NCBI GenBank assembly: GCA_963770895.1
Contig: CAVYRF010000002.1
Location: forward strand, 4,704,001 to 4,768,000
Length of the DNA stretch: 64,000 bases
DNA from: an uncultured Acidobacteriota bacterium
GTDB taxonomy: Bacteria > Acidobacteriota > Thermoanaerobaculia > Multivoradales > UBA5704
Direction: 5' to 3'
In this document: piece by piece, positions 1 through 64,000 of the stretch
How positions within the stretch are numbered: position 1 is the first letter of the stretch
Layout: each line of letters begins with the position of its first letter
Notes under the pieces: generated by a model
The model's input: the letters and a program-made list of their open reading frames with translations, nothing else
What the model was told of the DNA's origin: nothing
Database searches by the model: none
Made by a program: the position numbers and the translations under genes

Positions 1-1157
1 TCGAGGTCCCCCTCCGCCTCCGTCATCCCCATCGTCGGCGGGATGCGATCGCCGGCGACCGCCAGCGCGCACACCGCCGCCTCGATCGCCGAGGCGGCGC
101 CCATGGTGTGGCCGATCATCGATTTGACCGAGCTGATCGGCACCCGCGCGCCGGCGCCGAAGACCTGCCCCACGGCGGCGATCTCCAGGCGGTCGTTGGT
201 CGGCGTGCCGGTGCCGTGGGCGCTGATGTAGCTGACGTCGGCCGCCGTCACGCCGGCGTCGGCCAGCGCGTGCCGCATGGCGCGCACGGCGCCCTCCGCC
301 TGGGGGTGCGCGGCGGTCATGTGGTGGGCGTCGCACGACAGGCCGTAGCCGGCGATCTCGGCGTAGATGCGTGCCCCGCGGCGGCGGGCCGCCGCCAGCG
401 GCTCGAGCGCCAGGACCGCCGCCCCCTCGCCGGGGATCATGCCCTTGCGGTGGCGGTCGAACGGCTGGCAGCGTTCGGGCGCGATGGCGCCCAGGCGGGC
501 GAAGCCGGTGTAGGTGATGCGCGAAAAGGCGTCGGCGCCGCCGGCCAGCATCAGGTCGGCGCGGCCGGCGCGCAGGATGTCCATGGCGTGCGCCAGGGCG
601 TGGTTGCCGGCGGCGCAGGCCGCCGGCAGCATGGCGTTCATGCCGGCGAACCCGACTTCGCGCGCCACCTGCGCGGCGATCAGGTGGCAGGGGTAGAGGG
701 TCATGAAGTCTTCGCCCACCCGCTCCATGTCGCCGGCCAGCAGGTAGTCGTCGAAGCGCTCGATCTCCAGCGGCTCGCCCGAGGTGGTCCCCATCGCCAC
801 GCCGGCGCGCACGGCGGCGATGCCCGCCCGGTCGAGCGGGCCGCCCGGGCCGGCCAGCGCCGCCGGCGGCAGGTCGCGCGCGCCGTCGAACCCGGCGTCG
901 GCGAGCGCCAGGCGGGCGGCGGCGATCGCCATCTGCGAAGCGCGGCCCATGCGGCGCGGATCGAGGGTGCGGACAAACGCCTGCGGCGAGAAGTCGCGCA
1001 CCTCGGCGCCCAGGTGCACGGTCATGGCGCTGGTGTCGAAGGAGGCCACCGGCGCGAAGCCCAGGCGGCCGGCCAGCAGCGACTCCCACAGCCGCTCGCG
1101 GCCGGTGCCGACCGGAGTGACCGCGCCGATGCCGGTGACGGCGATGCGCGGCGTCAC
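1..1157 (-). CDS. fabF: Beta-ketoacyl-ACP synthase II (FabF-like KS), runs off the left edge
   Basis: Manual translation from GTG at 1157, which overlaps the ACP stop: MTPRIAVTGIGAVTPVG..., catalytic AAC(AAG), SAHGTGT and KSMIGHTMGAAS motifs. Confidence 0.85.
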   Translation of the reverse strand, partial: MTPRIAVTGIGAVTPVGTGRERLWESLLAGRLGFAPVASFDTSAMTVHLGAEVRDFSPQAFVRTLDPRRMGRASQMAIAAARLALADAGFDGARDLPPAALAGPGGPLDRAGIAAVRAGVAMGTTSGEPLEIERFDDYLLAGDMERVGEDFMTLYPCHLIAAQVAREVGFAGMNAMLPAACAAGNHALAHAMDILRAGRADLMLAGGADAFSRITYTGFARLGAIAPERCQPFDRHRKGMIPGEGAAVLALEPLAAARRRGARIYAEIAGYGLSCDAHHMTAAHPQAEGAVRAMRHALADAGVTAADVSYISAHGTGTPTNDRLEIAAVGQVFGAGARVPISSVKSMIGHTMGAASAIEAAVCALAVAGDRIPPTMGMTEAEGDL

Positions 1158-1441
1158 TCCGCCGCCACCGCGGACACCGGACTGGCGGCCGCTTGCAGCT
1201 CGGCGTGGCGCTGGATCACCAGGTCGACCAGGCTGGGCAGGTCCTCGATGCCGCGGTACGCCTCGTCAGGCAGGTTGAGCTGGAACGCCAGGTCGACGTC
1301 GACGCCGATCTCCAGCAGCGACAGCGAGTCGAGGTTGAGGTCGGCGCGGAGCTTCGCGTCGTCGCTAATCCGCTCGGGGTTGATGCCGGCGATGCTGCCG
1401 ATGATCTTCTTGACCTTGCCTGTGATCTCGGGGCGATCCAT
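1154..1441 (-). CDS. Acyl carrier protein
   Basis: 95 aa acidic protein with the DLNLDSL phosphopantetheine motif; translationally coupled to the KS gene. Confidence 0.9.
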   Translation of the reverse strand: MDRPEITGKVKKIIGSIAGINPERISDDAKLRADLNLDSLSLLEIGVDVDLAFQLNLPDEAYRGIEDLPSLVDLVIQRHAELQAAASPVSAVAAE

Positions 1442-1864
1442 GGCGTTCTCCTGTGGGTATGCGGACGTTGCAAAGTCGCGTACGTTGGCGATCCGGCCGG
1501 CTTGCGCCAGGCCGTGAGTCGAGCTCGCGTCGGTGCGGCCGGCAAACGCCGGCGCAGATGCGGCCCTATTCCGATGTTCGGGAAGCGGCCGGCACGACGT
1601 GAGTGTCCGTGATGGCCACGATTATAGGCCATATAGGCGATCTACGTGTCCCATTTGTTACCGACCCCGCGGAAGCGTACCTTAACAATAAAGCAGGCGC
1701 ACCTGGCGGCTCGCCTCCGGCTGGCCGCAGGCGGGTGGCGCCGCGCTTCAGTGGACCGGCGCCAGGACCAGGCGGCAGGCGACGGCTCTGTTGTCGAGCT
1801 GGTCGTGGGCGACGCTGGCGGCGTCCAGCGGCAGGACTTCGGAGGGAAGACTAGCGGGCGCGCG

Positions 1865-2272
1865 TCACGACGCCTGGCGCTCCGCCGCCAGGCAGGGGCG
1901 GAACTTGTAGCCGTAGACGATGTAGCCGTGCGGGCCGTTTTCGCGCAGCCGGCGGGTCACCATTTCCACCGGCATGCCGATCGCCACCTGGTCGGGATCG
2001 ACGTCGGTCAGCTGGGCGGTGACGCGGACGCCCTCTTCGAGGTCCACCAGGGCCACCATGTAGGGACCGGAAAAGCCGAGCGGCGGCTGCGCCACCTCGG
2101 CGAACGAATATACCGTGCCGCGGCCGCTGAAACGGTGGGGTGCGGCGTCGCGGCTGCCGCAGGCGCCGCAGGCCGGGCGCGGCGGGAACTGCACGGCGGC
2201 GCAGGCGCGGCACCGCTGCCCCTCCAGGCGGTAGTACGGCGCGGTCAGGCGGTGGTAGCGCGGCAGGTCCAT
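1865..2272 (-). CDS. DUF35 Zn-ribbon/OB-fold protein (PhlB-like thiolase-HMGS scaffold)
   Basis: CxxC...PP...CxxC rubredoxin-like ribbon followed by an OB-fold (GTVYSF, PYMVALVDLEEG, YGYKFRP). Confidence 0.9.
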   Translation of the reverse strand: MDLPRYHRLTAPYYRLEGQRCRACAAVQFPPRPACGACGSRDAAPHRFSGRGTVYSFAEVAQPPLGFSGPYMVALVDLEEGVRVTAQLTDVDPDQVAIGMPVEMVTRRLRENGPHGYIVYGYKFRPCLAAERQAS

Positions 2273-2276
2273 GGCG

Positions 2277-3425
2277 TCAGGCCTCCAGAACGTGGGTCAC
2301 GGCGATCGAGCCGTGGCCGCCGATCGACTGGGTGAGGGCGACGCGCGCGCCCGGCACCTGGTTGGCGCCGGCCTCGCGGCGCAGCTGGGCGGCGGCTTCG
2401 ACGATCTGGTAGGCGCCGCTCGCCCCCACCGGGTGCCCGCGCGCCTTGAGGCCGCCGCAGGTCGACAGCGGCACGCAGCCGCCGTTTGCGAAGCACCCGT
2501 GGGCGGCGCGCTTGAGCGCTTCGCCGCGGGGGGCGAAGCCGCAGGCTTCGAGCGACAGGGCGGTGATGATGGTGAAGGCGTCGTGGGCCTCGAAGAAATT
2601 GCAATCCTTGGGCGCGAAGCCGCTGGCCGCGAACGCCTTTTCCGCCGAGCGGCGGGCGGCGGCCAGGGTCAGCAGGTCGGCGCGGCCGGCCAGGCCGATG
2701 GTGTCGGTGGCGACGGCCGAGGCGGCGATGCGCACCTGGCGGTGCTCGGGGCGCAGCGCCGGGCGGGCGCAGACCACCACCGCCGCGGCGCCGTCGCACA
2801 CCGGCGCGGCGTCCAGCACGCCGATGGGGGCGGCCACCTGCGGCGAGCGGGCGAACTGTTCGCGCGAGATGGGCTCGCGGAACATCGCGTTGGCGTTGGC
2901 CGCGGCGTTGCGGTGGGCGTTGACCGCGAAGGGCGCAAACTCTTCGCGGCTGGCGCCCGTCTCGTGCATGTAGCGCCGCATGAGCAGCGCCGAGAGCGCC
3001 ACGAACGACAGGCCGTGGCTGGCTTCGAAGTCGCCGTCGGCGGCGGTGGCCAGGCCGCCGGTCACCTGGTCGGAGACGGCGTCGGTCATCTTTTCGACCC
3101 CCACCGCCACCGCCACGTCGTGGACGCCGGCCGCCACCGCCAGGGTCGCGGCGCGCACCGCCGCCGCCCCCGAAGCGCAGGCGGCCTCCACCTTCCAGGC
3201 TTCCGCCGGCAGCAGCCCGGCGGCGTCGGCCAGCAGGGCGCCCAGGTTTTCCTGGCCGTTGAGCGCGCCGCCCAGCATGTTGCCGGCGTAGAGCGCGTCC
3301 ACCGCTTCGATGCCGGCGTCGGCCAGGGCGGCGCGCACGGCGGCCGCTCCCAGGTCGCGCAGGCCCAGGCCCCAATGCTCTCCCACCGGCGTCTGGCCGG
3401 CGCCGACGATGAAGACGTCTCTCAT
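2277..3425 (-). CDS. Archaeal/SCP2-type thiolase (acetyl-CoA acetyltransferase)
   Basis: Starts MRDVFIVGAGQT at an ATGA overlap; VEAACASG, FEAHDAF and GGLKARGHPVGASG motifs. Confidence 0.9.
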   Translation of the reverse strand: MRDVFIVGAGQTPVGEHWGLGLRDLGAAAVRAALADAGIEAVDALYAGNMLGGALNGQENLGALLADAAGLLPAEAWKVEAACASGAAAVRAATLAVAAGVHDVAVAVGVEKMTDAVSDQVTGGLATAADGDFEASHGLSFVALSALLMRRYMHETGASREEFAPFAVNAHRNAAANANAMFREPISREQFARSPQVAAPIGVLDAAPVCDGAAAVVVCARPALRPEHRQVRIAASAVATDTIGLAGRADLLTLAAARRSAEKAFAASGFAPKDCNFFEAHDAFTIITALSLEACGFAPRGEALKRAAHGCFANGGCVPLSTCGGLKARGHPVGASGAYQIVEAAAQLRREAGANQVPGARVALTQSIGGHGSIAVTHVLEA

Positions 3426-4489
3426 GCGCGCCGGATCTTTCCCCGCAGCCGCAGGTATTGGCCGTAGCCGTCGACCAGGCGCCGGCGGTCCAGGTAGTTG
3501 GCGACGGTGGGGCCGGCGCGGCGCGCGGCGATGCGCTCCGTCACCTCGAAGGAGAAAGCATCGCTGCCGGCCCCCGAGCCGTAGGAGCAGAAAAAGATCC
3601 GCTCGCCGGGCCGGGCCACGTCCAGAACCGCCGCCAGGCCGAGCAGCGACGAGCCCGAATAGGCGTTGCCCATGCGCGTCGCCACCAGGCCGGTGGCGAT
3701 CTGCTGGCGCGCGAAGCCCAGCTCGGCCGCGGCTTTTTCGACGAACTTGGGCACCGGCTGGTGGAACACGGCGTGGGCAAAGTCGCGCGGCTGGCGCCCC
3801 ACTTCGGCCAGCAGGCGCCGCGACGCCGCCAACGTGTGATGAAAGTAGGAAGGCTCGCCGGTGAAGCGGCCGCCGTGCTCGGGATAGTGCGCCGCCTCGC
3901 GGCGGAAAAAGTCCGGCGTGTCGGTGACGTGCGACACCGACGCTTCGACCACCGCCAGGGCGTCCGCGGCGTCGCCGAACAGGTAGGCGGCGCCGCCGCA
4001 GCCGGCGGTGTACTCCAGGGCGTCGCCGGGCTTGGCCTGCGCCGTGTCCATGCCGATGGCGAGCGCCGCTTCGACCATGCCCGAGCCGACGAAGGCCACC
4101 GCCGCCTGCATCGCTTCGCTGCCCGCCTTGCAGGCAAACTCCATGTCGGCGGCTACCACGTGCGGCGTGATCCCCAGCGCTTCGGCCACCACCGTCGCCG
4201 AAGGCTTGACCGCGTAGGGCTTCGATTCCGTCCCCACCCACACGGCGCCGATCTGGCGCTGCACCGCGTCGCGGTCGAGCGCGGCGCCGGCGCGGTCGAG
4301 CGCCGTGCGCGCCGCTTCGATCGCCATCGTCACCACGTCTTCGTCGGCCGCGGCCACCGACTTTTCGGCCACCGCCGGCGCGGCGCTGCCGCGCGCCCGC
4401 CAGGTGGCGGCGATGTCGGCGGTGCGCACGCGCAGGCGCGGCACGTAGGCGCCGTAGCCGGTGATCCCGACGGCGCGTTGCGATCTCAT
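3422..4489 (-). CDS. Archaeal-type hydroxymethylglutaryl-CoA synthase
   Basis: GITGYGAYVP, GTESKPYAVKP, DMEFACKAG (catalytic Cys), RFTGEPSYF, FHQP, GNAYSG and SYGSGAGSDAF; ATGA overlap with the TetR stop. Confidence 0.9.
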   Translation of the reverse strand: MRSQRAVGITGYGAYVPRLRVRTADIAATWRARGSAAPAVAEKSVAAADEDVVTMAIEAARTALDRAGAALDRDAVQRQIGAVWVGTESKPYAVKPSATVVAEALGITPHVVAADMEFACKAGSEAMQAAVAFVGSGMVEAALAIGMDTAQAKPGDALEYTAGCGGAAYLFGDAADALAVVEASVSHVTDTPDFFRREAAHYPEHGGRFTGEPSYFHHTLAASRRLLAEVGRQPRDFAHAVFHQPVPKFVEKAAAELGFARQQIATGLVATRMGNAYSGSSLLGLAAVLDVARPGERIFFCSYGSGAGSDAFSFEVTERIAARRAGPTVANYLDRRRLVDGYGQYLRLRGKIRRA

Positions 4490-5238
4490 CGTGCAGGCCC
4501 TTTCGGGGTGGCCGGCGGCGCTGGCGCCGCTGAAGAGTGGCCGGCCGGAGCGCGCGGGCGGCGCGGTTTTTGCGCCGGGCGGCGGCGCGCGCGGCGCGCG
4601 GTGGGAGTGGCGGCGGCGGCGCCGGCGGTCGACGGCGCGATCTCCAGGCCGCCGAAAAACAGGTCGAGCATGTCGGCGGCCAGGCGGTCGGCCGGGATCT
4701 TGCCGTCGGGGCGAAACCATTTGTAGATCCACAGCACCATGCCGAGAAACGAGAACGCCGCCACCCGCGGCTCGACCGGGCGGATGCGCCCTTCGCGCAG
4801 CGCCTCTTCGAACGAGGCTTCCAGGAAGTGCACGTAGCGCTTCTTGCGGGCGTTGATCTGCTGCCGCGCCGCGCCGGTCAGGGTTTCGTGCTCGTGCAGG
4901 ATGATGGTGACCTCCTTGCTCCAGCCCTCGGTCACCAGATGGATGTTCTTTTCCATGCACGCCTTCAACCGCTCGACCGGATCGGCGATCGCCAGCACCG
5001 GCAGCAGCACCTGCTCTTCGAAGATATCCATGCCGTAGCTCATGATTTCGAGCAGCAGGTCTTCCTTGCTACGGATGTAGTAATACAGCCCGGCCTTGGT
5101 CAGCCCGCAGGCTTCGGCGATGTCGTTCACCGACGCCGCTTCGTACCCCTTGTCGCAGATCAGCCGCGCCGCCGTCTCCAGCACCGCCCGATGCCGCTCG
5201 CGATGGACATCCGACCCCGCCTCCGGCGTGCGCGCCAC
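4486..5238 (-). CDS. TetR-family regulator, AibR-like (acyl-CoA sensing)
   Basis: N-terminal TetR HTH. Segments AVLETAARLIC, GWSKEVTIILHEH and AFSFLGMVLWIYKWF match my recollection of Myxococcus AibR. Confidence 0.85.
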   Translation of the reverse strand: MARTPEAGSDVHRERHRAVLETAARLICDKGYEAASVNDIAEACGLTKAGLYYYIRSKEDLLLEIMSYGMDIFEEQVLLPVLAIADPVERLKACMEKNIHLVTEGWSKEVTIILHEHETLTGAARQQINARKKRYVHFLEASFEEALREGRIRPVEPRVAAFSFLGMVLWIYKWFRPDGKIPADRLAADMLDLFFGGLEIAPSTAGAAAATPTARRARRRPAQKPRRPRAPAGHSSAAPAPPATPKGPAR

Positions 5239-5255
5239 GGAAAATTCCTTTCAGA

Positions 5256-5322
5256 TACCGACCACTCGGTAGAATTCTACCGATCGGTCGGTAGTCTAGG
5301 TCCGCCATTCCCGGACTGTCAA
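5256..5322 (-). promoter_or_regulatory. Sigma70-like promoter (TTGACA-N18-TAGACT) with a double TetR operator TACCGA-N4-TCGGTA
   Basis: -35 at 5322-5317 and -10 at 5298-5293. A 38-bp near-perfect palindrome at 5256-5293 is made of two TACCGA-N4-TCGGTA boxes 22 bp apart. Confidence 0.75.
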
Positions 5323-5430
5323 GGGCGCCCGGAACGTGCGGGGGAGCGTGCCGGCGTTGGGGTCTGGTATCGTGCCGGTCGCCTGGTGCGGCGGCGGAGG
5401 AGCCGCGGTGCGGCGGGCGCCTGGGAATTC

Positions 5431-6213
5431 ATGCTGCCGACGATTGCTGCTACACGCTATGTGACGCCGCTGCGCGAGGGGGGATCGCTGCCTGCGATTG
5501 TGGAGGCGAGCGACCTGGGGTTCTATGTGCTCAAGTTCCGCGGCGCCGGGCAGGGGCCGCTGGCGCTGGTGGCGGAGGTGATCGCGGGCGAAATTGGGCG
5601 GGCGCTGGGGCTCAAGGTGCCGGCGCTGGCGCTGGTCGAGGTGGATGCGGCGCTGGGCAGGAACGAGCCGGATGCGGAGATCCGCGAGCTGCTGCGGGCG
5701 AGCGTCGGGATCAACCTGGGGGTCGACTACCTGCCGGGGTCGGCGGGCTTCGACGCGGCGGCCGGCGACCCGGTGGCGGCGGAGCTGGCGTCGGCGATCG
5801 TGTGGTTTGACGCGTTTGTGACCAACGTCGATCGCACGCCGCGCAACCCCAACCTGCTGTGGTGGCACCGGACGCTGTTCTTGATCGATCACGGCGCGGC
5901 GCTGTACTTCCACCACGGCTGGCGGGACGTGGAGGCGAATGCGCGCAGCCCGTTTGCGGCGGTGCGCAACCACGTGCTGCTGCCTTGGGCCGGCGCGATC
6001 GAGGAGGCGGACCGGCGGCTGCGGCCGCGGCTGGATGCGGCGCTCTTTGCGCGCATCCTGGACGGCATTCCCGACGCCTGGCTGGCGGGCGAGCCGGGCC
6101 CCGCGCTGCCGGCGGACAAACGCGCCGGCTACCTGGAGTTCCTCAACCTGCGGCTGGCCTCGGCGCCGGCCTTTGTCGAGGAGGCGGTGCGTGCCCGCTC
6201 CCAGCTCGTTTGA
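5431..6213 (+). CDS. HipA-like kinase
   Basis: RYVTPLREGGSLP, YVLKFRGAGQG, NVDRTPRNPNLL and LIDHG motifs. Confidence 0.85.
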   Translation: MLPTIAATRYVTPLREGGSLPAIVEASDLGFYVLKFRGAGQGPLALVAEVIAGEIGRALGLKVPALALVEVDAALGRNEPDAEIRELLRASVGINLGVDYLPGSAGFDAAAGDPVAAELASAIVWFDAFVTNVDRTPRNPNLLWWHRTLFLIDHGAALYFHHGWRDVEANARSPFAAVRNHVLLPWAGAIEEADRRLRPRLDAALFARILDGIPDAWLAGEPGPALPADKRAGYLEFLNLRLASAPAFVEEAVRARSQLV

Positions 6214-6580
6214 TTACGCGGTGGTGCGTATCGTGCCGCGGGTCGAGCGCGAGGAGTTCATCAATGCGGGAGTGGTGCTGTTCTGCCTGGGGCAGGACTT
6301 TCTGAGCGCCAGGACCGAGGTGAATGCGGCGCGCATCCTGGCCTTGTGGCCCGCCGCCGACCTGGACACCATCCGCCACCACCTGGCCGCCGTCCCCAGG
6401 ATCTGCGCCGGCCTTCCCGAAGCCGGCCCCATCGCCAGGCTTTCGCTGCGCGAGCGCTTCCACTGGCTGGTCGCCCCGCGCAGCACCATCATCCAGGTTT
6501 CGCCGGTGCATTCGGGCCTGTGCGAGTCCCCGGCCAGCGCCCTGGACCACCTCTTCCGTCAGATCGTCGACCTGCCCTGA
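6191..6580 (+). CDS. DUF3037 protein
   Basis: FDYAVVRIVPRVEREEFINAGV...ERFHWLVAPRST; overlaps the kinase gene, the usual pairing. Confidence 0.85.
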   Translation: MPAPSSFDYAVVRIVPRVEREEFINAGVVLFCLGQDFLSARTEVNAARILALWPAADLDTIRHHLAAVPRICAGLPEAGPIARLSLRERFHWLVAPRSTIIQVSPVHSGLCESPASALDHLFRQIVDLP

Positions 6581-6646
6581 CCTCCCTGACCTCCCTGACC
6601 CGCTGGCCCCCAGGGTCCGCGGGGGGCGAATGAACCGGGCGGGACA

Positions 6647-7207
6647 CTAGGTTGCGGGGTCGGTGCGCGCCGCCTTGGCGGTGAGGATGGCCTGGCCGAG
6701 GTGCCGCTGGGTGTGCTCGGCCAGGTGTACCGCCAGGCCCATGGCGGTCGTCGGCAGCTGGGCGCGGCCCACAGCGCGAGGTTGGGCGAGACGGGCGGGG
6801 TCGAGCGCGCGCACGACCGCTTCCGCCCGCGTCAGGGCGGCGTCCACCGCGGCCAGCAGCTCTTCCAGGGACGCCCCCGGCGCCATCTCGGCGGCGAGCG
6901 CGGCAAGCTGGCGCGGGGTGAGCGGGCGGCCTTCCAGGTAGGTGGTCAGCCGGTCGACGCTGCCGGCGATGTGGCGCAGCTGAAAACCCAGCGGCGCCAG
7001 CCCCGGCGGGCTGGCCCAGACCTGCCGCTGGCTGAGGCCGTCCGTCCACCGCGCCAGGTCTTCGCGCACCTGCTGGAAGCTGCGCAGCACCGGCGCCAGC
7101 AGCGGATCGACGTCCGGCAGCGGCCCGCGCAGCCAGGGCTCCGGCAACGCCTCCCGGTCCGTCGGCGCGGGGGGGCTGTCAGGTTTGCCGTTGCGCAGGC
7201 GTCTCAT
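6647..7207 (-). CDS. DinB family protein
   Basis: EPWLRGP, RHIAGSVDRL and HLAEHTQRHLGQ His triad. Confidence 0.8.
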   Translation of the reverse strand: MRRLRNGKPDSPPAPTDREALPEPWLRGPLPDVDPLLAPVLRSFQQVREDLARWTDGLSQRQVWASPPGLAPLGFQLRHIAGSVDRLTTYLEGRPLTPRQLAALAAEMAPGASLEELLAAVDAALTRAEAVVRALDPARLAQPRAVGRAQLPTTAMGLAVHLAEHTQRHLGQAILTAKAARTDPAT

Positions 7208-7208
7208 G

Positions 7209-7613
7209 TCAGCCGCCGGCGCGCTTGGCGCGGTAGCCGGCGGCGGCGAGGTCGGCGGTCAGGCGGTCGGCGTGGTCGCCTTGGATTTCCAGCTCGAAGC
7301 AGGGGTCGCCGGCGCGGGTCTGCGCGGCGCGCAGGCTGCCGCCGCTGCCGTAGCGGCGCTTGAGGTCCGCCAGCAGGGCCGCGGCGTCGGAGCGCACCAG
7401 GACCAGCGGGCCGGCGGTGGTGACCACCTTGCCGCCGCGGCCGGCCTTTTCCCGCCGCACCCGCACGTCCTGCTGCTGGGCGGGCAGGCTGCGCGCCGGC
7501 TCGCAGCGGCAGGGATCGGCGCCGCACCGCGGGCAGCCGGCTGCGGGCCGCGGGCGGCCGGCGGAGCCGTGCTCCGTCGAATAGACCTGCCGGGATACCG
7601 GCGGGCGGGACAC
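7209..7613 (-). CDS. SUI1/YciH-family translation initiation factor
   Basis: VYSTE, CxxC...CxC, RREKAGRGGKVVT, LEIQGDH and KRAGG. Confidence 0.85.
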   Translation of the reverse strand: MSRPPVSRQVYSTEHGSAGRPRPAAGCPRCGADPCRCEPARSLPAQQQDVRVRREKAGRGGKVVTTAGPLVLVRSDAAALLADLKRRYGSGGSLRAAQTRAGDPCFELEIQGDHADRLTADLAAAGYRAKRAGG

Positions 7614-8020
7614 TAGGCCTGGCCGTCGTCCAGGGTGTATTGGAGATGGTAGGAGTGCTTGCCGTCGGCGATGTCGATCTGCATGGTGCCGGCGAGTCCC
7701 AGCAGCTGGTCGGTGCCGGAATCGGGCACGACCATGATGCTGAGCTGCGGCACGCCGCGGGTCATGACGCCGTGGTGTTGCAGGGCGAAGCTGCCGTTGC
7801 GGCCGTGCAGGTGGCCGGTGACGTGCTCGATGGCGACGTAGCCGGCCGAGCCTTTGACCGCGGTGCCGGCGCTCAGCATCTCACCCTGGGAGGTGGCTTC
7901 CAGGTCGCCGCGGTACTGCTTGGCAAGCGCGAAGCGGCCCAGCACCGCGGCGGTGCCTGGGTCGGCGGTCTGCTGCGGGGTCATTTTGACTTCGAAGCTG
8001 CCCTTGCCCTGCTCCGCCAT
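7613..8020 (-). CDS. DUF3224 protein
   Basis: GSAGYVAIE, GSFALQH and VVPDSGTDQLLGLAG. Confidence 0.85.
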   Translation of the reverse strand: MAEQGKGSFEVKMTPQQTADPGTAAVLGRFALAKQYRGDLEATSQGEMLSAGTAVKGSAGYVAIEHVTGHLHGRNGSFALQHHGVMTRGVPQLSIMVVPDSGTDQLLGLAGTMQIDIADGKHSYHLQYTLDDGQA

Positions 8021-8195
8021 CGGCGTTTTGCCTCCGTTGTGTCAGCTGTGCCGGCTGCCTGGATCTGCCCCGGCGTGCCGCGGTAACCAGGCGGTAGTAT
8101 ATACCTTCCCGCACAATGCAGTCGAGGCCCGCGGCAGAAACGTGCGGGCCTCGACGGCAGGGTTGTGGATCAGCGATTTGTGGGCGGAGGCGGGA

Positions 8196-8750
8196 TCAGG
8201 CGCCCATGAACTCGACGTGGACGTAGGTGCCGAGCCGCACGTTGTAGGCCAGGTAATAGCCCGGATGGTCCGGGTCCTCGTAGATCACGATCTGGTCGCT
8301 GCCCCAGAGCCAATCGCCGCAGTAGCCGTAGTCGTACGCTGCGACGCTGAAGAAATAGCCGCCGATCGCGAACCGCTCGCGGCCGCCGCCGGTCAGGCGG
8401 TAGACGTGGCCGGGGCCGAAGCCGCCGGGGAAGTGGCCGTGGGCCCAGGGGTGATCCAGGTGGTAGTGGGCGTCGCCCGGTCCGCTGTCGTGACCCACCC
8501 AGCGATCGGTTTTTGCGTCCACGTGCGGCGCGTCGGGATGTCCGGGCTGTTCGGCGAAATGCCGCGCTTGCGGGGCGGCGGGGCGCGCCGGGGTGCCGTG
8601 GGGCGCCGGGGTGCCGTGGGACGCCTCCGGACCGTGCGCCGGGATGTGCCCGCCGCCGACTTCGTGCTCGTTGCCGCGTGGCTGCTGCGCCAGGACGGCA
8701 AGCGAAAAAAGCATCAGGGGTGCTGCCAGCGCCAAGACCAGTCTCTTCAT
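8196..8750 (-). CDS. Secreted His/Gly-rich hypothetical protein
   Basis: Signal peptide [12 protein letters not shown] after a GGAGG RBS; C-terminal [26 protein letters not shown]. Confidence 0.7.
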
Positions 8751-9032
8751 GCGGCCTCCCCTCCTGTCCAAGGAGTCTGTAATCCAGTCCGTCTCTTATG
8801 GAATCGCCAAACAGAAGTTGACTCAATGGAAGCGCTCGGTGGCCGGCTGGTGCGCCTGGCACCGCCGTCGCCGCTACGCCTCCCCGCAGAACAGGGCCTG
8901 CAGGAACTGTGCCTTCTTCCCCGCGATGCCGGCGCGCGGCTGGCCAGCGGCCGGCCTGGCGCGCCGGTCGCCCGGTCCCGCGGGGCGCCGATGCCCAGGC
9001 AGGGGAGAGGGACCAGGGTAAGATGGCGCGCG

Positions 9033-10811
9033 ATGGCACGCAGGTCCCCCAAACGACGGCAGACGCGCGGTGCGGCGCCGGGCGCGCCGCAGAGCCGCCG
9101 GGAAGCGGTCCGTCCGCCACCCGGCGCCGCCGCCTGGGTGTGGCTGCTTGCCGCGCTCGCGACGCTGGCGGTCTACTGGTCGACCACCCATTTTCAGCTG
9201 CTGCTCGACGACGTGATCCTGTTCAAGACCAGCCCATCGTTGCGCACCCTGGCCAGCATTCCGCGCGGCTTCGTCACCGACCTGGGCGCCGTGCGCAAGG
9301 GCTCGACGACGGTGCAGGGAAGCTTCTATCGCCCGGTTTTCCTGGCCCTGTCGACGCTCTACTACCAGTGGGTGGGGCCGGGTCCCGGCGGCTGGCACGT
9401 GGCGTCGGTGGTGCTGGCTGCCGTCGTCGCGGCGCTTGCCAGCTGGTTTTTCCGCCGCGTCGGCCTGCCGCCTTTTGCGGCGCTCCTGGCCGCCCTGGTC
9501 TTTGCGCTGCACCCTTCGCACGTCAGCTCGGTCGCCTGGGTTTCCGGCATCCAGGAGCAGCTGGCGGCGCTGTTCGTCCTGGTGGCGCTGATCGCCTTGC
9601 TCTCGCCGGTGGCGGACGAGCACCCGCGGCGAACCCTGGCGATCGCCATCGGCGCCTTTGTCTGCGCCCTGCTGAGCAAGGAGGTGTCGCTGGCGCTCCT
9701 CCCCATGGTGGGGGTCTGGGCGCTCGTCCGCCGCGGCGATCAGCCTGAGGAGTCGCGGCGCTTCGCCCGCGCCACCGCCTGGTTTGGCGGCGTCGCGGTG
9801 CTCTACCTGGGCGTCCGCCTGGCGGTGCTGGGCGCCTTCGCCAGGCCGTGGGCCGAGGCGCCGGGCTTTGCCCGCGCGGTGCCCTCGGTGCCGCTGGCCT
9901 TCGTCACCTACGTGCACCTGCTGGTGTGGCCGACCGCCTTTTCGTTCTTCCGCCCCGAGCGGCCGTTCTGGGGGGTTTTCGACCTGCCGGTGCTGGTTTC
10001 GGCGGCGGTGCTGCTGGCGCTCGTGGCGCTCGCCTGGTTCGGCGTCAAGCGGCGGCCGCAGCTGCTGCTGCCGCTCGCCTGGTTCGTCGTCTGGCTGCTG
10101 CCGGTGATGAACTTCTGGGCCCTCTATCCCGAGTGGATGGTCACCGACCGCTACCTGTACCTGCCGTCGCTGGCGCTGCCGTGGGCGCTCTACGTGCTGC
10201 TGCCGCGCCGTGCGGCGGCGCCGGCGCTGGCCGCGGTGGCGGTGGTGTTCGCCCTGCTCACGCTGCGCTACGCGGCGATCTTCGTCGACGCCAAGACCTT
10301 TTCCATGGCGATGGAGAAGGCCGAGCCCACCAGCTCCTACATCGTCGAAGAGCGGGCGCGCGTCTACCTGGTCGAAGGCCAGACCGCGGCGGCCGAGGCC
10401 GCCTACCGGCGGGCGCTGACCATCGATCCCTGGGACGCCGACGCGCTGTGGAAGGTGGGCAACTTCGAACGCCAGCGCGGCGACTTTGCCGCCGCGCGGC
10501 TGCACTACCGCCGCGCCGCCCTGCAGGCGCCCAACGACAGCACGCCCTTCATGACCCTGGCCTATGCCATGGCCAAGGCCGGCCAGCGCAAGCAGGCCCT
10601 GGCGCTGCTGCGCGAAACGGAGTACCGCTGGCCGGACCGCTTCGAGCCGCACCTGCTGCAGGCCCTGCTGCTGGCCGACGCCGGCGACCGTGCCGGCGCG
10701 GAGCAGGCGTTTGCCGCGGCGCGCCGGGTCCGGCCGCAGGAGCCGATCCTCGGCCAGGGCCTGGACCACGCGATCGCGGTGCTGTCCGCCGGCATCGGCC
10801 TGTCCAACTAG
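9033..10811 (+). CDS. Multi-TM GT-C-like (TMTC-like) membrane protein with C-terminal TPRs
   Basis: LLDD, FYRP, FALHP, LLSKE and DRYLYLP motifs, many TM helices, then TPR repeats. Confidence 0.75.
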   Translation: MARRSPKRRQTRGAAPGAPQSRREAVRPPPGAAAWVWLLAALATLAVYWSTTHFQLLLDDVILFKTSPSLRTLASIPRGFVTDLGAVRKGSTTVQGSFYRPVFLALSTLYYQWVGPGPGGWHVASVVLAAVVAALASWFFRRVGLPPFAALLAALVFALHPSHVSSVAWVSGIQEQLAALFVLVALIALLSPVADEHPRRTLAIAIGAFVCALLSKEVSLALLPMVGVWALVRRGDQPEESRRFARATAWFGGVAVLYLGVRLAVLGAFARPWAEAPGFARAVPSVPLAFVTYVHLLVWPTAFSFFRPERPFWGVFDLPVLVSAAVLLALVALAWFGVKRRPQLLLPLAWFVVWLLPVMNFWALYPEWMVTDRYLYLPSLALPWALYVLLPRRAAAPALAAVAVVFALLTLRYAAIFVDAKTFSMAMEKAEPTSSYIVEERARVYLVEGQTAAAEAAYRRALTIDPWDADALWKVGNFERQRGDFAAARLHYRRAALQAPNDSTPFMTLAYAMAKAGQRKQALALLRETEYRWPDRFEPHLLQALLLADAGDRAGAEQAFAAARRVRPQEPILGQGLDHAIAVLSAGIGLSN

Positions 10812-10872
10812 GCCACTACCAGGCGCGCGGCGCGCCCGCCGTCTGGCGGCGTGGCGCACGCGGCGCCGCGGA

Positions 10873-13488
10873 TCAGTCGGCGCGCAAGGCGACCATCGGG
10901 TCGACGCTGGCGGCGCGCTGGGCGGGCAGCAGGCCGGTGATGACCGAAACCAGGATCATCACCACGGTGGCGATGCCGATGGTCAGCGGATCGCCGGCGC
11001 TCAGCCCGAACAGCTGACTCTTGGCCAGCGGCGCGGCGATCAGGGCCGCGGGCAGGCCGACGGCGATGCCGATGGCGCTGAGCAGCAGCGTTTCGCGCAG
11101 CACCAGGCCGAGAATGCTGGCGCGATGGGCGCCCAGCGCCATGCGCAGGCCGATCTCGCTGGTGCGGCGGGCGACGCCGTAGGCCATGACGCCGTACAGG
11201 CCGATGCCGGCGAGCGCCAGCGCCAGCGCGCCGAAGATGCCGGTCAGCCGCGCGACCGCCTGGTCGCCGCCCAGCGAGTTGCCGATCTGCTCCTGGACGG
11301 TGACGATCCTGACGATCGGCAGGTTCGGCTCCACTTCGCGCAGCACCCGGCGCAGCGACGCGGCCAGCGGGCCGGGGTCGCCCGTGGTGCCGATCTCCAG
11401 GTCGCTCAACGCGTCGGTGACCTGCGCCACCGGCAGGAACACCGTCATCGGCGGCGTCCGCTCCTTGACGCTGTTGATCCTGGCGTCGCGCACCACGCCG
11501 ACGATCGCGGTTTCGTCGTCCTTGATCTTGAGGCCGAAGCGGCGGCCGAGGACCGATCCGGGCGGGTAGAAGTGGCGCGCCATGGCTTCGCTGACCACCG
11601 CCACGCTGGCGCCGCCGGCGCGGTCCTGGGGTCCGAGGTCGCGCCCCTCCACCAGCTTCATGCCCACCGTGTCGAAGTAGTGCGGCGTCACCAGCATGAC
11701 CTGTACGTCGTCGGCTTCGCCCTTGCGCGCCGTGTAGCCGGGCACCAGGGCCGAGCTGGTGCGCCCGCTGCCGCCGACCAGCGGAAAGAGCGACAGGCTG
11801 GCGGAGCGCACGCCCGGCAGGGCGCCGACGCGATCGAGCAGGCGCTGGTAGAGGTTGGCGAGCTGCGCATCGCTCCGCCCCAGCAGGCGCGGGTTGATCC
11901 GCACGAGCAGCAGGTGATCGCGCGCGAAGCCGGGCTGCACCCGGTTGAGGTTGTCCAGGCTGCGCAGAAAGAGGCCGGCGCCGATCAGCAGCAGCAGCGA
12001 CAGGCTGACCTGGGCGACCACCAGCACCTTGCCCACCGGCAGGCGCGAGCGCCCCTCGCCGGTACCCTGCAGCGTCCCGCGGCCGGCCTTGAGGTGCTCG
12101 CCGACGTCGAGACGCGTCGCCTGCAGGGCCGGCACGACGCCGAACAGCAGGGCGGTGCACAGGCTGGCGCCGCCGGCGAACGCCAGCATGCGCAGGTCGA
12201 GCCCGGTGTCGAGCGCCAGCGTCGAAGCGTCGATCGCGGCCAGGCCGAGCAGCAGCCGGCGACCCCAGAAGGCGATCGCCACGCCGCCGGCGCCGCCGGC
12301 GACGGCCAGCAGAGCGCTCTCGGTCAGCAGCTGGCGCACCAGGCGGCCGCGGGCGGCGCCGACGGACATGCGCACGGCGATCTCCTTGCGCCGGCCGGCG
12401 GCGCGCGCCAGCAGCAGGTTGGCGATGTTGGCGCAGGCGATCAGCAGCACCAGCCCGGCGGCGCTCATCAGGATGAACAGCGGCAGCGAATATGCGTTGC
12501 GCAGCCGCGACACGCCGCGATCCGCCGGCAGCGCCTCGATCCGCACCTGCATCAGGTCGTCGCGCGCGTCGGTGTCGCCGCCGACGAACGTCGCGGCGGT
12601 GTACTGGTGGAACAGCACGTCCATCTCGGCCTGGGCGGTGGCCGCCGAGACGCCGGGGCGGAGGCGGCCGATGATGTTGAGAAACGCGATGCGCGGCTCG
12701 GTGACCCACGGCTTGTCCAGGTCGACCTCGGCGTACATCGAGGCGTTGGTGCGGTACTTGACTTCGCGCTGCATCATCAGCGGCAGGAAGAAGTCGGGTG
12801 CGCTGCCGACGAGCACGCCGAAAAAGCCCTTGGGCGCCACGCCGACGATGGTGAAGGGGGTGCCGTTGAGGGTCACCACCTGGCCGATCGCCGCCGCCTG
12901 GGCGCCGTAGCGCCGCTGCCAGTAGCCGTAGCTGATGACCGCCACCGGGTGGGCGCCCGGCGTCAGGTCGTCGGCGGGACCGAGCAGCCGTCCCGCCGCC
13001 GGCAGCACCCCCAGGCCGGAAAAGAAGTTGCCCGAAACCAGCTGGCCGTTGGCCGACTCGCTGGGCGCCTCGGCGTAGGAGCTGGCGGGATCGGCGGCGC
13101 TCGCGGGGGTCGCGGAAGTCGCGGGCCCTGCCGGGGCCGCGGCGTTGTCCGGCCGTCCGCCCGGCGCGCCGGCGGCGCGCACCATCAGCTGCGTATCGCG
13201 GGTGTAGGCGACCAGCGCCTGCAGCGTCCGGGAGCGCTCCTGCGCGTAGCGGATCATGGGGCCGGAGAAGCGGTTGTCGTTGGGGCCAGAGGCCAGGCGA
13301 TAGCTGACCAGCCGGCCCGCCTCGGGCACCGGCAGGCGCCGCAGCATCACGGCGTCGATCAGGCTGAACAGCGCCGTCACGCCGCCCAGCCCCAGCGCCA
13401 GCGACAGCACCGCCACCGCGGTGACCGCGCGGCTCTTGCGCAGCGTCCGCACGGCGAAGCGAAGGTCCTTGCCAAGTGCCTCGAACAT
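10873..13488 (-). CDS. ADOP-type duplicated ABC permease (MacB/FtsX)
   Basis: DLRFAVRTLRKS, LLIACANIANLLLAR, EIGLRMALGA and VDPMVALRAD. Confidence 0.9.
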   Translation of the reverse strand: MFEALGKDLRFAVRTLRKSRAVTAVAVLSLALGLGGVTALFSLIDAVMLRRLPVPEAGRLVSYRLASGPNDNRFSGPMIRYAQERSRTLQALVAYTRDTQLMVRAAGAPGGRPDNAAAPAGPATSATPASAADPASSYAEAPSESANGQLVSGNFFSGLGVLPAAGRLLGPADDLTPGAHPVAVISYGYWQRRYGAQAAAIGQVVTLNGTPFTIVGVAPKGFFGVLVGSAPDFFLPLMMQREVKYRTNASMYAEVDLDKPWVTEPRIAFLNIIGRLRPGVSAATAQAEMDVLFHQYTAATFVGGDTDARDDLMQVRIEALPADRGVSRLRNAYSLPLFILMSAAGLVLLIACANIANLLLARAAGRRKEIAVRMSVGAARGRLVRQLLTESALLAVAGGAGGVAIAFWGRRLLLGLAAIDASTLALDTGLDLRMLAFAGGASLCTALLFGVVPALQATRLDVGEHLKAGRGTLQGTGEGRSRLPVGKVLVVAQVSLSLLLLIGAGLFLRSLDNLNRVQPGFARDHLLLVRINPRLLGRSDAQLANLYQRLLDRVGALPGVRSASLSLFPLVGGSGRTSSALVPGYTARKGEADDVQVMLVTPHYFDTVGMKLVEGRDLGPQDRAGGASVAVVSEAMARHFYPPGSVLGRRFGLKIKDDETAIVGVVRDARINSVKERTPPMTVFLPVAQVTDALSDLEIGTTGDPGPLAASLRRVLREVEPNLPIVRIVTVQEQIGNSLGGDQAVARLTGIFGALALALAGIGLYGVMAYGVARRTSEIGLRMALGAHRASILGLVLRETLLLSAIGIAVGLPAALIAAPLAKSQLFGLSAGDPLTIGIATVVMILVSVITGLLPAQRAASVDPMVALRAD

Positions 13489-13638
13489 GTTGAGCGTCTC
13501 CTCTGCCGCGCCGCACGCCGGCGCGACCGCGGCAGCGGCAGCGGAGCTGCCGGCCACGGCCGCGAGCGCCGGCGGCGTCGCAGATGGATACGCACGAACG
13601 CCGGCCAGGTTATCGGCGCGGCGTCCGTGGCTCTTGGG

Positions 13639-14373
13639 CTATTTCAATGGAGGGAGGACGCTGAAGGTGGTCAGGTCGATGAAGTTCTGATTGGTCCCGG
13701 CGGTCGAGCTGTAGGTCTGGAATTGGCAGGGGACGTTGGTCGTCGGCCCGCAGGTGGGAAAGACCCGGGTGACGGTGAGGTCGAACGGCTCGGTGGTGGC
13801 GCTGGCGACGAACACCCAGTAGGCGGCGTTGACCGCCGTGCCGTCCAGGATCTTGAGCGAGACCTCGGTCGAGGTGGGATCGAAGAACCAGAAATAGCCG
13901 GATCCGTCGGACACCTGGACGGCGCTGGCGTTGTGGCTGCCGCTGCCGTCGTGCCACGTCAGGGTGGCCTGGAAGCCGCCGCTGATCATGTTGAGGGCAG
14001 TCGCGGGCGCATTGACCTGAAACACGCTGGTGGCCACCACGTTGCCCGAAAAGTCCAGCTGCCGGACCGTGTAGCTGCCCGCGGCAAGCGTCCCCAGCGG
14101 GAACTCTTGCCCCACCGGGCACGATCCCACCGGCTGGACCGCTACCGGCCCCTCCTGCAGCGTGATCGTGTGGCCCGCGATGGTGGGCGGTCCGGACACG
14201 TCTATGCAGGTCGGCTCGACCACCAGGTGGATGCTGTCGCTGGTGGTCGGCAGGGCGGGGCTGATCAGGATCGGGACCTGCGCGGAGAGCGAGCTGCCGA
14301 TTGCCAGTAGCAGGGCCAGGATGGACAGCAGCACGCGGCGGCGGGGCAGGGCACGCAACGACGGGGTACACAT
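13639..14373 (-). CDS. Secreted protein, paralogue 1 (GYFWFFD/KILDG domain)
   Basis: Signal peptide, ISPALPTTSD, SGYFWFFDPTSTEVSLKILDGTAVN, Cys pairs; RBS GGAGG. Confidence 0.75.
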   Translation of the reverse strand: MCTPSLRALPRRRVLLSILALLLAIGSSLSAQVPILISPALPTTSDSIHLVVEPTCIDVSGPPTIAGHTITLQEGPVAVQPVGSCPVGQEFPLGTLAAGSYTVRQLDFSGNVVATSVFQVNAPATALNMISGGFQATLTWHDGSGSHNASAVQVSDGSGYFWFFDPTSTEVSLKILDGTAVNAAYWVFVASATTEPFDLTVTRVFPTCGPTTNVPCQFQTYSSTAGTNQNFIDLTTFSVLPPLK

Positions 14374-14476
14374 CGGACACCTCCGGTCTTTGGTTTGCCT
14401 GGTCGAGGCCGGCGACGCAAAGCGACCCAGACGCAGGACAGGCTCAGCGGGATCGGTCGCCGGCCTGGTGCCCATT

Positions 14477-14505
14477 ATGGTATATCAACATTTCGGTTTG
14501 TACAA
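14477..14505 (-). promoter_or_regulatory. Sigma70-like promoter TTGTAC-N17-TACCAT of paralogue 1
   Basis: Conserved with the promoters at 15385-15413 and 58388-58417. Confidence 0.6.
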
Positions 14506-14618
14506 GACCGGTTGACTGCTCCGGCTGGCCGGGCTCCGACGAGCGGAGCACCTGTTCGCGCCCGCCAGGTTCAGGTCGCGGAAGCTGCGGCCCTCGACGG
14601 CGCGTCGCTCCTGGGGGA

Positions 14619-15356
14619 TCAAGGTGCAGTGGGGGGCCTGAAGGCGCTCAGGTCGATGAAATTCTGATTGGTCCCCGCGGTTGCGGCGTAGTCCTTGGAC
14701 GAGCAGGCGACGGTCGTCGGCGGCCCGCAGTTGGCCAGGACCTGGGTGATGGTGAGGTCGAACGGGACGGTGGTGGAGCTGGCGACGAACACCCAGTAGG
14801 CGCCGTTGACCGCCGTGCCGTCCAGGATCTTGAGCGAGACCTCGGTCGAAGCGGGATCGAAGAACCAGAAATAGCCGGATTTGTCGGACACCTGGACGGC
14901 ACCGGCGGCGTGGTTGCCGCTGCCTGCGATGCCGGCGTCGTGCCACGACAGGGTGGCCTGGAAGCCGCCGCCAATCATGTTGAGGGCGGTCGCGGGCGCG
15001 TTGACCTGAAACACGCTGGCGGCCAGCAGGTCACCCGAAAAGTCCACCTGCCGGACCGTGTAGCTGCCCGCGGCAAGCGCCCCCAGCGGGTAGTCGTGCG
15101 GCACCGGGCACTCGCCGCCCGGGATGGGCGGCCCCACCTTCAGCGTGATCCTGTTGCCCGCGATGGTGGGCGGCGCGAACGCGTCGAGGCAGGTCGCCTC
15201 GACCACCAGGTGGACGGTGTCGCTGGTGGTCGGCAGGGCGGGGCTGATCAGGATCGGGGTCTGCGCGGCCAGCGAGCCGCCGGTTGCCAGCAGCACGGCC
15301 AGGCTCGCCAGCAGCGCGCGACGACGGAGCAGGGAACGTAACGACGGTGCACACAT
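14619..15356 (-). CDS. Secreted protein, paralogue 2 (tandem duplicate)
   Basis: Clearly homologous to 13639-14373 at the DNA and protein level. Confidence 0.75.
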   Translation of the reverse strand: MCAPSLRSLLRRRALLASLAVLLATGGSLAAQTPILISPALPTTSDTVHLVVEATCLDAFAPPTIAGNRITLKVGPPIPGGECPVPHDYPLGALAAGSYTVRQVDFSGDLLAASVFQVNAPATALNMIGGGFQATLSWHDAGIAGSGNHAAGAVQVSDKSGYFWFFDPASTEVSLKILDGTAVNGAYWVFVASSTTVPFDLTITQVLANCGPPTTVACSSKDYAATAGTNQNFIDLSAFRPPTAP

Positions 15357-15384
15357 CGGACACCTCCGGTCTTCGGGTTTCTGT

Positions 15385-15413
15385 ATGCTATATCAACATT
15401 TCGAAGTGCGCAA
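15385..15413 (-). promoter_or_regulatory. Sigma70-like promoter TTGCGC-N17-TAGCAT of paralogue 2
   Basis: Shares CGAAATGTTGATATA with the paralogue 1 promoter. Confidence 0.6.
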
Positions 15414-15539
15414 GATTGGTCGGCTGCCCTGGGGCTGACGGCTGCGCCGGGCAGGTGGAACGAGAAAGGCCTGGTCGCTGGAGTGCGGATCGAAGGTTGT
15501 CTATGATGGCTAAGGTTCGTGACTTTGTAAGGAATTCCC

Positions 15540-18500
15540 TTGGCGCCTGCTACTGCAGCCGATCTGCTCGCCTTGCCGGTGGAAGACCGCACCGCGGCCC
15601 TGGTGGCGGCGCTGCGCGGCTGGGCCGCGGCGGCGCTCGCCGTGCCTGCGGCGGCGCTCGATCCCGACCGGCCGCTGGCCGCCCTGGGGCTCGACTCGCT
15701 GGCGGCGGTCGAGCTGGCGCACGAGGTGGAGCAGCAGCTGGGGGTGGCGATCCCGCTGACCCGGCTGCTGGACGACGCAACGCTGCACAGCCTGGCGGCG
15801 CAGCTGCTGGAGGACCTGGCGCGGCGGGACGAGCCGGAGGCGCCGATCACCCACGTCCCGCCGGCGGCGGGGCAGGCGGATGCCCCGCTGTCGCACGGCC
15901 AGCAGGCGCTCTGGTTCCTGCAGCGGCTGGCGCCGCACAGCGCCGCATATACCATCGCCGCCGCGGTGCGGGTGCACGGCGCGTTCGACGCCGCGGCGCT
16001 GGGGCGCGCCCTGGCGGCGGTCGTGGACCGCCATGCGGCGCTGCGCACCACGTTCCACGACCGCGCGGGGCTGCCCGTGCAGCGCGTGCACGCGGCGCTG
16101 CCGCCGGGCTTTCAGGTCGAGGATGCGGCGGGCCTGGACGGCCGGCAGCTGGCGGCGCGGCTGGGGCGCCAGGTGGTGGAGCCGCCGTTCGACATGGCCG
16201 CCGGGCCGCTGCTGCGCGCCGCGGTGCTCCGCATCGCTCCCGGCGAGCATGCGCTGGCGCTGGCGGTGCACCACCTGGTGGCCGATTTCGGCTCGCTGGC
16301 CGTGCTGTTCGACGAGCTGGGGCGGCTGTACGCGCGCGAAACGGGCGGCGCGGCGGAGCTGGCGGCCCCGCCGGACCTCACCTACGCCGACTGGGTCGCC
16401 TGGCAGCGCCGCCGCCTGGCCGGTCCGTGGGGGGAGCGGCAGTGGGAGTACTGGCGGCAGGCGCTCACGCCGCTGCCGCCCGACCTGGAGCTGCCCACCG
16501 ACCGGCCGCGGCCGGCGGTGCTGACCGACCGTGGCGACGCCGTGGCGCTGCGGCTGGGCGCCGGCGCGGCCGCGGCGGTGCGCGGGTTGGCCGCGGCTTC
16601 GAGCGCGACCCTGTTTGCGACTTTGCTGGCGGGCTTTCAGGCGGTGCTCGGCCGGTTTTCGGGGCAGGACGACGTGGCGGTGGGATGTCCGGTGGGGGGG
16701 CGGCGGGGCGCACCGGGGCTGGCGCGGGTGGTGGGGTACTTCGTCAATCCCGTCGTGGTGCGGGCCGACCTGTCGCGGGCGCCGACGTTCGGCGAGCTGC
16801 TGCACCGGGTGCGGAGCGCCGCCCTGGGGGCGCTGGAGCACGCCGGCTACCCGTTCGCGCTGCTCACCGAACGGTTGCAGCCGGCGCGCAGCACCAGCCG
16901 CTCGCCGGTGTTCCAGGCGCTGTTCGTGCTGCAGCGGGCGCCGCGCGCCGAACAGGCGGACCTGGCGCCGCTCGCCCTGGGCGAAGAGGGGGTCGATGCC
17001 GCGCTGGGGCCGCTGGCGATCTCGTCCCTGGCGCTGCCCGGGCGACCGGCGCAGTTCGACCTGGCGCTGTCGCTGGCCGAGGCCGGCGGCGCCGTCGGTG
17101 CCGGCGGGGCGGGCGGCCTGGGCGCTTTGGGCGGGGTGGGCGCCGCCGGGGACGACATCGCCCTGTCGCTGGGCTTCAATGCCGACCTGTTCGATCGCTC
17201 GACCGCGACGCGCCTTGCCGCGGCGTTCCGCCAGCTGCTGGTGGCGGCGGCGGCCGACCCCGGCGCGGCGGTGGGCGACCTGCCGCTGCTCGCGGCGGCC
17301 GAACGGTTTCAGCTGCTCGCGGAATGGAATGCCAGCGCCGCGGACTATCCGGCGCACCAGACGATCGATCAGCTGATCGCGGCGCGGGCGGAGCAGACGC
17401 CGGATCGCGTCGCCGTCGAAGCGGACGACGGCGCGCTGACCTGCGGCGAGCTGGCCGCGCGGTCGCTGCAGCTGGCCCGCCACCTGCGGCGGCTGGGGGT
17501 GCGCGCCGAAGTGCCGGTGGGAGTCCTTGCCGGCCGCTCCTGCGACATGGTGGTCGCCCTCTTGGGGGTGCTGCAGGCCGGCGGCGCCTACGTGCCGCTC
17601 GACCCCACCTATCCCGCCGCGCGCCTCGACCTCATGTTGGAGGATTCGGGAGCGCCGGTGGTGCTGACCCAGCAGCACCTGCGATCGACGCTGGCGGATC
17701 TGCCGGGCCGGGAGGTCGTCTGCCTGGACGCCGACTGGCCGCGGATCGCCGCCAGCGCGCCGGATGCGCCGTTCACCAGCCGCGCGCGGCCGGACCAGAC
17801 CGCCTACCTGATCTACACCTCGGGTTCGACCGGCCGCCCCAAGGGGGTGGAGGTGTCGCACCGCAGCCTGGTCAACTTCCTGGCTTCGATGGCCCGCCAA
17901 CCGGGCATCGACGCGCTGGACCGGCTGGTTTCGGTGACCACCCTGTCGTTCGACATCGCGGGGCTGGAAATCTACCTGCCGCTCGCGGCCGGGGCGCGGC
18001 TGATCCTGGCGAGCCGCCAGACCGCGAGCGACGGCGCCGCGCTGCTCGGCCTGCTGGAGCGCGCCGGGGTCACCGTGATGCAGGCGACGCCGGCTACCTG
18101 GCGGCTGCTGCTGGCGGCCGGCTGGGAAGGCCGGCCGCCGCTGCGGGTGCTGTGCGGCGGCGAAGCGCTGCCGCGCGATCTGGCCGACCGCCTGGCGGCG
18201 CGCGGCGCGGCGGTGTGGAACCTCTACGGGCCGACCGAAACGACGATCTGGTCGGCGGTCGCCAGGGTGGCCGGCAGCGGCGCCGGCGGGCTGGCGAACG
18301 CCGCCGATCCCGTGGGCGCCGCCGGCGGATCTATGCTGGCCATCGGGCGGCCGATCGCCAATACCTCGTTGCACGTCGTCGACAGCCGGCTGCACCCGGC
18401 CCCCATCGGCGTGCCCGGCGAGCTGCTGATCGGCGGCCACGGTGTGGCGCGCGGCTACCGCGGCCGCCCCGACCTGACCGCCGAACGGTTCATCCCCGAT

Positions 18501-21500
18501 CCCTGGAGCGAGGACGCCGGGGCGCGTCTCTACCGCACCGGCGACCTGACGCGCCGGCGGGGCGACGGCGAGATCGAGTTTCTGGGCCGCCTGGACCACC
18601 AGGTCAAGATCCGCGGCGTCCGCGTCGAGCTGGGCGAGGTGGAGGCGGCGGTCGCCGCCTGCGCCGGGGTGGGGCAGGCGGTGGTGGCGGCGCAGACCGA
18701 CAGCTCGGGGCTGCAGCGCCTGGTGGCCTACGTCGTCGCCGCGGCGGGCGCCGCCGCGCCCGACCCGGCCGCGCTGCGGCGCGAGGCGGCCGCGCGCCTG
18801 CCGGAAGCGTACGTCCCCTCGCTCTTCCAGGTCCTGGACCGCCTGCCGCTGACGCCCAACGGCAAGGTCGACCGCCGGGCGCTGCCGGCCGCCGTGCCGG
18901 CGGTGGCCGCGGCCGCGGGTGGCGGCGCGCCGCCGCGCTCGGCGCTGGAGCGCACCGTCGCCGGCATCTGGCGCGACGTCCTGGGGCTGGATCGCGTCGG
19001 GCTGCACGACAACTTCTTCGACCTGGGCGGCCATTCGCTGCTGGCGGCGCAGGTGCATGCGCGGCTGCGCGAAGCGTTGCAGATCGAGCTTTCGCTGGTG
19101 GATCTGTTCCGCCACCCGACGGTGGCGGCGCTGGCGCAAGCGCTGGCGCCGCTTGCCGGCGGTGCGCTGAGCGCGGACGGTCCGGGGGAAGCTGGCGATC
19201 TCGCCCCAGGGCCGTCGCCGCCGCTCGCGGGCGGTGCCGCGCCGGGCGATGCGGGCACGCAGGTCGCCATCGTCGGCATGGCCGGGCGTTTTCCCGGCGC
19301 GCCCTCGGTCGCCGACCTGTGGCGGCGGCTGCGCGGCGGCGAGGAGTGCCTGACGCGGCTGTCCGCGGCCGACCTGGCCGCCGGCGGTGTCAGCGCCGCG
19401 GCCGCGGCGGCGCCAGGCTACGTGCCGGTCGCCGGCCTGGTGGCGGAGGCGGACTGCTTCGACGCCGCCTTCTTTGCCCTCAACCCGCGCGAAGCCGAGC
19501 TGATGGACCCGCAGCACCGGGTGTTCCTGGAGTGCGCCTGGCACGCGCTGGAAGACGCCGGCTACGACCCCAGGCAGTACGGCGGGCGCATCGGCCTTTA
19601 CGCCGGCGCGGGGATCAACACCTACCTGCACCATGCCGGGGTCGAGCGGGTCGCGGCGCTGGGCGGCCGGCACCAGGCTTTCATCGCCAATGACAAGGAT
19701 TTTGTGACGACGCGGGCCAGCTACAAGCTCGACCTGCGCGGGCCGAGCATCAACGTGCAGACCGCCTGCTCGACCTCGCTGGTGGCCGTGCATCTGGCCT
19801 GCCAGGCGCTGCGCGCGGGCGACTGCGACATGGCGCTGGCCGGCGGGGTCGCCATCCGCTCGCCGCAAAACGTCGGCTACCGCTGGGAGGAGGGCGGCAT
19901 CTCCTCGCCTGACGGTCACTGCCGCGCCTTCGACGCGCACGCCCAGGGCACGGTGTTCGGCAACGGCGTGGGGCTCCTGGTGCTCAAGCCGCTGGCGCGG
20001 GCGCTGGCCGACGGCGACACCGTGCACGCCGTGATCAAGGGCACCGCGATCAACAACGACGGCGCCCTCAAGGTGGGCTACACCGCGCCGGGCGTGGCCG
20101 GCCAGGCGCAGGTCATCGCCGCCGCCCTGGCCGCCGCCGGCGTGGACGCCGGCAGCGTCTCCTTCGTCGAAGCGCACGGCACCGGCACGCCGATGGGCGA
20201 TCCCATCGAAGTGGCGGCGCTGACCCAGGTGTTCCAGGCGGCGACCGCGCGGCGCGGCTTCTGCGCCCTGGGGTCGGTGAAGACCAACCTGGGGCACCTG
20301 GACACCGCCGCCGGGGTGGCCGGCATGGTCAAGGCCGTGCTCGCGCTGGAGCACCGCGAGATCCCGCCCAGCCTGCATTTCGCCACCGCCAACCCGCGCC
20401 TCGACCTGGCCGCGGGGCCGTTCTTCGTCAACACCGCCCTGCTGCCCTGGGAAGCCGCCGCCGACGGCGCGCCGCGGCGGGCCGGCGTCAGCTCCTTCGG
20501 CATCGGCGGCACCAACGCGCACGTGGTGCTGGAAGAGGCGCCGCCGCCCGCCGCGCCCACGCCGGTGCCCGCGGCCGCGGAGGGGATTGCCACGGCGGGG
20601 TTCGCCGCGGCGGCGACGGCCGCCGAAGAGGCCGGCCCGCGTGCCGAGCTGCTGCTGCTGTCGGCGCGCAGCGCCGCGGCGCGCGACCAGGTGTCGCGCC
20701 GGCTGGCGGCGGCGCTGGCCGAGCGCCCCGACCTGGCCCTGGCGGACGTCGCCCACACCCTGCGGGTGGGCCGGCGCGCCTTCGCCTGGCGCCGGATGCT
20801 GGTCGCCGCCGACGCCGCCGACCTGGGCGCGGCGGCGGCGGCGCTGGCGGCGCACGACCCCGAACGGGTGCTGAGCGCCACGGTCGACGAGGGGGCCGCG
20901 CCCGAGGTGGCGTTGCTGTTTTCCGGCCAGGGGTCGCAGCACCCCGGCATGGCGCGCCGGCTGTATGCGCACCAGCCGGTCTTTCGCCGCGCCCTTGACG
21001 AATGCTGCGAGCTGTTGCGGCCGCACCTGCACCTGGACCTGCGGCAGCTGCTCTTTCCGGCGGCCGGCGACCAGGCGGCGGCGGCCGCGGCGCTGCAGGA
21101 AACCCGCCTGGCGCAGCCGGCGCTGTTCGCGGTCGAGCATTCGCTGGCCCGCCTGTGGCAGGCCTGGGGCGTGCACCCCGCGGCGCTGCTCGGCCACAGC
21201 GTCGGCGAGTACGTGGCAGCCTGCCTGGCGCAGGTGTTTTCGCTGCCGCAGGCCCTGGCGCTGGTCGCGGCGCGCGGCCGCCTGATGCAGGCGATGCCGG
21301 CGGGGGCGATGCTGGGCGTCCAGCTGAGCGAAGCGGATCTGCTGCCGCTGCTCGGCGGCGAGCTGTCCCTGGCGGCCGTCAACGGTCCCGCCGCCACCGT
21401 GGTTTCGGGTCCGGGCGCGGCGGTCGCGGAGCTCGAGCGCCGCCTGGCCGCGCGCCGGGTGCGCCACCGCCGCCTGCACACCTCGCACGCCTTCCATTCG

Positions 21501-24500
21501 GCGATGATGGAGCCGATCCTGGACGCCTTCGCCGCGGAAGTTGCGCGCTGCGCCCCGCGGCCGCCGCGGCTGCGCTGGATCTCCAACCTGACCGGCACCT
21601 GGATCGACGCCGGCCAGGCCGCCGACCCCGCCTATTGGGCGCGCCACCTGCGCGGCACCGTGCGCTTCGCCGCCGGCCTGCGCGAGCTGTGCGCCGACCC
21701 CGGCCGCATCCTCCTGGAGGTCGGGCCCGGCAACGTCCTGGCGACGCTCGCCCGCCAGAACCTGGCCGCCGGCGATCGCCGCCAGGTGCTGACCACGCTG
21801 CCGCACCCGCAGGAGCCGCGCCCGGACGACCAGGTGGCGCTGCAAGCCCTGGGGCGCCTGTGGCTGGCCGGCGTCGCGATCGACGCCGAAGCCCTGGCAG
21901 CCCCGGCGCGCGCCGCCGGCACCCCGCCGCGGCGCGTCCCCCTGCCGCTCTATCCTTTCGAGCGCCAGCGCTACTGGCTGGAAGCGCAGCCCGCGGGCGC
22001 CGCGCTCGCCGGCGCCGCCGCGGCGCCGGCCGACGCCCTGGCCCGGCGCGACGATCCAGCCGACTGGACCTGGGCGCCCCTATGGCGCCAGACCGTGCAA
22101 CCGCCGCCGCTTCCCGCCGCCGCAGTCGCGCCTGGCGCTGCCGTCGCCGCAGCCACTGCGGTGGCCGCAGCGGGCGTACCTGCCGCCGCCGCGATCGCCG
22201 GCGGCGCTGGCGCGGCGGCTTCTGGCACTTCGACCGCTGCGGTCGCCGGTGGGGCCGCGGTGAGCGAGTTGTGGCTGTTGCTTGCTCCGGCGGCCGGTCC
22301 GGGCGTCGAGCTGGTCGCGGGCCTGGTGGCAGCCCTTACCGCCCGCGCCTACCGCGTCGTGCTGGCGCAGGACATCCCACCGGGCACGCGATCCGGCGCC
22401 GATAGCGAGGATGCGGATGCGGACGCACCCCTGGTTCGGCTGGCGCCGGGACACTATCGCTGCGACCTGGCGCGAGCGCAGGACGTGGTGCGGCTGATTG
22501 AGACGCTGCGCGCTGGCGGGGACGCGGCCCCGATCCGCGTGTTGCATCTGCTCAACGTCGGCGCGGCGCCCGGTGCGCGGGACGCGGCGTCGCTTTTGGC
22601 GGGGCTGCCGGCGGCTCGGCGCGCCGCATTCGACAGTCCGCTGGCGGTGGCCCGCGCTTTGGAGATTGCGCGGGCCGCATCGGATGCGCGGTTCATCCTG
22701 GTTGCGAGCCATCTGCACCGGCTGCCCGGCGATGCGGCGAGCTGCCCCGAAAGGGCGCTTCTTTTGGGACTGTCGGCGGTGATCCCGCAGGAGATCGAAG
22801 GGCTGGCATGCCGCGTGGTCGATCTGGCGCCGGCACCCGGCGACGAGGTCGCGGGCTCCGGCGCTCCTGGCGCGACCTTGACGGATGCGAACGGGGCGGC
22901 TGCCGCGGAGCTGGCCGAGGATCTGCTGGCGGAGGCCGGCGCTTGGGGTGGGGAGGCGGAGCCGGTGGTGGCGTGGCGCGACGGGGTGCGCTGGGTGCGC
23001 ACGTTCGGCCCGGCGCCGATCGGCGGCGCGGTGGACGCGGCGGCGGGCGGAACGCTGCCGCGGGTGCGCGACGGCGGCATCTACCTGATCACCGGTGGGC
23101 TGGGGGGCATCGGCCTGGCCCTGGCCGGTGAGCTGGCGGCGATGGCGCGGGTCAAGCTGGCGCTCCTGGGGCGGGGCGCGCTGCCGCCGCGCGAGCAGTG
23201 GGAGGCCGCCGCGGCGGCGGGCGACGCGCGGGTGCTCGGGGTGCTGGCGCTGGAGGCGGCGGGGGCGGAGGTGGCGACGGTGGCCGCGGACGTGGCGGAC
23301 CGCGGCTCGCTCGCCGCGGCGCTGGTCCAGGTGGAGGGCCGCCTGGGGGGCCTGGTGAGCGGCGTGATCCACGCCGCGGGCGTGCCCGGCGGGCGGCTGC
23401 TGCAGCTGGAAAGCGACGCGGGCGCGGCGGCGGTGCTGGCTCCCAAGGTCGCTGGGACGCTCAACCTGGCGGCGCTGCTGGATTCCCGCAAGCTGGACTT
23501 CTTTGTGCTGTGCTCGTCGCTCAACGCCACCCTGGGCGGCTTCGGCCAGGCCAGCTACGCGGCGGCCAACGCTTTCCTGGACGGCTTTGCCGCCGAGCGC
23601 GCGCGGCGCCGCGGCACGCGCTGGGTGGCGATGGGCTGGGACCGCTGGGAAGCGGTCGGCATGGCGGCGCGGTCGGCTTCGCCCGTGGCGCTGTGGCAGG
23701 GCGGCGGGTCGGGACGGGATGGCGGCGCTGGCGATGGGGCTGCCCCTGGCGCCGATGTCGTCGATCCCGCCGGCCGCGCCGATCCCGCCGATCGTGCCGA
23801 TCGTTTCGAGGGTACCAACAGTGCCGAGGGTGCCGACCGTGCCGATCGAGCCGCCGGCGCTGGCGGCGCCGATGCCGGAGCCGGACGGCACCCTCTTCTG
23901 GACGCCCAGGTGGAGCGCACCGGCGAGCGCGAGGTCTGGCTGTCGGAGCTGAGCGCCGAGCGGCACTGGGTGCTTGCGGAGCATCTGATCCTGGGGCGCC
24001 CGACGGTGCCGGGCACGACGTACCTGGAGATGGCGCGCGCGGCCTTTGCGCCGCGCGCCGGCGGCGGCGCGGTCGAGATCCGCGACGTGGTGTTTCCGCT
24101 GCCGCTGGCGGTGTCGGCGCGGGAGCGGCGCGAGGTGCGCACGATCCTGGACGACGTTGGCGACGGGTGCGAGTTTCGCGTCGTCAGCCGGCCGGCCGGG
24201 GCGTCCTGGCAGGAGCATGCGCGCGGGCGCCTGGCGGTGTCCGCGGAGCCGGCGCCGCCGCCGCGGGACGTGGCGGCGCTGCGGTCGGCCTGCACCCGCG
24301 GCGAGATCACCCAGCTCGCCAAGGAGGGCGGTTTTCTGCGCACCGGCCGCCGCTGGCAGTGCCTGCGCCGCGTGCTGTTGGGGGTGGACGAAAGCGTCGC
24401 CGAGCTGGTGGTGGACCAGGATCTGGAGGGGGAGCTGGGCGTCTTCGGGTTGCATCCGGCGGTGCTGGACGCGGCGGCCGGCGCGGTGCAGGTGCTGGGC

Positions 24501-25271
24501 GAGGGCGACTACCTGCCGCTGGCCTACGAGCGCCTGACCATCCACGCCGCCATGACCCGCCGCAGCTACAGTCACCTGCGCTTGCGCGGCGCGCCGGGCG
24601 ACGTGCTCACCTGCGACATCCAGCTGCTCGACCCATCCGGCCGCGTGCTGGTCGACGTCGCCGGCTTTTCGATGCGGCGAGTGCGGGCCGCGGCCGCCGC
24701 GCCGCTGGCCCACGTCGAGGCCGGCGGCATCCGGCCCCAGGAGGGGGCGGCCCTGCTGCGCCGCGTGCTGGCGGCCGGGGGCGGTGTGCCGCCGCAGCTG
24801 ATCGTTTCCACTCGCGCGCTGCCGGCGGTGCTGGACGCGGCGCGGGCGTTTGGCCGGCAGCGCCTGGCGGAGCGGCTGGACGGCGCGCCGCCGGCCGCGG
24901 TGCACGAGCGGCCGGCGGTGGCGACGGCCTATGCGCCTCCGGCGGACGACCTGGAGCGCCGGGTGGCGGCGGTGTGGGAGCGCGTGCTGGGCATCGATCA
25001 GGTGGGGGTGCACGACAACTTCTTCGAGCTGGGCGGCACCTCGCTGACGGGCATTCAGCTGGTCGCCGATCTCAAGCAGCAGCTCGGCGTCGAGGTGCCG
25101 ACGGTGGCGATCTTTCAGGCGCCGACCGTGGCGGCGCTGGTGCGCTACCTGCGGCCGGCGCCGCTGGCGCAGTCGCCGTTCGCCGCCGGCCGGGCGCGGG
25201 CGGAGATGAAAAAGCAGGTCTTTGCGCGCGCCCGGCGTGCGGGCGCGGGCAGCGCGAGGAAGGGGACATGA
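15540..25271 (+). CDS. Hybrid NRPS-PKS: T-C-A(Gly)-T-KS-AT(malonyl)-KR-DH-ACP
   Basis: LGLDSL; C domain HHLVADFGS; A domain YTSGSTGRPKG, SFDIAGLE and NLYGPTETTIW (code DILQLGLIWK = Gly); GGHSL; KS TACSTS/HGTGT/GHLD; AT GHSVG + HAFHS; KR GGLGGIG + YAAAN; DH HLILGRPTVP + LHPAVLD; ACP GGTSL. TTG start uncertain. Confidence 0.92.
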   Translation: MAPATAADLLALPVEDRTAALVAALRGWAAAALAVPAAALDPDRPLAALGLDSLAAVELAHEVEQQLGVAIPLTRLLDDATLHSLAAQLLEDLARRDEPEAPITHVPPAAGQADAPLSHGQQALWFLQRLAPHSAAYTIAAAVRVHGAFDAAALGRALAAVVDRHAALRTTFHDRAGLPVQRVHAALPPGFQVEDAAGLDGRQLAARLGRQVVEPPFDMAAGPLLRAAVLRIAPGEHALALAVHHLVADFGSLAVLFDELGRLYARETGGAAELAAPPDLTYADWVAWQRRRLAGPWGERQWEYWRQALTPLPPDLELPTDRPRPAVLTDRGDAVALRLGAGAAAAVRGLAAASSATLFATLLAGFQAVLGRFSGQDDVAVGCPVGGRRGAPGLARVVGYFVNPVVVRADLSRAPTFGELLHRVRSAALGALEHAGYPFALLTERLQPARSTSRSPVFQALFVLQRAPRAEQADLAPLALGEEGVDAALGPLAISSLALPGRPAQFDLALSLAEAGGAVGAGGAGGLGALGGVGAAGDDIALSLGFNADLFDRSTATRLAAAFRQLLVAAAADPGAAVGDLPLLAAAERFQLLAEWNASAADYPAHQTIDQLIAARAEQTPDRVAVEADDGALTCGELAARSLQLARHLRRLGVRAEVPVGVLAGRSCDMVVALLGVLQAGGAYVPLDPTYPAARLDLMLEDSGAPVVLTQQHLRSTLADLPGREVVCLDADWPRIAASAPDAPFTSRARPDQTAYLIYTSGSTGRPKGVEVSHRSLVNFLASMARQPGIDALDRLVSVTTLSFDIAGLEIYLPLAAGARLILASRQTASDGAALLGLLERAGVTVMQATPATWRLLLAAGWEGRPPLRVLCGGEALPRDLADRLAARGAAVWNLYGPTETTIWSAVARVAGSGAGGLANAADPVGAAGGSMLAIGRPIANTSLHVVDSRLHPAPIGVPGELLIGGHGVARGYRGRPDLTAERFIPDPWSEDAGARLYRTGDLTRRRGDGEIEFLGRLDHQVKIRGVRVELGEVEAAVAACAGVGQAVVAAQTDSSGLQRLVAYVVAAAGAAAPDPAALRREAAARLPEAYVPSLFQVLDRLPLTPNGKVDRRALPAAVPAVAAAAGGGAPPRSALERTVAGIWRDVLGLDRVGLHDNFFDLGGHSLLAAQVHARLREALQIELSLVDLFRHPTVAALAQALAPLAGGALSADGPGEAGDLAPGPSPPLAGGAAPGDAGTQVAIVGMAGRFPGAPSVADLWRRLRGGEECLTRLSAADLAAGGVSAAAAAAPGYVPVAGLVAEADCFDAAFFALNPREAELMDPQHRVFLECAWHALEDAGYDPRQYGGRIGLYAGAGINTYLHHAGVERVAALGGRHQAFIANDKDFVTTRASYKLDLRGPSINVQTACSTSLVAVHLACQALRAGDCDMALAGGVAIRSPQNVGYRWEEGGISSPDGHCRAFDAHAQGTVFGNGVGLLVLKPLARALADGDTVHAVIKGTAINNDGALKVGYTAPGVAGQAQVIAAALAAAGVDAGSVSFVEAHGTGTPMGDPIEVAALTQVFQAATARRGFCALGSVKTNLGHLDTAAGVAGMVKAVLALEHREIPPSLHFATANPRLDLAAGPFFVNTALLPWEAAADGAPRRAGVSSFGIGGTNAHVVLEEAPPPAAPTPVPAAAEGIATAGFAAAATAAEEAGPRAELLLLSARSAAARDQVSRRLAAALAERPDLALADVAHTLRVGRRAFAWRRMLVAADAADLGAAAAALAAHDPERVLSATVDEGAAPEVALLFSGQGSQHPGMARRLYAHQPVFRRALDECCELLRPHLHLDLRQLLFPAAGDQAAAAAALQETRLAQPALFAVEHSLARLWQAWGVHPAALLGHSVGEYVAACLAQVFSLPQALALVAARGRLMQAMPAGAMLGVQLSEADLLPLLGGELSLAAVNGPAATVVSGPGAAVAELERRLAARRVRHRRLHTSHAFHSAMMEPILDAFAAEVARCAPRPPRLRWISNLTGTWIDAGQAADPAYWARHLRGTVRFAAGLRELCADPGRILLEVGPGNVLATLARQNLAAGDRRQVLTTLPHPQEPRPDDQVALQALGRLWLAGVAIDAEALAAPARAAGTPPRRVPLPLYPFERQRYWLEAQPAGAALAGAAAAPADALARRDDPADWTWAPLWRQTVQPPPLPAAAVAPGAAVAAATAVAAAGVPAAAAIAGGAGAAASGTSTAAVAGGAAVSELWLLLAPAAGPGVELVAGLVAALTARAYRVVLAQDIPPGTRSGADSEDADADAPLVRLAPGHYRCDLARAQDVVRLIETLRAGGDAAPIRVLHLLNVGAAPGARDAASLLAGLPAARRAAFDSPLAVARALEIARAASDARFILVASHLHRLPGDAASCPERALLLGLSAVIPQEIEGLACRVVDLAPAPGDEVAGSGAPGATLTDANGAAAAELAEDLLAEAGAWGGEAEPVVAWRDGVRWVRTFGPAPIGGAVDAAAGGTLPRVRDGGIYLITGGLGGIGLALAGELAAMARVKLALLGRGALPPREQWEAAAAAGDARVLGVLALEAAGAEVATVAADVADRGSLAAALVQVEGRLGGLVSGVIHAAGVPGGRLLQLESDAGAAAVLAPKVAGTLNLAALLDSRKLDFFVLCSSLNATLGGFGQASYAAANAFLDGFAAERARRRGTRWVAMGWDRWEAVGMAARSASPVALWQGGGSGRDGGAGDGAAPGADVVDPAGRADPADRADRFEGTNSAEGADRADRAAGAGGADAGAGRHPLLDAQVERTGEREVWLSELSAERHWVLAEHLILGRPTVPGTTYLEMARAAFAPRAGGGAVEIRDVVFPLPLAVSARERREVRTILDDVGDGCEFRVVSRPAGASWQEHARGRLAVSAEPAPPPRDVAALRSACTRGEITQLAKEGGFLRTGRRWQCLRRVLLGVDESVAELVVDQDLEGELGVFGLHPAVLDAAAGAVQVLGEGDYLPLAYERLTIHAAMTRRSYSHLRLRGAPGDVLTCDIQLLDPSGRVLVDVAGFSMRRVRAAAAAPLAHVEAGGIRPQEGAALLRRVLAAGGGVPPQLIVSTRALPAVLDAARAFGRQRLAERLDGAPPAAVHERPAVATAYAPPADDLERRVAAVWERVLGIDQVGVHDNFFELGGTSLTGIQLVADLKQQLGVEVPTVAIFQAPTVAALVRYLRPAPLAQSPFAAGRARAEMKKQVFARARRAGAGSARKGT

Positions 25272-28200
25272 TCGGCGACGACGACCAGCCCGGCGGCGAG
25301 GCCAGCGGCCGCGAGATCGCGGTCGTCGGCATGGCCGGCCGCTTTCCCGGCGCGCGCGACCTGCGCCAGCTGTGGCAAAACCTGCGGCTGGGGGTCGAGG
25401 CGGTCACCTTTTTTTCCGACGAGGAGCTGCTGGCGGCGGGCGTCGCCGGCGACCAGCTGCGCGACCCGCGGTACGTCAAGGCCGGCAGCCTGCTGGCCGG
25501 GGTGGAGGATTTCGACGCCGGGTTCTTCGGCTACAACGCGCGCGAGGCGGAGGTCATGGACCCGCAGCAGCGGCTGTTCCTGGAGCACGCCTGGGAGGCG
25601 CTCGAGGACGCCGGCTATGCGCCGGATGCGTGTCCGGGGGTGGTGGGGATCTACGCCGGCGTCGCCTGGAACACCTACCTGCTGAGCAACCTGACCACCC
25701 ATCCCGAGCTGTTCGACGGCGGCGGCGCCTTCCAGGTCTTCATCGCCAACGACAAGGATTTCATGCCGTCCAAGGTCAGCTACAAGCTGAACCTGAAGGG
25801 ACCCAGCGTGGTGGTGCAGACCAGCTGCTCCACGTCGCTGGTGGCGATCCACCTGGCCTGCCTGTCGCTGCTCAGCTACGAGTGCGACACCGCCCTGGCC
25901 GGCGGCGTGACCATCAAGGTGCCGCAGGTCGCCGGCTACCACGCGCTGGACGGCGGGTTGGCCTCGCCGGATGGCCACTGCCGCGCCTTCGACGCGCGCG
26001 CCGCGGGCACGCTTTTCGGCAGCGGCGCCGGCGTCGTGGTGCTCAAGCGCCTGGCCGACGCGCTGGCCGACGGCGATGCGATCCGGGCGGTGATCAAAGG
26101 TTCGGCGATCAACAACGACGGCTCCCTCAAGGTGAGCTACACGGCGCCCAGCGTCGAGGGCCAGGCCGAGGTCATCGCTGCCGCGCAGGCGGTGGCCGGC
26201 GTCGATCCCTCCACTGTCACCTACGTCGAAGCCCACGGCACCGGCACCGCCCTGGGCGACCCCATCGAGGTGGCGGCCCTGACCAAGGTCTTCCGCGAAG
26301 CCACCGATCGCACCGGCTTTTGCGCCCTCGGCTCGATCAAGACCAACCTGGGCCACCTGGACGCCGCCGCCGGCGTCGCCGGCTTCCTCAAGACCGTGCT
26401 GTCGCTGGAGCATCGCGAGCTGCCGCCCAGCCTCCACTTCGAAGTGGCCAACCCGGCGATCGATTTTGCCGCCAGCCCCTTCTTCGTCAACCGCGAAGCG
26501 CGTCCCTGGCAGACCGACGACGGCCAGATCCGCCGCGCCGGCGTCAGCTCCTTTGGCGTCGGCGGCACCAACGCCCACGTCATCCTGGAGGAAGCGCCGC
26601 CGCCGGCACCCGCCGCCGCGTCGCGCCCCTGGCAGCTGCTGACCCTGTCGGCGCGCAGCGCCGCGGCCTTGGAGCAGGCGACCGACAATCTGCTCGCCTG
26701 GCTGCGCACCGGCAATGCCGGCGGCGGAGGGGAAGCCGGTGCTGCTGGCGCCGGCGCCGGTGGGGACGACCCGGACCTGGCCGACGCGGCGTGGACGCTG
26801 CGGGTCGGTCGGTCGGTCTTCCGCCACCGGCGCACGGTGGTGTGCCGCGATCGTGCGGGCGCCATTGCCGCCCTGGCGGCGCGCGACGACGCGGCGGCGG
26901 CTGGGCGGCTGGCGACCGCCGCCGATGCCGGCGATCCGCGCGAGCGCCCGGTGGTGTTCCTGCTGCCCGGACTGGCGGCGCCGCCGTCCCGGCTGGCGGT
27001 GGAGCTCGGCAGGGAGCCTGTCTTTGCTGCGGCGGTCGCGCGGGCCGGCGAGCTGCTTGCCGGCCGGGCCGGCCGTGACGGCGAGGCGGTCTCCCTGTTC
27101 GTTTTCGAGCACGCCCTGGCGCAGCTGTGGATCAGCTGGGGCATCGCGCCGGAAGCCCTGCTGGGCCATGGCATCGGCGAATGGGTGGCGGCCTGCCTGG
27201 CCGGCGTGATCGCGCTGCCCGACGCCCTGGCCCTGCTGGCCTTGCGCGATGGAGCCAATGGCGCCGATGACGCCGATAGCGCGGGCTTCGCGGCGGCGGT
27301 GGCGAAGGTGCCGCTGCGCGCGCCGCAGATTCCCTTCGTGTCGAGCGTCACCGGCACCTGGATCACGCCGGCGCAGGCAATGGCGCCGGCCTATTGGGCG
27401 CAGCTGCCGTGGCGGCCTGCGGCGGAGACCGCCTTGGGCGCGGGCTCCGGCGACGGCATCGCCCCAGCCGCGGGCACCTCTCCTGCCCCGGCAACCGCCA
27501 CTGCCGGCGGTATCGCCGCCGGGCTTGCAGAGCTGCTGGGCGACCCACGGCGCATCCTGCTGGAAGTCGGCGCCGGCGCCGGCCTGTGCGCGCTGGCCGA
27601 GGCGCTGCCGCGGCCTGCGGAGCTGGCGATCGTGCCGTCGCTCCCCGCCGCCATCGCCCTGGCCGCCGGCGGTGACGCCCAGGGAGCTGTCCTGGCCGCG
27701 CTCGGGCGCCTGTGGCTCGCCGGACGGCGCATCGACTGGAGCGGCTTTCACGACGGCGAGAGCCGCCGCCGCCTGGCGCTGCCCACCTATCCCTTCGAGC
27801 GCCAGCGCTATTGGATCGAGCCGCGGCCGCGCGCCGGGGGGCGTGAGCTGGTTGATGAGATTGCCGGCTCGCTCCAGCGCCGCCCGGACGTCGCCGACTG
27901 GTTCTGGCTGCCGGCGTGGCGGCCGGCTCTACCGGCGCGCGCCGCCTTGTCGCCGGCCCTGCCGCCGGACGGCCAGGTTCCCGCATCGCCGGCAGCGCCG
28001 GCCGTTGTGCCGTCCACCACCGATCGCTGGCTCATCCTGGCGCCGGCCAGCGGTCCAGGGGCGGCGCTGGCCCGCCACCTGGCACAGTCCTGCGGCGCAG
28101 GGGCCACGGCCGGTGGTGCCGAGCTTGGCGGGGCCGCGGCCGCTGAGGCTGGGAGCGGTGCCGCGCCGTCGCCGCGGGACCGCAGGGTCGTCATCGTCGA

Positions 28201-29944
28201 GCCTCTCGCTGCGGGCGGTGGGTTGCAGCGTCGCGAGGCCGGCAGCTTCGCAATCGACCCCCTGGACGCAAAGGCTTGGGAGGCACTGGCCGCGGCGCTG
28301 GCGGCGGAGGATGCGCTAGCCGACGTGGTGCTGCACCTGTGGGGGCTCGATTCGGCGACTCCCCAGGCGGGCACCGCGGCCGCTTTCGAGGCGGCGCAGG
28401 GGCCGGGCTTGTACGCCTTGATCGAGCTGGTGCGCGCCCTGGACCGGCGCGGGTGCACGCCGCGCGAGCTGACCGTGGCGGCGAGCGGGCTGCTGGGGCT
28501 GCACGCCGGCGAGGCGGTACGGCCCGAGCTGGCGCCGCTCCTGGGGCTGCTCCGCGTGTTGCCGCAGGAGGTCGCCGGCCTGGCGTGCCGCGCGCTGGAC
28601 GTGGACCTTGGCGCGCCGCGCGACCCGGCGGCGCTCGCCCGGCTGGAGGACGACCTCGCCGCCGAGATCGCGGCCGGTCCGGGTGCCGGCGATCGGGTGG
28701 CCTGGCGTGCCGGCCAGCGCTGGCTGCCGGCGCCGGCGGCGGTGCGGCTGGAGGATCCCGGCGCGGATGCGGCCGGCGTGCCGCGGCCGCTGCGGCGGGG
28801 CGGCGCGTACCTACTGACGGGGGGCCTTTCCGGCGACGGCTTCGGCCTGGCGCGCTGGCTGGCGCAGGCGGCCGGCGCCCGGCTGGCGCTGCTCGAGGAC
28901 CCGCGGGCGGCGGCGTGGGACGCGGCGCGAGTGCGGCAGCTGGAAGAGCTGGGCGCGCAGGTGTCGGTGCTGCCGGTGGTGCCGGGCGACGAGGCGGCGA
29001 CGCGGGCGGCGATCGCCCTGGCAGAGGAGCGGTTCGGCCCGCTGCACGGGGTGATCCATGCCGCAGGCGCCCAGGCGCAGAACGCATTTCGCCTGGTGCG
29101 CGAGCTGGACCGCGAAGCCTGTGGCTGGCATTTGCAGCCCAAGGCGCACGCCGCCTACGCGCTCGACCGCGCGCTGGCCGGCCGCGACCTGGATTTTTGC
29201 ATCCTGCTGTCGTCGCTGGCCGCCGACCTGGGAGGTGTGGCCAACGCCGCCTATGCCGCGGCGAACGCCTTTCTTGACGCCTTTGCCCAGGATCGCGCCC
29301 GCGGCGGCGGCCTGCCGTGGCGCAGCCTCGGCTGGGACCTGTGGGCGCTCGCCGGGGAGGGTGAGCCGGGCGGTGTCACCGCCATGCGCAGCGACCTGGC
29401 GGACCTGGCGATGTCGGCCGGCGAGGGTGCGGAGGCGTTCCGCCGCGCCGCGGCGGCGCCCAACGCCGACCGGTTGCTGGTCTCGACGGCGGACCTGGCG
29501 GCGCGCCTGGCGCAGGCCGGCGGGCGGCGCGGCGCCCACGCCCCCCGGCAGGTGGATGCGGCGGAGCGCCACCCGCGGCCGCCGCTCGCCGTGCCCTTTG
29601 CGCCGCCCGAAGGCGATCTGGAACGGCGCATCGCCGAGGTCTGGCAGGCGGCGCTCGGCTTTGCGGAGGTGGGCGTCGACGACAACTTCTTCGAGCTGGG
29701 CGGCGACTCCCTGGTCGCCGTGCAGGTGGCCTCCCGGCTGCAAGACGTGCTGGGCATCCAGCTGCAGGTCGCGACGCTCTACCAGGGGCTGACCATCCGC
29801 GCCCTGGCCGGCCTGCTCGGCCGCGACGGCGACGGCGCGGCAGCCGAGCTGGCCGCGCACCTGGCCGAACGCCGCCAGAGCATGGACCGCCGACGCGAAA
29901 TGCTGCAGCGCCGCCGCGCACGCAGCGAAGCCCTGCAGGATTGA
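25268..29944 (+). CDS. Type I PKS module: KS-AT(degenerate)-KR-ACP, no TE
   Basis: ATG overlaps the upstream stop; KS TSCSTS/HGTGT/GHLD; AT GHGIG lacks the catalytic Ser; KR TGGLSGDG...YAAAN; ACP GGDSL. Confidence 0.9.
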   Translation: MIGDDDQPGGEASGREIAVVGMAGRFPGARDLRQLWQNLRLGVEAVTFFSDEELLAAGVAGDQLRDPRYVKAGSLLAGVEDFDAGFFGYNAREAEVMDPQQRLFLEHAWEALEDAGYAPDACPGVVGIYAGVAWNTYLLSNLTTHPELFDGGGAFQVFIANDKDFMPSKVSYKLNLKGPSVVVQTSCSTSLVAIHLACLSLLSYECDTALAGGVTIKVPQVAGYHALDGGLASPDGHCRAFDARAAGTLFGSGAGVVVLKRLADALADGDAIRAVIKGSAINNDGSLKVSYTAPSVEGQAEVIAAAQAVAGVDPSTVTYVEAHGTGTALGDPIEVAALTKVFREATDRTGFCALGSIKTNLGHLDAAAGVAGFLKTVLSLEHRELPPSLHFEVANPAIDFAASPFFVNREARPWQTDDGQIRRAGVSSFGVGGTNAHVILEEAPPPAPAAASRPWQLLTLSARSAAALEQATDNLLAWLRTGNAGGGGEAGAAGAGAGGDDPDLADAAWTLRVGRSVFRHRRTVVCRDRAGAIAALAARDDAAAAGRLATAADAGDPRERPVVFLLPGLAAPPSRLAVELGREPVFAAAVARAGELLAGRAGRDGEAVSLFVFEHALAQLWISWGIAPEALLGHGIGEWVAACLAGVIALPDALALLALRDGANGADDADSAGFAAAVAKVPLRAPQIPFVSSVTGTWITPAQAMAPAYWAQLPWRPAAETALGAGSGDGIAPAAGTSPAPATATAGGIAAGLAELLGDPRRILLEVGAGAGLCALAEALPRPAELAIVPSLPAAIALAAGGDAQGAVLAALGRLWLAGRRIDWSGFHDGESRRRLALPTYPFERQRYWIEPRPRAGGRELVDEIAGSLQRRPDVADWFWLPAWRPALPARAALSPALPPDGQVPASPAAPAVVPSTTDRWLILAPASGPGAALARHLAQSCGAGATAGGAELGGAAAAEAGSGAAPSPRDRRVVIVEPLAAGGGLQRREAGSFAIDPLDAKAWEALAAALAAEDALADVVLHLWGLDSATPQAGTAAAFEAAQGPGLYALIELVRALDRRGCTPRELTVAASGLLGLHAGEAVRPELAPLLGLLRVLPQEVAGLACRALDVDLGAPRDPAALARLEDDLAAEIAAGPGAGDRVAWRAGQRWLPAPAAVRLEDPGADAAGVPRPLRRGGAYLLTGGLSGDGFGLARWLAQAAGARLALLEDPRAAAWDAARVRQLEELGAQVSVLPVVPGDEAATRAAIALAEERFGPLHGVIHAAGAQAQNAFRLVRELDREACGWHLQPKAHAAYALDRALAGRDLDFCILLSSLAADLGGVANAAYAAANAFLDAFAQDRARGGGLPWRSLGWDLWALAGEGEPGGVTAMRSDLADLAMSAGEGAEAFRRAAAAPNADRLLVSTADLAARLAQAGGRRGAHAPRQVDAAERHPRPPLAVPFAPPEGDLERRIAEVWQAALGFAEVGVDDNFFELGGDSLVAVQVASRLQDVLGIQLQVATLYQGLTIRALAGLLGRDGDGAAAELAAHLAERRQSMDRRREMLQRRRARSEALQD

Positions 29945-29979
29945 TCCCCGGCCGCGGCTGAACCAGGTCGCCCGCGCGC

Positions 29980-31629
29980 TCAGGTGCCGGCAGCGAGCGC
30001 GCGGTCGACGATCGCCTGAGCCTCTGCAAGGATGAGACGCAGGTGATCCTCCCCACCAAAGCTCTCCGCATACACCTTGTAGATGTCTTCCGTGCCTGAT
30101 GGCCGGGCGGCGAACCAGCCGGTGGCCGCGGTGACCTTCACGCCGCCGATCGGCGCGTGGTTGCCGGGAGCCTCACTGACGATGCTTTGGATTGTTTCGC
30201 CGGCCAGCGTGGAGCTGTGCACCTGCTGCGGCGAGAGCGCCGCCAGCCGCTGCTTCTGCTCCGGCGTGGCCGCAGCCTCGATGCGGTCGGCGCTGGGCTC
30301 GCCAAGCTGGCGCGTCAGGTCGCGGTAGATCTCGCCCGGATCGCGTCCGGCGCACGCGGTGATTTCCGCCGCGAGCAGCGCCGGCACGATGCCGTCCTTG
30401 TCCGTCGTCCAGACCCTGCCGTCGCGGCGCAGGAAGGAGGCGCCCGCACTCTCTTCGCCGCCAAAGGCGAGCGAGCCGTCGAAGAGGCCGTCCACGAACC
30501 ACTTGAAGCCGACCGGCACCTCGTACAGCTGGCGCCCGAGCTTCGTGGCCACGCGATCGATCATCGCGCTGGTCACCACCGTCTTGCCGACCGCGGCGGT
30601 CGCGGGCCACTGCGGCCGATGTGAAAACAGATGGTCGACGGCGACCGCGAGATAGTGATTGGGTGGCAGCAACCCGGCGCCGCGCGTGACGATGCCGTGC
30701 CGGTCGTGGTCGGTGTCGCAGGCGAAGGCGATGTCGAAGCGATCCTTCAGGCCGAGCAGCCGCTGCATGGCGTAGGGCGACGACGGGTCCATGCGAATGC
30801 GCCCGTCCCAATCCACCGTCATGAAGGCGAAGGCCGGATCGACGGTCGTGCTGACCACCGTGAGGTCCAGGCCGAAGCGCTCGGCGATCGCGGCCCAATA
30901 GTGGACTCCCGCCCCGCCCAGCGGATCGACGCCCAGGCGCAGGGACGCGCCGCGGATCGCCGCCATGTCGATCACGTTGCCAAGGTCGCTGACGTAGGTG
31001 TTGAGAAAGTCGTAACGGTGCGTCGTGGCGGCGCGCAGCGCCCGCTCGACCGGAATTCGCATCACCCCCGCGAGGCGGCGCTGCAGGAGCTGGTTGGCCT
31101 CCGCTCCAATCCAACTGGTGATCCCGGTGTCGGCCGGTCCTCCATGCGGCGGGTTGTACTTGATTCCACCATCCTCGGGTGGATTGTGCGAAGGCGTGAC
31201 GACGATGCCGTCGGCCAAGCCGGCGGTACGCCCGCGGTTGTAGGTAAGAATGGCGTGCGACACCGCGGGGGTCGGCGTGTATTCGTCGCCGTCGGCCAGC
31301 ATGACCTCCACGCCGTTGGCCGCCAGCACTTCGAGCGCACTGGCGCACGCCGGCACCGACAGCGCGTGCGTGTCGATACCGAGGAACAGCGGCCCGTCGG
31401 TGGCATGCTGCGCACGGTAGCGGCAGACGGCCTGGGTGATGGCGAGGATGTGCCATTCGTTGAAGCTCCGCAGCAGCGAGGAGCCGCGATGCCCCGACGT
31501 GCCAAAGGCAACCTGCTGCTCGAGGTTCGCTGGATCGGGCACCTCGGTGTAGTAGGCGCTGACCAGCCTGGGTACATTCGCCAGAATGGAGACGGGAGCC
31601 GGTTTGCCGGCGAGCGGACTGATCTTCAA
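29980..31629 (-). CDS. pgm: Phosphoglucomutase
   Basis: [30 protein letters not shown] and [11 protein letters not shown]. Confidence 0.95.
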
Positions 31630-31795
31630 ACCGGCGCCTGGTCTTTTCTTTCACGCATGATCGCTTACCGGCCAGGCCGCCACAGGCGCTGCGTGCGGAG
31701 GATCGCCGCCGGCCAAGCAGGCTACAGCGTTTTGCACGATAGCTGCCAGGCCGCCTGAACCGCTCTCAGCCGGGGAGGTCGGTCAGGCTGAAGTT

Positions 31796-32164
31796 GTGGC
31801 CGAGGGGGCCGGCAAAGAAGCTCCATGGTCCAGCCGCTGCTGGTCAAGACCATGCCTCTGGCAGGACATTCTCTTCCGCACGTTGTGCGCCCGCGGCAGC
31901 GCGGGCGCCTGGCGCACCTATCGGCAGCACGCAAAGGTTTCCGCCCAGTATCGCGACCTGGCCATCGGCCGCACCCCGCCGCCGGCCGGCGTCAACATCG
32001 CCACGGTGTGCACCGAGCCGCCTTACGTGGCCTCCCTGACGATGGATCGCGCGGTGCTCATCAAGGCCTCGGCGGCTTTCGGCCGGCGCACGCTCGCGGC
32101 CCTCGGCGCCACCTGGGTTGATTGGAACCTCGGCCCGGCCAGCGCGGCCCGCCTGGTAACCTGA
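31796..32164 (+). pseudogene. Possible gene fragment or hypothetical ORF at the island's left edge
   Basis: Coding-like GC3 bias over roughly 31860-32164 but no convincing start or RBS. Confidence 0.3.
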
Positions 32165-32280
32165 GCCGGGTGCGAACCGGTAGAATTGGGGGCGCCAGCG
32201 GTTTACGGGAGGAGTGCGATGCAGGCGAGCCAGCCGGAGGGCGGCGAAGAGCTTGAACGCGGGAAGCGTGGAGCTGGGAC

Positions 32281-33066
32281 GTGGTCGAGCATCGCGCCCA
32301 GCTGGGAGCGGTCGAGTGCATCGTCGAGGAGATGCTGGGTGACCAGGCTCTGCGCCGCTTCGCCGCCATGCGCGACGCGGTGCCGCTGCTGCTGCACGGC
32401 ATCGGTCTGTCTCTGGGCAGCAGCGAGGGGCTCGACCCGGTGCGCCTGCGGCAGGTCGAGCGCGCGGTCCAGGCGCTGCGCCCGCCCTGGTTCTCCGAGC
32501 ACATCGCCTGGACGCGGGCCGGCGGCGTCGACGTCGGCCACTTGACGCCCCTGCCCTTCACCCACGAAGCGGTCCAGACCGTCGCGCGCAACGTGGAGAC
32601 CCTGCAGCGCGCCCTTCCCGGCGTACCGTTGCTGCTGGAAAACATCGCCTACACCCTGCCCTTGCCGGGCTCGCAGATGACCGAACCCGAATTTGTCCGC
32701 GCCGTGGTCGAAGCCGCCGGCACCGGGCTGCTGCTCGACCTGGAGAACGTGCACGCCAACACCCTCAATCACGGCGGCGACGCGCTCGACGCCATCGCGG
32801 CGCTCCCCCTGGAGCGGGTGGTCGAAGTCCACCTGGCCGGTGGTCTCTGGCAGGAAGGGGAGTACGCCGACACCCACACCCGCCCGGTGCCCGAGGAGTC
32901 CTGGGCGCTGCTCGAATGGCTGGTGCCGCGAGCCCCCAACCTGGCGGCAGTGATCATCGAGCGCGACGACGATCTGCCGCCCTTCGCCGACCTGCTCGCC
33001 GAGGTGCGGCGAGCGCAGGGCATTCTCGATGCAGCTCGCCGACCTGCAACGCCAGCTGGCCGCTAG
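32281..33066 (+). CDS. DUF692 / MNIO (MbnB/TglH-like) multinuclear non-heme iron enzyme; N-terminus possibly frameshifted
   Basis: LHGIGLSLGS, FSEHIAW, LLLENI, LLLDLENV, EVHLAGG, DTH and IERDD iron-ligand motifs. Confidence 0.85.
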   Translation: MVEHRAQLGAVECIVEEMLGDQALRRFAAMRDAVPLLLHGIGLSLGSSEGLDPVRLRQVERAVQALRPPWFSEHIAWTRAGGVDVGHLTPLPFTHEAVQTVARNVETLQRALPGVPLLLENIAYTLPLPGSQMTEPEFVRAVVEAAGTGLLLDLENVHANTLNHGGDALDAIAALPLERVVEVHLAGGLWQEGEYADTHTRPVPEESWALLEWLVPRAPNLAAVIIERDDDLPPFADLLAEVRRAQGILDAARRPATPAGR

Positions 33067-33547
33067 CCTCACCGGCCGCAGCGGCCGCAGCGCCCCGCCG
33101 GCCGGTTGCGCCGCCACCGCCATCGCACGCGCCCGCCGCGCCCTCGCCGCCAAGCGCCGCCGCGCCGTCCGCCACCTGTTGCCGCGCACCGCGGCAGCCC
33201 TGGCGGGCCGCTGGGAGGCCTGCTGGGGTCCCCACTGCGACCGCTACACGCCCAGCGGCATGCTCTATCACGTGGACGATGCGTGGGAGCTCGCGGCGCA
33301 CCTGGCAGCAAGCCGGCCGCGAGCGCGAGAGCGCGGCGCCGTCGCCATCTCCCCAGAGGTCCGCAGCGCCGCCCACGACGACCTGGTGAGCCTGCGGCTC
33401 CGCTACAGCCGCAGGCGCAGGGTTGGAGGCCTGCGCATCCGCGAACGCCGCGGTGTTGTCGTCGCCTGGATCTCAACCCCGCGCCACACCCTGGTGATAC
33501 GGCTGCCCGGCCGCCGGGGGCTGCTGTGGCAATGGCGAGTGGGGTAG
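33029..33547 (+). CDS. Putative DUF692 partner protein
   Basis: Overlaps DUF692; LADLQRQLAASL...ALAAKRRRAV...LLP resembles MNIO-associated partner domains. Confidence 0.55.
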   Translation: MQLADLQRQLAASLTGRSGRSAPPAGCAATAIARARRALAAKRRRAVRHLLPRTAAALAGRWEACWGPHCDRYTPSGMLYHVDDAWELAAHLAASRPRARERGAVAISPEVRSAAHDDLVSLRLRYSRRRRVGGLRIRERRGVVVAWISTPRHTLVIRLPGRRGLLWQWRVG

Positions 33548-33627
33548 TAGGCGCGGGCAAGGTTCTGGCCGGGAATCAAGAGGCAGTTGGGTGGGGAGTA
33601 AGGAGGAGGAGCAACCTGGCGCGGATT

Positions 33628-33801
33628 TGTTCGCAGGGCAGGATATTGCCCGAGCGCACACCGCGGGCTCAGGGATTGGCGAGTGCGCAGTCGAGTGGGC
33701 AATGTGTTCAGGTGGGGCAGAGGAGCTGGAGTTGGCGAGGTTGGCCGGATTGAGAAGCGCACGGGGGCCGCGGTGCGCGCGAGGCAAAGTTACCGAAGGA
33801 G
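33628..33801 (+). repeat. Double-hairpin repeat, copy R1
   Basis: TGTTCGCAGGG...GAGCGCACACCGCGGGCTCAGGGATTGGCGAGTGCGC...GAAGCGCACGGGGGCCGCGGTGCGCGCGAGGCAAA...CGAAGGAG. Confidence 0.9.
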
Positions 33802-33876
33802 ATTGGGCGGGCAGACCCAAAGGAGCGAGGTGCCGGCCGACGCGGTTCCGCGCTGAGCCTGCGCTGCGAGTATTCT

Positions 33877-34116
33877 ATGTTCGATGATGCCAAGCCCAAG
33901 GCGCCCCTGGATTGCTGGCGGCTATGGAGAGAACGGCAACAACGTGCCGGTAGCGATCTCGATTCTTACCGCGCCAAGCTGGCAATCGAAACTCACCTGT
34001 CGCGGATCGCCCAGCATCGCCCTCTAGACTCGATTGTCGAGCCAGAATTGCGAGCTGCGGCTGCAGGCCTCCGCAAGTGGTTTTCCCAAGAGTTCTTTGA
34101 TGGCCTCATGGATTGA
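33877..34116 (+). pseudogene. Short ORF, probably the 3' remnant of a larger gene
   Basis: No RBS, lies just after R1 and overlaps the next ORF as in a two-gene module. Confidence 0.35.
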
Positions 34117-34405
34117 TGGTTCCCTCTGCCCGGACGTTGTTGTGCCTGCGTCTATCGACTCGCTGGCGGATCGGGTGGATTTCATCGTCCGCCTCTGCGG
34201 CGCCTGGGACTTCGGTGTGCTCCCAGGCCGCGCGACCCTCTCCGAAATCTGCCGGCCCGACTGGAGGGCGGCCATCGACGCGGCGCGCCTTCTCACCTCT
34301 CCCAGCTATCACCTGGTTCGCCGCTGGCACGGACTGGAACCTCAAACCTATTGTGGCCAGCAGCTTGCCTACATCCGCGACGATCCCAGCTTGAATTTCG
34401 TCTGA
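34100..34405 (+). CDS. Hypothetical protein
   Basis: MASWIDGSLCPD...AWDFG...DDPSLNFV; protein-like composition, coupled to the upstream ORF. Confidence 0.5.
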   Translation: MASWIDGSLCPDVVVPASIDSLADRVDFIVRLCGAWDFGVLPGRATLSEICRPDWRAAIDAARLLTSPSYHLVRRWHGLEPQTYCGQQLAYIRDDPSLNFV

Positions 34406-34597
34406 CATGACCTTGCCATCCTGGCGCCTTGAGCGCCAGTGGGCGCCTGAAAAAATCTGCTCGGCGACGAGATCACGTAGGGCTCGCGGGCGCGCGCGTG
34501 GACTGCGCTAGCGTTTCGGGGGCCTTTGCCGCCTTGCCGCTCTTCCTCGCGGTAGGTCCTTGCCCTTCGACTCTCAATCCACTAGCTTGGATCATTG

Positions 34598-34626
34598 TTG
34601 ACAAGAAAAGTTGTCAAGGGTACCAT
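34598..34626 (+). promoter_or_regulatory. Promoter TTGACA-N17-TACCAT with inverted-repeat operator TTGACAA-N6-TTGTCAA
   Basis: Near-consensus boxes; the -10 ends 6 nt before the GTG at 34633, suggesting a leaderless mRNA. Confidence 0.7.
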
Positions 34627-34632
34627 CGCCTT

Positions 34633-35235
34633 GTGCTCGACATCCAGGTCATCGATGATCCGGGCGTGGCGATGGTGGCCATGGAGCCGATGCGGAGTCG
34701 ACTGCTTTCCGAGCTGGCTGCGCCCGCCTCGGCGGCGACGTTGGCCGCGCGGGTTGGCTTGGCTCGGCAAAAAGTCAACTACCACCTGCACGCCCTGGAG
34801 GCGCAGGGGCTGGTGCGGCTGGCCCAGGAACGCAAGTGGGGCGGGCTGACGGAGCGGCTGCTCGTGGCGACGGCCGCGTCCTACGTCATTTCGCCGAGCG
34901 CCCTGGGTCCGGTCGCAGCGGATCCGAATCGGGAAATCGACAGGCTGTCCGCCAGCTATCTCATCGCCTTGGGCGCACGGGTCGTTCGCGAGGTGGGCGA
35001 TCTCGTTCGTCGTGCGCAAGACGCGGGCAAGCGCCTGGCGACCCTGGCGGTGGATACCGAGGTTCGCTTCCGGTCTGCGACGGACCGGGCGGCTTTCAGC
35101 AACGAACTCGCCGAGGCCATCACGAAATTGGTTGCGAAGTACCACGATGAAACCACCCCCGGCGGCCGCGCGCATCGCCTGGTGGTCGTGGCGCACCCCC
35201 TGCCGCAGAGAGCTGACCCCAAGGAGCCATCATGA
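34633..35235 (+). CDS. ArsR-like HTH transcriptional regulator
   Basis: EPMRSRLLSEL..PASAATLAARVGLARQKVNYHL wHTH. Confidence 0.85.
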   Translation: MLDIQVIDDPGVAMVAMEPMRSRLLSELAAPASAATLAARVGLARQKVNYHLHALEAQGLVRLAQERKWGGLTERLLVATAASYVISPSALGPVAADPNREIDRLSASYLIALGARVVREVGDLVRRAQDAGKRLATLAVDTEVRFRSATDRAAFSNELAEAITKLVAKYHDETTPGGRAHRLVVVAHPLPQRADPKEPS

Positions 35236-36056
35236 GCGTGAAGAAAGAAGCTTCCGGACGCCGTTCCGTCCAGGTCGAAGTCGAGGTCCCCGGCACGCCG
35301 GAGGAAGTCTGGCAGGCCATCGCCACCGGGCCGGGTATTTCGTCCTGGTTCGTGCCGACTGAGTTCGAGGAGCTCGACGGCAAGCCCGTAGCGGTGAAGT
35401 TGAGCTTCGGTCCGGGCATGGAGTCCCGTTCTGCCGTGACGGCCTGGGATCCGCCGCGGATGTTTGCCGCCGAGGCCGATGGCTGGGCTCCTGGCTCGCC
35501 GCCCATCGCGGACGAGTGGAGCGTCGAAGCGCGCGGGGGAGGCATCTGCGTCGTCCGCGTGGTGCATAGCCTCTTCGCCAGCACGGACGACTGGGACAAC
35601 CAGCTGGAAGGCACCGAATCCGGCTGGCCTGGCTTCTTCCGCATCCTGCGGATCTATCTCACGCACTTCCGCGGCCAACGCTCCGCGATGATGCAGTGGA
35701 TCGCCCCCGCCACGGGAACCGAAGCCGAGGCATGGGAAACGCTGACCGCGGCATTGGGGCTGAACGGCGTGAGCGCTGGGCAGAGTTGGGCCGCCCCGGC
35801 GAGCGTCCCTGCGCTCGGCGGCGTGGTGGAACACGTCAGCCAGAGTCCGTGCAATGCCCTGCTGCGGCTCGACAAGCCGGGGCCGGGCGCCGCCGCCCTT
35901 GGCGCTGTCAACTACGGCGGCGCAATCATGGTCACGCTGAGCTTCTACCTCTACGGCGATCAGGCGGCCGGGACCGCCGCCCGCGAGACACCGGTGTGGC
36001 AAGCGTGGATTCAAGAACGCTTTCCGGTGCCGTCGGAGACGAACAACAGTGAATGA
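35232..36056 (+). CDS. SRPBCC/AHSA1 domain protein
   Basis: EVPGTPEEVWQAIATGPGISSWF, TAWDPP and GW..F motifs; ATGA coupling. Confidence 0.85.
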   Translation: MSVKKEASGRRSVQVEVEVPGTPEEVWQAIATGPGISSWFVPTEFEELDGKPVAVKLSFGPGMESRSAVTAWDPPRMFAAEADGWAPGSPPIADEWSVEARGGGICVVRVVHSLFASTDDWDNQLEGTESGWPGFFRILRIYLTHFRGQRSAMMQWIAPATGTEAEAWETLTAALGLNGVSAGQSWAAPASVPALGGVVEHVSQSPCNALLRLDKPGPGAAALGAVNYGGAIMVTLSFYLYGDQAAGTAARETPVWQAWIQERFPVPSETNNSE

Positions 36057-36391
36057 TCGCGTGGTCATGGGAGCACACTCCCGTCGTTGCGCGTGATTGT
36101 CGAGCAACGCAAACGGTCGATCCCCGGCCAGTTGAGGGCCGGATGCCGTGGCGATGTCCGCAAGCGTGTGGCCCGCGTCGAGCGCCATCGATGTAAGACG
36201 CTCAGCCCGCCTCGGCACTATCGATTTCTCTGATACAGGCCACTTTATAGCTGCGTCATGCGGTGGTGTCCTGGACAGGACACCACCGCGCGGCACTGTG
36301 CCGCGTCGCGCCACGCCACGCCTTGACTTAAAATTGCAAGGCGGTATATACGTCGTTGCTGCAAACTGGCTGTGCTGCGAGGCCGAAACCT

Positions 36392-37789
36392 ATGTACCCT
36401 ATCTTTGCGACCGCTTGGGCCTTGGCCGTCCTTTTTCACCTGGCGACGCCGCACGGGGCCGAAAGGAACGCGGTCTCCGCGCTGCTGCTGGTCGCGGCGC
36501 TGGTCACGATCCTTTTCCCGGGCAACAGCTTGGCGCTGGTGACGCTGGCAGTGTGCCAGATCGCGCAGTTCTGGGAACGGCTCCCCATGCGAGCTCAGAC
36601 CAGCGAGTACTTCAAGTTCATTTGCGGTCTCTGCCTCATCGCCACGTACGTTCCCCAGGCATCGGCGCAGGGGACGGCGTCGATTGCGACCGACCTTTGG
36701 TTCGCGTCCTTCGCGCCGTTGTTGAGGCTGGCGACGAGCCTGCTGTTTTTTGCCTCGGTCCTGCACAAGCTCAATGCCGGTTTCTTCAGCTCCGAGCGCA
36801 GCCACGCCGGGAAGATCGTCGGGCCTCTCATATCCGCTCTCGGATTGCCAAGCCCCAGATGGTTGCGCGCGATGCTGCCCTACGCGACCGTGCTTGGCGA
36901 ATTCTTCATCGCGGCGGGCCTGCTCTTTCCGGCGACACGGGCAGCGGCCGTATGGACGTTGCTGCTGATGTTCTTTGCCGTCGGCCTGCGTGGGGTCGTC
37001 CAGTTTGCCTGGCTGATGTATGCCGTGGGGCTCCTGTTCTGCGACGATCGGGTGGCCGCTCGCGCCATGCCTTATGTGGCGACAACCTTCTCGGTTCGTC
37101 ACGTGCTCTTTGCGCTTGCCTGCTGCTTCTTTTTTCCCGCGGCCATCCTGCTGCGGCGGCGCGCGACCGCATTGCTGCTCCTGGTCAGTACCGTCGTGAT
37201 GGCTCTTGCCTTGTTTGCCTGGTCGGCGGCGGCCGTCACCGGTGCTCCCGCTCCCATGATATGGACAGGAGCAAGCTTGCCGCTGTCCACGGCTCAAATC
37301 GCCCTGCTGGTGCTCTTTTCGCTCAACGAGCTGGGGCCTTATGTTGGCTACAAGGACTGGCCGACCTTTCGCATGTACAGCAATCTCGAAAGCGGATTTA
37401 CCATCAATCACCTATTCCTGAGGGCTTGGCTTTTTACGCCATTTTTCAAGCGGCGGCAGGAGGTCCTGCTGTCGCCGTCCACCGTGAAGCGCATCCCCTA
37501 CCAGCGCTTCAGAGCCGGCGGCGACCTTTATCTGCCGTATAGCTCCCTGGCGGTGCTGGTCCGAGAGTTTGGCAAGGCGGGAGGGCCCCCCATGCCCATC
37601 CAATCTCCCGACCCGGGCAGCAGCGCCGCGACGGCCGCGGCGACCGCGGCGATTTCGACGACCGCGGCGCCCGGGGAGAATGCCGAGCGGACAGCAAGCT
37701 CGTGGTTGGATCTGCTCATGCCGCCGCGCTTCTTCTTCCACTATCCGTGCTCGCGGCCGCCACAAGCTCCGGAGCTCAAATCGCCCTAG
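36392..37789 (+). CDS. Polytopic membrane protein (HTTM-like)
   Basis: Many TM segments; FASVLHKLN and PYVG...FRMYSNL. Confidence 0.6.
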   Translation: MYPIFATAWALAVLFHLATPHGAERNAVSALLLVAALVTILFPGNSLALVTLAVCQIAQFWERLPMRAQTSEYFKFICGLCLIATYVPQASAQGTASIATDLWFASFAPLLRLATSLLFFASVLHKLNAGFFSSERSHAGKIVGPLISALGLPSPRWLRAMLPYATVLGEFFIAAGLLFPATRAAAVWTLLLMFFAVGLRGVVQFAWLMYAVGLLFCDDRVAARAMPYVATTFSVRHVLFALACCFFFPAAILLRRRATALLLLVSTVVMALALFAWSAAAVTGAPAPMIWTGASLPLSTAQIALLVLFSLNELGPYVGYKDWPTFRMYSNLESGFTINHLFLRAWLFTPFFKRRQEVLLSPSTVKRIPYQRFRAGGDLYLPYSSLAVLVREFGKAGGPPMPIQSPDPGSSAATAAATAAISTTAAPGENAERTASSWLDLLMPPRFFFHYPCSRPPQAPELKSP

Positions 37790-37904
37790 CCAGGGCGTCC
37801 TCTCGATATCGGCTCGGTCGTCACCTGCGCCGGCGCGGTTCCCTTCGGTAGCGCCTGGGGTGGGGGTAGCTGCCCCCGGCCAGGCCCGTCAGGTAGGGGC
37901 GAGC

Positions 37905-38076
37905 ATTTCGAAGGGCTGGCGGTTGCCCGAGCGCGCACCGCGGGCTCAGGGTGTGGCGAGTGCGCGGTCGCGTGGGCAAGGATTAAGGTAAGGCAGGGAG
38001 AGGGAGTGGGCGTTTTCGGTCGGGGTGAGAAGCGCACGGGGGCCGCGGTGCGCGCGAGGCAAAGAAATCGAAGGAG
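37905..38076 (+). repeat. Double-hairpin repeat, copy R2
   Basis: Same left and right arms as R1 with a divergent centre. Confidence 0.9.
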
Positions 38077-38100
38077 ATACTCGTATGCTGGAGGTTCCCT

Positions 38101-38319
38101 ATGAAGAACATCACCTTGAGCGCCGACGAAGACCTGATCGAAGCCGCACGCGCCCGTGCGCGGGCCGAGCACACCACGCTGAATGAGCAGTTCCGCCGCT
38201 GGCTGGGCGAATACACCCAGCGCCAGAAGCAAGCGGACGCAGCCTTGGCAGTGATCGACGAGTTGCGCGGCAAGCTGCGCACCGGGGGGCGCCGCTTCAC
38301 TCGTGGGGAAGATGAATGA
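38101..38319 (+). CDS. Antitoxin (RHH/VapB-like)
   Basis: MKNITLSADEDLIEAAR...TLNEQFRRWL...RRFTR; RBS GGAGG; coupled to a PIN gene. Confidence 0.75.
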   Translation: MKNITLSADEDLIEAARARARAEHTTLNEQFRRWLGEYTQRQKQADAALAVIDELRGKLRTGGRRFTRGEDE

Positions 38320-38408
38320 ACGCTGATTTTCTCGACACCAACATCTTCGTCTATCTGTTGGACGAGACCGACGAACGCCGCCGCGAGATCGCGCGGCGCC
38401 TGGTCCAC
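38316..38408 (+). pseudogene. Truncated PIN-domain (VapC) toxin
   Basis: FLDTNIFVYL...RRREIARRLV, then homology stops at a 45-bp repeat. Confidence 0.7.
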
Positions 38409-38453
38409 GCGGCCGCGCAGCGGGCCGGGAAGGCGACGGTCGGACAGGTGGCG
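38409..38453 (+). repeat. 45-bp direct repeat B, copy 1
   Basis: GCGGCCGCGCAGCGGGCCGGGAAGGCGACGGTCGGACAGGTGGCG; 43/45 identical to 41792-41836. Confidence 0.8.
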
Positions 38454-38969
38454 TCAGGGTTTAAGGCTGTAGGCCGCGGCCATCGCGCCGGCGCCAGCCT
38501 GGTACTTGCGGGCGCGGGCCAGTTCGGCGATCTGGCGGATGTGGCCGAGGTCGTGGAGCGCCCATTCATTCAACATCTGCGACATGGTGATCTCGCCATA
38601 CTCCTTATGCACGGCGAGGCGATCGCCGGCACCGGCGGGGAGGTTGCGGAGGAAGTCGATGTTGTGCTCGCGCTGCTCCTCGAAGTGATCGATGGCATCC
38701 TCGGGGTCGGCATCGCGATAGAGGTCGAGGTACATCTGAGCGTCGTCGGGCTCGAACTGGGGACGGGTTTCCGCCATGAAACGATCGAGGCGCATGCGGT
38801 AGCAGTCGCCTTCGGAGTGCGACAGGTGGGCCAGCACCTCGGCGACGGAGAAGCGTTCGGGCGCCGGCTTCCAGCGGGCGTCCGCATCGGTCAGCTCCGT
38901 CATCAGGGCGCGGAGAATTCGAGGCGTGGCCTCCAGCAGGTCCAGGCAGGGCAGTCCGTTTTCCGTCAT
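38454..38969 (-). CDS. DinB family protein
   Basis: WKPAPERFSVAEVLAHL and WALHDLGHIRQI. Confidence 0.85.
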   Translation of the reverse strand: MTENGLPCLDLLEATPRILRALMTELTDADARWKPAPERFSVAEVLAHLSHSEGDCYRMRLDRFMAETRPQFEPDDAQMYLDLYRDADPEDAIDHFEEQREHNIDFLRNLPAGAGDRLAVHKEYGEITMSQMLNEWALHDLGHIRQIAELARARKYQAGAGAMAAAYSLKP

Positions 38970-39083
38970 GGGTTTATCCTACGACGTTGTCGCCGCCATC
39001 GACATGGCGGGTGTTGCCTGCCGGAGAGGCGATGAGTAGCCTGGGCGAGCCGGACCGCAACGGGGCCGGCTCGCCGATTGTGG

Positions 39084-39332
39084 CTAACAGACCGGCGAAG
39101 AGTGGTGCAGGACGTAGGCCGATTGGGTGCCGTAGCACTCGCAGTCGCCGCAGTCGTTCTGGCACGAGCCCACGACGGTGGTGTAGGTGTCGTCCGAGTA
39201 GTACACCCAGGTGTCCAGCTCGGTGTCGCGCGGATTGCAGTAGAAGGTCGCATGCGCCAGGGGCGGGGCTGTCGCCAGAGCTGCCAGGGTCAGTACGGCG
39301 ATCAGGCAGACAAAACGTCTTGCGGTCGTCAT
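39084..39332 (-). CDS. Small secreted Cys-rich protein (DUF6289-like)
   Basis: Signal peptide, then YYSDDTYTTVVG and six Cys; RBS AAGGA. Confidence 0.65.
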   Translation of the reverse strand: MTTARRFVCLIAVLTLAALATAPPLAHATFYCNPRDTELDTWVYYSDDTYTTVVGSCQNDCGDCECYGTQSAYVLHHSSPVC

Positions 39333-39925
39333 GGCCATTCCTTTCGGGGTTGAAGCCGGATGTCGCACCTTGCGGCCGGCGGTCAGTAGCAGATCTGGGC
39401 TGGGTTGCCCCAGCCGATGGACTTTCCAATCTCACCTTAGTTTAGTGCCTGCCATACATCAGCAGCAACACGCGGGAGAGCCCGGCGCTTCGCGGTGCGC
39501 CGCGAGGGTTTTCTTGAAAATCCGCGGATCGCCGCGCCGGTCTTTGCCGCGCCGGAGGTTCCCGCGACTCAGCAAGCTCGCCGCCACCGGCGGGCAAGGG
39601 TCCGCCGCGCCTGCCGGCGGTGCGGAGGTCTGTCCGATGGCACGCCTTCCGAGCTTCCAGCCCGCGCCGCAACCTGCGCAGGTGGTTTGTGCGGACCCCG
39701 CAGCGATGCGGCGTACGCCGGCCAGGCTGAGTTCTTCGTCTGTGGCTCGGGACTGCGCTGCCTGGCGCAAGGCACGTGCAGGGCCACCTCCAGGACGCGG
39801 TGCAGGTGCCTCATCATCCAGGCCCCGCACCGGGTGTGCCCCGCGCTGGCGCTGGCGTAAGGGGTCGCTTGGGGCGTGTCCGGGGCCGTGGCAGGTGACA
39901 GCGCCGAGCGGGCCGGCGGGGTGTC

Positions 39926-40097
39926 TGTTCGCAGGGCTGGCTGTTGAGCGAGCGCGCACCGCGGGCTCAGGGTTTGGCGAGTGCGCGGTTGCGTGGGCAA
40001 GGGTGCTGGTGGGGCAGGCGGACGGCTCTGGCGCGATGGGCCGGGGGGAGGAGCGCACGGGGGCCGTGGTGCGCGCGAGGCACAAGAATCGAAGGCG
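39926..40097 (+). repeat. Double-hairpin repeat, copy R3
   Basis: Conserved arms; near-identical to R4 over 39911-40122. Confidence 0.9.
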
Positions 40098-40130
40098 AGC
40101 GGGCGGGCGAGACGACGCGGGCGACGGCTT

Positions 40131-41585
40131 TTACGCGTACTCGAAAAGCGCCATGAAACCGAAGTCCATGTGCAGCTGCTGGTGGCAGTGGAAGAGGGTG
40201 CGGCCGGGATTGTCGGCGACGAAGTCGAAGGAGAGCTCCTGGAACCCACCCAGCATCACGACATCTTTGATGACGCCGGCGGTCGCCTTGCCGCCGATGT
40301 TGGTCAGCTCGAAGCTGTGCCGGTGTAGGTGCAGCGGGTGGATGTCGTCGCTTGCGTTGCGGACATTCACCCGGTAGCGGCGTCCCTGATGGATCGTGTA
40401 CGTGGGTTGCAAGGGGTCCATCGAGAAGGGTTTGCCATTGAGCGTCCAGACATTGAAGCCGTGTGCGGCGGCGTTGTGTTTGACGATCGTGATGTCGATC
40501 GTCTCGTCGGGCGTTGCCGTGGATGGACCGAGCTTGCCAAAGCGGGTATAGGCCCAATGGAAAGGCTTGGGTTTGATCCAGTGCGGCTTGCCGCCGCGGC
40601 CAGCGTATTCGACGACGGTCCCCATGCCATGACGGCGGTCGTCGTCGGCGAGATCGCCCATGACCCAGACGCCCGGGTGATTCATCTCGACGATCGCGGA
40701 GATGCGCTCGGCCGTGCCCAGCCATAGCACCGGCACCTCGGCTGGTGTCGGCACCGGGTTGCCGTCGAGCGCCACCACGCGGAAGACGTGCCCGGGCAAC
40801 GCGAGGCTGCGAATCTCCGTCGCGCTCGCGTTGAGCACGTGGAACAGCACCCGCTCTCCTTGCTTGACGCGGATCGGCTGGCCATGCCCGAGCATGACTC
40901 CATTGATGCTGAACAGCTCGTAGCCGACCTCGAATCCCTTGGGCGTAGCCTTGGAAGCCGCGTCGGCGGCGTTTCCGATCTGCTTGAGCTCGGCGAGCGG
41001 ATTGCCGGCAAGGCAATCCATCGCCATGTCGCCGCCGCGGCTGAAGGCCGGCGCGAACTCCTTCATCACCAGGAAGATCTCCCGATCGTAGGCGCCGGGA
41101 TCGCTGGCGGGCTCGATGTAGACCGGACCGGCCTGGCCGGTGTAGGTGCCGCGGTTGAGGTCGCTCCCGGCGATGACGTGCGTGTGATAAAAGCGGAAGC
41201 CCGCCGGCTTCGGCACCCAGGCAATCCGCCGCCGGCCGTGCGCGGGAACGAAGGGCGAACCTTCCTCGGCTGCGCCGTCGACGTCGGTCGGGATCTTCTG
41301 GCCGTGCCAATGGACCAACTCCGGCGTGTCCGTGTCGTTGAGGATGTCGACCACCACCCGCCGGCCTTCGTGCAAACGGAGGAGCGGTCCCGGGAACTGG
41401 CCGTTGTAGAGCGTCGTGGACACGATATGGTCCGGCGCGACCTCGACCAGCCCGGTAGCGATGCGCAACGTGTAGTCGGCCTGCTCATCGGTGGCTGCGT
41501 CGACAGCTCGTGCAAAGCGCGGCAAGGCGCCAAGGAGCGGCACCAGCCCGGCAAGCTTGAGCAGCGAACGGCGATCGATCGTCAT
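40131..41585 (-). CDS. Tat-exported multicopper oxidase
   Basis: DRRSLLK Tat motif; HWHG, YHTH, HPLHLHRH and HCHQQLHM copper sites. Confidence 0.92.
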   Translation of the reverse strand: MTIDRRSLLKLAGLVPLLGALPRFARAVDAATDEQADYTLRIATGLVEVAPDHIVSTTLYNGQFPGPLLRLHEGRRVVVDILNDTDTPELVHWHGQKIPTDVDGAAEEGSPFVPAHGRRRIAWVPKPAGFRFYHTHVIAGSDLNRGTYTGQAGPVYIEPASDPGAYDREIFLVMKEFAPAFSRGGDMAMDCLAGNPLAELKQIGNAADAASKATPKGFEVGYELFSINGVMLGHGQPIRVKQGERVLFHVLNASATEIRSLALPGHVFRVVALDGNPVPTPAEVPVLWLGTAERISAIVEMNHPGVWVMGDLADDDRRHGMGTVVEYAGRGGKPHWIKPKPFHWAYTRFGKLGPSTATPDETIDITIVKHNAAAHGFNVWTLNGKPFSMDPLQPTYTIHQGRRYRVNVRNASDDIHPLHLHRHSFELTNIGGKATAGVIKDVVMLGGFQELSFDFVADNPGRTLFHCHQQLHMDFGFMALFEYA

Positions 41586-41791
41586 GGTCGATTTCCTCAC
41601 CGAGGTGTGGCGCCTGGGGAACCCTGGACGCCTGCTGAGCCCTCCGTATGCACCCGCGTGACCGGAGGAGGCGGGGCGGTTCTACAATGCTGTGGATCGC
41701 CTGCGGCGCCGAGGGTGGTAGCGACCCCGCCGCCGCTTCCTTTGAGCACCAACGTGGCAATGATACCGCTCCCATGAGCAGTGGCTCGCCA

Positions 41792-41836
41792 GCGGCCGGG
41801 CAGCGGGCCGGGAAGGCGACGCTCGGACAGGTGGCG
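41792..41836 (+). repeat. 45-bp direct repeat B, copy 2
   Basis: 43/45 identical to 38409-38453. Confidence 0.8.
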
Positions 41837-42148
41837 GGGACCGCCGGCGGCGTGCCGCGTGCCGTCTGGTTGGAGCCGGGTGCACACTGCACATCCGCTG
41901 ATCCGGCGCTGCGCCGGAGATGGTTGGAGTGTAGTGTGCGGAGCCGAGAGGGCTTGCCTTCCCGGCCCCGGTTGTGGGTGCCAGGGATCGTTGCCGAGTG
42001 AGGATCTACTACAATACCGCTAGCGCGTCCGCCTGCGGAGGCGAAGAAGGAGACGTGCCTGGTTGCGGCACCTCCGATGTCCAAGCTGACCGCCTGCGGC
42101 GGCGGCTTGGCTTGAGCGCGATGGGCCACCGCCAAGAGGTCGGGCGAC

Positions 42149-42658
42149 ATGTCTGGGATAAAACATCATCGATGGAGCTTTGCGTTCCGCCGGCCTCGAG
42201 CTGCGAGTTGGTGCTGGCGCTGCTGCTTGGCGCTGGCGCTGCTTGAGGCGGGTTGTGTCGTCCATTGGCATCCGCCGCCCCAGGGGGCAGGCGGCGCTTG
42301 GGACCCGGCTGCTCACCCCGAGCTGCCCGCAGTTGAGGTGGTGGCGAGCGGGCAGGTGGTGCGGTCTTACAGGACGATCGGTACCGTGCATGCCCTCGGA
42401 TCGATGGGGGAGCAGGAGGCCTTGATCGTGCTGAGGCAGGAGGCGCAGGCGCTGCGCGGCGACGCCCTGCTCAACGTCCACAGGCGTGGCTTGACCGCCA
42501 CGACCCTCGACGCGTCCACCAGTCTGGCCGAGCAACTGTGGGAGGCTACCGTGATCGTGTGGACGGATCCTCCCGCAGAAGCCGTGGCGCCGGAAGCGCC
42601 GAGTGCGCCGCCGATTCCGCATCGTGGCGAGTGGCGACTTGGAGCCGGGCGGCTGTAG
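42149..42658 (+). CDS. Hypothetical exported protein or lipoprotein
   Basis: LALALLEAGC lipobox-like segment; RSYRTIGTV...LRQEAQALRGDALL resembles YbjQ-like folds; start uncertain. Confidence 0.45.
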   Translation: MSGIKHHRWSFAFRRPRAASWCWRCCLALALLEAGCVVHWHPPPQGAGGAWDPAAHPELPAVEVVASGQVVRSYRTIGTVHALGSMGEQEALIVLRQEAQALRGDALLNVHRRGLTATTLDASTSLAEQLWEATVIVWTDPPAEAVAPEAPSAPPIPHRGEWRLGAGRL

Positions 42659-42714
42659 AACGCGGGACATCCGCGCCGGCTGCCGGCGCTGCGGGCGCTG
42701 GCCAGCGACCCGTT

Positions 42715-42927
42715 ATGACAATCGGACTCGACGATCGCTATCGTGACGAAAACGGACGGATCCATGCAAAGCGTGGCGATACACTTGTACGGACACTCCG
42801 CGGAATATACGGCTCGAGCTTTGCCGCGGGATTTCCTGCCGATACGACGCTGGACCGATTGCTCGATGGAACCGGTTTCTCATCGCTGAGCCAATATGTG
42901 AAGCATCACGGGCATTCCCAAGGGTAG
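42715..42927 (+). CDS. Small conserved hypothetical protein
   Basis: GLDDRYRDENGRIHAKRGDTLVRTLR..YG..FA.G; protein-like composition. Confidence 0.55.
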   Translation: MTIGLDDRYRDENGRIHAKRGDTLVRTLRGIYGSSFAAGFPADTTLDRLLDGTGFSSLSQYVKHHGHSQG

Positions 42928-42959
42928 CGGCAAGCCCGCGCGCCGCCGCTGCGGCCGGG

Positions 42960-43313
42960 CGGCATCGATCGAGTGCCAGCGCGGTGACCCGCACGGCGGC
43001 TTGCCAGAGCGGCCGGATGAAGGGCTCGCAGCGCGCTTCATGGCGACTGTCGGCGCTTGCCACACCGACGACGTCCCGTCCCAAGCGCGCGGCTTCGTCG
43101 AGAAAGCCGCCCGAGTAACACTGATCGGCGATCAGGATCAATCGCGCGAAGGGGAGCGGCGCCAGAAGGAGGAGGAAGGCGCCAGCCGTGATCAGACCAC
43201 TTTCCAGATTGAGAAAGGGGGGCCGAAGGCGCGCCCGCCATGGCCGGTGAGATAGACGAGCAGCAGGTCTTGTGGCCGTATCTCGCGGCGCAATAGCTCC
43301 ACGGCTTGGTCGA
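42960..43313 (-). pseudogene. Caspase/legumain-like (clan CD) peptidase remnant
   Basis: LLVYLTGHG (His) and LIADQCYSGGF (Cys) lie in different frames, joined by a frameshift in a C-run near 43220; the 5' part is replaced by repeat R4. Confidence 0.65.
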
Positions 43314-43328
43314 GGCCGGCGGGGTGTC

Positions 43329-43500
43329 TGTTCGCAGGGCTGGCTGTTGGGCGAGGGCGCACCGCGGGCTCAGGGTTTGGCGAGTGCGCGGTTGCGTGGG
43401 CAAGGGTGCTGGTGGGGCAGGCGGACGGCTCTGGCGCGATGGGCCGGGGGGAGAAGCGCACGGGGGCCGTGGTGCGCGCGAGGCATAAGAATCGAAGGCG
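43329..43500 (+). repeat. Double-hairpin repeat, copy R4
   Basis: Near-identical to R3 over 43314-43525. Confidence 0.9.
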
Positions 43501-43627
43501 AGTGGGCGGGCGCGCCGACGCGGGCTTGGCCTTTGTGCCACCTGGCGCGGCCGCGGTGTTTCGTCATGGATTGCGACCGCGTTGGCACAGTATTGGTTGC
43601 GGGGCGAACACCCAAGGAGAACACGCC

Positions 43628-43783
43628 ATGAAAAAGCAGATCCGCCACCTGTTGCTCCATCGCGAGACCCTGCAGAACCTGAACGCTGCGAACCTGCCCA
43701 GGGCGGTCGCCGGCGCCGCGACCTCGCCGCCGGTGTGCGAGAACAGCGGCAACGCCATCACCCACTGCACGGGCTGCTGCTAG
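43628..43783 (+). CDS. RiPP-like precursor peptide P1 (51 aa)
   Basis: RBS AAGGAG; MKKQIRHLLLHRETLQNL leader; Ser/Thr/Cys core ending CTGCC. Confidence 0.7.
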   Translation: MKKQIRHLLLHRETLQNLNAANLPRAVAGAATSPPVCENSGNAITHCTGCC

Positions 43784-43977
43784 GTAGCCGCCAGCGATCG
43801 CACCGGGCCGGCTGCGGCCGGCCCCGCCTCGGGCGCTTCAGGTGCGCCGCTGCCGGCGGCAGCGCACCTCGGCGAGGTCTGGGGCACCCGCATCCGGGCC
43901 ACCTATCCGCAGTCGCAGCCCGGGACGTCCGGGAGCCGGGAGCGGCGGCGCCGGGGCCGCAAGCCCGGCGCGGTTTG

Positions 43978-44150
43978 TGTTTGCAGGGCTGGCTGCTACC
44001 CGAGCGCGCACCGCAGGCTCAGGGTTTGGCGAGTGCGCGGTGGAGTCGGCAATATTTCTGGTGGGGCGGATGGATGGAGTTGGGAGCTATCGGCCGGAGT
44101 GCGAAGCGCACGGGGGCCGCGGTGCGCGCGAGGCAAGAGATTCGAAGGAG
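43978..44150 (+). repeat. Double-hairpin repeat, copy R5
   Basis: Conserved arms, ends CGAAGGAG. Confidence 0.9.
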
Positions 44151-44313
44151 CTAGGGGGGCTGGATCTGGCAGGGTCGTTCCCCCGTTCCCCCGTTCCCCG
44201 AAAGGAAGGCAGCGCCGGCAGGCGTTCTCATTCGCCCCTCCGCTGTCTCGCATCCGAGAGGCGTGGGCACCCGACTTGATGGGACGCTACTCGAATCCGG
44301 AAAGGAAAAGCCC

Positions 44314-44460
44314 ATGAGAAAGACCCTGAAGCCCATCCGCTTGCAGCGCGAGACCCTGAAGCATCTGACCGATGGCACGCTCGACAAGGTGCGCGCCGCC
44401 TGGCGCGAGAACACCAACTACATCAGCTGCCCGAATCCGCAGACCTGCCTCGGCTGCTGA
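44314..44460 (+). CDS. RiPP-like precursor peptide P2 (48 aa)
   Basis: RBS AAAGGA; MRKTLKPIRLQRETLKHL leader; core ending SCPNPQTCLGC. Confidence 0.7.
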   Translation: MRKTLKPIRLQRETLKHLTDGTLDKVRAAWRENTNYISCPNPQTCLGC

Positions 44461-44930
44461 GCCCCCTGCCTGCACAAGAAGGCCGATCGCCGGCCCGGCC
44501 GGCCCGCTGAGCGATTGCGGGCAGGCCGCGCAGTCGACGATTTCGGGAGCCAGGAGATCGCCGGCAATCGCCAAGTCCATTTGGCCCTGCTTGCCCAGGA
44601 AGCGTGCGCAAGTGGAGGTAGGCTTCGACGGCCGCCGCGGCCGGTGCAGCGCCACCATGTGACGGAAATGGTCGGGACCGCCGGCGTAGGCCGTGAGTGA
44701 ACATCTGCTGCCTTGATTGCGGTGCGTTCGGCGTTACTGGCGGAATGGCTGAGGGCGGGGGGGCGGGGGCAGTGGTGGGATGTGATGTCGCTGCTGGGAG
44801 GCGGTGCAGGAGGGGATGGGGGGGGAGGTGGCGGCGCTGGCGGCTGCTGGCGTCCGACCAGGGCAACCATGTATAACCTGTACAGGCCGTCGTGGCCTGG
44901 ACCGAGCTGGTAAAGTTGTACGAGCCGCAC

Positions 44931-46136
44931 ATGCAACCAACCACCAGAGCCGACGTGGCACCGCAACTCCTTCGCTGGGCGCGCGAGACCGCCGGTCTCT
45001 CCGCCGAGGAAGCTGCGCGCCAGCTCGGGGTCAAGCCAGACCGCCTGGGCGAATGGGAAGCAGGGCAGCTCAGTCCGACTGTGCCTCAGTTGCGCAAGGC
45101 TGCGGCCATGTACAAGCGGTCTCTGGCGACGTTCTTCCTGGCCGAACCGCCGGCGACGGCGGCGCCCCCCCACGACTTCCGGCGACTTCCCCCGGAGGGA
45201 CGCGGCGAGGCTGCGCTGTCTCCGGCCTTGCTTCTCGCCATTCGCCGAGCGAACCGCCGCCGCCGCATCGCGGTCGAGCTGGCGCGCGAGAACGGCGCTT
45301 CGCCTCAGCCGTTTTCGGTTCGCGGGGAGCCGAGCGACGACGAGGAGCTGGGCGCTCGCCTGCGGTCGTTCCTCGGCGTGGCGCTCGACGACCAGATGAA
45401 GTGGAGAGGAGACTACCAGCCGCTCAACGCCTGGGTCGCGGCACTCGAATCAAGGGACGTCCTGGTGTTTCAGGCAAGCCACATCTCGGTAGGGGAGATG
45501 CGCGGCTTCTCGATCAGCGAGCGCACCTTCCCAGTGATTGTCCTCAATTCCAAGGACTCGCCCCGCGGGCGGGTATTCACCCTGATGCACGAGCTGGTCC
45601 ACCTGGCCCTGAGCGAAGGCGGTGTCTGCGATCCGCTGGAAGCCCGCCGTGGCGCCCACAGCCGGGACGACGAGGTCGAGGTCTTTTGCAGTCGCATCGC
45701 CGGCGCGGTCCTGGTTCCGGCCGAGGCGCTGCTGGCGCCGCCACTGGTGCGCGCCGCCGCGCAGCCGCAGGAATGGGACGACTCGGAGCTGCATCGGCTG
45801 GCGCAGTTTTTCGGGGTCAGCGACGAGGTGATTCTGCGGCGCCTGCTCATCCTGCGGAAGACCACCGAGGCGTTTTATGAGGCCAGGCGCCGCGCCTACC
45901 AGAGAGCCTACACGGCGATGAGGATCGCAGACGCGGCCAAGCCGATACGGATTCCACCGTCCGTGATCGTGGTGCGCAACAATGGGCGCCTTTACACTCG
46001 GTTAGTTCTGGCAGCGCTCGACAGCGACAGGATCACCTTTGCCGACGTTGCCGACTATCTGGGCACAAACCTCAAGCACCTGGACGCGATTGCCGATCTG
46101 GTCGGAGCCGCGCGTCCCGCCGAGGCCATGGTGTGA
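44931..46136 (+). CDS. XRE-family HTH fused to an ImmA/IrrE metallopeptidase
   Basis: LRWARETAGLS..EAA..LG..WEAG HTH; FTLMHELVH (HExxH); FGVS. Confidence 0.9.
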   Translation: MQPTTRADVAPQLLRWARETAGLSAEEAARQLGVKPDRLGEWEAGQLSPTVPQLRKAAAMYKRSLATFFLAEPPATAAPPHDFRRLPPEGRGEAALSPALLLAIRRANRRRRIAVELARENGASPQPFSVRGEPSDDEELGARLRSFLGVALDDQMKWRGDYQPLNAWVAALESRDVLVFQASHISVGEMRGFSISERTFPVIVLNSKDSPRGRVFTLMHELVHLALSEGGVCDPLEARRGAHSRDDEVEVFCSRIAGAVLVPAEALLAPPLVRAAAQPQEWDDSELHRLAQFFGVSDEVILRRLLILRKTTEAFYEARRRAYQRAYTAMRIADAAKPIRIPPSVIVVRNNGRLYTRLVLAALDSDRITFADVADYLGTNLKHLDAIADLVGAARPAEAMV

Positions 46137-46201
46137 CAGTTTATGTGGTGGATAGCAGCGCCGAAGGCTGTGCTCCATCGCTGAGAGGCGGAGGACCGTC
46201 G

Positions 46202-47407
46202 TCATGGAGATCCGAGGACCGCCGGAGAGGATGATGCGGGACCTGAGGACGACGCAAGATTGACCATTTCTCTGATCGAATCGATGACCTCTCGCAGTAA
46301 CTTCAAGGAGATTGTCAGCTCGTACTCGTAGGCTGCTAAAGCCTCGCCAAGGTTCTTCTTTGGTTGGTCGAGCATGGCAGGCAGGTTCGAGACCGTCATC
46401 CGGTATTCCGCTAGAGTTGGTAGTGCGCTGGCCGTGGCAACCTCAGATTCAGTTAACGCTTGGAGTAGTGAACTGAGATATCCAGCTGCCATCCCGCCTG
46501 CGACCAGTGTGGAAATGATTGCAGCCAATCGTCCGTACGCGAGAGAGCCGTTCGCCCTAGAGAGCCGGAATGTGGGCAGCTCAAAGCGTAGGCGCTCAGC
46601 AAATTCGGTCATACATTTCGACACGCGCTCTACCGAGCGTTTTGTGAACGCCATGGCATCCGCCATGCTTCCAGTGCTTCTAATGGCGTTCAATTGCACT
46701 GTCTCGGCGCTCATCAGCTGCGTCATCTGGCGGATTAGAAGAGTAACCCGCTCTGTCGCCCTCGTACTTCTCTCGGTCTCAGAAGCAGACCACTCGCTGG
46801 TTTCCCGCAGATCTGCGCTCATTCCAGTGGCGCCAGTGGCCGGAATAAGCTTTGCTCCGTCAGACGCATTACGCCAAGCTCTTGCGATCTTTTGCAGAGT
46901 CCTTGATAGATGAAACCGTAGGAGCGATTCGAACTGCTCGGTGTCACTAAACGACCAATCGAGCAAGCCAAGGTTCCTGGTGCCTTCTCGAAAAGACCGA
47001 ACCTTCGCCAGCTGGTCGATGTTCACGTCAAAGGGCAGCGCGGCTTCCTTGAAGTAGAGCATAATTGCTGGCCTACCATCAGGGACTGACCGGTTCTGAT
47101 AGGCTCTTTTGAACTCTTCTTCCGTTCCCGATTCAGCCCGTGGAGTGGGAGTGCCAAATCGCGACCATAAAATTCCGAGAAAAATGTCATGATCGTTCCC
47201 AAGCTGTTCATTAAGAACAGCCTGTGCGTCAGAGCCAGCGGCGGGATAACCATGGGTCTCCCAGCGGATAACCTCGATATTGAAGCCCAGCACTTCAGAC
47301 CATAGCGCATTGAGCTCGATGACTACTCTTGTAGCTACCGCTCGCTCGGCAGTCACATCATTGGGCGAGGACACAAACACGCGGATACGTGGAAATCCTT
47401 CGATCAT
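46202..47407 (-). CDS. DUF4062-like (TIR/NDT-like) domain plus helical C-terminus
   Basis: RVFVSSPNDV..ER, WE, DIFLGILWSRFGTPT...SGTEEEF and IMLYF; visibly lower GC than the flanks. Confidence 0.7.
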   Translation of the reverse strand: MIEGFPRIRVFVSSPNDVTAERAVATRVVIELNALWSEVLGFNIEVIRWETHGYPAAGSDAQAVLNEQLGNDHDIFLGILWSRFGTPTPRAESGTEEEFKRAYQNRSVPDGRPAIMLYFKEAALPFDVNIDQLAKVRSFREGTRNLGLLDWSFSDTEQFESLLRFHLSRTLQKIARAWRNASDGAKLIPATGATGMSADLRETSEWSASETERSTRATERVTLLIRQMTQLMSAETVQLNAIRSTGSMADAMAFTKRSVERVSKCMTEFAERLRFELPTFRLSRANGSLAYGRLAAIISTLVAGGMAAGYLSSLLQALTESEVATASALPTLAEYRMTVSNLPAMLDQPKKNLGEALAAYEYELTISLKLLREVIDSIREMVNLASSSGPASSSPAVLGSP

Positions 47408-47479
47408 AGAGCACCGAGTTTTCTACGTTGGTCAGGGGCAAGAGCTCGTTTAGTCTTTGCTTGCGGGGTTTGGATTGCA

Positions 47480-47755
47480 GTGCGAAGGTCCGCGCGTTGT
47501 CAGGATGTGCGCGTGGTGGGTCAGCCGATCCAGCGAGGATCCGCGGCCCGGCTGCTGATTCCCGCACCGGGGACACAGCTTGCGGCAGATGTCACCGACT
47601 GGCGTATCGGCTTCTGACTGCCGGAGCGCCATGGCGATCTGCTCCCCCGTGAACCGGCTGTTCCTCACTGGGCTGCCCCCTTCCCCGTCGGGAGCTGGGG
47701 GGACCGCGTACCAGCTATTCCGAGAGTCGCTCTGGTCCAAGATCCGGGGCTACCC
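47480..47755 (-). mobile_element. Fused IS remnants: IS3-family left end and OrfA start joined to an IS21 IstB C-terminal fragment
   Basis: RNSRFTGEQIAMALRQSEADTPVGDICRKL (IS3 OrfA), then LDRLTHHAHILTTRG (IstB); CCCCGGATCTTGGACCA resembles an IS3-type end. Confidence 0.65.
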
Positions 47756-47784
47756 ACCCAATTAATTGTATTACCCTTAAAGAG

Positions 47785-47856
47785 TATCCCCAACGGGATT
47801 CGAACCCGTGTTGCCGCCTTGAAAGGGCGGAGTCCTAACCACTAGACGATGGGGAC
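47785..47856 (-). tRNA. tRNA-Glu(TTC), CCA not encoded
   Basis: GTCCCCA/TGGGGAT acceptor stem, CCGCC-CTTTCAA-GGCGG anticodon arm, GGTTCGAATCC T-loop; 72 nt. Confidence 0.95.
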
Positions 47857-47979
47857 TTGAGACTGCGGCCCGGGCAGGGGCGCGTCGGTCGGTCGGAGAT
47901 AAGGCTAACACAGGCGGTGCGGCGGAGCGAAGCTGGCGGCTGAGGTTGTCCTGCGGCCGATCGGTGTGTGGCTTTGCCG

Positions 47980-48354
47980 CTAGAGCTCGAGCAGGTTGCT
48001 GTGCTGGAGGAGGGTGCGGACGGCGGCGACGATGGCGAGGGGGTCGGTGTGCTCGGCGTTGGCGATGCAGACGGAGACGTGGCCTTGGGAGATGGGCTGG
48101 ACCAGCTGGAAGAAGTTGCCGTAGCGGACCAGGAGGTAGCGGAGGCCGCCGCAGTCCAGGTTGCCGCGCTGGGTGGTGAGCTTGAGGAGGGCGGGGTTGA
48201 CGAAGAGCTCTTCGTAGCGGTCGGTTTCGTTGGAGCCTTCGCCGATGACGCCGGGACGCTGCCACATGCTGAGGGCGTTGGCGCGATAGAGGGCGACGTA
48301 GCGGACGTCGGGGGAGGCGGCGAAGATCTCGGCGACCAGGGAGTCGAAGACCAC
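47980..48354 (-). CDS. Hypothetical protein
   Basis: Strong codon bias; VRYVALY, YEELFVNP and RGNLDCGG. Confidence 0.65.
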   Translation of the reverse strand: MVFDSLVAEIFAASPDVRYVALYRANALSMWQRPGVIGEGSNETDRYEELFVNPALLKLTTQRGNLDCGGLRYLLVRYGNFFQLVQPISQGHVSVCIANAEHTDPLAIVAAVRTLLQHSNLLEL

Positions 48355-48443
48355 GAACTCATCTTACCTCGGGCTGGAGGGGGCGGAGTGAGATGCCCGG
48401 CTGGCCGGATGGGGCGGTGGTGTGGGCGGTGCGCCGGCGGCGA

Positions 48444-49142
48444 TCAGGCGGGCAGCGGGTTGGTTGCCGCGGGGGTGCCGGCGCGGCTGAAGGCTCGGTC
48501 GTCGAGCCAGCGGGTGATGAGGCGGAGGGCTTCGGGGCGGATTTCGTGGCCCATGTCGAATTCGCGGTAGGTGAGGCTGACGCCGAAGGGGCGGAGGAGC
48601 TCGCGGGATTGGCGGGCCTGCTCGATGTCGATCCGGTTGTCGGCGGTGCCGTGGACGACCAGGACGGGGAAGCCGTCCTGCTCGGGCAGGCGTGGCAGGT
48701 CTTCGGCCAGGGGGACGGGGAACCAGCTGGAGAGGGCGGCCAGGCCGCTGTAGCGGGTGGGGTGGCGCAGGGCCAGGTCGTAGGCCATCATGCCGCCCTG
48801 GCTGAAGCCGGCGACGGCGAAGGCTTGGGGATCGATGGGGTAGCGGGCCTGGGCCTGGGCGGCGAAATCGCGCAGCTCGCCGGCGGCGTGGCGGAAGGCG
48901 TCGTGGTCGGGGGGGAGGCCGGGCTGGAGGGGGAACCAGCCATAGCCCCTTTCGCCGCCGCCGATGGGGAGCACGATGGGACCCTGCGGGCAGAGGACCA
49001 GGGCGCGGCCGCCGTGGATGAAGGGGGCGAGGCCGAAGAGGTCGTGGGCGTTGGCGCCCCAACCGTGGAGCAGGAGGAGGGTGGGGAAGGGGCCTTCGCC
49101 GGCGGGCACGTGCGCGGTGTAGAGGAGCTGGGAGGCGCTCAT
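48444..49142 (-). CDS. Phospholipase/carboxylesterase (alpha/beta hydrolase)
   Basis: LLLHGWG, GFSQGG, HGTAD and MGHEI. Confidence 0.9.
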   Translation of the reverse strand: MSASQLLYTAHVPAGEGPFPTLLLLHGWGANAHDLFGLAPFIHGGRALVLCPQGPIVLPIGGGERGYGWFPLQPGLPPDHDAFRHAAGELRDFAAQAQARYPIDPQAFAVAGFSQGGMMAYDLALRHPTRYSGLAALSSWFPVPLAEDLPRLPEQDGFPVLVVHGTADNRIDIEQARQSRELLRPFGVSLTYREFDMGHEIRPEALRLITRWLDDRAFSRAGTPAATNPLPA

Positions 49143-49924
49143 AGGGCCTCGGTGCCCAGGGCGATGATCGCGAAGGCCGCACCTTGCGGATCGGCCAGGA
49201 CGGCGAAGCGGCCGACGCCGGCGGCGTCGCGGGGGGGCGCCAGCAGGGTGGCGCCAAGGTCCTGGGCGTGGTGCAGGGTGGCGTCGCAGTCGGCGACGGC
49301 GAAGTAGGCCAGCCAGCTGGGGGGCTGGGCCTGGTCGCCGGCGGGCTGCAGCATGCCGGCGATCGGCCTGCCCTGGTTGGTGAAGGTGGTGTAGTGCCAG
49401 CCGCCCATGTCGCGGGTCATGGCGTCCCACCCAAAGAGCTCGCGGTAGAAGTCGCCGGCGGCGCCGGCGTTGGCGGTGACCAGCTCGTTCCAGCACCAGG
49501 CCCCCGGCTCGTTGACCAGCGCGGCTCCGGGATGGCGGCCAGGCTGCCAGAGGGCGAAGCGTGCGCCCGTCGGATCCACCAGGGTTGCCATGCGCCCGGC
49601 TTCCATGACGTCGAACGGCGCCTGCAGGAGCTTGGCGCCGAGCGCGGTGGCCTTGGCGGCCGCGTCGTCGACGCTGGCGACCGAGAAGTAGTGCCGCCAA
49701 GCCGGCGCCGGCGCGGTGCCGGGAGCTGGATCGCTCTGGAAGAGCGCGGCGACGTCCTTGTCGCGCAGGCGCAGCATCGTGTAGTACTGATCCGGCCCGA
49801 TCGGGCTGTCGAAGGTGGTCCAGCCGAAGAGCGCGCTGTAAAACCGCTTGGCGTCGCGGCTGTCGGTGGTGGCCAGCTCGACCCAGCAGGGGGTTCCGGG
49901 GGCATAGGATTCGACTTCGGGCAT
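49139..49924 (-). CDS. VOC/glyoxalase family protein (two-domain)
   Basis: PGTPCWVEL, FYSALFGW, DPTGARFALWQ and WNEL. Confidence 0.9.
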   Translation of the reverse strand: MPEVESYAPGTPCWVELATTDSRDAKRFYSALFGWTTFDSPIGPDQYYTMLRLRDKDVAALFQSDPAPGTAPAPAWRHYFSVASVDDAAAKATALGAKLLQAPFDVMEAGRMATLVDPTGARFALWQPGRHPGAALVNEPGAWCWNELVTANAGAAGDFYRELFGWDAMTRDMGGWHYTTFTNQGRPIAGMLQPAGDQAQPPSWLAYFAVADCDATLHHAQDLGATLLAPPRDAAGVGRFAVLADPQGAAFAIIALGTEAL

Positions 49925-50096
49925 GACGTTTGTCTCCGCCGGCGTGGCCGCTTCCAGTTGCCTCAGTATCGCCGAAAGCCGCGATGCGGCCAACCCGAGC
50001 CTATTCCGGTTTGATAGGGCGGGGATGGATCGGGAGCGGTGCGGCGGCGGTGATAGAGTCGGGTTCCCAATTCTTGATGGAAGGCTTTGAGGTGCC

Positions 50097-51554
50097 ATGA
50101 GATACGCGCTCTGTGCCGGATTGCTGGTGCTGCTGCTGAGCCTGGGTTCCCTGGCTCCGGGTGGCGCGCTGGCGGCGCCCGCGGTGCCTGTGGGAGCCGC
50201 GGGGTCTGCGCCGACGCCGACGTCGGAGCCGTCTTCTGCCACGGCAGCGCCCGCAACGTCCGCGGTGCCCGCGACGTCCGGGGCGTCCGGCGGCGCCGCG
50301 GTGGCGCGGCCGGCGGCCCGGGTGCGGTTGCATGTGGCCAGGCTGCTGGACGGGCGGGGCGGCGCTGTGGACGATGCGACGGTGGTGGTGGAGGGGGAAA
50401 AGATCGTCGGTGTGCAGGGCGGCGGCCGGGCTGGCGGCGTGGTTGGCGGCGCCGGGAGGGCGGCGGATGGCGAGGTGGTGTGGGAGCTTGGCGAGCTGAC
50501 GCTGATGCCGGGCGGGATCGACACGCACGTGCACATCGGCTGGCACTTCGACGCCGACGGCAAGGCGCATTACGGGGCGGACGAGCAGGAGCCTGCCGCG
50601 GTGTCGGCGCTGTATGCGGCGGAGAACGCGGCGGTGACGGTGGCCGGCGGCATCACCACGGTGCAAAGCCTGGGTGCCAAGGAGGACCGCTACCTGCGCG
50701 AGGCGGTGGCGCGCGGCATGCTGCCGGGGCCGCGCATCGTCACGTCGTTGACGCCTATCGACGAGGAGACCGGACCGCCGGCGGCGATCCGCGCCGCCGT
50801 GCAGAAGCTGGCGGCGGACGGTGCCGACGTGGTGAAGATCTTCGCTTCGAAGAGCATCCGCGACGGCGGCGCGCCGACGCTGACGCAGGAGCAGCTGGAT
50901 GCGGGGTGCGGCGAGGCGCGCCGGCTGGGGCTGCGCTCCGCGGTGCATGCCCACGGCATCGAAAGCGTCCGGCGCGCCGTGCTGGCGGGTTGCGGCTCGA
51001 TCGAGCACGGCGTCTTGCTGGATGCCGCGTCGCTGCGGCTGATGGCCGAGCACCACACGTATTTCGATCCGAATATCGACCTGGTGTTCCGCAACTATTT
51101 CGAGAACGCGGTGCATTTTGTCGGTATCGGCAATTTCACCGCCGAGGGCTTCGCGCTGATGCGCAAGGCGGTGCCGCTGGCGCTGCAGGTGTTTCGCCAG
51201 GCGCTCGCCACTCCCGGATTGAAGGTGGTGTTCGGCACCGATGCCGTCGCCGGTGCGCACGGACGCAATTTCGAAGAGCTGATCTACCGCGTGGAGCAGG
51301 GCGGCCAGGACCCCATGGCGGCCATCGTGTCAGCCACTTCGCTGGCCGCCGAGAGCCTGCGGCTGGGCGACCGCACGGGCGCCGTCGCGCCGGGCCTGGA
51401 CGCCGACCTTATCGCCGTCGACGGCGACCCGCTGCACGACGTGCGTGCCCTGTCGCGCGTCGTGTGGGTCATGAAGGCGGGCCGCGTGGTCAAGAACCAG
51501 CTGCGGTCCGCCCGCGCCGGCGCCGGTGCCGCCGCCTCCTCCAACCACCGTTAG
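50097..51554 (+). CDS. Secreted amidohydrolase family protein
   Basis: Signal peptide; PGGIDTHVH, AVHAHG, SIEHG, FGTD and ADLIAVDGDP. Confidence 0.9.
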   Translation: MRYALCAGLLVLLLSLGSLAPGGALAAPAVPVGAAGSAPTPTSEPSSATAAPATSAVPATSGASGGAAVARPAARVRLHVARLLDGRGGAVDDATVVVEGEKIVGVQGGGRAGGVVGGAGRAADGEVVWELGELTLMPGGIDTHVHIGWHFDADGKAHYGADEQEPAAVSALYAAENAAVTVAGGITTVQSLGAKEDRYLREAVARGMLPGPRIVTSLTPIDEETGPPAAIRAAVQKLAADGADVVKIFASKSIRDGGAPTLTQEQLDAGCGEARRLGLRSAVHAHGIESVRRAVLAGCGSIEHGVLLDAASLRLMAEHHTYFDPNIDLVFRNYFENAVHFVGIGNFTAEGFALMRKAVPLALQVFRQALATPGLKVVFGTDAVAGAHGRNFEELIYRVEQGGQDPMAAIVSATSLAAESLRLGDRTGAVAPGLDADLIAVDGDPLHDVRALSRVVWVMKAGRVVKNQLRSARAGAGAAASSNHR

Positions 51555-51597
51555 AGCAGGCAGGTGCGGCCTGCCGCCCCGCCGCGCGGTCGCGGGG

Positions 51598-53262
51598 TCA
51601 GCGACCGGGAGGCGGCGAGGCGGGCGGTGGGGTGGCGTCCGGCGGGGTTGGTTCGGATGCCCCGGTGGGAGCGGAGGGGGGCGCTGGTGCGTCGGGCGCC
51701 GGCTGGGCATCCGGCGGCGGTGGGGAGTTGGGCGCCGGCTGGGCATCGGGGGCCGCGGCCGCGGGCGGAGGCGAATCCGGTGGCGGTTGGGCGTCGTGGG
51801 AGTCGGATGCCGGCGGGTTTGACGTGGCCGGCGGGGTGGTGGGAGCGGGCTGCGGGCCGGTTGCCGGGCAATCTTCGCCGGCGTTGAAGGCACCGTCGAG
51901 CCCGTCGCATTGCGGTCCCGAAAGGCTGGCGCAGTAAGACTTCTGGCCGTTCGAGAAGGTGCAGGCGCCGCGGATGGCGCCGGGGGGCACGGAGCGGGCA
52001 AGCACCTGGAGGAGCGCGGTGATCACGTCTGCTTCGGCGCCGTGGCCGGGGGCCGCGGGCTCCGCCGGGGCGATCGCCGGCGCCGTGATGGTGGCTTCGG
52101 GGGTGGGTTCGCCCTGGGGGCCGGCGGTTGCGGCCCCGCCGGCGGGTGGCCCGCCGGTTGCCGCGGCGGCCTTGGGGGCGGCTCCTTCGGGAGGGGCGAT
52201 CGGGGTGATGTCAGGGCCGGAGGGCGAGTCGTCGAAGACCGCGACCAACACCATCTCGTAGGGCAGCGACCAGTCGAGCACGCCCGGGGTGTCGGCGGCG
52301 TGGGCGATGCGCCAGGCGACCTGGGAAAGGTCGATGCGCGGCACGCCGACGACGTGCAGGGCGTTGCCCTTGTGCAGCGCCTTCAGGCGTTCGTAGGGCG
52401 GCGTTCCCGCCACGGCGACGATGCGCCGCTCGGCGACCAGGATCTCGCCGGCGGTGTCGAGGAGCGCCGCCTTGACGGCCAGACCGTCGACCAGCAGGCG
52501 GTCGGGGGCTTCGTTGAGGCGGACGACGAACTCGACGTAGGGCTCGGTGCCGGCCATGCGGGTGGTGATGGTGGTGGTGCCGTCGCCGGCGGTGATGTGG
52601 CTGGCGAGCTGCTCGTAGCGCAGAAAGGCCTGGCTGGCGTCGCGGAAGATCCAGCCGTCGGCGGGCCGGAAGGTGCGGATGCCCAGGTCGGCGTCGCCCG
52701 CCCGCAGCAGCGGGTGCAGCTCGAAGACGTGGGGCGGATCGGCGGAGTCGAGCGGCGCCAGGGGCTGTCCCTGCACCTCGCGCGCATCGCCGCCCTGGCC
52801 GCACCACAGGCGCCAGACGCCGCGCACCGCGAGCGGCGTGCCGCTCCGTTCGGCCTGCTGGAAGAGGTCCGTGACAGCCCGCTGCGGCGCCGCGGTGAGC
52901 ACCCTGGCGACGATGGGAAGCCCCACTTCGGGCGCCCGGCCGGCCGCGCGCAGGGTGCCGCCGCCCGACGGCGCCGCCGGGCCGACCTGCGTCCTATCCA
53001 CCGTGTAGGTTGCGCCGAGCGTCGCCCGGTCCTTGACCTGGTCGACGAAGGCATTGTCGAGCGTGATCTGGACGTCGGCGCGGGCGGCCGCGGCGAAGGC
53101 CAGGAGCGCCAGCGCAGCCGCGGTCGCTGCGGCCGGGGCGCCGGCGGTGCGGCGGTGGAACGTCGCAATGCGGGAAGGCGCCGGCGGCAGCGGGCCGTGC
53201 GGACCGGGGCTGGCGGGCGCGGCCGGCTGGAACCGGCGCGCGGCGTGATGCAGGCTCGGCAT
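51598..53262 (-). CDS. Exported hypothetical protein with a Cys motif and Pro-rich tail
   Basis: Hydrophobic signal LALLAFAAAARA; WRLWC..G, HVFELHP; C-terminal GACTF..C..C..C and DAQPAP repeats; start uncertain. Confidence 0.55.
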   Translation of the reverse strand: MPSLHHAARRFQPAAPASPGPHGPLPPAPSRIATFHRRTAGAPAAATAAALALLAFAAAARADVQITLDNAFVDQVKDRATLGATYTVDRTQVGPAAPSGGGTLRAAGRAPEVGLPIVARVLTAAPQRAVTDLFQQAERSGTPLAVRGVWRLWCGQGGDAREVQGQPLAPLDSADPPHVFELHPLLRAGDADLGIRTFRPADGWIFRDASQAFLRYEQLASHITAGDGTTTITTRMAGTEPYVEFVVRLNEAPDRLLVDGLAVKAALLDTAGEILVAERRIVAVAGTPPYERLKALHKGNALHVVGVPRIDLSQVAWRIAHAADTPGVLDWSLPYEMVLVAVFDDSPSGPDITPIAPPEGAAPKAAAATGGPPAGGAATAGPQGEPTPEATITAPAIAPAEPAAPGHGAEADVITALLQVLARSVPPGAIRGACTFSNGQKSYCASLSGPQCDGLDGAFNAGEDCPATGPQPAPTTPPATSNPPASDSHDAQPPPDSPPPAAAAPDAQPAPNSPPPPDAQPAPDAPAPPSAPTGASEPTPPDATPPPASPPPGR

Positions 53263-53405
53263 GTCTGAGAGCACCTCCTGGGGAGCGGGCCGGCCGCCTC
53301 CGGTCGCCGGCGGCAGGCTGCGCGCGCCGCGTCCGATCGGCAGAAACGCGCCGATTATATAGAGCCTGCCGGACCGGCCCCTGCGCCTGCGCCTCGCCAG
53401 CCGGG

Positions 53406-54467
53406 TCAGGCCTTGATTTGGCGGAGCAGGGCGGCGATCTCGGGGTGGCCGCCGTGGTCGGCCCAGCCGGCGGCGGTGCCGCCCCAGCGGGGCTCGACGA
53501 CGTCGGGGTGGGCGCCGTGACGGAGCAGGAGCTTGACGATGTCGAGGTGCCCGCGGTTGGCGGCTTCGTGGAGGGCGGTGCGCGCTGTCTGGCCGCCGGG
53601 CGCAACCAGGACGTCGCCCTTGGCGCCGTGCCGCACCAGCAGGGCGGCGGCTGCCGTCTGGCCGCGGATGCAGGCCAGGGTGAGGGCCAGCTCCAGCGCC
53701 GCGGGGGGCGGTGGGGCTGCTGCGAGCATGGCCCGCAGCGCTGCGATCTCGCCGAGGGCCGCCGCGTGGCGGAGATCCATGCGGGCGCCGCGGCGGACCA
53801 GCGCCTGCGCGGTGGCGGGCGCGGCGTTGAGCAGCGGCAGGTCGAGCACGTCTGGCGCGGCCAGGTCGAAGGGCGCTCCGGCCTGGACCAGCAGGTCGAT
53901 CAGCTGCAAGGCGACGCCCGCTTCGGCGGCGCGCCTGCTGGTGAGCAGCAGACCGATGGTTTCGCGGGCTGCCTTCCCGTCGATACCGTGGCGGATCAGG
54001 AGACGGGCGCCGTCGAGGACGTTGCGCGGCAGGGGGCCGCGGTCCGGGTTGCCGGCGACGTGGTGGAGGAGCATCGCGCCGGCGAAGTAGCCCTGCTCGT
54101 AGATGTCGCCGGTGCGGCATCGATAGCGCAGCAGCGCGGGGTGGTGGCCCAGCAGCGTCGCCAGGCGCTCCAGGTCGCCGCGGTCGAGCGCCTGCAGGGC
54201 GTTGCGAAACAGCAGGTAGTCCTTGAAGCGGGGCCAGCTGGCAAAGCCGTGCTCCCCGGCGACGGCCCGCTGCGCGTCAGCCAGGCGCGGGGAGTCCGGG
54301 CTGGCCGGGCTGGCCGCGCCGCTTGGGAGCGTGCGCCGGGCGCGCGCCGGCCGATGCCGCACCGCCAGGCGCGCCTGGGCTTCCGGCGTGCCCGCTCGGG
54401 CCTGCCTCAGCAGCTCCTTTGCCTGGGTCTTGTACTGGTCGAGGTCGATGCCCGCGGATGCTTCCAT
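53406..54467 (-). CDS. Ankyrin-repeat protein with an N-terminal 'KTQAKELL...AQ..VA.EHGFASW' domain
   Basis: TALHEAANRGHLDIVKLLLRHGA ankyrin repeat; RBS AAAGGAG. Confidence 0.8.
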   Translation of the reverse strand: MEASAGIDLDQYKTQAKELLRQARAGTPEAQARLAVRHRPARARRTLPSGAASPASPDSPRLADAQRAVAGEHGFASWPRFKDYLLFRNALQALDRGDLERLATLLGHHPALLRYRCRTGDIYEQGYFAGAMLLHHVAGNPDRGPLPRNVLDGARLLIRHGIDGKAARETIGLLLTSRRAAEAGVALQLIDLLVQAGAPFDLAAPDVLDLPLLNAAPATAQALVRRGARMDLRHAAALGEIAALRAMLAAAPPPPAALELALTLACIRGQTAAAALLVRHGAKGDVLVAPGGQTARTALHEAANRGHLDIVKLLLRHGAHPDVVEPRWGGTAAGWADHGGHPEIAALLRQIKA

Positions 54468-54780
54468 GACGACACTCCTTTCCCGGCGAAGCGCTTCGCC
54501 ATGCCTGTCGTCCGCACGGTGCAGGCAGAAAAGAGTTGTCGATCCGACTGCGACAGCTGGTCAGGGGTGAGCACAGCTCTTTCCGCGGACCGGACGCGAC
54601 CCCCATCGCGCTGGCGATCATTCTAAGCCCGTGTCGAGTGCCGCGCGAAGCCAGCGCTGGTCCCGCGCTGCGATCGCGTGCCTGGCGTCGGGCATCTTTG
54701 CTAATAAAACGACCGATCGTGCTATTATGCGCGAAGGCCCGGCCTGCTTCCATTCAACTCCGGGCGGTGAGGAGTCGCGC

Positions 54781-56037
54781 GTGAACAACGGCATGAAGGG
54801 CGCCTGGATCGTCGACGCGGTGCGTACCCCGCGCGGGCGCGGCAAGGCGGGCAAGGGCGCCTTGAGCGGCGTGCACCCGCAGGAGCTGCTCGTGCAGACG
54901 TTGCAGGGGCTTGTCGAGCGGCGCGGGGTGCCGCCGCAGGACGTCGAAGACGTGGTGATCGGCTGCGTCACGCAGGTGGGCGAGCAGGGGGCCAACATCG
55001 CCCGCAGCGCGGTGCTGGCGGCCGGCTGGCCGCTGGACGTCACCGGGGTGACGCTCAATCGGTTCTGTGGTTCGGGGTTGCAGGCCGTCCACTTTGCCGC
55101 CATGTCGGTGCTGTCCGGCGCCAGCCAGGTGGCGATCGGCGGTGGTGTCGAAAGCATGTCGCGCACGCCGATGGGTGCCGACGATCCCGGCCGCGACGGC
55201 GGCAACCCGCGCCTGCGGGCGCTGCATCCGCCGGTGCCGCAGGGGGTGAGCGCCGACCTGATCGCCACGCTGGAGGGTTTTTCGCGCCAGGAGGTGGACG
55301 CCTTCGCGCTCGCCTCGCAGCAGCGCGCCGAAGAGGCCCGCCGCGACGGCCGTTTCGCGGCCAGCCTGGTGCCGGTCCGCGACCCCGCGACGGGGGCGCT
55401 GCTGCTCGCCGCCGACGAGCATCCACGCCCGGCCACGACCGCCGCGGACCTGGCGGCGCTGGCACCCGCCTTCGCGGCCGTGGCGGGCGAGCGCGCCGAC
55501 CCCGACGCATACGGCGATGCGACCTTTGGCGACTTGGCGCTGCGGCGCTATCCCCAGGCCGGCAGGATCGAGCATGTGCACACGGCGGGCAATTCCAGCG
55601 GCATCGTCGACGGCGCCGCCGCCGTGCTGCTGGCTTCGCCCGCATACGTGGCGGCGCACGGCCTCACGCCGCGCGCCCGCATCCGCGCCATGGCCACGGC
55701 CGGCGGCGACCCGCTGCTGATGCTGACCGCGCCCGCCCCGGCGTCCCGCAAGGCGCTGGCCCAGGCCGGCATGCAGGCGGCCGACGTCGACCTATGGGAG
55801 ATCAACGAGGCCTTCGCCGCGGTGCCGCTGCAGACGATGCGTCAGCTGGCGATCGACCCGGCGCGCGTCAACGTCAACGGCGGCGCGATCGCGCTGGGCC
55901 ATCCGCTGGGCGCGACCGGCGCGATTCTCCTGGGCACCGCGCTCGACGAGCTGGAACGCCGCGGCCTGGCGACCGCCTGCATCACGCTGTGCATCCGCGG
56001 CGGCCAGGGCATCGCCACCGTCATCGAGCGGGTGTGA
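54781..56037 (+). CDS. Acetyl-CoA C-acyltransferase (thiolase)
   Basis: [28 protein letters not shown] and CIRGG. Confidence 0.9.
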
Positions 56038-56302
56038 CGCGGTGGGCCGGGCGACAGACAGCCCGGCCTCGCCGCGGGCATTGCCGGGCCAGGCCATAGC
56101 TGCGGCCTCCTTGCCGGGAGTGCCGGGCCAGGCGACAGCCTCCCCCGGCCGGTCTGACCGGGATGCCGGCGATGGCGTTGGCGCTGGCCGCGTCCTGCGA
56201 CATAGTTGGCCGTGCCTCGCGGGCGACGCGCCGTCGGCAGGGTGGATGTGGCGCGGCCGGCAGGCGAATGAAATGCGGGCGACTCCTGAAGGGAGGTAGC
56301 GC

Positions 56303-56731
56303 ATGCCTTTGGATCTGATGCAGAAAATCATCCGCGGCGAGGTGAAGCCGCCCATCGGCAGCCTGATCGGGTTTGGGGTGACGGCGGCGGAGCCGGGTCG
56401 GGTGGTAGTGGAGCTGGATACCGACGGGCGCCACACCAACCCCATGGGGACCGTGCACGGCGGCATCCTGTGCGACATCGCCGATGCCGCGATGGGGATG
56501 GCGTACTTCTCCCGCCTGGAAGAGGGCGAATCGTTCACCACCCTGGAGCTGAAGATCAACTTTCTCAAGCCGGTCTGGCGCTCCCACCTGACCGCCGTGG
56601 GCACGGTGACCAAGATGGGCCGCACCGTCGGCCTGGTCGAGTGCGAGATCCACGACGAAACCGGCGCCCTGGTCGCCAAGGTGTCCAGCACCTGCCTGAC
56701 CCTGCGCGGCGACGCCGCCAAGGGCCGCTAG
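56303..56731 (+). CDS. PaaI-family thioesterase
   Basis: [16 protein letters not shown] and [10 protein letters not shown]. Confidence 0.9.
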
Positions 56732-58290
56732 CCGGCTGCCGCCGGCGCCGGGGTGCGCCAGGGGGCTTCCAGCATCAGGCCCAGGTCGAGCTCGGGATAG
56801 ACCGGGTGGCGGTCCAGCAGGTCGGTGACGCGCGCCCGCGCCTGGTCGGCGGCGCCGGCAGCCAGGGTGTAGCGAGCCTGGCTGCGCTCGCCGGCCTTGG
56901 CGCCGGTGGCGATCGCTTCCGGCTCGGTGTGGGTGAGGACGAGGTGGATGATGGCGGCCACCTCACGCATTTCGTCGGCACCCATGCCCAGCGTCGTCGC
57001 CGCCGGCGTGCCCAGGCGCAGACCGCTGGTGTACCAGGGGCCGTTGGGGTCGTAGGGGAGGGAGTTGCGGTTGAGGGTGAGGCGGCAGTCGCGCAGCGCC
57101 GATTCCGCCTGCCTGCCGGTGAGGCCCAGGCGGCCGACGTCGATGAGCACGAGGTGGTTTTCGGTGCCGCCGGTCACCACGGTCAGGCCTTGGCCGGCGA
57201 GCGCCGCCGCCAGGGCCTGCGCGTTGTCCACCACCTGGCTGGCGTAGCGGCAGAAGTCGGGGCGCAGCGCCTCGCGGAACGCGACGGCCTTGGCCGCCAT
57301 GGCGTGCGGCAGGGGGCCGCCCAGGATCGTCGGACAGCCTTTGTCCACCCACTCGGCCAGCTCCTGCTTGCACAGCACGATGCCGCCGCGCGGTCCGCGC
57401 AGCGTCTTGTGGGTGGTCGAGGTGACGATGTGCGCGAACGCCACCGGGTCGTAGTTGCCGGTGAAGACCTTGCCCGCCACCAGGCCGGCAAAGTGCGCCA
57501 TGTCGACCATCAGCGTCGCGCCCACTTCGTCGGCGATCTCGCGCAGCCGCGCGAAGTCGATGCGGCGCGGATAGGCGCTGTAGCCGGCGAGCAGGATGAG
57601 CGGCCGCACCTCCCGCGCCTGCGCCCGCACCTGGTCGAGGTCGAGCAGGCCGGTCTGGCGATCGACGCTGTAGCTGTGGGCGTCGAACAGCCGGCTTGAG
57701 ATGTTGTAGCGGTAACCGTGGGTGAGGTGGCCGCCGCTGTAGTAGTCCATCGCCAGCAGCCGCTGGCCGGTGAAGGCGGTGCGCAGGCGCTGCCAGTCGT
57801 CGGCGCCCAGCTGCGCCAGGTTCTTCTGGCCGCTCTGCTCGAGCAGCGGCCGCTCGACTCGCGCCTGCAGCACGCTCAAGAAAGCGACCAGGTTGGCGTC
57901 CGCCCCCGAGTGCGGCTGCACGTAGGCATGCTCGGCGCCGAACAGCTGGCACGCCAGGGCCGCCGCTTCCGCTTCGATCGCGTCGACGTTGTCGCAGCCG
58001 GCGTAGAAGCGGTGCCCCGGAAAGCCCTCGGCGTACTTGTCGGTCAGCAGGTTGCCCTGCGCCAGCTGCACCGCCAGCGAGCTGAAGTTTTCGCTGGCAA
58101 TCAGCTTGAGGTTGTGCCGCTGGTCGGCCAGCTCGGCGACGATGCTGCCGGCAATGGCGGGCGACACGCCGGCCACGGTGTCCAGCGCCGCGTAGTACGC
58201 CGTCGCTCCGGCGTGCGGCCGCCGCCCGCCAAGGGTATCCAGATATCTGTCCAGCAGCCCGCCGGGGGCGTCCGCGTGAGGTCCGCTCAT
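56728..58290 (-). CDS. glyA: Serine hydroxymethyltransferase
   Basis: [32 protein letters not shown] and [12 protein letters not shown]. Confidence 0.95.
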
Positions 58291-58387
58291 CGCGCAAGGA
58301 TATGCGACAACGGTTCAGGCGCCCAGCTGAAGGCGCAGAAAGGTCAGCGCCCCGGCCCCGTAGCGCAGGCGATCCTGCATGTACCTC

Positions 58388-58417
58388 TTGCGCAGCATAA
58401 AAATAGTGATATAGCAT
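58388..58417 (+). promoter_or_regulatory. Sigma70-like promoter TTGCGC-N18-TAGCAT of paralogue 3
   Basis: TCTTGCGCA...TGATATAGCATA shared with the paralogue 2 promoter. Confidence 0.55.
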
Positions 58418-58455
58418 AAAAATGCTTGGCCAACCGGATTACCTGGAGGTGCCCG

Positions 58456-59199
58456 ATGCGCGTACTCCTGCCTTCGCATCCCCACTGTCACCGCTCGGCG
58501 CTGCTGGCCGGCCTCGTCCTGCTGGTGACTACCGGCGGCAGCCTTCTGGGGCAGAACGGGCCGGTAGCGATCCAGATCAGCCCCGCCCTGCCGACCACCA
58601 GCGACACAGTGCACCTGGTCGTCGAGGCGACCTGCTTCAACGTCTCTGCGGCGCCCACCATATCGGGTAACACCATAACCTTGCGGTTCGGCCCGCCTCC
58701 CCCGTTGGTCCCGATCCGAATCTGCGTGCCGCGCGACTTTCCGCTGGGGCAGCTCGCCGCCGGCAGCTACACGGTCAGACAGATCGATCTTTCGGACGGC
58801 CTCCTGGGTACGAGCGGGTTCCAGGTCGTGGCCCCCTCGACCGACCTCAACCTGCTCGGCGGCCAGTTCCAGGCGACGGCTTCCTGGTCGGAGACCACGT
58901 CCAGTGCCAATCAGGACGCCAGTGCTGTGGCGGTGTCGGACAAGTCGGGCTTCTTCTGGTTCTTCGATCCCGCCTCGACCGAAGTGTCGGTGAAGATCCT
59001 GGACGGCACTGCGGTCAACGGTCACTACTGGGTGTTCATCGCCAGCTCGACCACGGTCCCCTACTACCTGACCATCACCCAGGCCGCCTACGCCTGCGAC
59101 TCATTGACGTCGCCTTGCACCCAGTCGTACAACTCGACCTCCGGCACCAATCAGAACTTCGTCGACCTGAACACCTTCGCTCCCTTGCCGCCGAACTGA
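58456..59199 (+). CDS. Secreted protein, paralogue 3
   Basis: ISPALPTTSDTVHLVVEATC, SGFFWFFDPASTEVSVKILDGTAVN and GTNQNF; RBS GGAGG. Confidence 0.75.
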   Translation: MRVLLPSHPHCHRSALLAGLVLLVTTGGSLLGQNGPVAIQISPALPTTSDTVHLVVEATCFNVSAAPTISGNTITLRFGPPPPLVPIRICVPRDFPLGQLAAGSYTVRQIDLSDGLLGTSGFQVVAPSTDLNLLGGQFQATASWSETTSSANQDASAVAVSDKSGFFWFFDPASTEVSVKILDGTAVNGHYWVFIASSTTVPYYLTITQAAYACDSLTSPCTQSYNSTSGTNQNFVDLNTFAPLPPN

Positions 59200-59502
59200 A
59201 GCCGCGGACCGGCCGGCGCGGCGAAACCCGCCACGCCGGTCACCCATGGGAAGACACGAGGGTGCCGCGGTGGCGGAGCGCCGGCTGACGGGATAGTGCT
59301 CCGCCGTCGCCGGGAGGGCGCGCGGCGGGGGCTTTCCGATAGGACCCTGGGGTCTTGCTAGAGGGGGCGGGCGAGACTAGTATCCGCAGCAGAACAAGGA
59401 CACCTGAAGGACGAAGGAACCCGCTTTCAGGCCCGCTTGAGGCTCGGCGCCGGGACCCCCCGCGCGCCTGCTGCCGCTTGTCGTCGTGAGGATCGGCTGA
59501 GA

Positions 59503-61203
59503 ATGAGGGAGATCGCGGCGGAAGCGCTGCTGCGGGAGTTTGGAGTGGAGGCCCACGAGCGCCTGGGGCGAGTCGAGGGTATGCTGCTGGAGCTGCCGGA
59601 TGTGCCGCTGGAGTTTTTCGACGAGCGCCTGGACCAGATCCGGCGCGATCTGCATACCCTGAAAGGCAATTCGGCGCTGGTCGGCCTGGGCGAGCTGCAG
59701 GCGCTGGCGCACGAGATGGAAGACCTTGCCGACGAGCTGGCGCCGGGCCGCGTGCGCATCACGCCTCTGCTCGCCGAAGTGGATCGCTTCCGCCGCGTGC
59801 TGGTGGCCGCCGAAGCGCAGGCCCGCCGCGGCGTCCACGCCACCCATGGCGCCCACGCCTCCCATGCCTCTCATGCTGCCCAGCCTGCGCATGGTGGCCG
59901 CGTCGATGGCGGCGCTGCCGGTGCCGAACCGCCCGCAGGCCTGGGCGCGGCGTCCGGTGGCGGCGCCGCGGCTGGCGCGTCCGCTGATACGGCCGGCGCC
60001 GCGGTCGCAGGCGCCGGCCGGGCTCCGGACACCGAGGCGGCCAGCGCCCGCATCCCCTTTGGCGCCATCGATGGGCTGATCGAGCTGCTGGCCGAGGTGG
60101 TGATGTTCCGCAACCGGCTGACCGACGGCCTGGGCCGCCTGCAGGCCGAACCGACCGCCTGGGAGCAGGTGCAGCGGGCGCATCAGGGATTGGGCGCCAC
60201 GCTCGACCTGCTGCAGGAGGGCGTGCTGCGGCTGCGCATGGTGCCGCTGCGCACGCTCTTCGGCCAGCTGCACCGGCTGGTGTACGACGAGCGCGAGCAG
60301 CAGGGCAAGGCGGTGCAGCTGGTCACCGAAGGCGGCGACACGCCGCTCGACAAGGGGCTGCTGGAGCTGGCGAGCGAGGTGCTGGGTCACCTGGTGCGCA
60401 ACGCGGTGACGCACGGCATCGAGGCGCCCGCCGAGCGGCTGCGCCTGGGCAAGCCGGAGCAGGGGAGCCTGCGCCTGTCCGCCTTCGCCACCGCGCGCGA
60501 GGTGCGCATCGACGTCGAAGACGACGGGCGCGGCCTGGACACCGCGGCGATCGGAGCTGCGGCGGCGCGCCTGCGCGTCCCCGGCGCGGCGACCGCCGAC
60601 CCGGCGCAGCTGGTGTTTCTGCCGGGGCTGACGACGCGCGCCAGCGCCGACCTGAGCGGCGGCCGCGGCATCGGCCTGGCCGCGGTGCGCGCGGCGGTGG
60701 TGCGGCGCGGCGGCCGCATCGAGCTGGTGTCCGAAGAGGGGGCGGGCAGCTTGTTCCGCCTTACTCTGCCGCTCAGCGCCTCGATCACCCGCGCCCTGCT
60801 GCTGCGCTGCGACACCGAGCTGTACGCCCTGCCGCTGCGCGCGGTGGTCGAAGGCTTGCGCTTTCGCGCCGGCGAGCTGCACGAAGTCAACGGCGCCGGC
60901 ATCCTGCGCTGGCACGGCAAGATCCTGCCGGCGCTGGACCTGGGTTGCAGCTTCGGCACCGCGGCCGAGCGCCGCGCCGCCGGCTACGCGGTGGTGATCG
61001 AAGAGGGGCCGCGCCAGCGCGCCTTGCTGGTGGACGAGATCCAGGGCGCGCGCGACGTGGTGGTCAAGGGGCTGGACCCGGTGCTGGGCACCGGCGGCGG
61101 CGGGCTCGGCGGCTCGACCGTGCTGGGCGACGGCCGCGCCGTGCTGCTGCTCGACCCCCTGGGCCTGCTCGATCTGCCCCTGGCCACTCAGGTGCCGTCA
61201 TGA
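59503..61203 (+). CDS. cheA: Chemotaxis histidine kinase CheA
   Basis: Hpt LHTLKGNS, LRMVPL, HLVRNAV.HGIE, DDGRG, GRGIGL and a C-terminal CheW domain. Confidence 0.9.
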   Translation: MREIAAEALLREFGVEAHERLGRVEGMLLELPDVPLEFFDERLDQIRRDLHTLKGNSALVGLGELQALAHEMEDLADELAPGRVRITPLLAEVDRFRRVLVAAEAQARRGVHATHGAHASHASHAAQPAHGGRVDGGAAGAEPPAGLGAASGGGAAAGASADTAGAAVAGAGRAPDTEAASARIPFGAIDGLIELLAEVVMFRNRLTDGLGRLQAEPTAWEQVQRAHQGLGATLDLLQEGVLRLRMVPLRTLFGQLHRLVYDEREQQGKAVQLVTEGGDTPLDKGLLELASEVLGHLVRNAVTHGIEAPAERLRLGKPEQGSLRLSAFATAREVRIDVEDDGRGLDTAAIGAAAARLRVPGAATADPAQLVFLPGLTTRASADLSGGRGIGLAAVRAAVVRRGGRIELVSEEGAGSLFRLTLPLSASITRALLLRCDTELYALPLRAVVEGLRFRAGELHEVNGAGILRWHGKILPALDLGCSFGTAAERRAAGYAVVIEEGPRQRALLVDEIQGARDVVVKGLDPVLGTGGGGLGGSTVLGDGRAVLLLDPLGLLDLPLATQVPS

Positions 61204-62177
61204 GCCGCACCCCCAAGGGCGGCGGGCGCCCCGACCGCGACGCCGGCGCCGACACCGCGCCGGAGCCGGCGCCCGCATCGCCTGCACCGTCCACATCGTC
61301 GGCAGCGCAGGCGTCGCCCGCGCCGCAGGGTGAAACTCAAGAGGCACTGCCGGCGGGTGCGGTGCCGCCGCCGCCACCACCGCGCCTGGAGCTGCCGGCC
61401 TGGGGCATGGCCGACGAGATTCTGGCCGGCCTCGATGCCGGCGGCCTGGGCGGCGTCGGACCGACCGCCTTCATGACGTCCGCGGTGCCGGCGTCGGCCG
61501 TGGCGCCGGTCGCGGACAGCTTGTCGGCGCCGCCGGACGCGGCCGCCACCGCCGCCCGCCAGCGCGTCTACTCGTTTGCCGACGCCCTGGCACGGCGCGG
61601 CGCCGCGGTGGCGCGGGCGGCGCAGGAGCAGCCCGAAAGCTGGGTGATCTTCGAGCTCGCGGGCGAGCGCTTCGGCCTGCCGGTGACGTCGGTGCAGGAG
61701 ATCCTGCGCGTCGGCGCCATCACCCGCGTGCCCCACACCCCGGCGCCGGTGCGCGGTATCACCAACCTGCGCGGCCGCGTGCTGGCGGTGGTGGACCTGC
61801 GCGTGCGCCTGGGCATGCCGTCGGCGGAGCTGACCGCGCGCAACCGCATACTGGTGGTCGATTCCCGCCAGCGCACGCTGGGCCTGCTGGTGGACGCCGC
61901 GCTGCAGGTGGTCAAGCTGCTGCCGAGCACCCTGGAGGCGGCGCCGTCCGACGTGGTGTCGATGCGCTCGGACTACCTGCTGGGGGTCTACCACCTGGAC
62001 GACCAGCTGATCATCGCCCTGGACCTCGACCGCGTGCTGTTGGTCCATCCCGAAGCCGAAGACGGCGCCGACAGCGGCGAAGCCGGTGACCCGGCGGGTG
62101 CGGCGGGCGCCTTGGGTGCCGCGGCCGGACCGGCGGCGGCCGCGTTGCCCGCGCCGGCGGCGGGACCGGAGCCGTGA
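61200..62177 (+). CDS. cheW: CheW protein with a long low-complexity N-terminus
   Basis: VQEILRV..ITRVP..P..VRGITNLRG and GLLVD. Confidence 0.85.
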   Translation: MSRTPKGGGRPDRDAGADTAPEPAPASPAPSTSSAAQASPAPQGETQEALPAGAVPPPPPPRLELPAWGMADEILAGLDAGGLGGVGPTAFMTSAVPASAVAPVADSLSAPPDAAATAARQRVYSFADALARRGAAVARAAQEQPESWVIFELAGERFGLPVTSVQEILRVGAITRVPHTPAPVRGITNLRGRVLAVVDLRVRLGMPSAELTARNRILVVDSRQRTLGLLVDAALQVVKLLPSTLEAAPSDVVSMRSDYLLGVYHLDDQLIIALDLDRVLLVHPEAEDGADSGEAGDPAGAAGALGAAAGPAAAALPAPAAGPEP

Positions 62178-62262
62178 CCTGCGCCGGCTCTTTCCGGATC
62201 GATCCACCTTGCCGCGACTGCTGTCTCCGCTCACGGTCCTCAGGGCCACGAGGTAAAGCCGC

Positions 62263-62709
62263 ATGAGACCATGGCTCAAGTCATTTCTACTGCCGGCGGC
62301 GCTTGCCCTGGCGCTGGGCGGTGCGCCGGCGCCGGCGGCGGGCGCCGAGGGGTTTGAAGTGATCGTCAACGCCGCGAACCCCACGCCGTCGCTGCCGGCG
62401 GCCCAGGTGTCGCGCTTTTTCCTGCATCGCGAGGTGAAGTGGCCGGCCGGGGCGCAGGTCGAACCGGTCGACCTGCCGGAAGACTCGCCGGTGCGCGACG
62501 CCTTTTCGCACGCCATCCACGCCAAGACCACCGCCGCGATCAAAGCCTATTGGCAGCGCCTCATCTTTTCGGGCAAGGACGTGCCGCCGCCGGAGAAGCC
62601 GGCGGCCGAGGCGGTGCGCTTCGTGCGCTCCGACGTCGGCGCCATCGCCTACGTCGCGCCGGGCACGCCGCTCGGCGCGGGCGTGAAGGTGCTCAAGGTC
62701 ACGCCGTGA
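62263..62709 (+). CDS. Small periplasmic substrate-binding-like protein
   Basis: Signal peptide; VIVN..NP, YWQRLIFSGK..PP and GAIAYV. Confidence 0.75.
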   Translation: MRPWLKSFLLPAALALALGGAPAPAAGAEGFEVIVNAANPTPSLPAAQVSRFFLHREVKWPAGAQVEPVDLPEDSPVRDAFSHAIHAKTTAAIKAYWQRLIFSGKDVPPPEKPAAEAVRFVRSDVGAIAYVAPGTPLGAGVKVLKVTP

Positions 62710-62748
62710 GGGCCGGCTTGCCGGCGATCTGAAGGAGCGGGAGACGGT

Positions 62749-64000
62749 ATGCTCAAAAACCTGAAGGTGGCGCACAAGATCGCGTTGATGCCGGTGCTGG
62801 CGCTGATCGGCTTCGTGGTGGTGCTGGTCATCTCGCAGCAGTTGAGCAGCGAGAGCAGCGATCGGCTGCGGTTCATCCAGCAGGAATATCTGCCCGCGGT
62901 GCAGGCCAGCCGCGACCTGCAGGAGACGCTGACCAACATCCAGCGCGGTCTGCAGGACGCGGTGGCGGCCAACGATGCCGGCATGCTGGCCGAGGCCGAC
63001 GCGCAGAGCGAGCGCTTCCAGTCGACGCTCGAGGGCCAGAGCGGCAACCAGATGCCCTTCGCCGCCGACGCGCGCGCCATCTCCGCCGCCTTCACCGACT
63101 ATTACAAACAGGCGCGCGCCACCACCGAGCGCATGATCAAGGGCGAGCACGGCGACGACGTGGTCAAGGCGATGCAGACCATGCGGCAGCAGTACAACGC
63201 GGTGCACGGCAGCCTGGAGGACTTCAACGCCAAGTGCCTGCTGCAGACGGCGCTGTCGTTCGACGGCGCCAAGGCCAACCAGGGGTTGGTGGTCAGGATC
63301 TCGGTGCTGGTGACGGCGCTGATCGTGCTGACGCTGGGGGTGCTGTCGTACTTCGTCATCCGCTCGCTCACCCGGCCGCTGTCGCAGGCGGTGGCGGTGG
63401 CCGGCCGCCTGTCGCAGGGCGACATGGGAGTCGGCATCATCCCCACCTCGCACGACGAGGTGGGAGAGCTGCAGCGCGCCATGGCCAGCATGATCGTCTA
63501 CCTGCGCGAGATGGCGCGCGTCGCCGACGCCATCGCCGCCGGCGACCTGACCTCCAACGTCGAGCCGCGGTCTCCGGCCGACAGCTTCGGGCGTGCGTTC
63601 CAGCGCATGACCGCCAACCTGCGCCAGATGCTGGGCGCGGTCAAGGAGTCGACCGGCCAGGTGGCGACCACCGCCGACGAGATCTCGGCGTCGGCGCTGC
63701 AGATCACCCGCGGCGCCGAAACCCAGTCCAGCTCGACCGAGGAGACTTCCGCGACGATGGTGGAGATGGCGGCGCAGATCGACAGCGTGAACCGCTCGAT
63801 GCAGGCGCTGGCCACCAACGTCGAGGAGACGTCCAGCTCGATCCAGGAGATGGGCGCCTCGATCGACAACGTGGCGCGCGGCTCCGAAAGCGTGCTGGCG
63901 GCGGTCGACCAGACCGCCACCACGGTCGAGCAGATGACCGCTTCCATCCACTCGATCGCCGGCAAGGTGGCGGTCGTCGACCAGGTGTCGCGCGAAGCCG
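62749..64000 (+). CDS. Methyl-accepting chemotaxis protein, runs off the right edge
   Basis: RBS AAGGAG; TM-sensor-TM, HAMP (DEVGEL), then heptad repeats (EETSATM, EETSSSI). Confidence 0.9.
   Translation, partial: MLKNLKVAHKIALMPVLALIGFVVVLVISQQLSSESSDRLRFIQQEYLPAVQASRDLQETLTNIQRGLQDAVAANDAGMLAEADAQSERFQSTLEGQSGNQMPFAADARAISAAFTDYYKQARATTERMIKGEHGDDVVKAMQTMRQQYNAVHGSLEDFNAKCLLQTALSFDGAKANQGLVVRISVLVTALIVLTLGVLSYFVIRSLTRPLSQAVAVAGRLSQGDMGVGIIPTSHDEVGELQRAMASMIVYLREMARVADAIAAGDLTSNVEPRSPADSFGRAFQRMTANLRQMLGAVKESTGQVATTADEISASALQITRGAETQSSSTEETSATMVEMAAQIDSVNRSMQALATNVEETSSSIQEMGASIDNVARGSESVLAAVDQTATTVEQMTASIHSIAGKVAVVDQVSREA

What the first reader, a model, noticed from the sequence alone, without database searches (positions are those of the whole stretch)
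33628..44150. Array of five co-oriented ~172-174 bp double-hairpin repeats separating unrelated cargo: candidate non-canonical cassette or recombination system
Seen in sequence: copies at 33628-33801, 37905-38076, 39926-40097, 43329-43500 and 43978-44150, all on the same strand. They sit within ~10.5 kb and I saw none in the rest of the window. Length is conserved and the arms are conserved, while the purine-rich centre is divergent. The left arm is GAGCGCGCACCGCGGGCTCAGGGTTTGGCGAGTGCGC and the right arm is GAAGCGCACGGGGGCCGCGGTGCGCGCGAGGCA...CGAAGG. Each arm folds on its own (GCGCAC...GTGCGC, the left with a bulged A). The arms also pair with each other through a 13-bp inverted repeat, GCGCGCACCGCGG/CCGCGGTGCGCGC. 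Cargo between copies is heterogeneous: regulator+SRPBCC+membrane gene; TA+DinB+Cys peptide; MCO+small genes; a single peptide gene. Established: integron attC sites and REP/REPIN or IS200/605 ends are ssDNA hairpins processed by tyrosine recombinases or HUH enzymes. These repeats lack the attC RYYYAAC/GTTRRRY ends. Inference: an integron-like or REPIN-like gene-capture array serviced in trans, since no recombinase lies in the window. A structured ncRNA is an alternative.
Basis: partly seen in the sequence, partly recalled or inferred. Interest (0 to 1): 0.88.

Follow-up and report, generated by a model that had tools for sequence, protein, structure and literature searches.

The report
Genus-specific structured repeat, not an integron
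The five repeats are real copies of a folded, roughly 200-base element found only in one genus of soil Acidobacteria; it looks like a conserved structured RNA or DNA module living in variable DNA, not a gene-capture system.

Summary
Five co-oriented copies lie at the stated places. They belong to a family with 18 strong copies, 3 divergent full-length copies and 4 fragments in this 8.16 Mb genome. The family matches no Rfam model. A covariance model found it in 6 of 10 genomes of the genus and in 0 of 82 genomes of ten sister genera.

The conserved part is a ~145-nt core. It has a long-range helix P1 (10-20 bp, at least 9 sequence versions, all complementary) and a 6-bp helix P2 with a U-A/G-C swap. 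It also has a near-invariant unpaired junction and a G-rich loop of constant length, 65-71 nt. Private mutations avoid the junction and P2 about tenfold, so individual copies are under selection.

No integron integrase, RAYT, TnpB or other recombinase is linked. Module junctions are ragged, and the cargo pieces occur without the repeat in relatives.

Best reading (0.45): a family of strand-specific structured non-coding RNA modules carried in flexible DNA. Main rival (0.3): a REP/BOX-like DNA repeat. The integron-like reading is about 0.08.

The parts
33612..33818 (+). Copy 1 (nhmmer extent); covariance-model core 33647-33790
   Evidence: sits at the left edge of the low-GC mosaic region
37894..38086 (+). 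Copy 2; core 37924-38065. The 3' tail is cut after CGAAGGAGAT and joined to an antitoxin-like gene (38101-38319) that lacks the upstream region seen in relatives
39913..40114 (+). Copy 3; core 39945-40086. 95-97% identical to copy 4 over about 211-221 nt. Its 3' side abuts the stop of the minus-strand multicopper oxidase gene (40131-41600)
43312..43516 (+). Copy 4; core 43348-43489. Followed by a Cys-rich peptide gene at 43628-43783
43961..44166 (+). Copy 5; core 43997-44139. Followed by a Cys-rich peptide gene at 44314-44460
44004..44016 (+). Copy 5, helix P1 5' arm (GCGCGCACCGCAG)
   Evidence: positions counted from the core string
44017..44032 (+). Copy 5, unpaired junction J12 (GCTCAGGGTTTGGCGA), near-invariant in the genus
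44033..44038 (+). Copy 5, helix P2 5' strand (GTGCGC)
44039..44105 (+). Copy 5, G-rich variable loop (67 nt here; 65-71 nt in the 35 sequences measured)
44106..44116 (+). Copy 5, helix P2 3' strand (GCGCAC) plus junction GGGGG
44117..44129 (+). Copy 5, helix P1 3' arm (CCGCGGTGCGCGC)

Best explanation
The repeats are members of a genus-restricted family of strand-specific structured elements.

Shown:
- Each copy has a ~145-nt core. A long-range helix P1 (10-20 bp; its distal sequence differs by lineage but stays complementary) closes the core.
- Inside it are a 16-nt near-invariant unpaired junction (GCUCAGGG-NNN-GGCGA), a 6-bp helix P2, and a G-rich, C-poor loop of fixed length (65-71 nt).
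- Each copy's junction and P2 are kept by purifying selection.
- Copies sit in flexible, horizontally exchanged DNA.
- The closest relative of a copy is usually its neighbour, which points to local direct duplication.

Inferred: the unit is transcribed on the + strand as a small non-coding RNA module. Each lineage carries its own 50-235-nt 5' extension, and similarity stops just after P1. The junction and P2, held on the P1 clamp, would be the binding surface for a trans-acting factor, most likely a protein. The loop would act as a spacer or single-stranded G-rich platform.

The array in the window is the product of local duplication plus repeated insertion and deletion of foreign DNA around the copies. 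It is not a cassette machine.
For: Structure:
- On 37 sequences from 6 genomes, 97.4% of cells in 19 pairs form standard pairs, against 84.1% in shuffles (0 of 500 reach it).
- 81 cells show changes on both sides, against 20.8 in shuffles (0 of 500).
- Sliding the partners by 1-3 columns drops pairing to 18-64%.
- Single pairs show AU:17 CG:11 GC:8, and UA:24 GC:13.
- At least 9 distinct P1 sequences of 10-20 bp are all complementary.

Constant geometry: the loop is 65-71 nt in the 35 of 37 sequences measured. Its composition is G 0.486, C 0.193.

Selection on each copy, among the 17 main copies of this genome:
- 1 singleton change in the 22 columns of J12 plus the P2 5' strand.
- 0.61 singletons per column in the loop, and 0.70-0.89 in the flanks.

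Directionality:
- The 5' extensions are conserved within a lineage: -235 nt in G002, about -130 nt in two G009 copies, and -50 to -100 nt here.
- Similarity ends 10-30 nt after P1.
- G-U cells number 13 and A-C cells 7 on the + strand.
- In copy 2 the element replaces the native upstream region of an antitoxin gene.

Independence from neighbours: flanking genes are co-oriented, convergent or divergent in comparable numbers.

No linked mobility or partner protein.

Distribution:
- 6 of 10 genomes of the genus and 0 of 82 in ten sister genera.
- A motif scan of 185,579 species genomes gave 19 stretches, 13 of them in records titled Thermoanaerobaculia. Of the 10 stretches put to the model (all 6 others and 4 of the 13), the 4 scored 34-90 bits and the 6 others 15.3 bits or less, which is chance level.
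- 4 more copies lie in metagenome contigs. None was found in viral contigs, phages or plasmids.
Against: - No transcription evidence: no listed sequencing run is RNA, so expression is untested.
- No promoter motif is conserved across lineages. A GG-N10-GC (sigma-54-like) spacing is seen by eye in some lineages only.
- In this genome the 28 nt before P1 change at a near-neutral rate, apart from AGGGCTGGC.
- There is no U-tract terminator on the + strand.
- In G002 the 5' extension reads on the minus strand as a hairpin followed by a T-run, which would fit minus-strand transcription instead.
- The G-U over A-C excess is small, and several cells are inherited together.
- 21 copies, two subfamilies per genome, patchy presence in the genus, truncated copies and island location are what a mobile DNA repeat would also show.
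- The alignment used for pair counts was fitted to a model that already held part of the structure, which favours it.
Confidence: 0.45

Rival explanations
1. This is a DNA-level interspersed repeat of the REP/BIME, BOX, ERIC or MITE kind. It would be a non-autonomous element that folds as single-stranded DNA or as a cruciform, and is spread by an unidentified enzyme or by recombination. The host may have co-opted it, for example as a transcript-end stabiliser, terminator or protein-binding site.
For: - Multi-copy, with lineage-specific bursts: each genome has its own P1 version, and this genome has two subfamilies of 17-18 and 3 copies.
- Patchy in the genus, 6 of 10 genomes.
- Intergenic and in low-GC, IS- and TA-rich DNA.
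- Truncated copies exist.
- Other repeat modules travel with it in G002.
- Orientation follows the local GC-skew sign at most loci. This was judged by eye, and it is a pattern that single-strand-dependent elements share.
Against: - No terminal inverted repeats at the ends, fuzzy ends, and no target-site duplication seen.
- No RAYT, TnpB or IS110 partner. The single Y1 gene belongs to an IS200 with different ends.
- No recurrent neighbouring protein.
- Singleton mutations avoid the junction and P2 about tenfold. Dead copies of a selfish repeat should not show this unless the host uses them.
- The nearest relative of a copy is usually its neighbour, which points to local duplication rather than transposition.
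Confidence: 0.3
2. This is a recombination site of a non-canonical gene-capture system. The folded repeat would be the attC-like site at which a trans-acting recombinase inserts and excises modules.
For: - Co-oriented arrays with unrelated cargo lie between copies.
- The hairpin has two paired boxes, an unpaired spacer and a variable centre, which recalls attC architecture.
- Sites are homogeneous within a genome and diverge between species, as in chromosomal integrons (the integron comparison is recalled, not tested).
- Two toxin-antitoxin modules and the oxidase block begin within about 0-20 nt of an element's 3' end.
- Copies 3 and 4, at 95-97% identity, bracket a 3.2-kb block.
Against: - No integron integrase in 10 genomes.
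- No tyrosine or serine recombinase within tens of kb of the clusters, apart from one serine recombinase 7.5 kb from a single copy.
- Cargo is multi-gene and on both strands.
- The same cargo pieces in relatives have no repeat beside them.
- Junctions cut both partners at different points.
- Truncation points differ between copies.
- The conserved helix base is GCGCGC rather than the R boxes.
- Five strong copies are solitary.
Confidence: 0.08
3. This is a cis-acting transcript element, a leader, riboswitch-like sensor or terminator/insulator, that works only on the gene beside it.
For: - An SD-like GAAGGAG tail follows the core in this genome.
- Some copies lie 25-150 nt upstream of co-oriented small genes: copies 2, 4 and 5, and C1:1001892.
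- About 12 of 20 copies lie downstream of a co-oriented gene (by eye).
Against: - The downstream gene is convergent for about 8-9 of 21 copies, and the upstream gene is divergent for about 8.
- Neighbouring genes are unrelated.
- The GAAGGAG tail is not followed by a start codon at a working distance in most copies, and it is absent in other lineages.
Confidence: 0.1

Closest known systems
Integron attC sites, including arrays without an integrase (CALINs)
   Same: - An imperfect hairpin read on one strand.
- Two paired segments separated by unpaired bases, with a variable centre.
- Co-oriented arrays.
- Sites alike within a genome and different between species.
The attC features are recalled; the element's own features come.
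   Different: - No R''/R' boxes.
- No IntI in 10 genomes.
- The core of ~145 nt with a fixed 65-71-nt G-rich loop is larger than typical attC.
- Cargo is multi-gene and on both strands.
- Junctions are imprecise.
- Many copies are solitary.
Interspersed structured intergenic repeats: REP/BIME and REPIN-RAYT, ERIC, BOX, RIME, Correia/MITEs
   Same: - Short, intergenic and multi-copy.
- Fold into stable hairpins.
- Lineage-specific families.
- Modular association with other repeats, as in G002.
   Different: - Only 1-21 copies per genome.
- No GTAG/CGTC tag and no RAYT (the tag was judged from the alignment).
- No terminal inverted repeats or target duplications seen.
- A strongly conserved unpaired junction, with selection on single copies.
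Multi-copy structured bacterial sRNA families such as Qrr1-5, RsmX1-5 and the 'cuckoo'/CcsR RNAs (recalled, not tested)
   Same: - Several to many paralogues per genome.
- Conserved hairpins with conserved unpaired motifs.
- Copies 'nested' in unrelated contexts, and tandem local duplicates.
   Different: - No CsrA in the genus, so it is not a Csr/Rsm sponge.
- No match to any Rfam family.
- Copy number is higher.
- Copies sit in island DNA.
- No demonstrated promoter or terminator.
Guide or scaffold RNAs of mobile elements: omega/reRNA of IscB/TnpB, and IS110 bridge RNA
   Same: A structured element of ~150-200 nt tied to mobile DNA, with standalone copies possible.
   Different: - No TnpB in the genome.
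- Only one weak IS110-like gene, far from all copies.
- No HEARO or other Rfam hit.

Membership tests
Integron attC / integron cassette array | Inverse core and core sites (RYYYAAC ... GTTRRRY) at the base of the hairpin | tested here: not met
   In all aligned copies the helix base is GCGCGC/GCGCGC. The upstream GTTCGCA does not fit GTTRRRY. This was read from the alignments; no attC model was run.
Integron attC / integron cassette array | An integron integrase (IntI) in the genome, normally next to the array | tested here: not met
   TIGR02249: 0 of 10 genomes over the 265-bit cut-off, best 103.6 bits. No PF00589 match inside the window, and none closer than about 34 kb to any copy or fragment (63 kb to the nearest full copy).
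Integron attC / integron cassette array | Cassettes of one (rarely two) promoterless, co-oriented ORFs, each ending in a site | tested here: not met
   Blocks of 0.48-4.1 kb with genes on both strands and their own regulator.
Integron attC / integron cassette array | The cassette and its site travel together between genomes | tested here: not met
   Five cargo pieces were found in G001, G003 or G005 at 79-94% identity. No element lies in the 2.4-4.5 kb fetched around them; the model scored 12.5 bits or less with filters off.
REP / REPIN-RAYT | A RAYT (Y1 HUH) gene flanked by the repeats, co-occurring with them | tested here: not met
   PF01797 occurs in 2 of 10 genomes, one copy each. In G000 it is an IS200-type tnpA with unrelated hairpins. 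None was found in four of the six element carriers: G002, G007, G008 and G009.
MITE | Terminal inverted repeats at the very ends, and target-site duplications | tested here: inconclusive
   The inverted repeat (P1) is internal, and similarity fades gradually at both ends. No empty site could be recovered in relatives, because the flanks are themselves variable.
Any Rfam RNA family | Score at or above the family's gathering threshold | tested here: not met
   Only a tRNA passes in the window. With E up to 10 on 33000-45000, none of the 7 weak matches lies on a repeat copy.
CsrB/RsmZ-type protein sponge RNA | A CsrA/RsmA protein in the genome, and GGA motifs in loops | tested here: not met
   GGA motifs are present, 1-6 per loop. 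PF02599 was found in 0 of 10 genomes, while the control genomes ring.
omega/reRNA (TnpB, IscB) or IS110 bridge RNA | The partner nuclease or recombinase is encoded in the genome, typically adjacent | tested here: not met
   PF07282: 0 matches. PF01548: one match at 33 bits, at C2:1637410, far from all copies.
Independent sRNA gene | A conserved promoter upstream, a terminator downstream, and a detectable transcript | tested here: inconclusive
   Lineage-specific 5' extensions carry palindromes and an A-tract. There is no cross-lineage promoter and no U-tract terminator. The transcript could not be tested with these tools.

The most novel reading that the evidence does not exclude
The element is a new kind of landing pad. 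In this reading it is a folded, strand-specific site, used as RNA or single-stranded DNA, next to which foreign modules are preferentially joined. Such modules would include toxin-antitoxin pairs, an oxidase block and peptide genes. The joining machinery would be unrelated to integron integrases, so the arrays would be the footprint of a non-integron gene-accretion process in Acidobacteriota.

The evidence that leaves this open:
- Three modules start within about 0-20 nt of an element's 3' end.
- Truncated copies abut foreign low-GC DNA.
- Near-identical copies bracket a 3.2-kb block.
- Two inverted copies bracket a 12-kb integrase-bearing island in a relative.
Probability: 0.1. Interest if true: 0.85.

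Novelty: new member of a known kind. Interest (0 to 1): 0.5.

Why it matters
If it is an RNA, this is an undescribed structured non-coding RNA class. It has unusually clear covariation, a conserved unpaired motif and up to 21 copies per genome. It occurs in an uncultured soil lineage (class Thermoanaerobaculia by the record titles), where almost nothing is known about RNA biology. The conserved junction would then point to an unknown binding partner.

If it is a DNA repeat, it adds a well-defined family for studying how structured repeats are kept under selection in flexible genome regions.

Either way, it removes a candidate 'new integron-like system' from the list. It also gives a covariance model and motif that find further members.

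Tried and rejected
- Rfam at gathering and at E up to 10: no family.
- Integron integrase, Y1/RAYT, tyrosine and serine recombinases, IS110 and TnpB: none linked.
- CsrA sponge idea, prompted by GGA motifs in the loop: no CsrA in 10 genomes.
- RiPP-leader idea, that the repeats are upstream regions of the RETL-type Cys peptides: only 3 of 25 nhmmer hits have such a peptide within 600 nt downstream.
- Recurrent neighbour protein: clustering of 355 ORFs around the copies gave none. The one 4-member cluster is a translation through the element itself.
- Autonomous parent element: the 5'-only fragments at C2:3864328 and C2:5344945 are truncations against foreign DNA, not ends of a larger element.
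- Empty-site and TSD test: flanks of four solitary copies were searched in relatives. Synteny is broken at or near every one, so no empty site was recovered.
- Sigma-54 promoter idea (GG-N10-GC before P1): judged by eye only, present in some lineages and absent in others. Not pursued with a scan.
- G-quadruplex idea: G-tracts in the loop are too widely spaced in this genome's copies. Judged by eye, no tool run.
- Expression: no RNA holder listed.
- Read laying on DNA runs, to look for excised or alternative junctions, was not possible. Population-level structural variation therefore remains untested.
- Plasmid, phage and viral collections: no match.
- Literature: two full-text searches. 'Thermoanaerobaculia' + 'repeat' + 'intergenic' gave 0 papers. 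'Acidobacteria' + 'miniature inverted-repeat transposable' + 'secondary structure' gave 4 papers, seen as a search listing with the start of each abstract; none is about this element. No paper was read.

Full report
**Observation**

The five repeats are real. The repeat finder groups them into one family with starts at 33612, 37889, 39910, 43313 and 43962, all on the + strand. Their alignment has 84% mean column identity.

A profile built from them finds 25 matches in the whole 8.16 Mb genome (3 contigs, 70.7% GC):
- 18 score above 100 bits. These include the five in the window, at E 3e-54 to 2e-52.
- 3 are divergent full-length copies at C1:624035, 631708 and 633216.
- 4 are fragments.

No other copy lies in the window. 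Two lie 20-25 kb before its start.

Similarity between unlinked copies runs from about -50 to +160 relative to the start of GAGCGCGC, and it fades rather than stopping sharply.

**Setting**

The array lies in a stretch of 62-70% GC, falling to 56-59% at 46-48 kb. The surrounding DNA is 72-78% GC. The stretch ends at a tRNA gene at 47785-47856 on the minus strand.

Pfam confirms heterogeneous cargo on both strands:
- an HTH_20 regulator
- an SRPBCC protein
- an antitoxin-like gene
- a DinB_2 gene (minus strand)
- a multicopper oxidase (minus strand)
- an HTH_3 + M78 protein
- a DUF4062 protein

Elsewhere in the genome the copies are also intergenic and lie among toxin-antitoxin genes, transposases and other variable DNA. 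Neighbouring genes are co-oriented, convergent or divergent in comparable numbers. The element is therefore not a leader or trailer of a particular gene class.

Copies cluster, and all copies within a cluster share one strand:
- window, 5 copies
- C2:4679-4684 kb, 2 copies
- C1:2027-2043 kb, 3 copies plus a fragment
- C1:1101-1108 kb, 2 copies
- C1:624-633 kb, 3 copies

The closest relative of a copy is usually its neighbour. Copies 3 and 4 are 96.7% identical from -40 to +171. The copies at 4679 and 4684 kb are 91% identical from -186 to +244. The copies at 2037 and 2043 kb are 90% identical from -102 to +186. Unlinked copies are 80-88% identical. Local direct duplication explains the co-orientation.

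**Distribution**

The family matches no Rfam model, at gathering scores or at E up to 10.

A covariance model (R1) found it in 6 of the 10 genomes of the genus:

| Genome | Matches |
|---|---|
| G000 | 21 |
| G002 | 8 |
| G005 | 3 |
| G009 | 3 |
| G008 | 2 |
| G007 | 1 |
| G001, G003, G004, G006 | 0 |

It found none in 82 genomes of ten sister genera of the same family. That search used Infernal's stricter filters, and several of those assemblies are fragmented.

A two-part motif scan of 185,579 species genomes returned 19 stretches, 13 of them in records titled Thermoanaerobaculia. I put 10 of the 19 to the model: 4 of the 13, and all 6 from other phyla. The four scored 34-90 bits. The six scored 15.3 bits or less and are chance matches.

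The same scan of metagenome contigs gave 15 stretches, 4 of which the model confirms. Viral contigs, phage records and plasmid records gave nothing.

**Structure**

Relatives carry diverged copies whose arms change together.

On the 37-sequence model alignment (A5) I specified a nested fold. P1 has 13 pairs (columns 8-19 and 24 with 149, 150 and 155-165). P2 has 6 pairs (columns 43-48 with 138-143). The counts are:

| Measure | Observed | Shuffled | Shuffles reaching it |
|---|---|---|---|
| Cells forming standard pairs | 97.4% | 84.1% | 0 of 500 |
| Cells changed on both sides | 81 | 20.8 | 0 of 500 |

Sliding the partners by 1-3 columns leaves 18-64% of cells paired.

Individual pairs show AU:17 CG:11 GC:8, AU:13 GC:12 GU:6 CG:3 and, in P2, UA:24 GC:13. 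The alignment was fitted to a model that already held part of this fold, which favours it. The P1 extension and the P2 swap are nevertheless visible in the plain MAFFT alignments.

At least nine different P1 sequences of 10-20 bp exist, and each is complementary to its own partner.

It is broken at four of its twelve pairs in 11-12 of the 37 sequences, and only 86.9% of its cells pair. It is a by-product of the GC-repeat arms.

Between P1 and P2 lies a 16-nt junction, GCUCAGGG-NNN-GGCGA, that hardly varies across the genus. After P2 comes CG-GGG.

The loop enclosed by P2 varies in sequence. Its length is 65-71 nt in the 35 sequences where it could be measured. Its composition is G 48.6%, C 19.3%. 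No convincing conserved fold of the loop came out of RNAalifold.

**Selection**

I counted changes private to one copy among the 17 main copies of this genome:

| Region | Singletons per column |
|---|---|
| 5' flank | 0.70 |
| P1 5' arm | 0.46 |
| Junction J12 | 0.06 |
| P2 5' strand | 0.00 |
| Loop | 0.61 |
| P1 3' arm | 0.21 |
| 3' tail | 0.89 |

Mutations that arose after the copies separated have thus been removed from the junction and P2, and partly from P1. This argues that individual copies are functional, or are homogenised by conversion in just these segments. It argues against dead copies of a selfish repeat.

**Strand and direction**

- The strong G over C excess of the loop is kept in all lineages.
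- On the + strand there are 13 G-U cells against 7 A-C cells in the helices. Several of these are inherited together, so this is weak.
- Each lineage has its own 5' extension, conserved within the lineage but not between lineages. It is about 235 nt in G002, with two palindromes and an A-tract. It is about 130 nt in two G009 copies and 50-100 nt here.
- On the 3' side, similarity ends 10-30 nt after P1.
- In copy 2 the element replaces the upstream region that the antitoxin gene has in two relatives.

These points fit a directional unit read on the + strand.

Against this:
- No promoter motif is shared across lineages.
- There is no U-tract terminator on the + strand.
- In G002 the extension reads on the minus strand as a hairpin followed by a T-run.
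- Expression could not be tested.

**Why it is not an integron-like system**

- No integron integrase passes the cut-off in any of the 10 genomes. The best score is 103.6 bits against 265.
- None of the 22 tyrosine-recombinase matches lies in the window or closer than about 34 kb to any copy or fragment; the nearest to a full copy is 63 kb away.
- Of the 8 serine-recombinase matches, one is 7.5 kb from a single copy and the rest are far away.
- The only Y1 transposase is an IS200-type tnpA with its own hairpins. None was found in four of the six carriers.
- There is no TnpB and only one weak IS110-like gene.
- No protein family recurs beside the copies.
- The pieces between the window's repeats match scattered places in G003, which has no copy of the element. 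The HTH+SRPBCC piece matches at 92%, the antitoxin at 90%, the oxidase at 79% and the peptide gene at 94%. Nothing resembling the element lies in the 2.4-4.5 kb fetched around the five pieces examined in G001, G003 and G005.
- The junctions are ragged. Copy 2 lost its tail and the antitoxin lost its upstream region. The toxin homology stops at 38409, before the DinB_2 gene. Truncated copies end at different positions.

**What stays open**

Three modules begin within about 0-20 nt of an element's 3' end. Truncated copies abut foreign DNA. In G002 two inverted copies bracket 12 kb of 50-66% GC DNA that carries a P4-type integrase and a DDE transposase.

The elements may therefore mark, or favour, sites of DNA accretion. 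I put this at about 0.1.

**Verdict**

The gene-capture interpretation is not supported.

My odds:
- 0.45 for a family of + strand structured non-coding RNA modules whose junction and P2 bind a trans factor
- 0.30 for a REP/BOX-like DNA repeat, possibly co-opted by the host
- 0.10 for a purely cis-acting transcript element
- 0.08 for a recombination site
- the remainder for something else

It is a new member of a known kind: structured multi-copy intergenic elements, or candidate ncRNAs. It is confined to one uncultured genus.

Noticed in passing
window 43628-43783 (+) and 44314-44460 (+); also G000 C1:1001314-1001484 (-): Three small Cys-rich peptide genes share a leader of the form ..L.RETL..L... 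The third lies next to an ORF whose N-terminus looks like a radical-SAM enzyme (C1:999962-1001080; judged by eye, no Pfam run). They may be RiPP precursors. The 44233-44490 stretch is 93-94% identical in G001 and G003.
   Followed up: partly
window 33600-47860: A low-GC mosaic region ends at a tRNA gene (47785-47856, minus strand). Its pieces match scattered loci of a congeneric genome at 79-94% identity. Some of these values are higher than the 76-85% seen for a neighbouring housekeeping gene, which suggests exchange of small modules within the genus.
   Followed up: partly
window 38082-38969: An antitoxin-like gene lies at 38101-38319. Homology to relatives' toxin-antitoxin pair stops at 38409, and a DinB_2 gene on the other strand follows at 38454-38969. 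The toxin gene therefore appears cut short.
   Followed up: partly
G000 C2:1633731-1637087 (L070): An IS200-type tnpA (C2:1635186-1635617) sits among a different repeat family. That family has 143-nt units in five copies within 3.3 kb, each with the palindrome CGTTTCACGTGAAACG, plus a 220-nt pair at 99% identity.
   Followed up: no
G002 loci L038, L042, L045, L047, L051 (-235 to -1 before the core): A lineage-specific 5' extension carries two palindromes (TGTAGTTTGAAACTACA and GCAATTCGC-GGA-GCGAATTGC) and an A-tract. On the minus strand the same stretch reads as a hairpin plus a T-run. It could be a regulated promoter region or a terminator of the opposite strand.
   Followed up: partly
L118 (G002:C97:161500-179500), elements at 3034-3180 (-) and 15133-15278 (+): Two inverted copies bracket about 12 kb of 50-66% GC DNA. 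It carries a P4-type integrase (Arm-DNA-bind_3, Phage_int_M, Phage_integrase) and a DDE transposase. There is no tRNA gene in the 18 kb.
   Followed up: partly
G000 C1:1496435, C2:764394, C2:3311949: Three serine-recombinase matches have identical scores and 759-aa open frames, which points to a repeated mobile element. One lies 7.5 kb from the solitary repeat copy at C2:756672.
   Followed up: no
window 44892-47407: An HTH_3 + Peptidase_M78 (ImmA/IrrE-like) gene and a DUF4062 gene lie in the lowest-GC part of the window (56-59%), between the last repeat and the tRNA.
   Followed up: no

Follow-up and report, generated by a model that had tools for sequence, protein, structure and literature searches.

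Two small genes of an Acidobacteriota bacterium belong to a large family of scattered, lanthipeptide-type precursor genes that may be matured in trans

Two short open reading frames, P1 and P2, in the genome of an uncultured Acidobacteriota bacterium of the class Thermoanaerobaculia are genuine, conserved genes, as judged from their Shine-Dalgarno (SD) sites, their third-position GC content (GC3) and the conservation of their homologues. The reading that fits the data best, to which we give a probability of roughly 55%, is that both encode lanthipeptide-type precursors matured in trans by the only complete LanB-LanC pair that the genome has. The window, by which we mean the whole 64,000-nt stretch analysed, is C2:4704001-4768000, where C2 is contig CAVYRF010000002.1 of assembly GCA_963770895.1; positions without a prefix are counted from its first nucleotide. 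The two genes are:

43628..43783, + strand: P1 precursor gene, 51 amino acids plus stop (coding 43628-43780), called from its translation, the leader HMM, an SD site and a GC3 of 0.94
44314..44460, + strand: P2 precursor gene, 48 amino acids plus stop (coding 44314-44457), called on the same grounds, GC3 0.92

A sequence-only reading of this DNA had proposed both as open reading frames with good ribosome-binding sites, which holds: the translations are exact, and SD sites are found as AAGGAG 8 nt 5' of the P1 ATG and as GAAAGGA ahead of the P2 ATG. GC contents at the three codon positions (0.57/0.51/0.94 for P1 and 0.50/0.48/0.92 for P2) are coding-like in a host genome of 70.7% GC. A sigma-70 scan across 43200-44700 gave 0 sites. 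Alignment with the family described below assigns residues 1-29 to the leader in either peptide, ending Ala-Gly (G29) in P1 and Ala-Ala in P2, and predicts the cores AATSPPVCENSGNAITHCTGCC and WRENTNYISCPNPQTCLGC, respectively; where GA and AA had been suggested as cleavage sites, the Ala-Ala of P2 stands and the GA of P1 gives way to a cut after Ala-Gly. With 5 Ser/Thr and 4 Cys in the P1 core and 3 Ser/Thr and 3 Cys (an odd number) in that of P2, the content of both would suit (methyl)lanthionine rings, and C-x-G-C terminates both cores (P1 ...TGCC, P2 ...LGC).

An LxLxKx5L motif, a GG leader end and a C39 protease are features of class I LanAs of Bacteroidetes, according to Walker et al. 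(PMC7268733). Both peptides show the motif and a GG-type leader end with substitutions, P1 as L8-x-L10-x-R12-x5-L18 ending A28-G29 (R in place of K) and P2 as I8-x-L10-x-R12-x5-L18 ending A28-A29 (R for K, I for L). The NCBIfam profile for such leaders, NF038153 (lant_leader_L1a), scores P1 at 13.1 bits (E 0.081), under its cut-off of 22 bits, and gives no match on P2; three paralogues in the same genome exceed the cut-off with 27.5-28.5 bits. The earlier assignment of the leaders to the class I lanthipeptide type is borne out by the LxLx(K/R)x5L motif and by the leader HMM that links P1 and P2 to these three paralogues.

This HMM, built from pattern matches in the genome itself, recovered 98 small ORFs at E≤1e-3 from the 8.16-Mb genome, with P1 at E=1.6e-14 and P2 at E=6e-12 against the six-frame translation, and an independent alignment-based search of the same genome returned 96 family genes at E≤0.01. 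The family is scattered across all three replicons. Its leader reads M-K/R-K...LxLx(R/K)ETLxxL and ends GG, AG, GA or AA. ATG is the start codon of 92 of the 98 precursors, an SD-like site precedes 89, and 93 contain at least 2 Cys, the median core holding 4 Cys and 6 Ser/Thr; similar C-termini occur in a single pair (P1 and its paralogue), and a C-x-G-C end is not a general feature. The family profile, run on a large protein collection, drew 4473 candidates, of which 1876 proteins reached E≤0.001, and the few named matches are from Thermoanaerobaculia MAGs, one of them carrying the NCBI name 'class I lanthipeptide'. A shared promoter was sought and rejected, as 6-mer enrichment upstream of the 98 genes yielded the SD alone. 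A sigma-54-like -24/-12 motif (GGCAC-N5-T.G) stands ahead of P1, its paralogue and P2 and was likewise dropped as a family-wide signal: by a rough estimate, GG[CT]A[CT] occurs at -43 to -58 in about 11 of the 98 precursors vs ~7 expected.

Lack of conservation, named earlier as an argument against the two genes, is not the case: homologues of both are conserved. Across 11 P1 homologues (53-92% identity), the core segment PPVCENSGNA and three Cys are invariant and the middle of the leader is variable. All are metagenome proteins; P1 relatives were absent from the 30 relative genomes at E≤1e-8 and from the genome contig collection. P1 has 88% identity to a paralogue at C2:3876774-3876926; of the codons that differ, 7 are synonymous and 6 non-synonymous, and only one of the changes falls in the core. 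We considered its locus as a home cluster and rejected it, the neighbours being surface-protein, PAP2 and permease genes, with a RamC-like LanKC 13 kb off. P2 is one of 6 sequences from several sources in a 90%-identity cluster (93-96% identical), and the whole core is unchanged in 5 of the 6, the sixth (46 aa) being two residues shorter at its end. Two of the 9 same-genus genomes (G001 and G003) carry it with 94% identity, and two metagenome loci with 88% and 74%. The P2 CDS is covered, with 4-6 differences, by short contigs from 4 soil metatranscriptome runs in 4 studies, and a P1-like core is covered over ~50 nt in two runs; the RNA runs gave nothing outside these two stretches, which is uninformative on the remainder. 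Because RNA libraries can contain DNA, this cover is a weak hint of expression only.

Comparison of homologous loci suggests that each precursor is carried as a unit of its own:

43561..43826, + strand: P1 unit, ~67 nt upstream, CDS and ~45 nt downstream, 83% identical to the paralogue locus
44233..44490, + strand: P2 unit, ~80 nt upstream, CDS and ~30 nt downstream, the only part in common with G001, G003 and the metagenome loci L032 and L033

P1 and its paralogue have 272 nt in common (-67 to about +45) and nothing further. Around P2, just 138-297 nt are alike (82-95% identity) among this genome, G001 (the same locus as L031), G003, L032 and L033, and outside the unit the flanks of these four other, unrelated contexts all differ. 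As homologues share only unit-length stretches, the picture of a 'single-gene cassette' holds descriptively, and in that sense the precursors appear to be single-gene units of ~260-270 nt each. A mechanism moving them was not found. The G001-type context places P2 among DUF885, ApbE and DAP-epimerase genes, and lan genes are absent out to 6 kb. Upstream of P2, G003 has a 99-nt match that was examined as a possible repeat; it turned out to be the beginning of a paralogous gene that has diverged. The P2 core-coding DNA is identical in this genome, G001 and G003, which represent three species, and other genes common to the region in these species are 73-92% identical.

Profile searches of the window for Lant_dehydr_N/C, LANC_like, DUF4135 (LanM) and YcaO gave no match, in agreement with the sequence-only reading. 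The genome as a whole has a full LanB-LanC pair at C2:5.18 Mb, two LanM and two MNIO genes, one of the latter inside the window:

C2:5180194-5183361: full-length LanB, a 1179-aa frame with N and C domains, the single full LanB of the genome
C2:5178843-5179988: LanC adjoining the full LanB
32281-33066: MNIO gene (PF05114, 248.7 bits), same strand, 10.6 kb upstream of P1, its N-terminus ~15 profile positions short
33029-33547: partner gene of the MNIO pair

Further LanB-type matches comprise a LanB-like gene with a weaker match and an isolated Lant_dehydr_C, and the 14 LANC_like matches include about 8 stand-alone genes and LanKC-like genes, among them a RamC-like LanKC fused to an S26 peptidase domain. 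The genome also has 9 C39 domains, one YcaO and six GMC_oxred_C genes. P1 and P2 lie 237 kb from the nearest lan-family match and ~431 kb from the full LanB-LanC pair. Over the 98 precursors, the distance to a LanB/LanC/LanM match has a median of 200 kb, with 6 genes within 10 kb and 86 at >20 kb. No family member was found in the 20 kb around the LanB-LanC pair, where the best leader reached E 0.29. Of the earlier idea of a single-gene precursor library matured in trans, the large library of scattered single-gene units stands, and maturation, if any, would be in trans. Leaders of the RETL type here also adjoin a LanM (3.5 kb), stand-alone LanC-like genes (145-319 bp) and, at ~2 kb, two of the six GMC_oxred_C genes (C2:2151057 and C2:4968566); as the same leader adjoins such genes too, it may serve several maturases. 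A hidden maturase beside the precursors was sought among recurrent neighbours and rejected: these are members of large paralogous families and giant genes of NRPS/PKS size, and the only one with an annotation is a MacB/FtsX permease.

The enzymes that accompany the family were compared across 31 genomes, 30 relatives and this one, with at most 150 candidates scored per genome. Nineteen contain the family, with 1-96 matches each (0-68 copies in the relatives), including 9/9 same-genus genomes and 15/18 of the same taxonomic family. All 19 family-holding genomes have Lant_dehydr_N and LANC_like matches, and a LanB match is absent from 8 of the 12 family-free ones; the other four (G011, G020, G023 and G028) have a LanB match despite having no family member, strongly in G011 and G023 and weakly in two. 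LanM was not found in 5/19 family-holding genomes, among them ones with 29 and 38 peptides, and is present in 3/12 family-free genomes. An MNIO match is missing in 4/19 of the former and present in 5/12 of the latter. Furthermore, the peptide directly adjoins LanC and LanB in two relatives that have one peptide each (G002 and G024), several peptides do so in G021 and G019, and the peptides of loci L026 and L028, beside LanC/LanB, were recovered by our own leader HMM. As kin genomes are not independent, the co-occurrence with LanB and LanC is suggestive only. In a phylum-wide sample with at most 45 candidates scored per genome, 5 of 150 other genomes had the family (1, 1, 2, 13 and 1 matches); these few positives indicate that the expansion is a trait of this taxonomic family and order. 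One of the five, G173, is an unpublished genome.

On this basis, we propose that P1 and P2 are independently transcribed members of a family of ~96-98 genes with a shared leader and mostly distinct cores. After translation, the shared leader would dock the peptide on the full-length LanB dehydratase (C2:5180194-5183361), which would dehydrate Ser/Thr of the core; thioether rings onto Cys would be closed by the neighbouring LanC or a stand-alone LanC paralogue, and a C39-peptidase ABC exporter would cut after Ala-Gly (P1) or Ala-Ala (P2) and export the core. Dehydratases of class I depend on glutamyl-tRNA (PMC9993889). A complex prediction gives weak support to a binding of P1 by LanB residues 1-780: the pair scored 0.58 (best control 0.22), past a mark reached by 58/80 solved complexes and 2/110 mismatched pairs, in a range (≤0.60) that holds only 7/80 solved ones and both mismatches. 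Runs agreed on at least 48% of contacts, with a partner pLDDT of at least 42. Because the structure of a comparable complex (NisB bound to the nisin leader) has been solved, the predictor may have learned it, and the pass may stem from that. The lack of a precursor near the genome's own LanB-LanC pair, the presence of other enzymes near the leader, the sub-cut-off NF038153 scores and the strong LanB matches of the family-free G011 and G023 count against maturation by this pair.

P1 and P2 also lie by an array of five hairpin repeats in the window:

33612..33803, + strand: repeat R1, first of a five-copy array
37889..38078, + strand: repeat R2
39910..40099, + strand: repeat R3
43313..43502, + strand: repeat R4, 95% identical to R3
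43948..43971, + strand: terminator-like hairpin, then GGTTTGTGTT, at the 5' edge of R5 and 165 nt past the P1 stop (consensus scan only)
43962..44152, + strand: repeat R5; P2 starts 162 nt after it
47784..47856, - strand: tRNA-Glu(UUC), at the far edge of a lower-GC mosaic island

The coordinates agree with the placement of P1 between R4 and R5, which flank it, and of P2 behind R5 in the sequence-only reading, and its repeat length of 172 bp is corrected to a conserved part of ~190-215 nt with a 13-bp GC stem, GCGCGCACCGCGG paired with CCGCGGTGCGCGC, that encloses ~95 nt. The genome contains 25 copies (nhmmer), 17 of them scoring at least 140 bits, and by crude gene calls all are intergenic. 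Three divergent copies show one compensatory stem change, and RNAalifold returns the long GC stem alone, on both strands. A structured RNA was considered and rejected, given MFE z-scores of 0.02, 0.13, 0.38 and -2.33 vs shuffles (the + strand folding no better than shuffles, z 0.02 and 0.38) and 0 Rfam matches in 32000-46000 at E≤1; so was a 5' UTR or terminator, with which the orientation of neighbouring genes, by the same crude calls, is inconsistent. Among 20 relatives, only 4 gave short matches to the repeat (37-145 nt, 70-85% identity). Like REP/BIME- and MITE-like elements and attC arrays, the repeat is intergenic, clustered and present in 25 copies in one genome, but it is ~190-215 nt long, with no terminal inverted repeats or attC boxes seen and no transposase or integrase linked to it. 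The island at ~34-48 kb of the window that holds the repeats, P1 and P2 has 56-68% GC and is a mosaic, the DNA most similar to its genes being spread over five places in G003.

This setting bears on the earlier proposal that the precursors are cassettes moved and diversified by recombination at the repeat. Three precursors (P1, P2 and C1:1001317-1001484) do have a same-strand repeat ≤300 nt upstream vs 0.078 expected (P(≥3)=0.0002 in 20000 placements; P(≥2)=0.003 with P1 and P2 taken as one locus), and the mosaic island with its pieces at five places in G003 would suit such shuffling. The survey of RETL ORFs against the repeat across the genome, which the sequence-only reading itself had called for, nevertheless shows no association for 95/98, which have no repeat upstream, and no precursor stands behind 22/25 repeats. 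Moreover, the repeat was not matched in G001 or G003 or in any of four other independent P2 contexts (0/4), no exact copy of its 34-nt core occurs in a species genome collection from which the present genome is possibly left out, and inspection of both strands of the consensus by eye showed no attC R'' (RYYYAAC) or R' (GTTRRRY) boxes. The proposal is thus largely refuted and retains only a small probability. The repeat appears to be a separate, genome-specific intergenic element that is essentially private to this genome and no part of the precursor system; the two most likely occur together here because both lie in one variable island. A second neighbour in the window, the MNIO (DUF692-type) pair at 32281-33066 and 33029-33547, might instead act on P1 and P2. 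Its strong PF05114 match, its location on the same strand, the lack of an own precursor found next to it and the description of Cys-containing precursors as MNIO substrates in the Pfam family entry speak for this; four repeat copies and unrelated ArsR/SRPBCC and multicopper oxidase genes lie in between, however, the MNIO N-terminus is short, this MNIO type was not found in the P2-holding G001 and G003, and across the 31 genomes MNIO matches are missing from some holders of the family and present in some genomes free of it. We regard this as very improbable.

Two further explanations were weighed. In one, P1 and P2 escape modification altogether: as bacteriocin-like or signalling peptides with a double-glycine leader, they would be held stable only by disulfides and leave the cell through a C39 ABC transporter. 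The GG-type leader end, the 9 C39 domains and a weak Bacteriocin_IIc match of a related metagenome peptide (E 0.025, below cut-off) speak for it; yet LanB and LanC accompany the family and adjoin it in four relatives, its cores are rich in Ser/Thr and Cys (medians 6 and 4) and the Cys count of P2 is odd, which makes this improbable. More weight, though still on the unlikely side, goes to RETL as a shared 'platform' leader, with maturation by LanM, LanKC, a stand-alone LanC-like protein or a GMC oxidoreductase that would make a thiazole at the C-terminal Gly-Cys, with or without LanB. The LanM, LanC-like and GMC genes found near RETL precursors argue for it. The GMC oxidases ThaO and TheO of Thermoanaerobaculia install thiazoles at the Gly-Cys motif of Cys-rich, lanthipeptide-type precursors, and TheO works without the synthetase, according to a 2026 article (PMC13083261). 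As P1 and P2 both end C-x-G-C, thiazole tailoring by a GMC enzyme is a live possibility. Against a platform leader stand the family-holding genomes in which LanM was not found, the fact that just 2 GMC genes are near precursors and the restriction of the C-x-G-C ending to part of the family. Maturation by the LanB-LanC pair remains our preferred reading.

In their leader motif, GG-type leader end and Cys/Ser/Thr-rich core, P1 and P2 resemble class I L1a precursors (Bacteroidota type, e.g. the pinensin family). The family adjoins LanC/LanB, as L1a precursors do, in the relatives G002, G019, G021 and G024, but P1 and P2 do not; unlike Bacteroidota L1a precursors, they score below the profile cut-off, come from a genome with ~98 copies and have an Acidobacteriota host. 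Because they pass neither the NF038153 cut-off nor adjacency to LanB/LanC, we file them as divergent, orphan class I members. ThaA and TheA, as PMC13083261 describes them, share the class Thermoanaerobaculia, Cys-rich lanthipeptide-type cores and the Gly-Cys motif, and two RETL precursors of this genome have GMC oxidoreductase genes beside them; ThaA and TheA are, however, modified by LanM and a GMC oxidase, neither of which is near P1 or P2. In organisation, the library resembles the prochlorosins and SyncA peptides of marine cyanobacteria, which also comprise dozens of precursors with a conserved leader and a hypervariable core, mostly far from the synthetase and in strain-specific repertoires. 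The present family shows these library features in its 96-98 copies, its 1 pair of similar C-termini and the 86/98 members >20 kb from lan genes. Prochlorosins are class II peptides with Nif11 leaders and one bifunctional LanM (ProcM/SyncM), in contrast to the class I-type (L1a-like) leader here and to LanB and LanC as the best-correlated enzymes. A generalist enzyme may serve the family here, in a genome that has one full LanB and also 2 LanM, LanKC-like genes and about 8 stand-alone LanC-like genes. Within the literature library searched, neither a class I library of this sort nor its expansion is described.

It is conceivable, though we hold it only tentatively and as somewhat doubtful, that this soil Thermoanaerobaculia lineage has a class I counterpart of the prochlorosin system, in which up to ~100 hypervariable precursors per genome would be carried in mobile ~260-bp units (5' region, CDS and terminator) that come to lie in unrelated intergenic positions and move from one species to another, to be processed by one generalist LanB, possibly with LanC, LanM or GMC-oxidase tailoring through the same leader. 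The passage of units between species rests on the identical P2 core DNA in three species with unrelated flanks. The large one-enzyme lanthipeptide libraries known to date belong to class II (ProcM and SyncM) and serve as engineering platforms. If the proposal is true, the ~100 natural substrates per genome of a class I system would offer new material for testing the substrate tolerance of LanB and LanC, and would also represent a large pool of unexplored soil peptides. RODEO-type searches range over seven genes around LanC, according to PMC7268733, and cluster-based genome mining with this search range therefore misses most such precursors.

The window encodes an MNIO enzyme and, upstream of the island (the lower-GC mosaic stretch that holds both orphan precursor genes, P1 and P2), a run of very long ORFs:

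about 15540-29944, plus strand: very long ORFs that contain internal repeats of the kind characteristic of carrier-protein and ketosynthase modules
32281-33066, plus strand: MNIO (MbnB/TglH/ChrH) gene (PF05114, 248.7 bits)
33029-33547, plus strand: 172-aa ORF overlapping the 3' end of the MNIO gene, without a Pfam match

The MNIO protein starts about 15 positions late relative to the PF05114 profile, and its type was seen in only 4 of 30 relatives. The overlapping ORF may encode its partner, and no obvious precursor adjoins the pair. Because the internal repeats of the long ORFs are typical of such modules, a PKS/NRPS cluster is suggested there, and 13 of the 98 precursors in the source genome lie within 5 kb of a giant gene of that size.

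Elsewhere in this genome we observed the following features:

C2:3860021-3863092 (L025:21-3089): RamC-like class III synthetase with RamC_N, Pkinase and LANC_like domains and an N-terminal signal-peptidase S26 domain
C1:2043141-2044967, minus strand: GMC oxidoreductase gene
C1:2042812-2043000: repeat copy, 141 nt downstream of the GMC oxidoreductase gene
C1:1579909-1580058, C2:2709152-2709298, C2:5020190-5020345 and C1:652844-652984: four precursors with a …KETLLPL… leader

The S26 domain shares the reading frame of the synthetase, an unusual fusion. No family precursor was found in the 20-kb LanB-LanC locus (C2:5170001-5190000, L024), which looks syntenic with that of the relative G002 (L026), judging by one near-identical neighbouring protein; the single family precursor of G002 sits at its locus. 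In the …KETLLPL… sub-family the cores are rich in His and contain few Cys residues or none; two of the four listed members have stand-alone LanC-like genes at 145-147 bp, and C2:5020190-5020345 is one of three ORFs in the genome above the NF038153 cut-off. Four copies of the hairpin repeat cluster at C1:2027-2043 kb.

Around P1 and P2 the island carries further elements:

42713-43461, minus strand: two adjoining ORFs containing …LTGHGG… and …ADQCYSGG…, which are caspase-like motifs
43585-43610 and 44280-44300: GGCAC-N5-T.G with sigma-54-like -24/-12 spacing, about 45 nt 5' of the P1 and P2 start codons, respectively
44892-46136, plus strand: HTH and IrrE/ImmA-type metallopeptidase (Peptidase_M78) gene
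46202-47407, minus strand: DUF4062 gene

The GGCAC-N5-T.G motif is not general among the precursor family; the P2 copy is fully conserved in the relatives G001 and G003. The minus-strand pair, whose 142-aa piece has no Pfam match, looks like a single broken peptidase-C14-type gene, and this candidate terminates at the edge of the repeat copy R4. The Peptidase_M78 and DUF4062 genes lie within a stretch of 56-59% GC adjoining tRNA-Glu and are typical of island or defence-type cargo.
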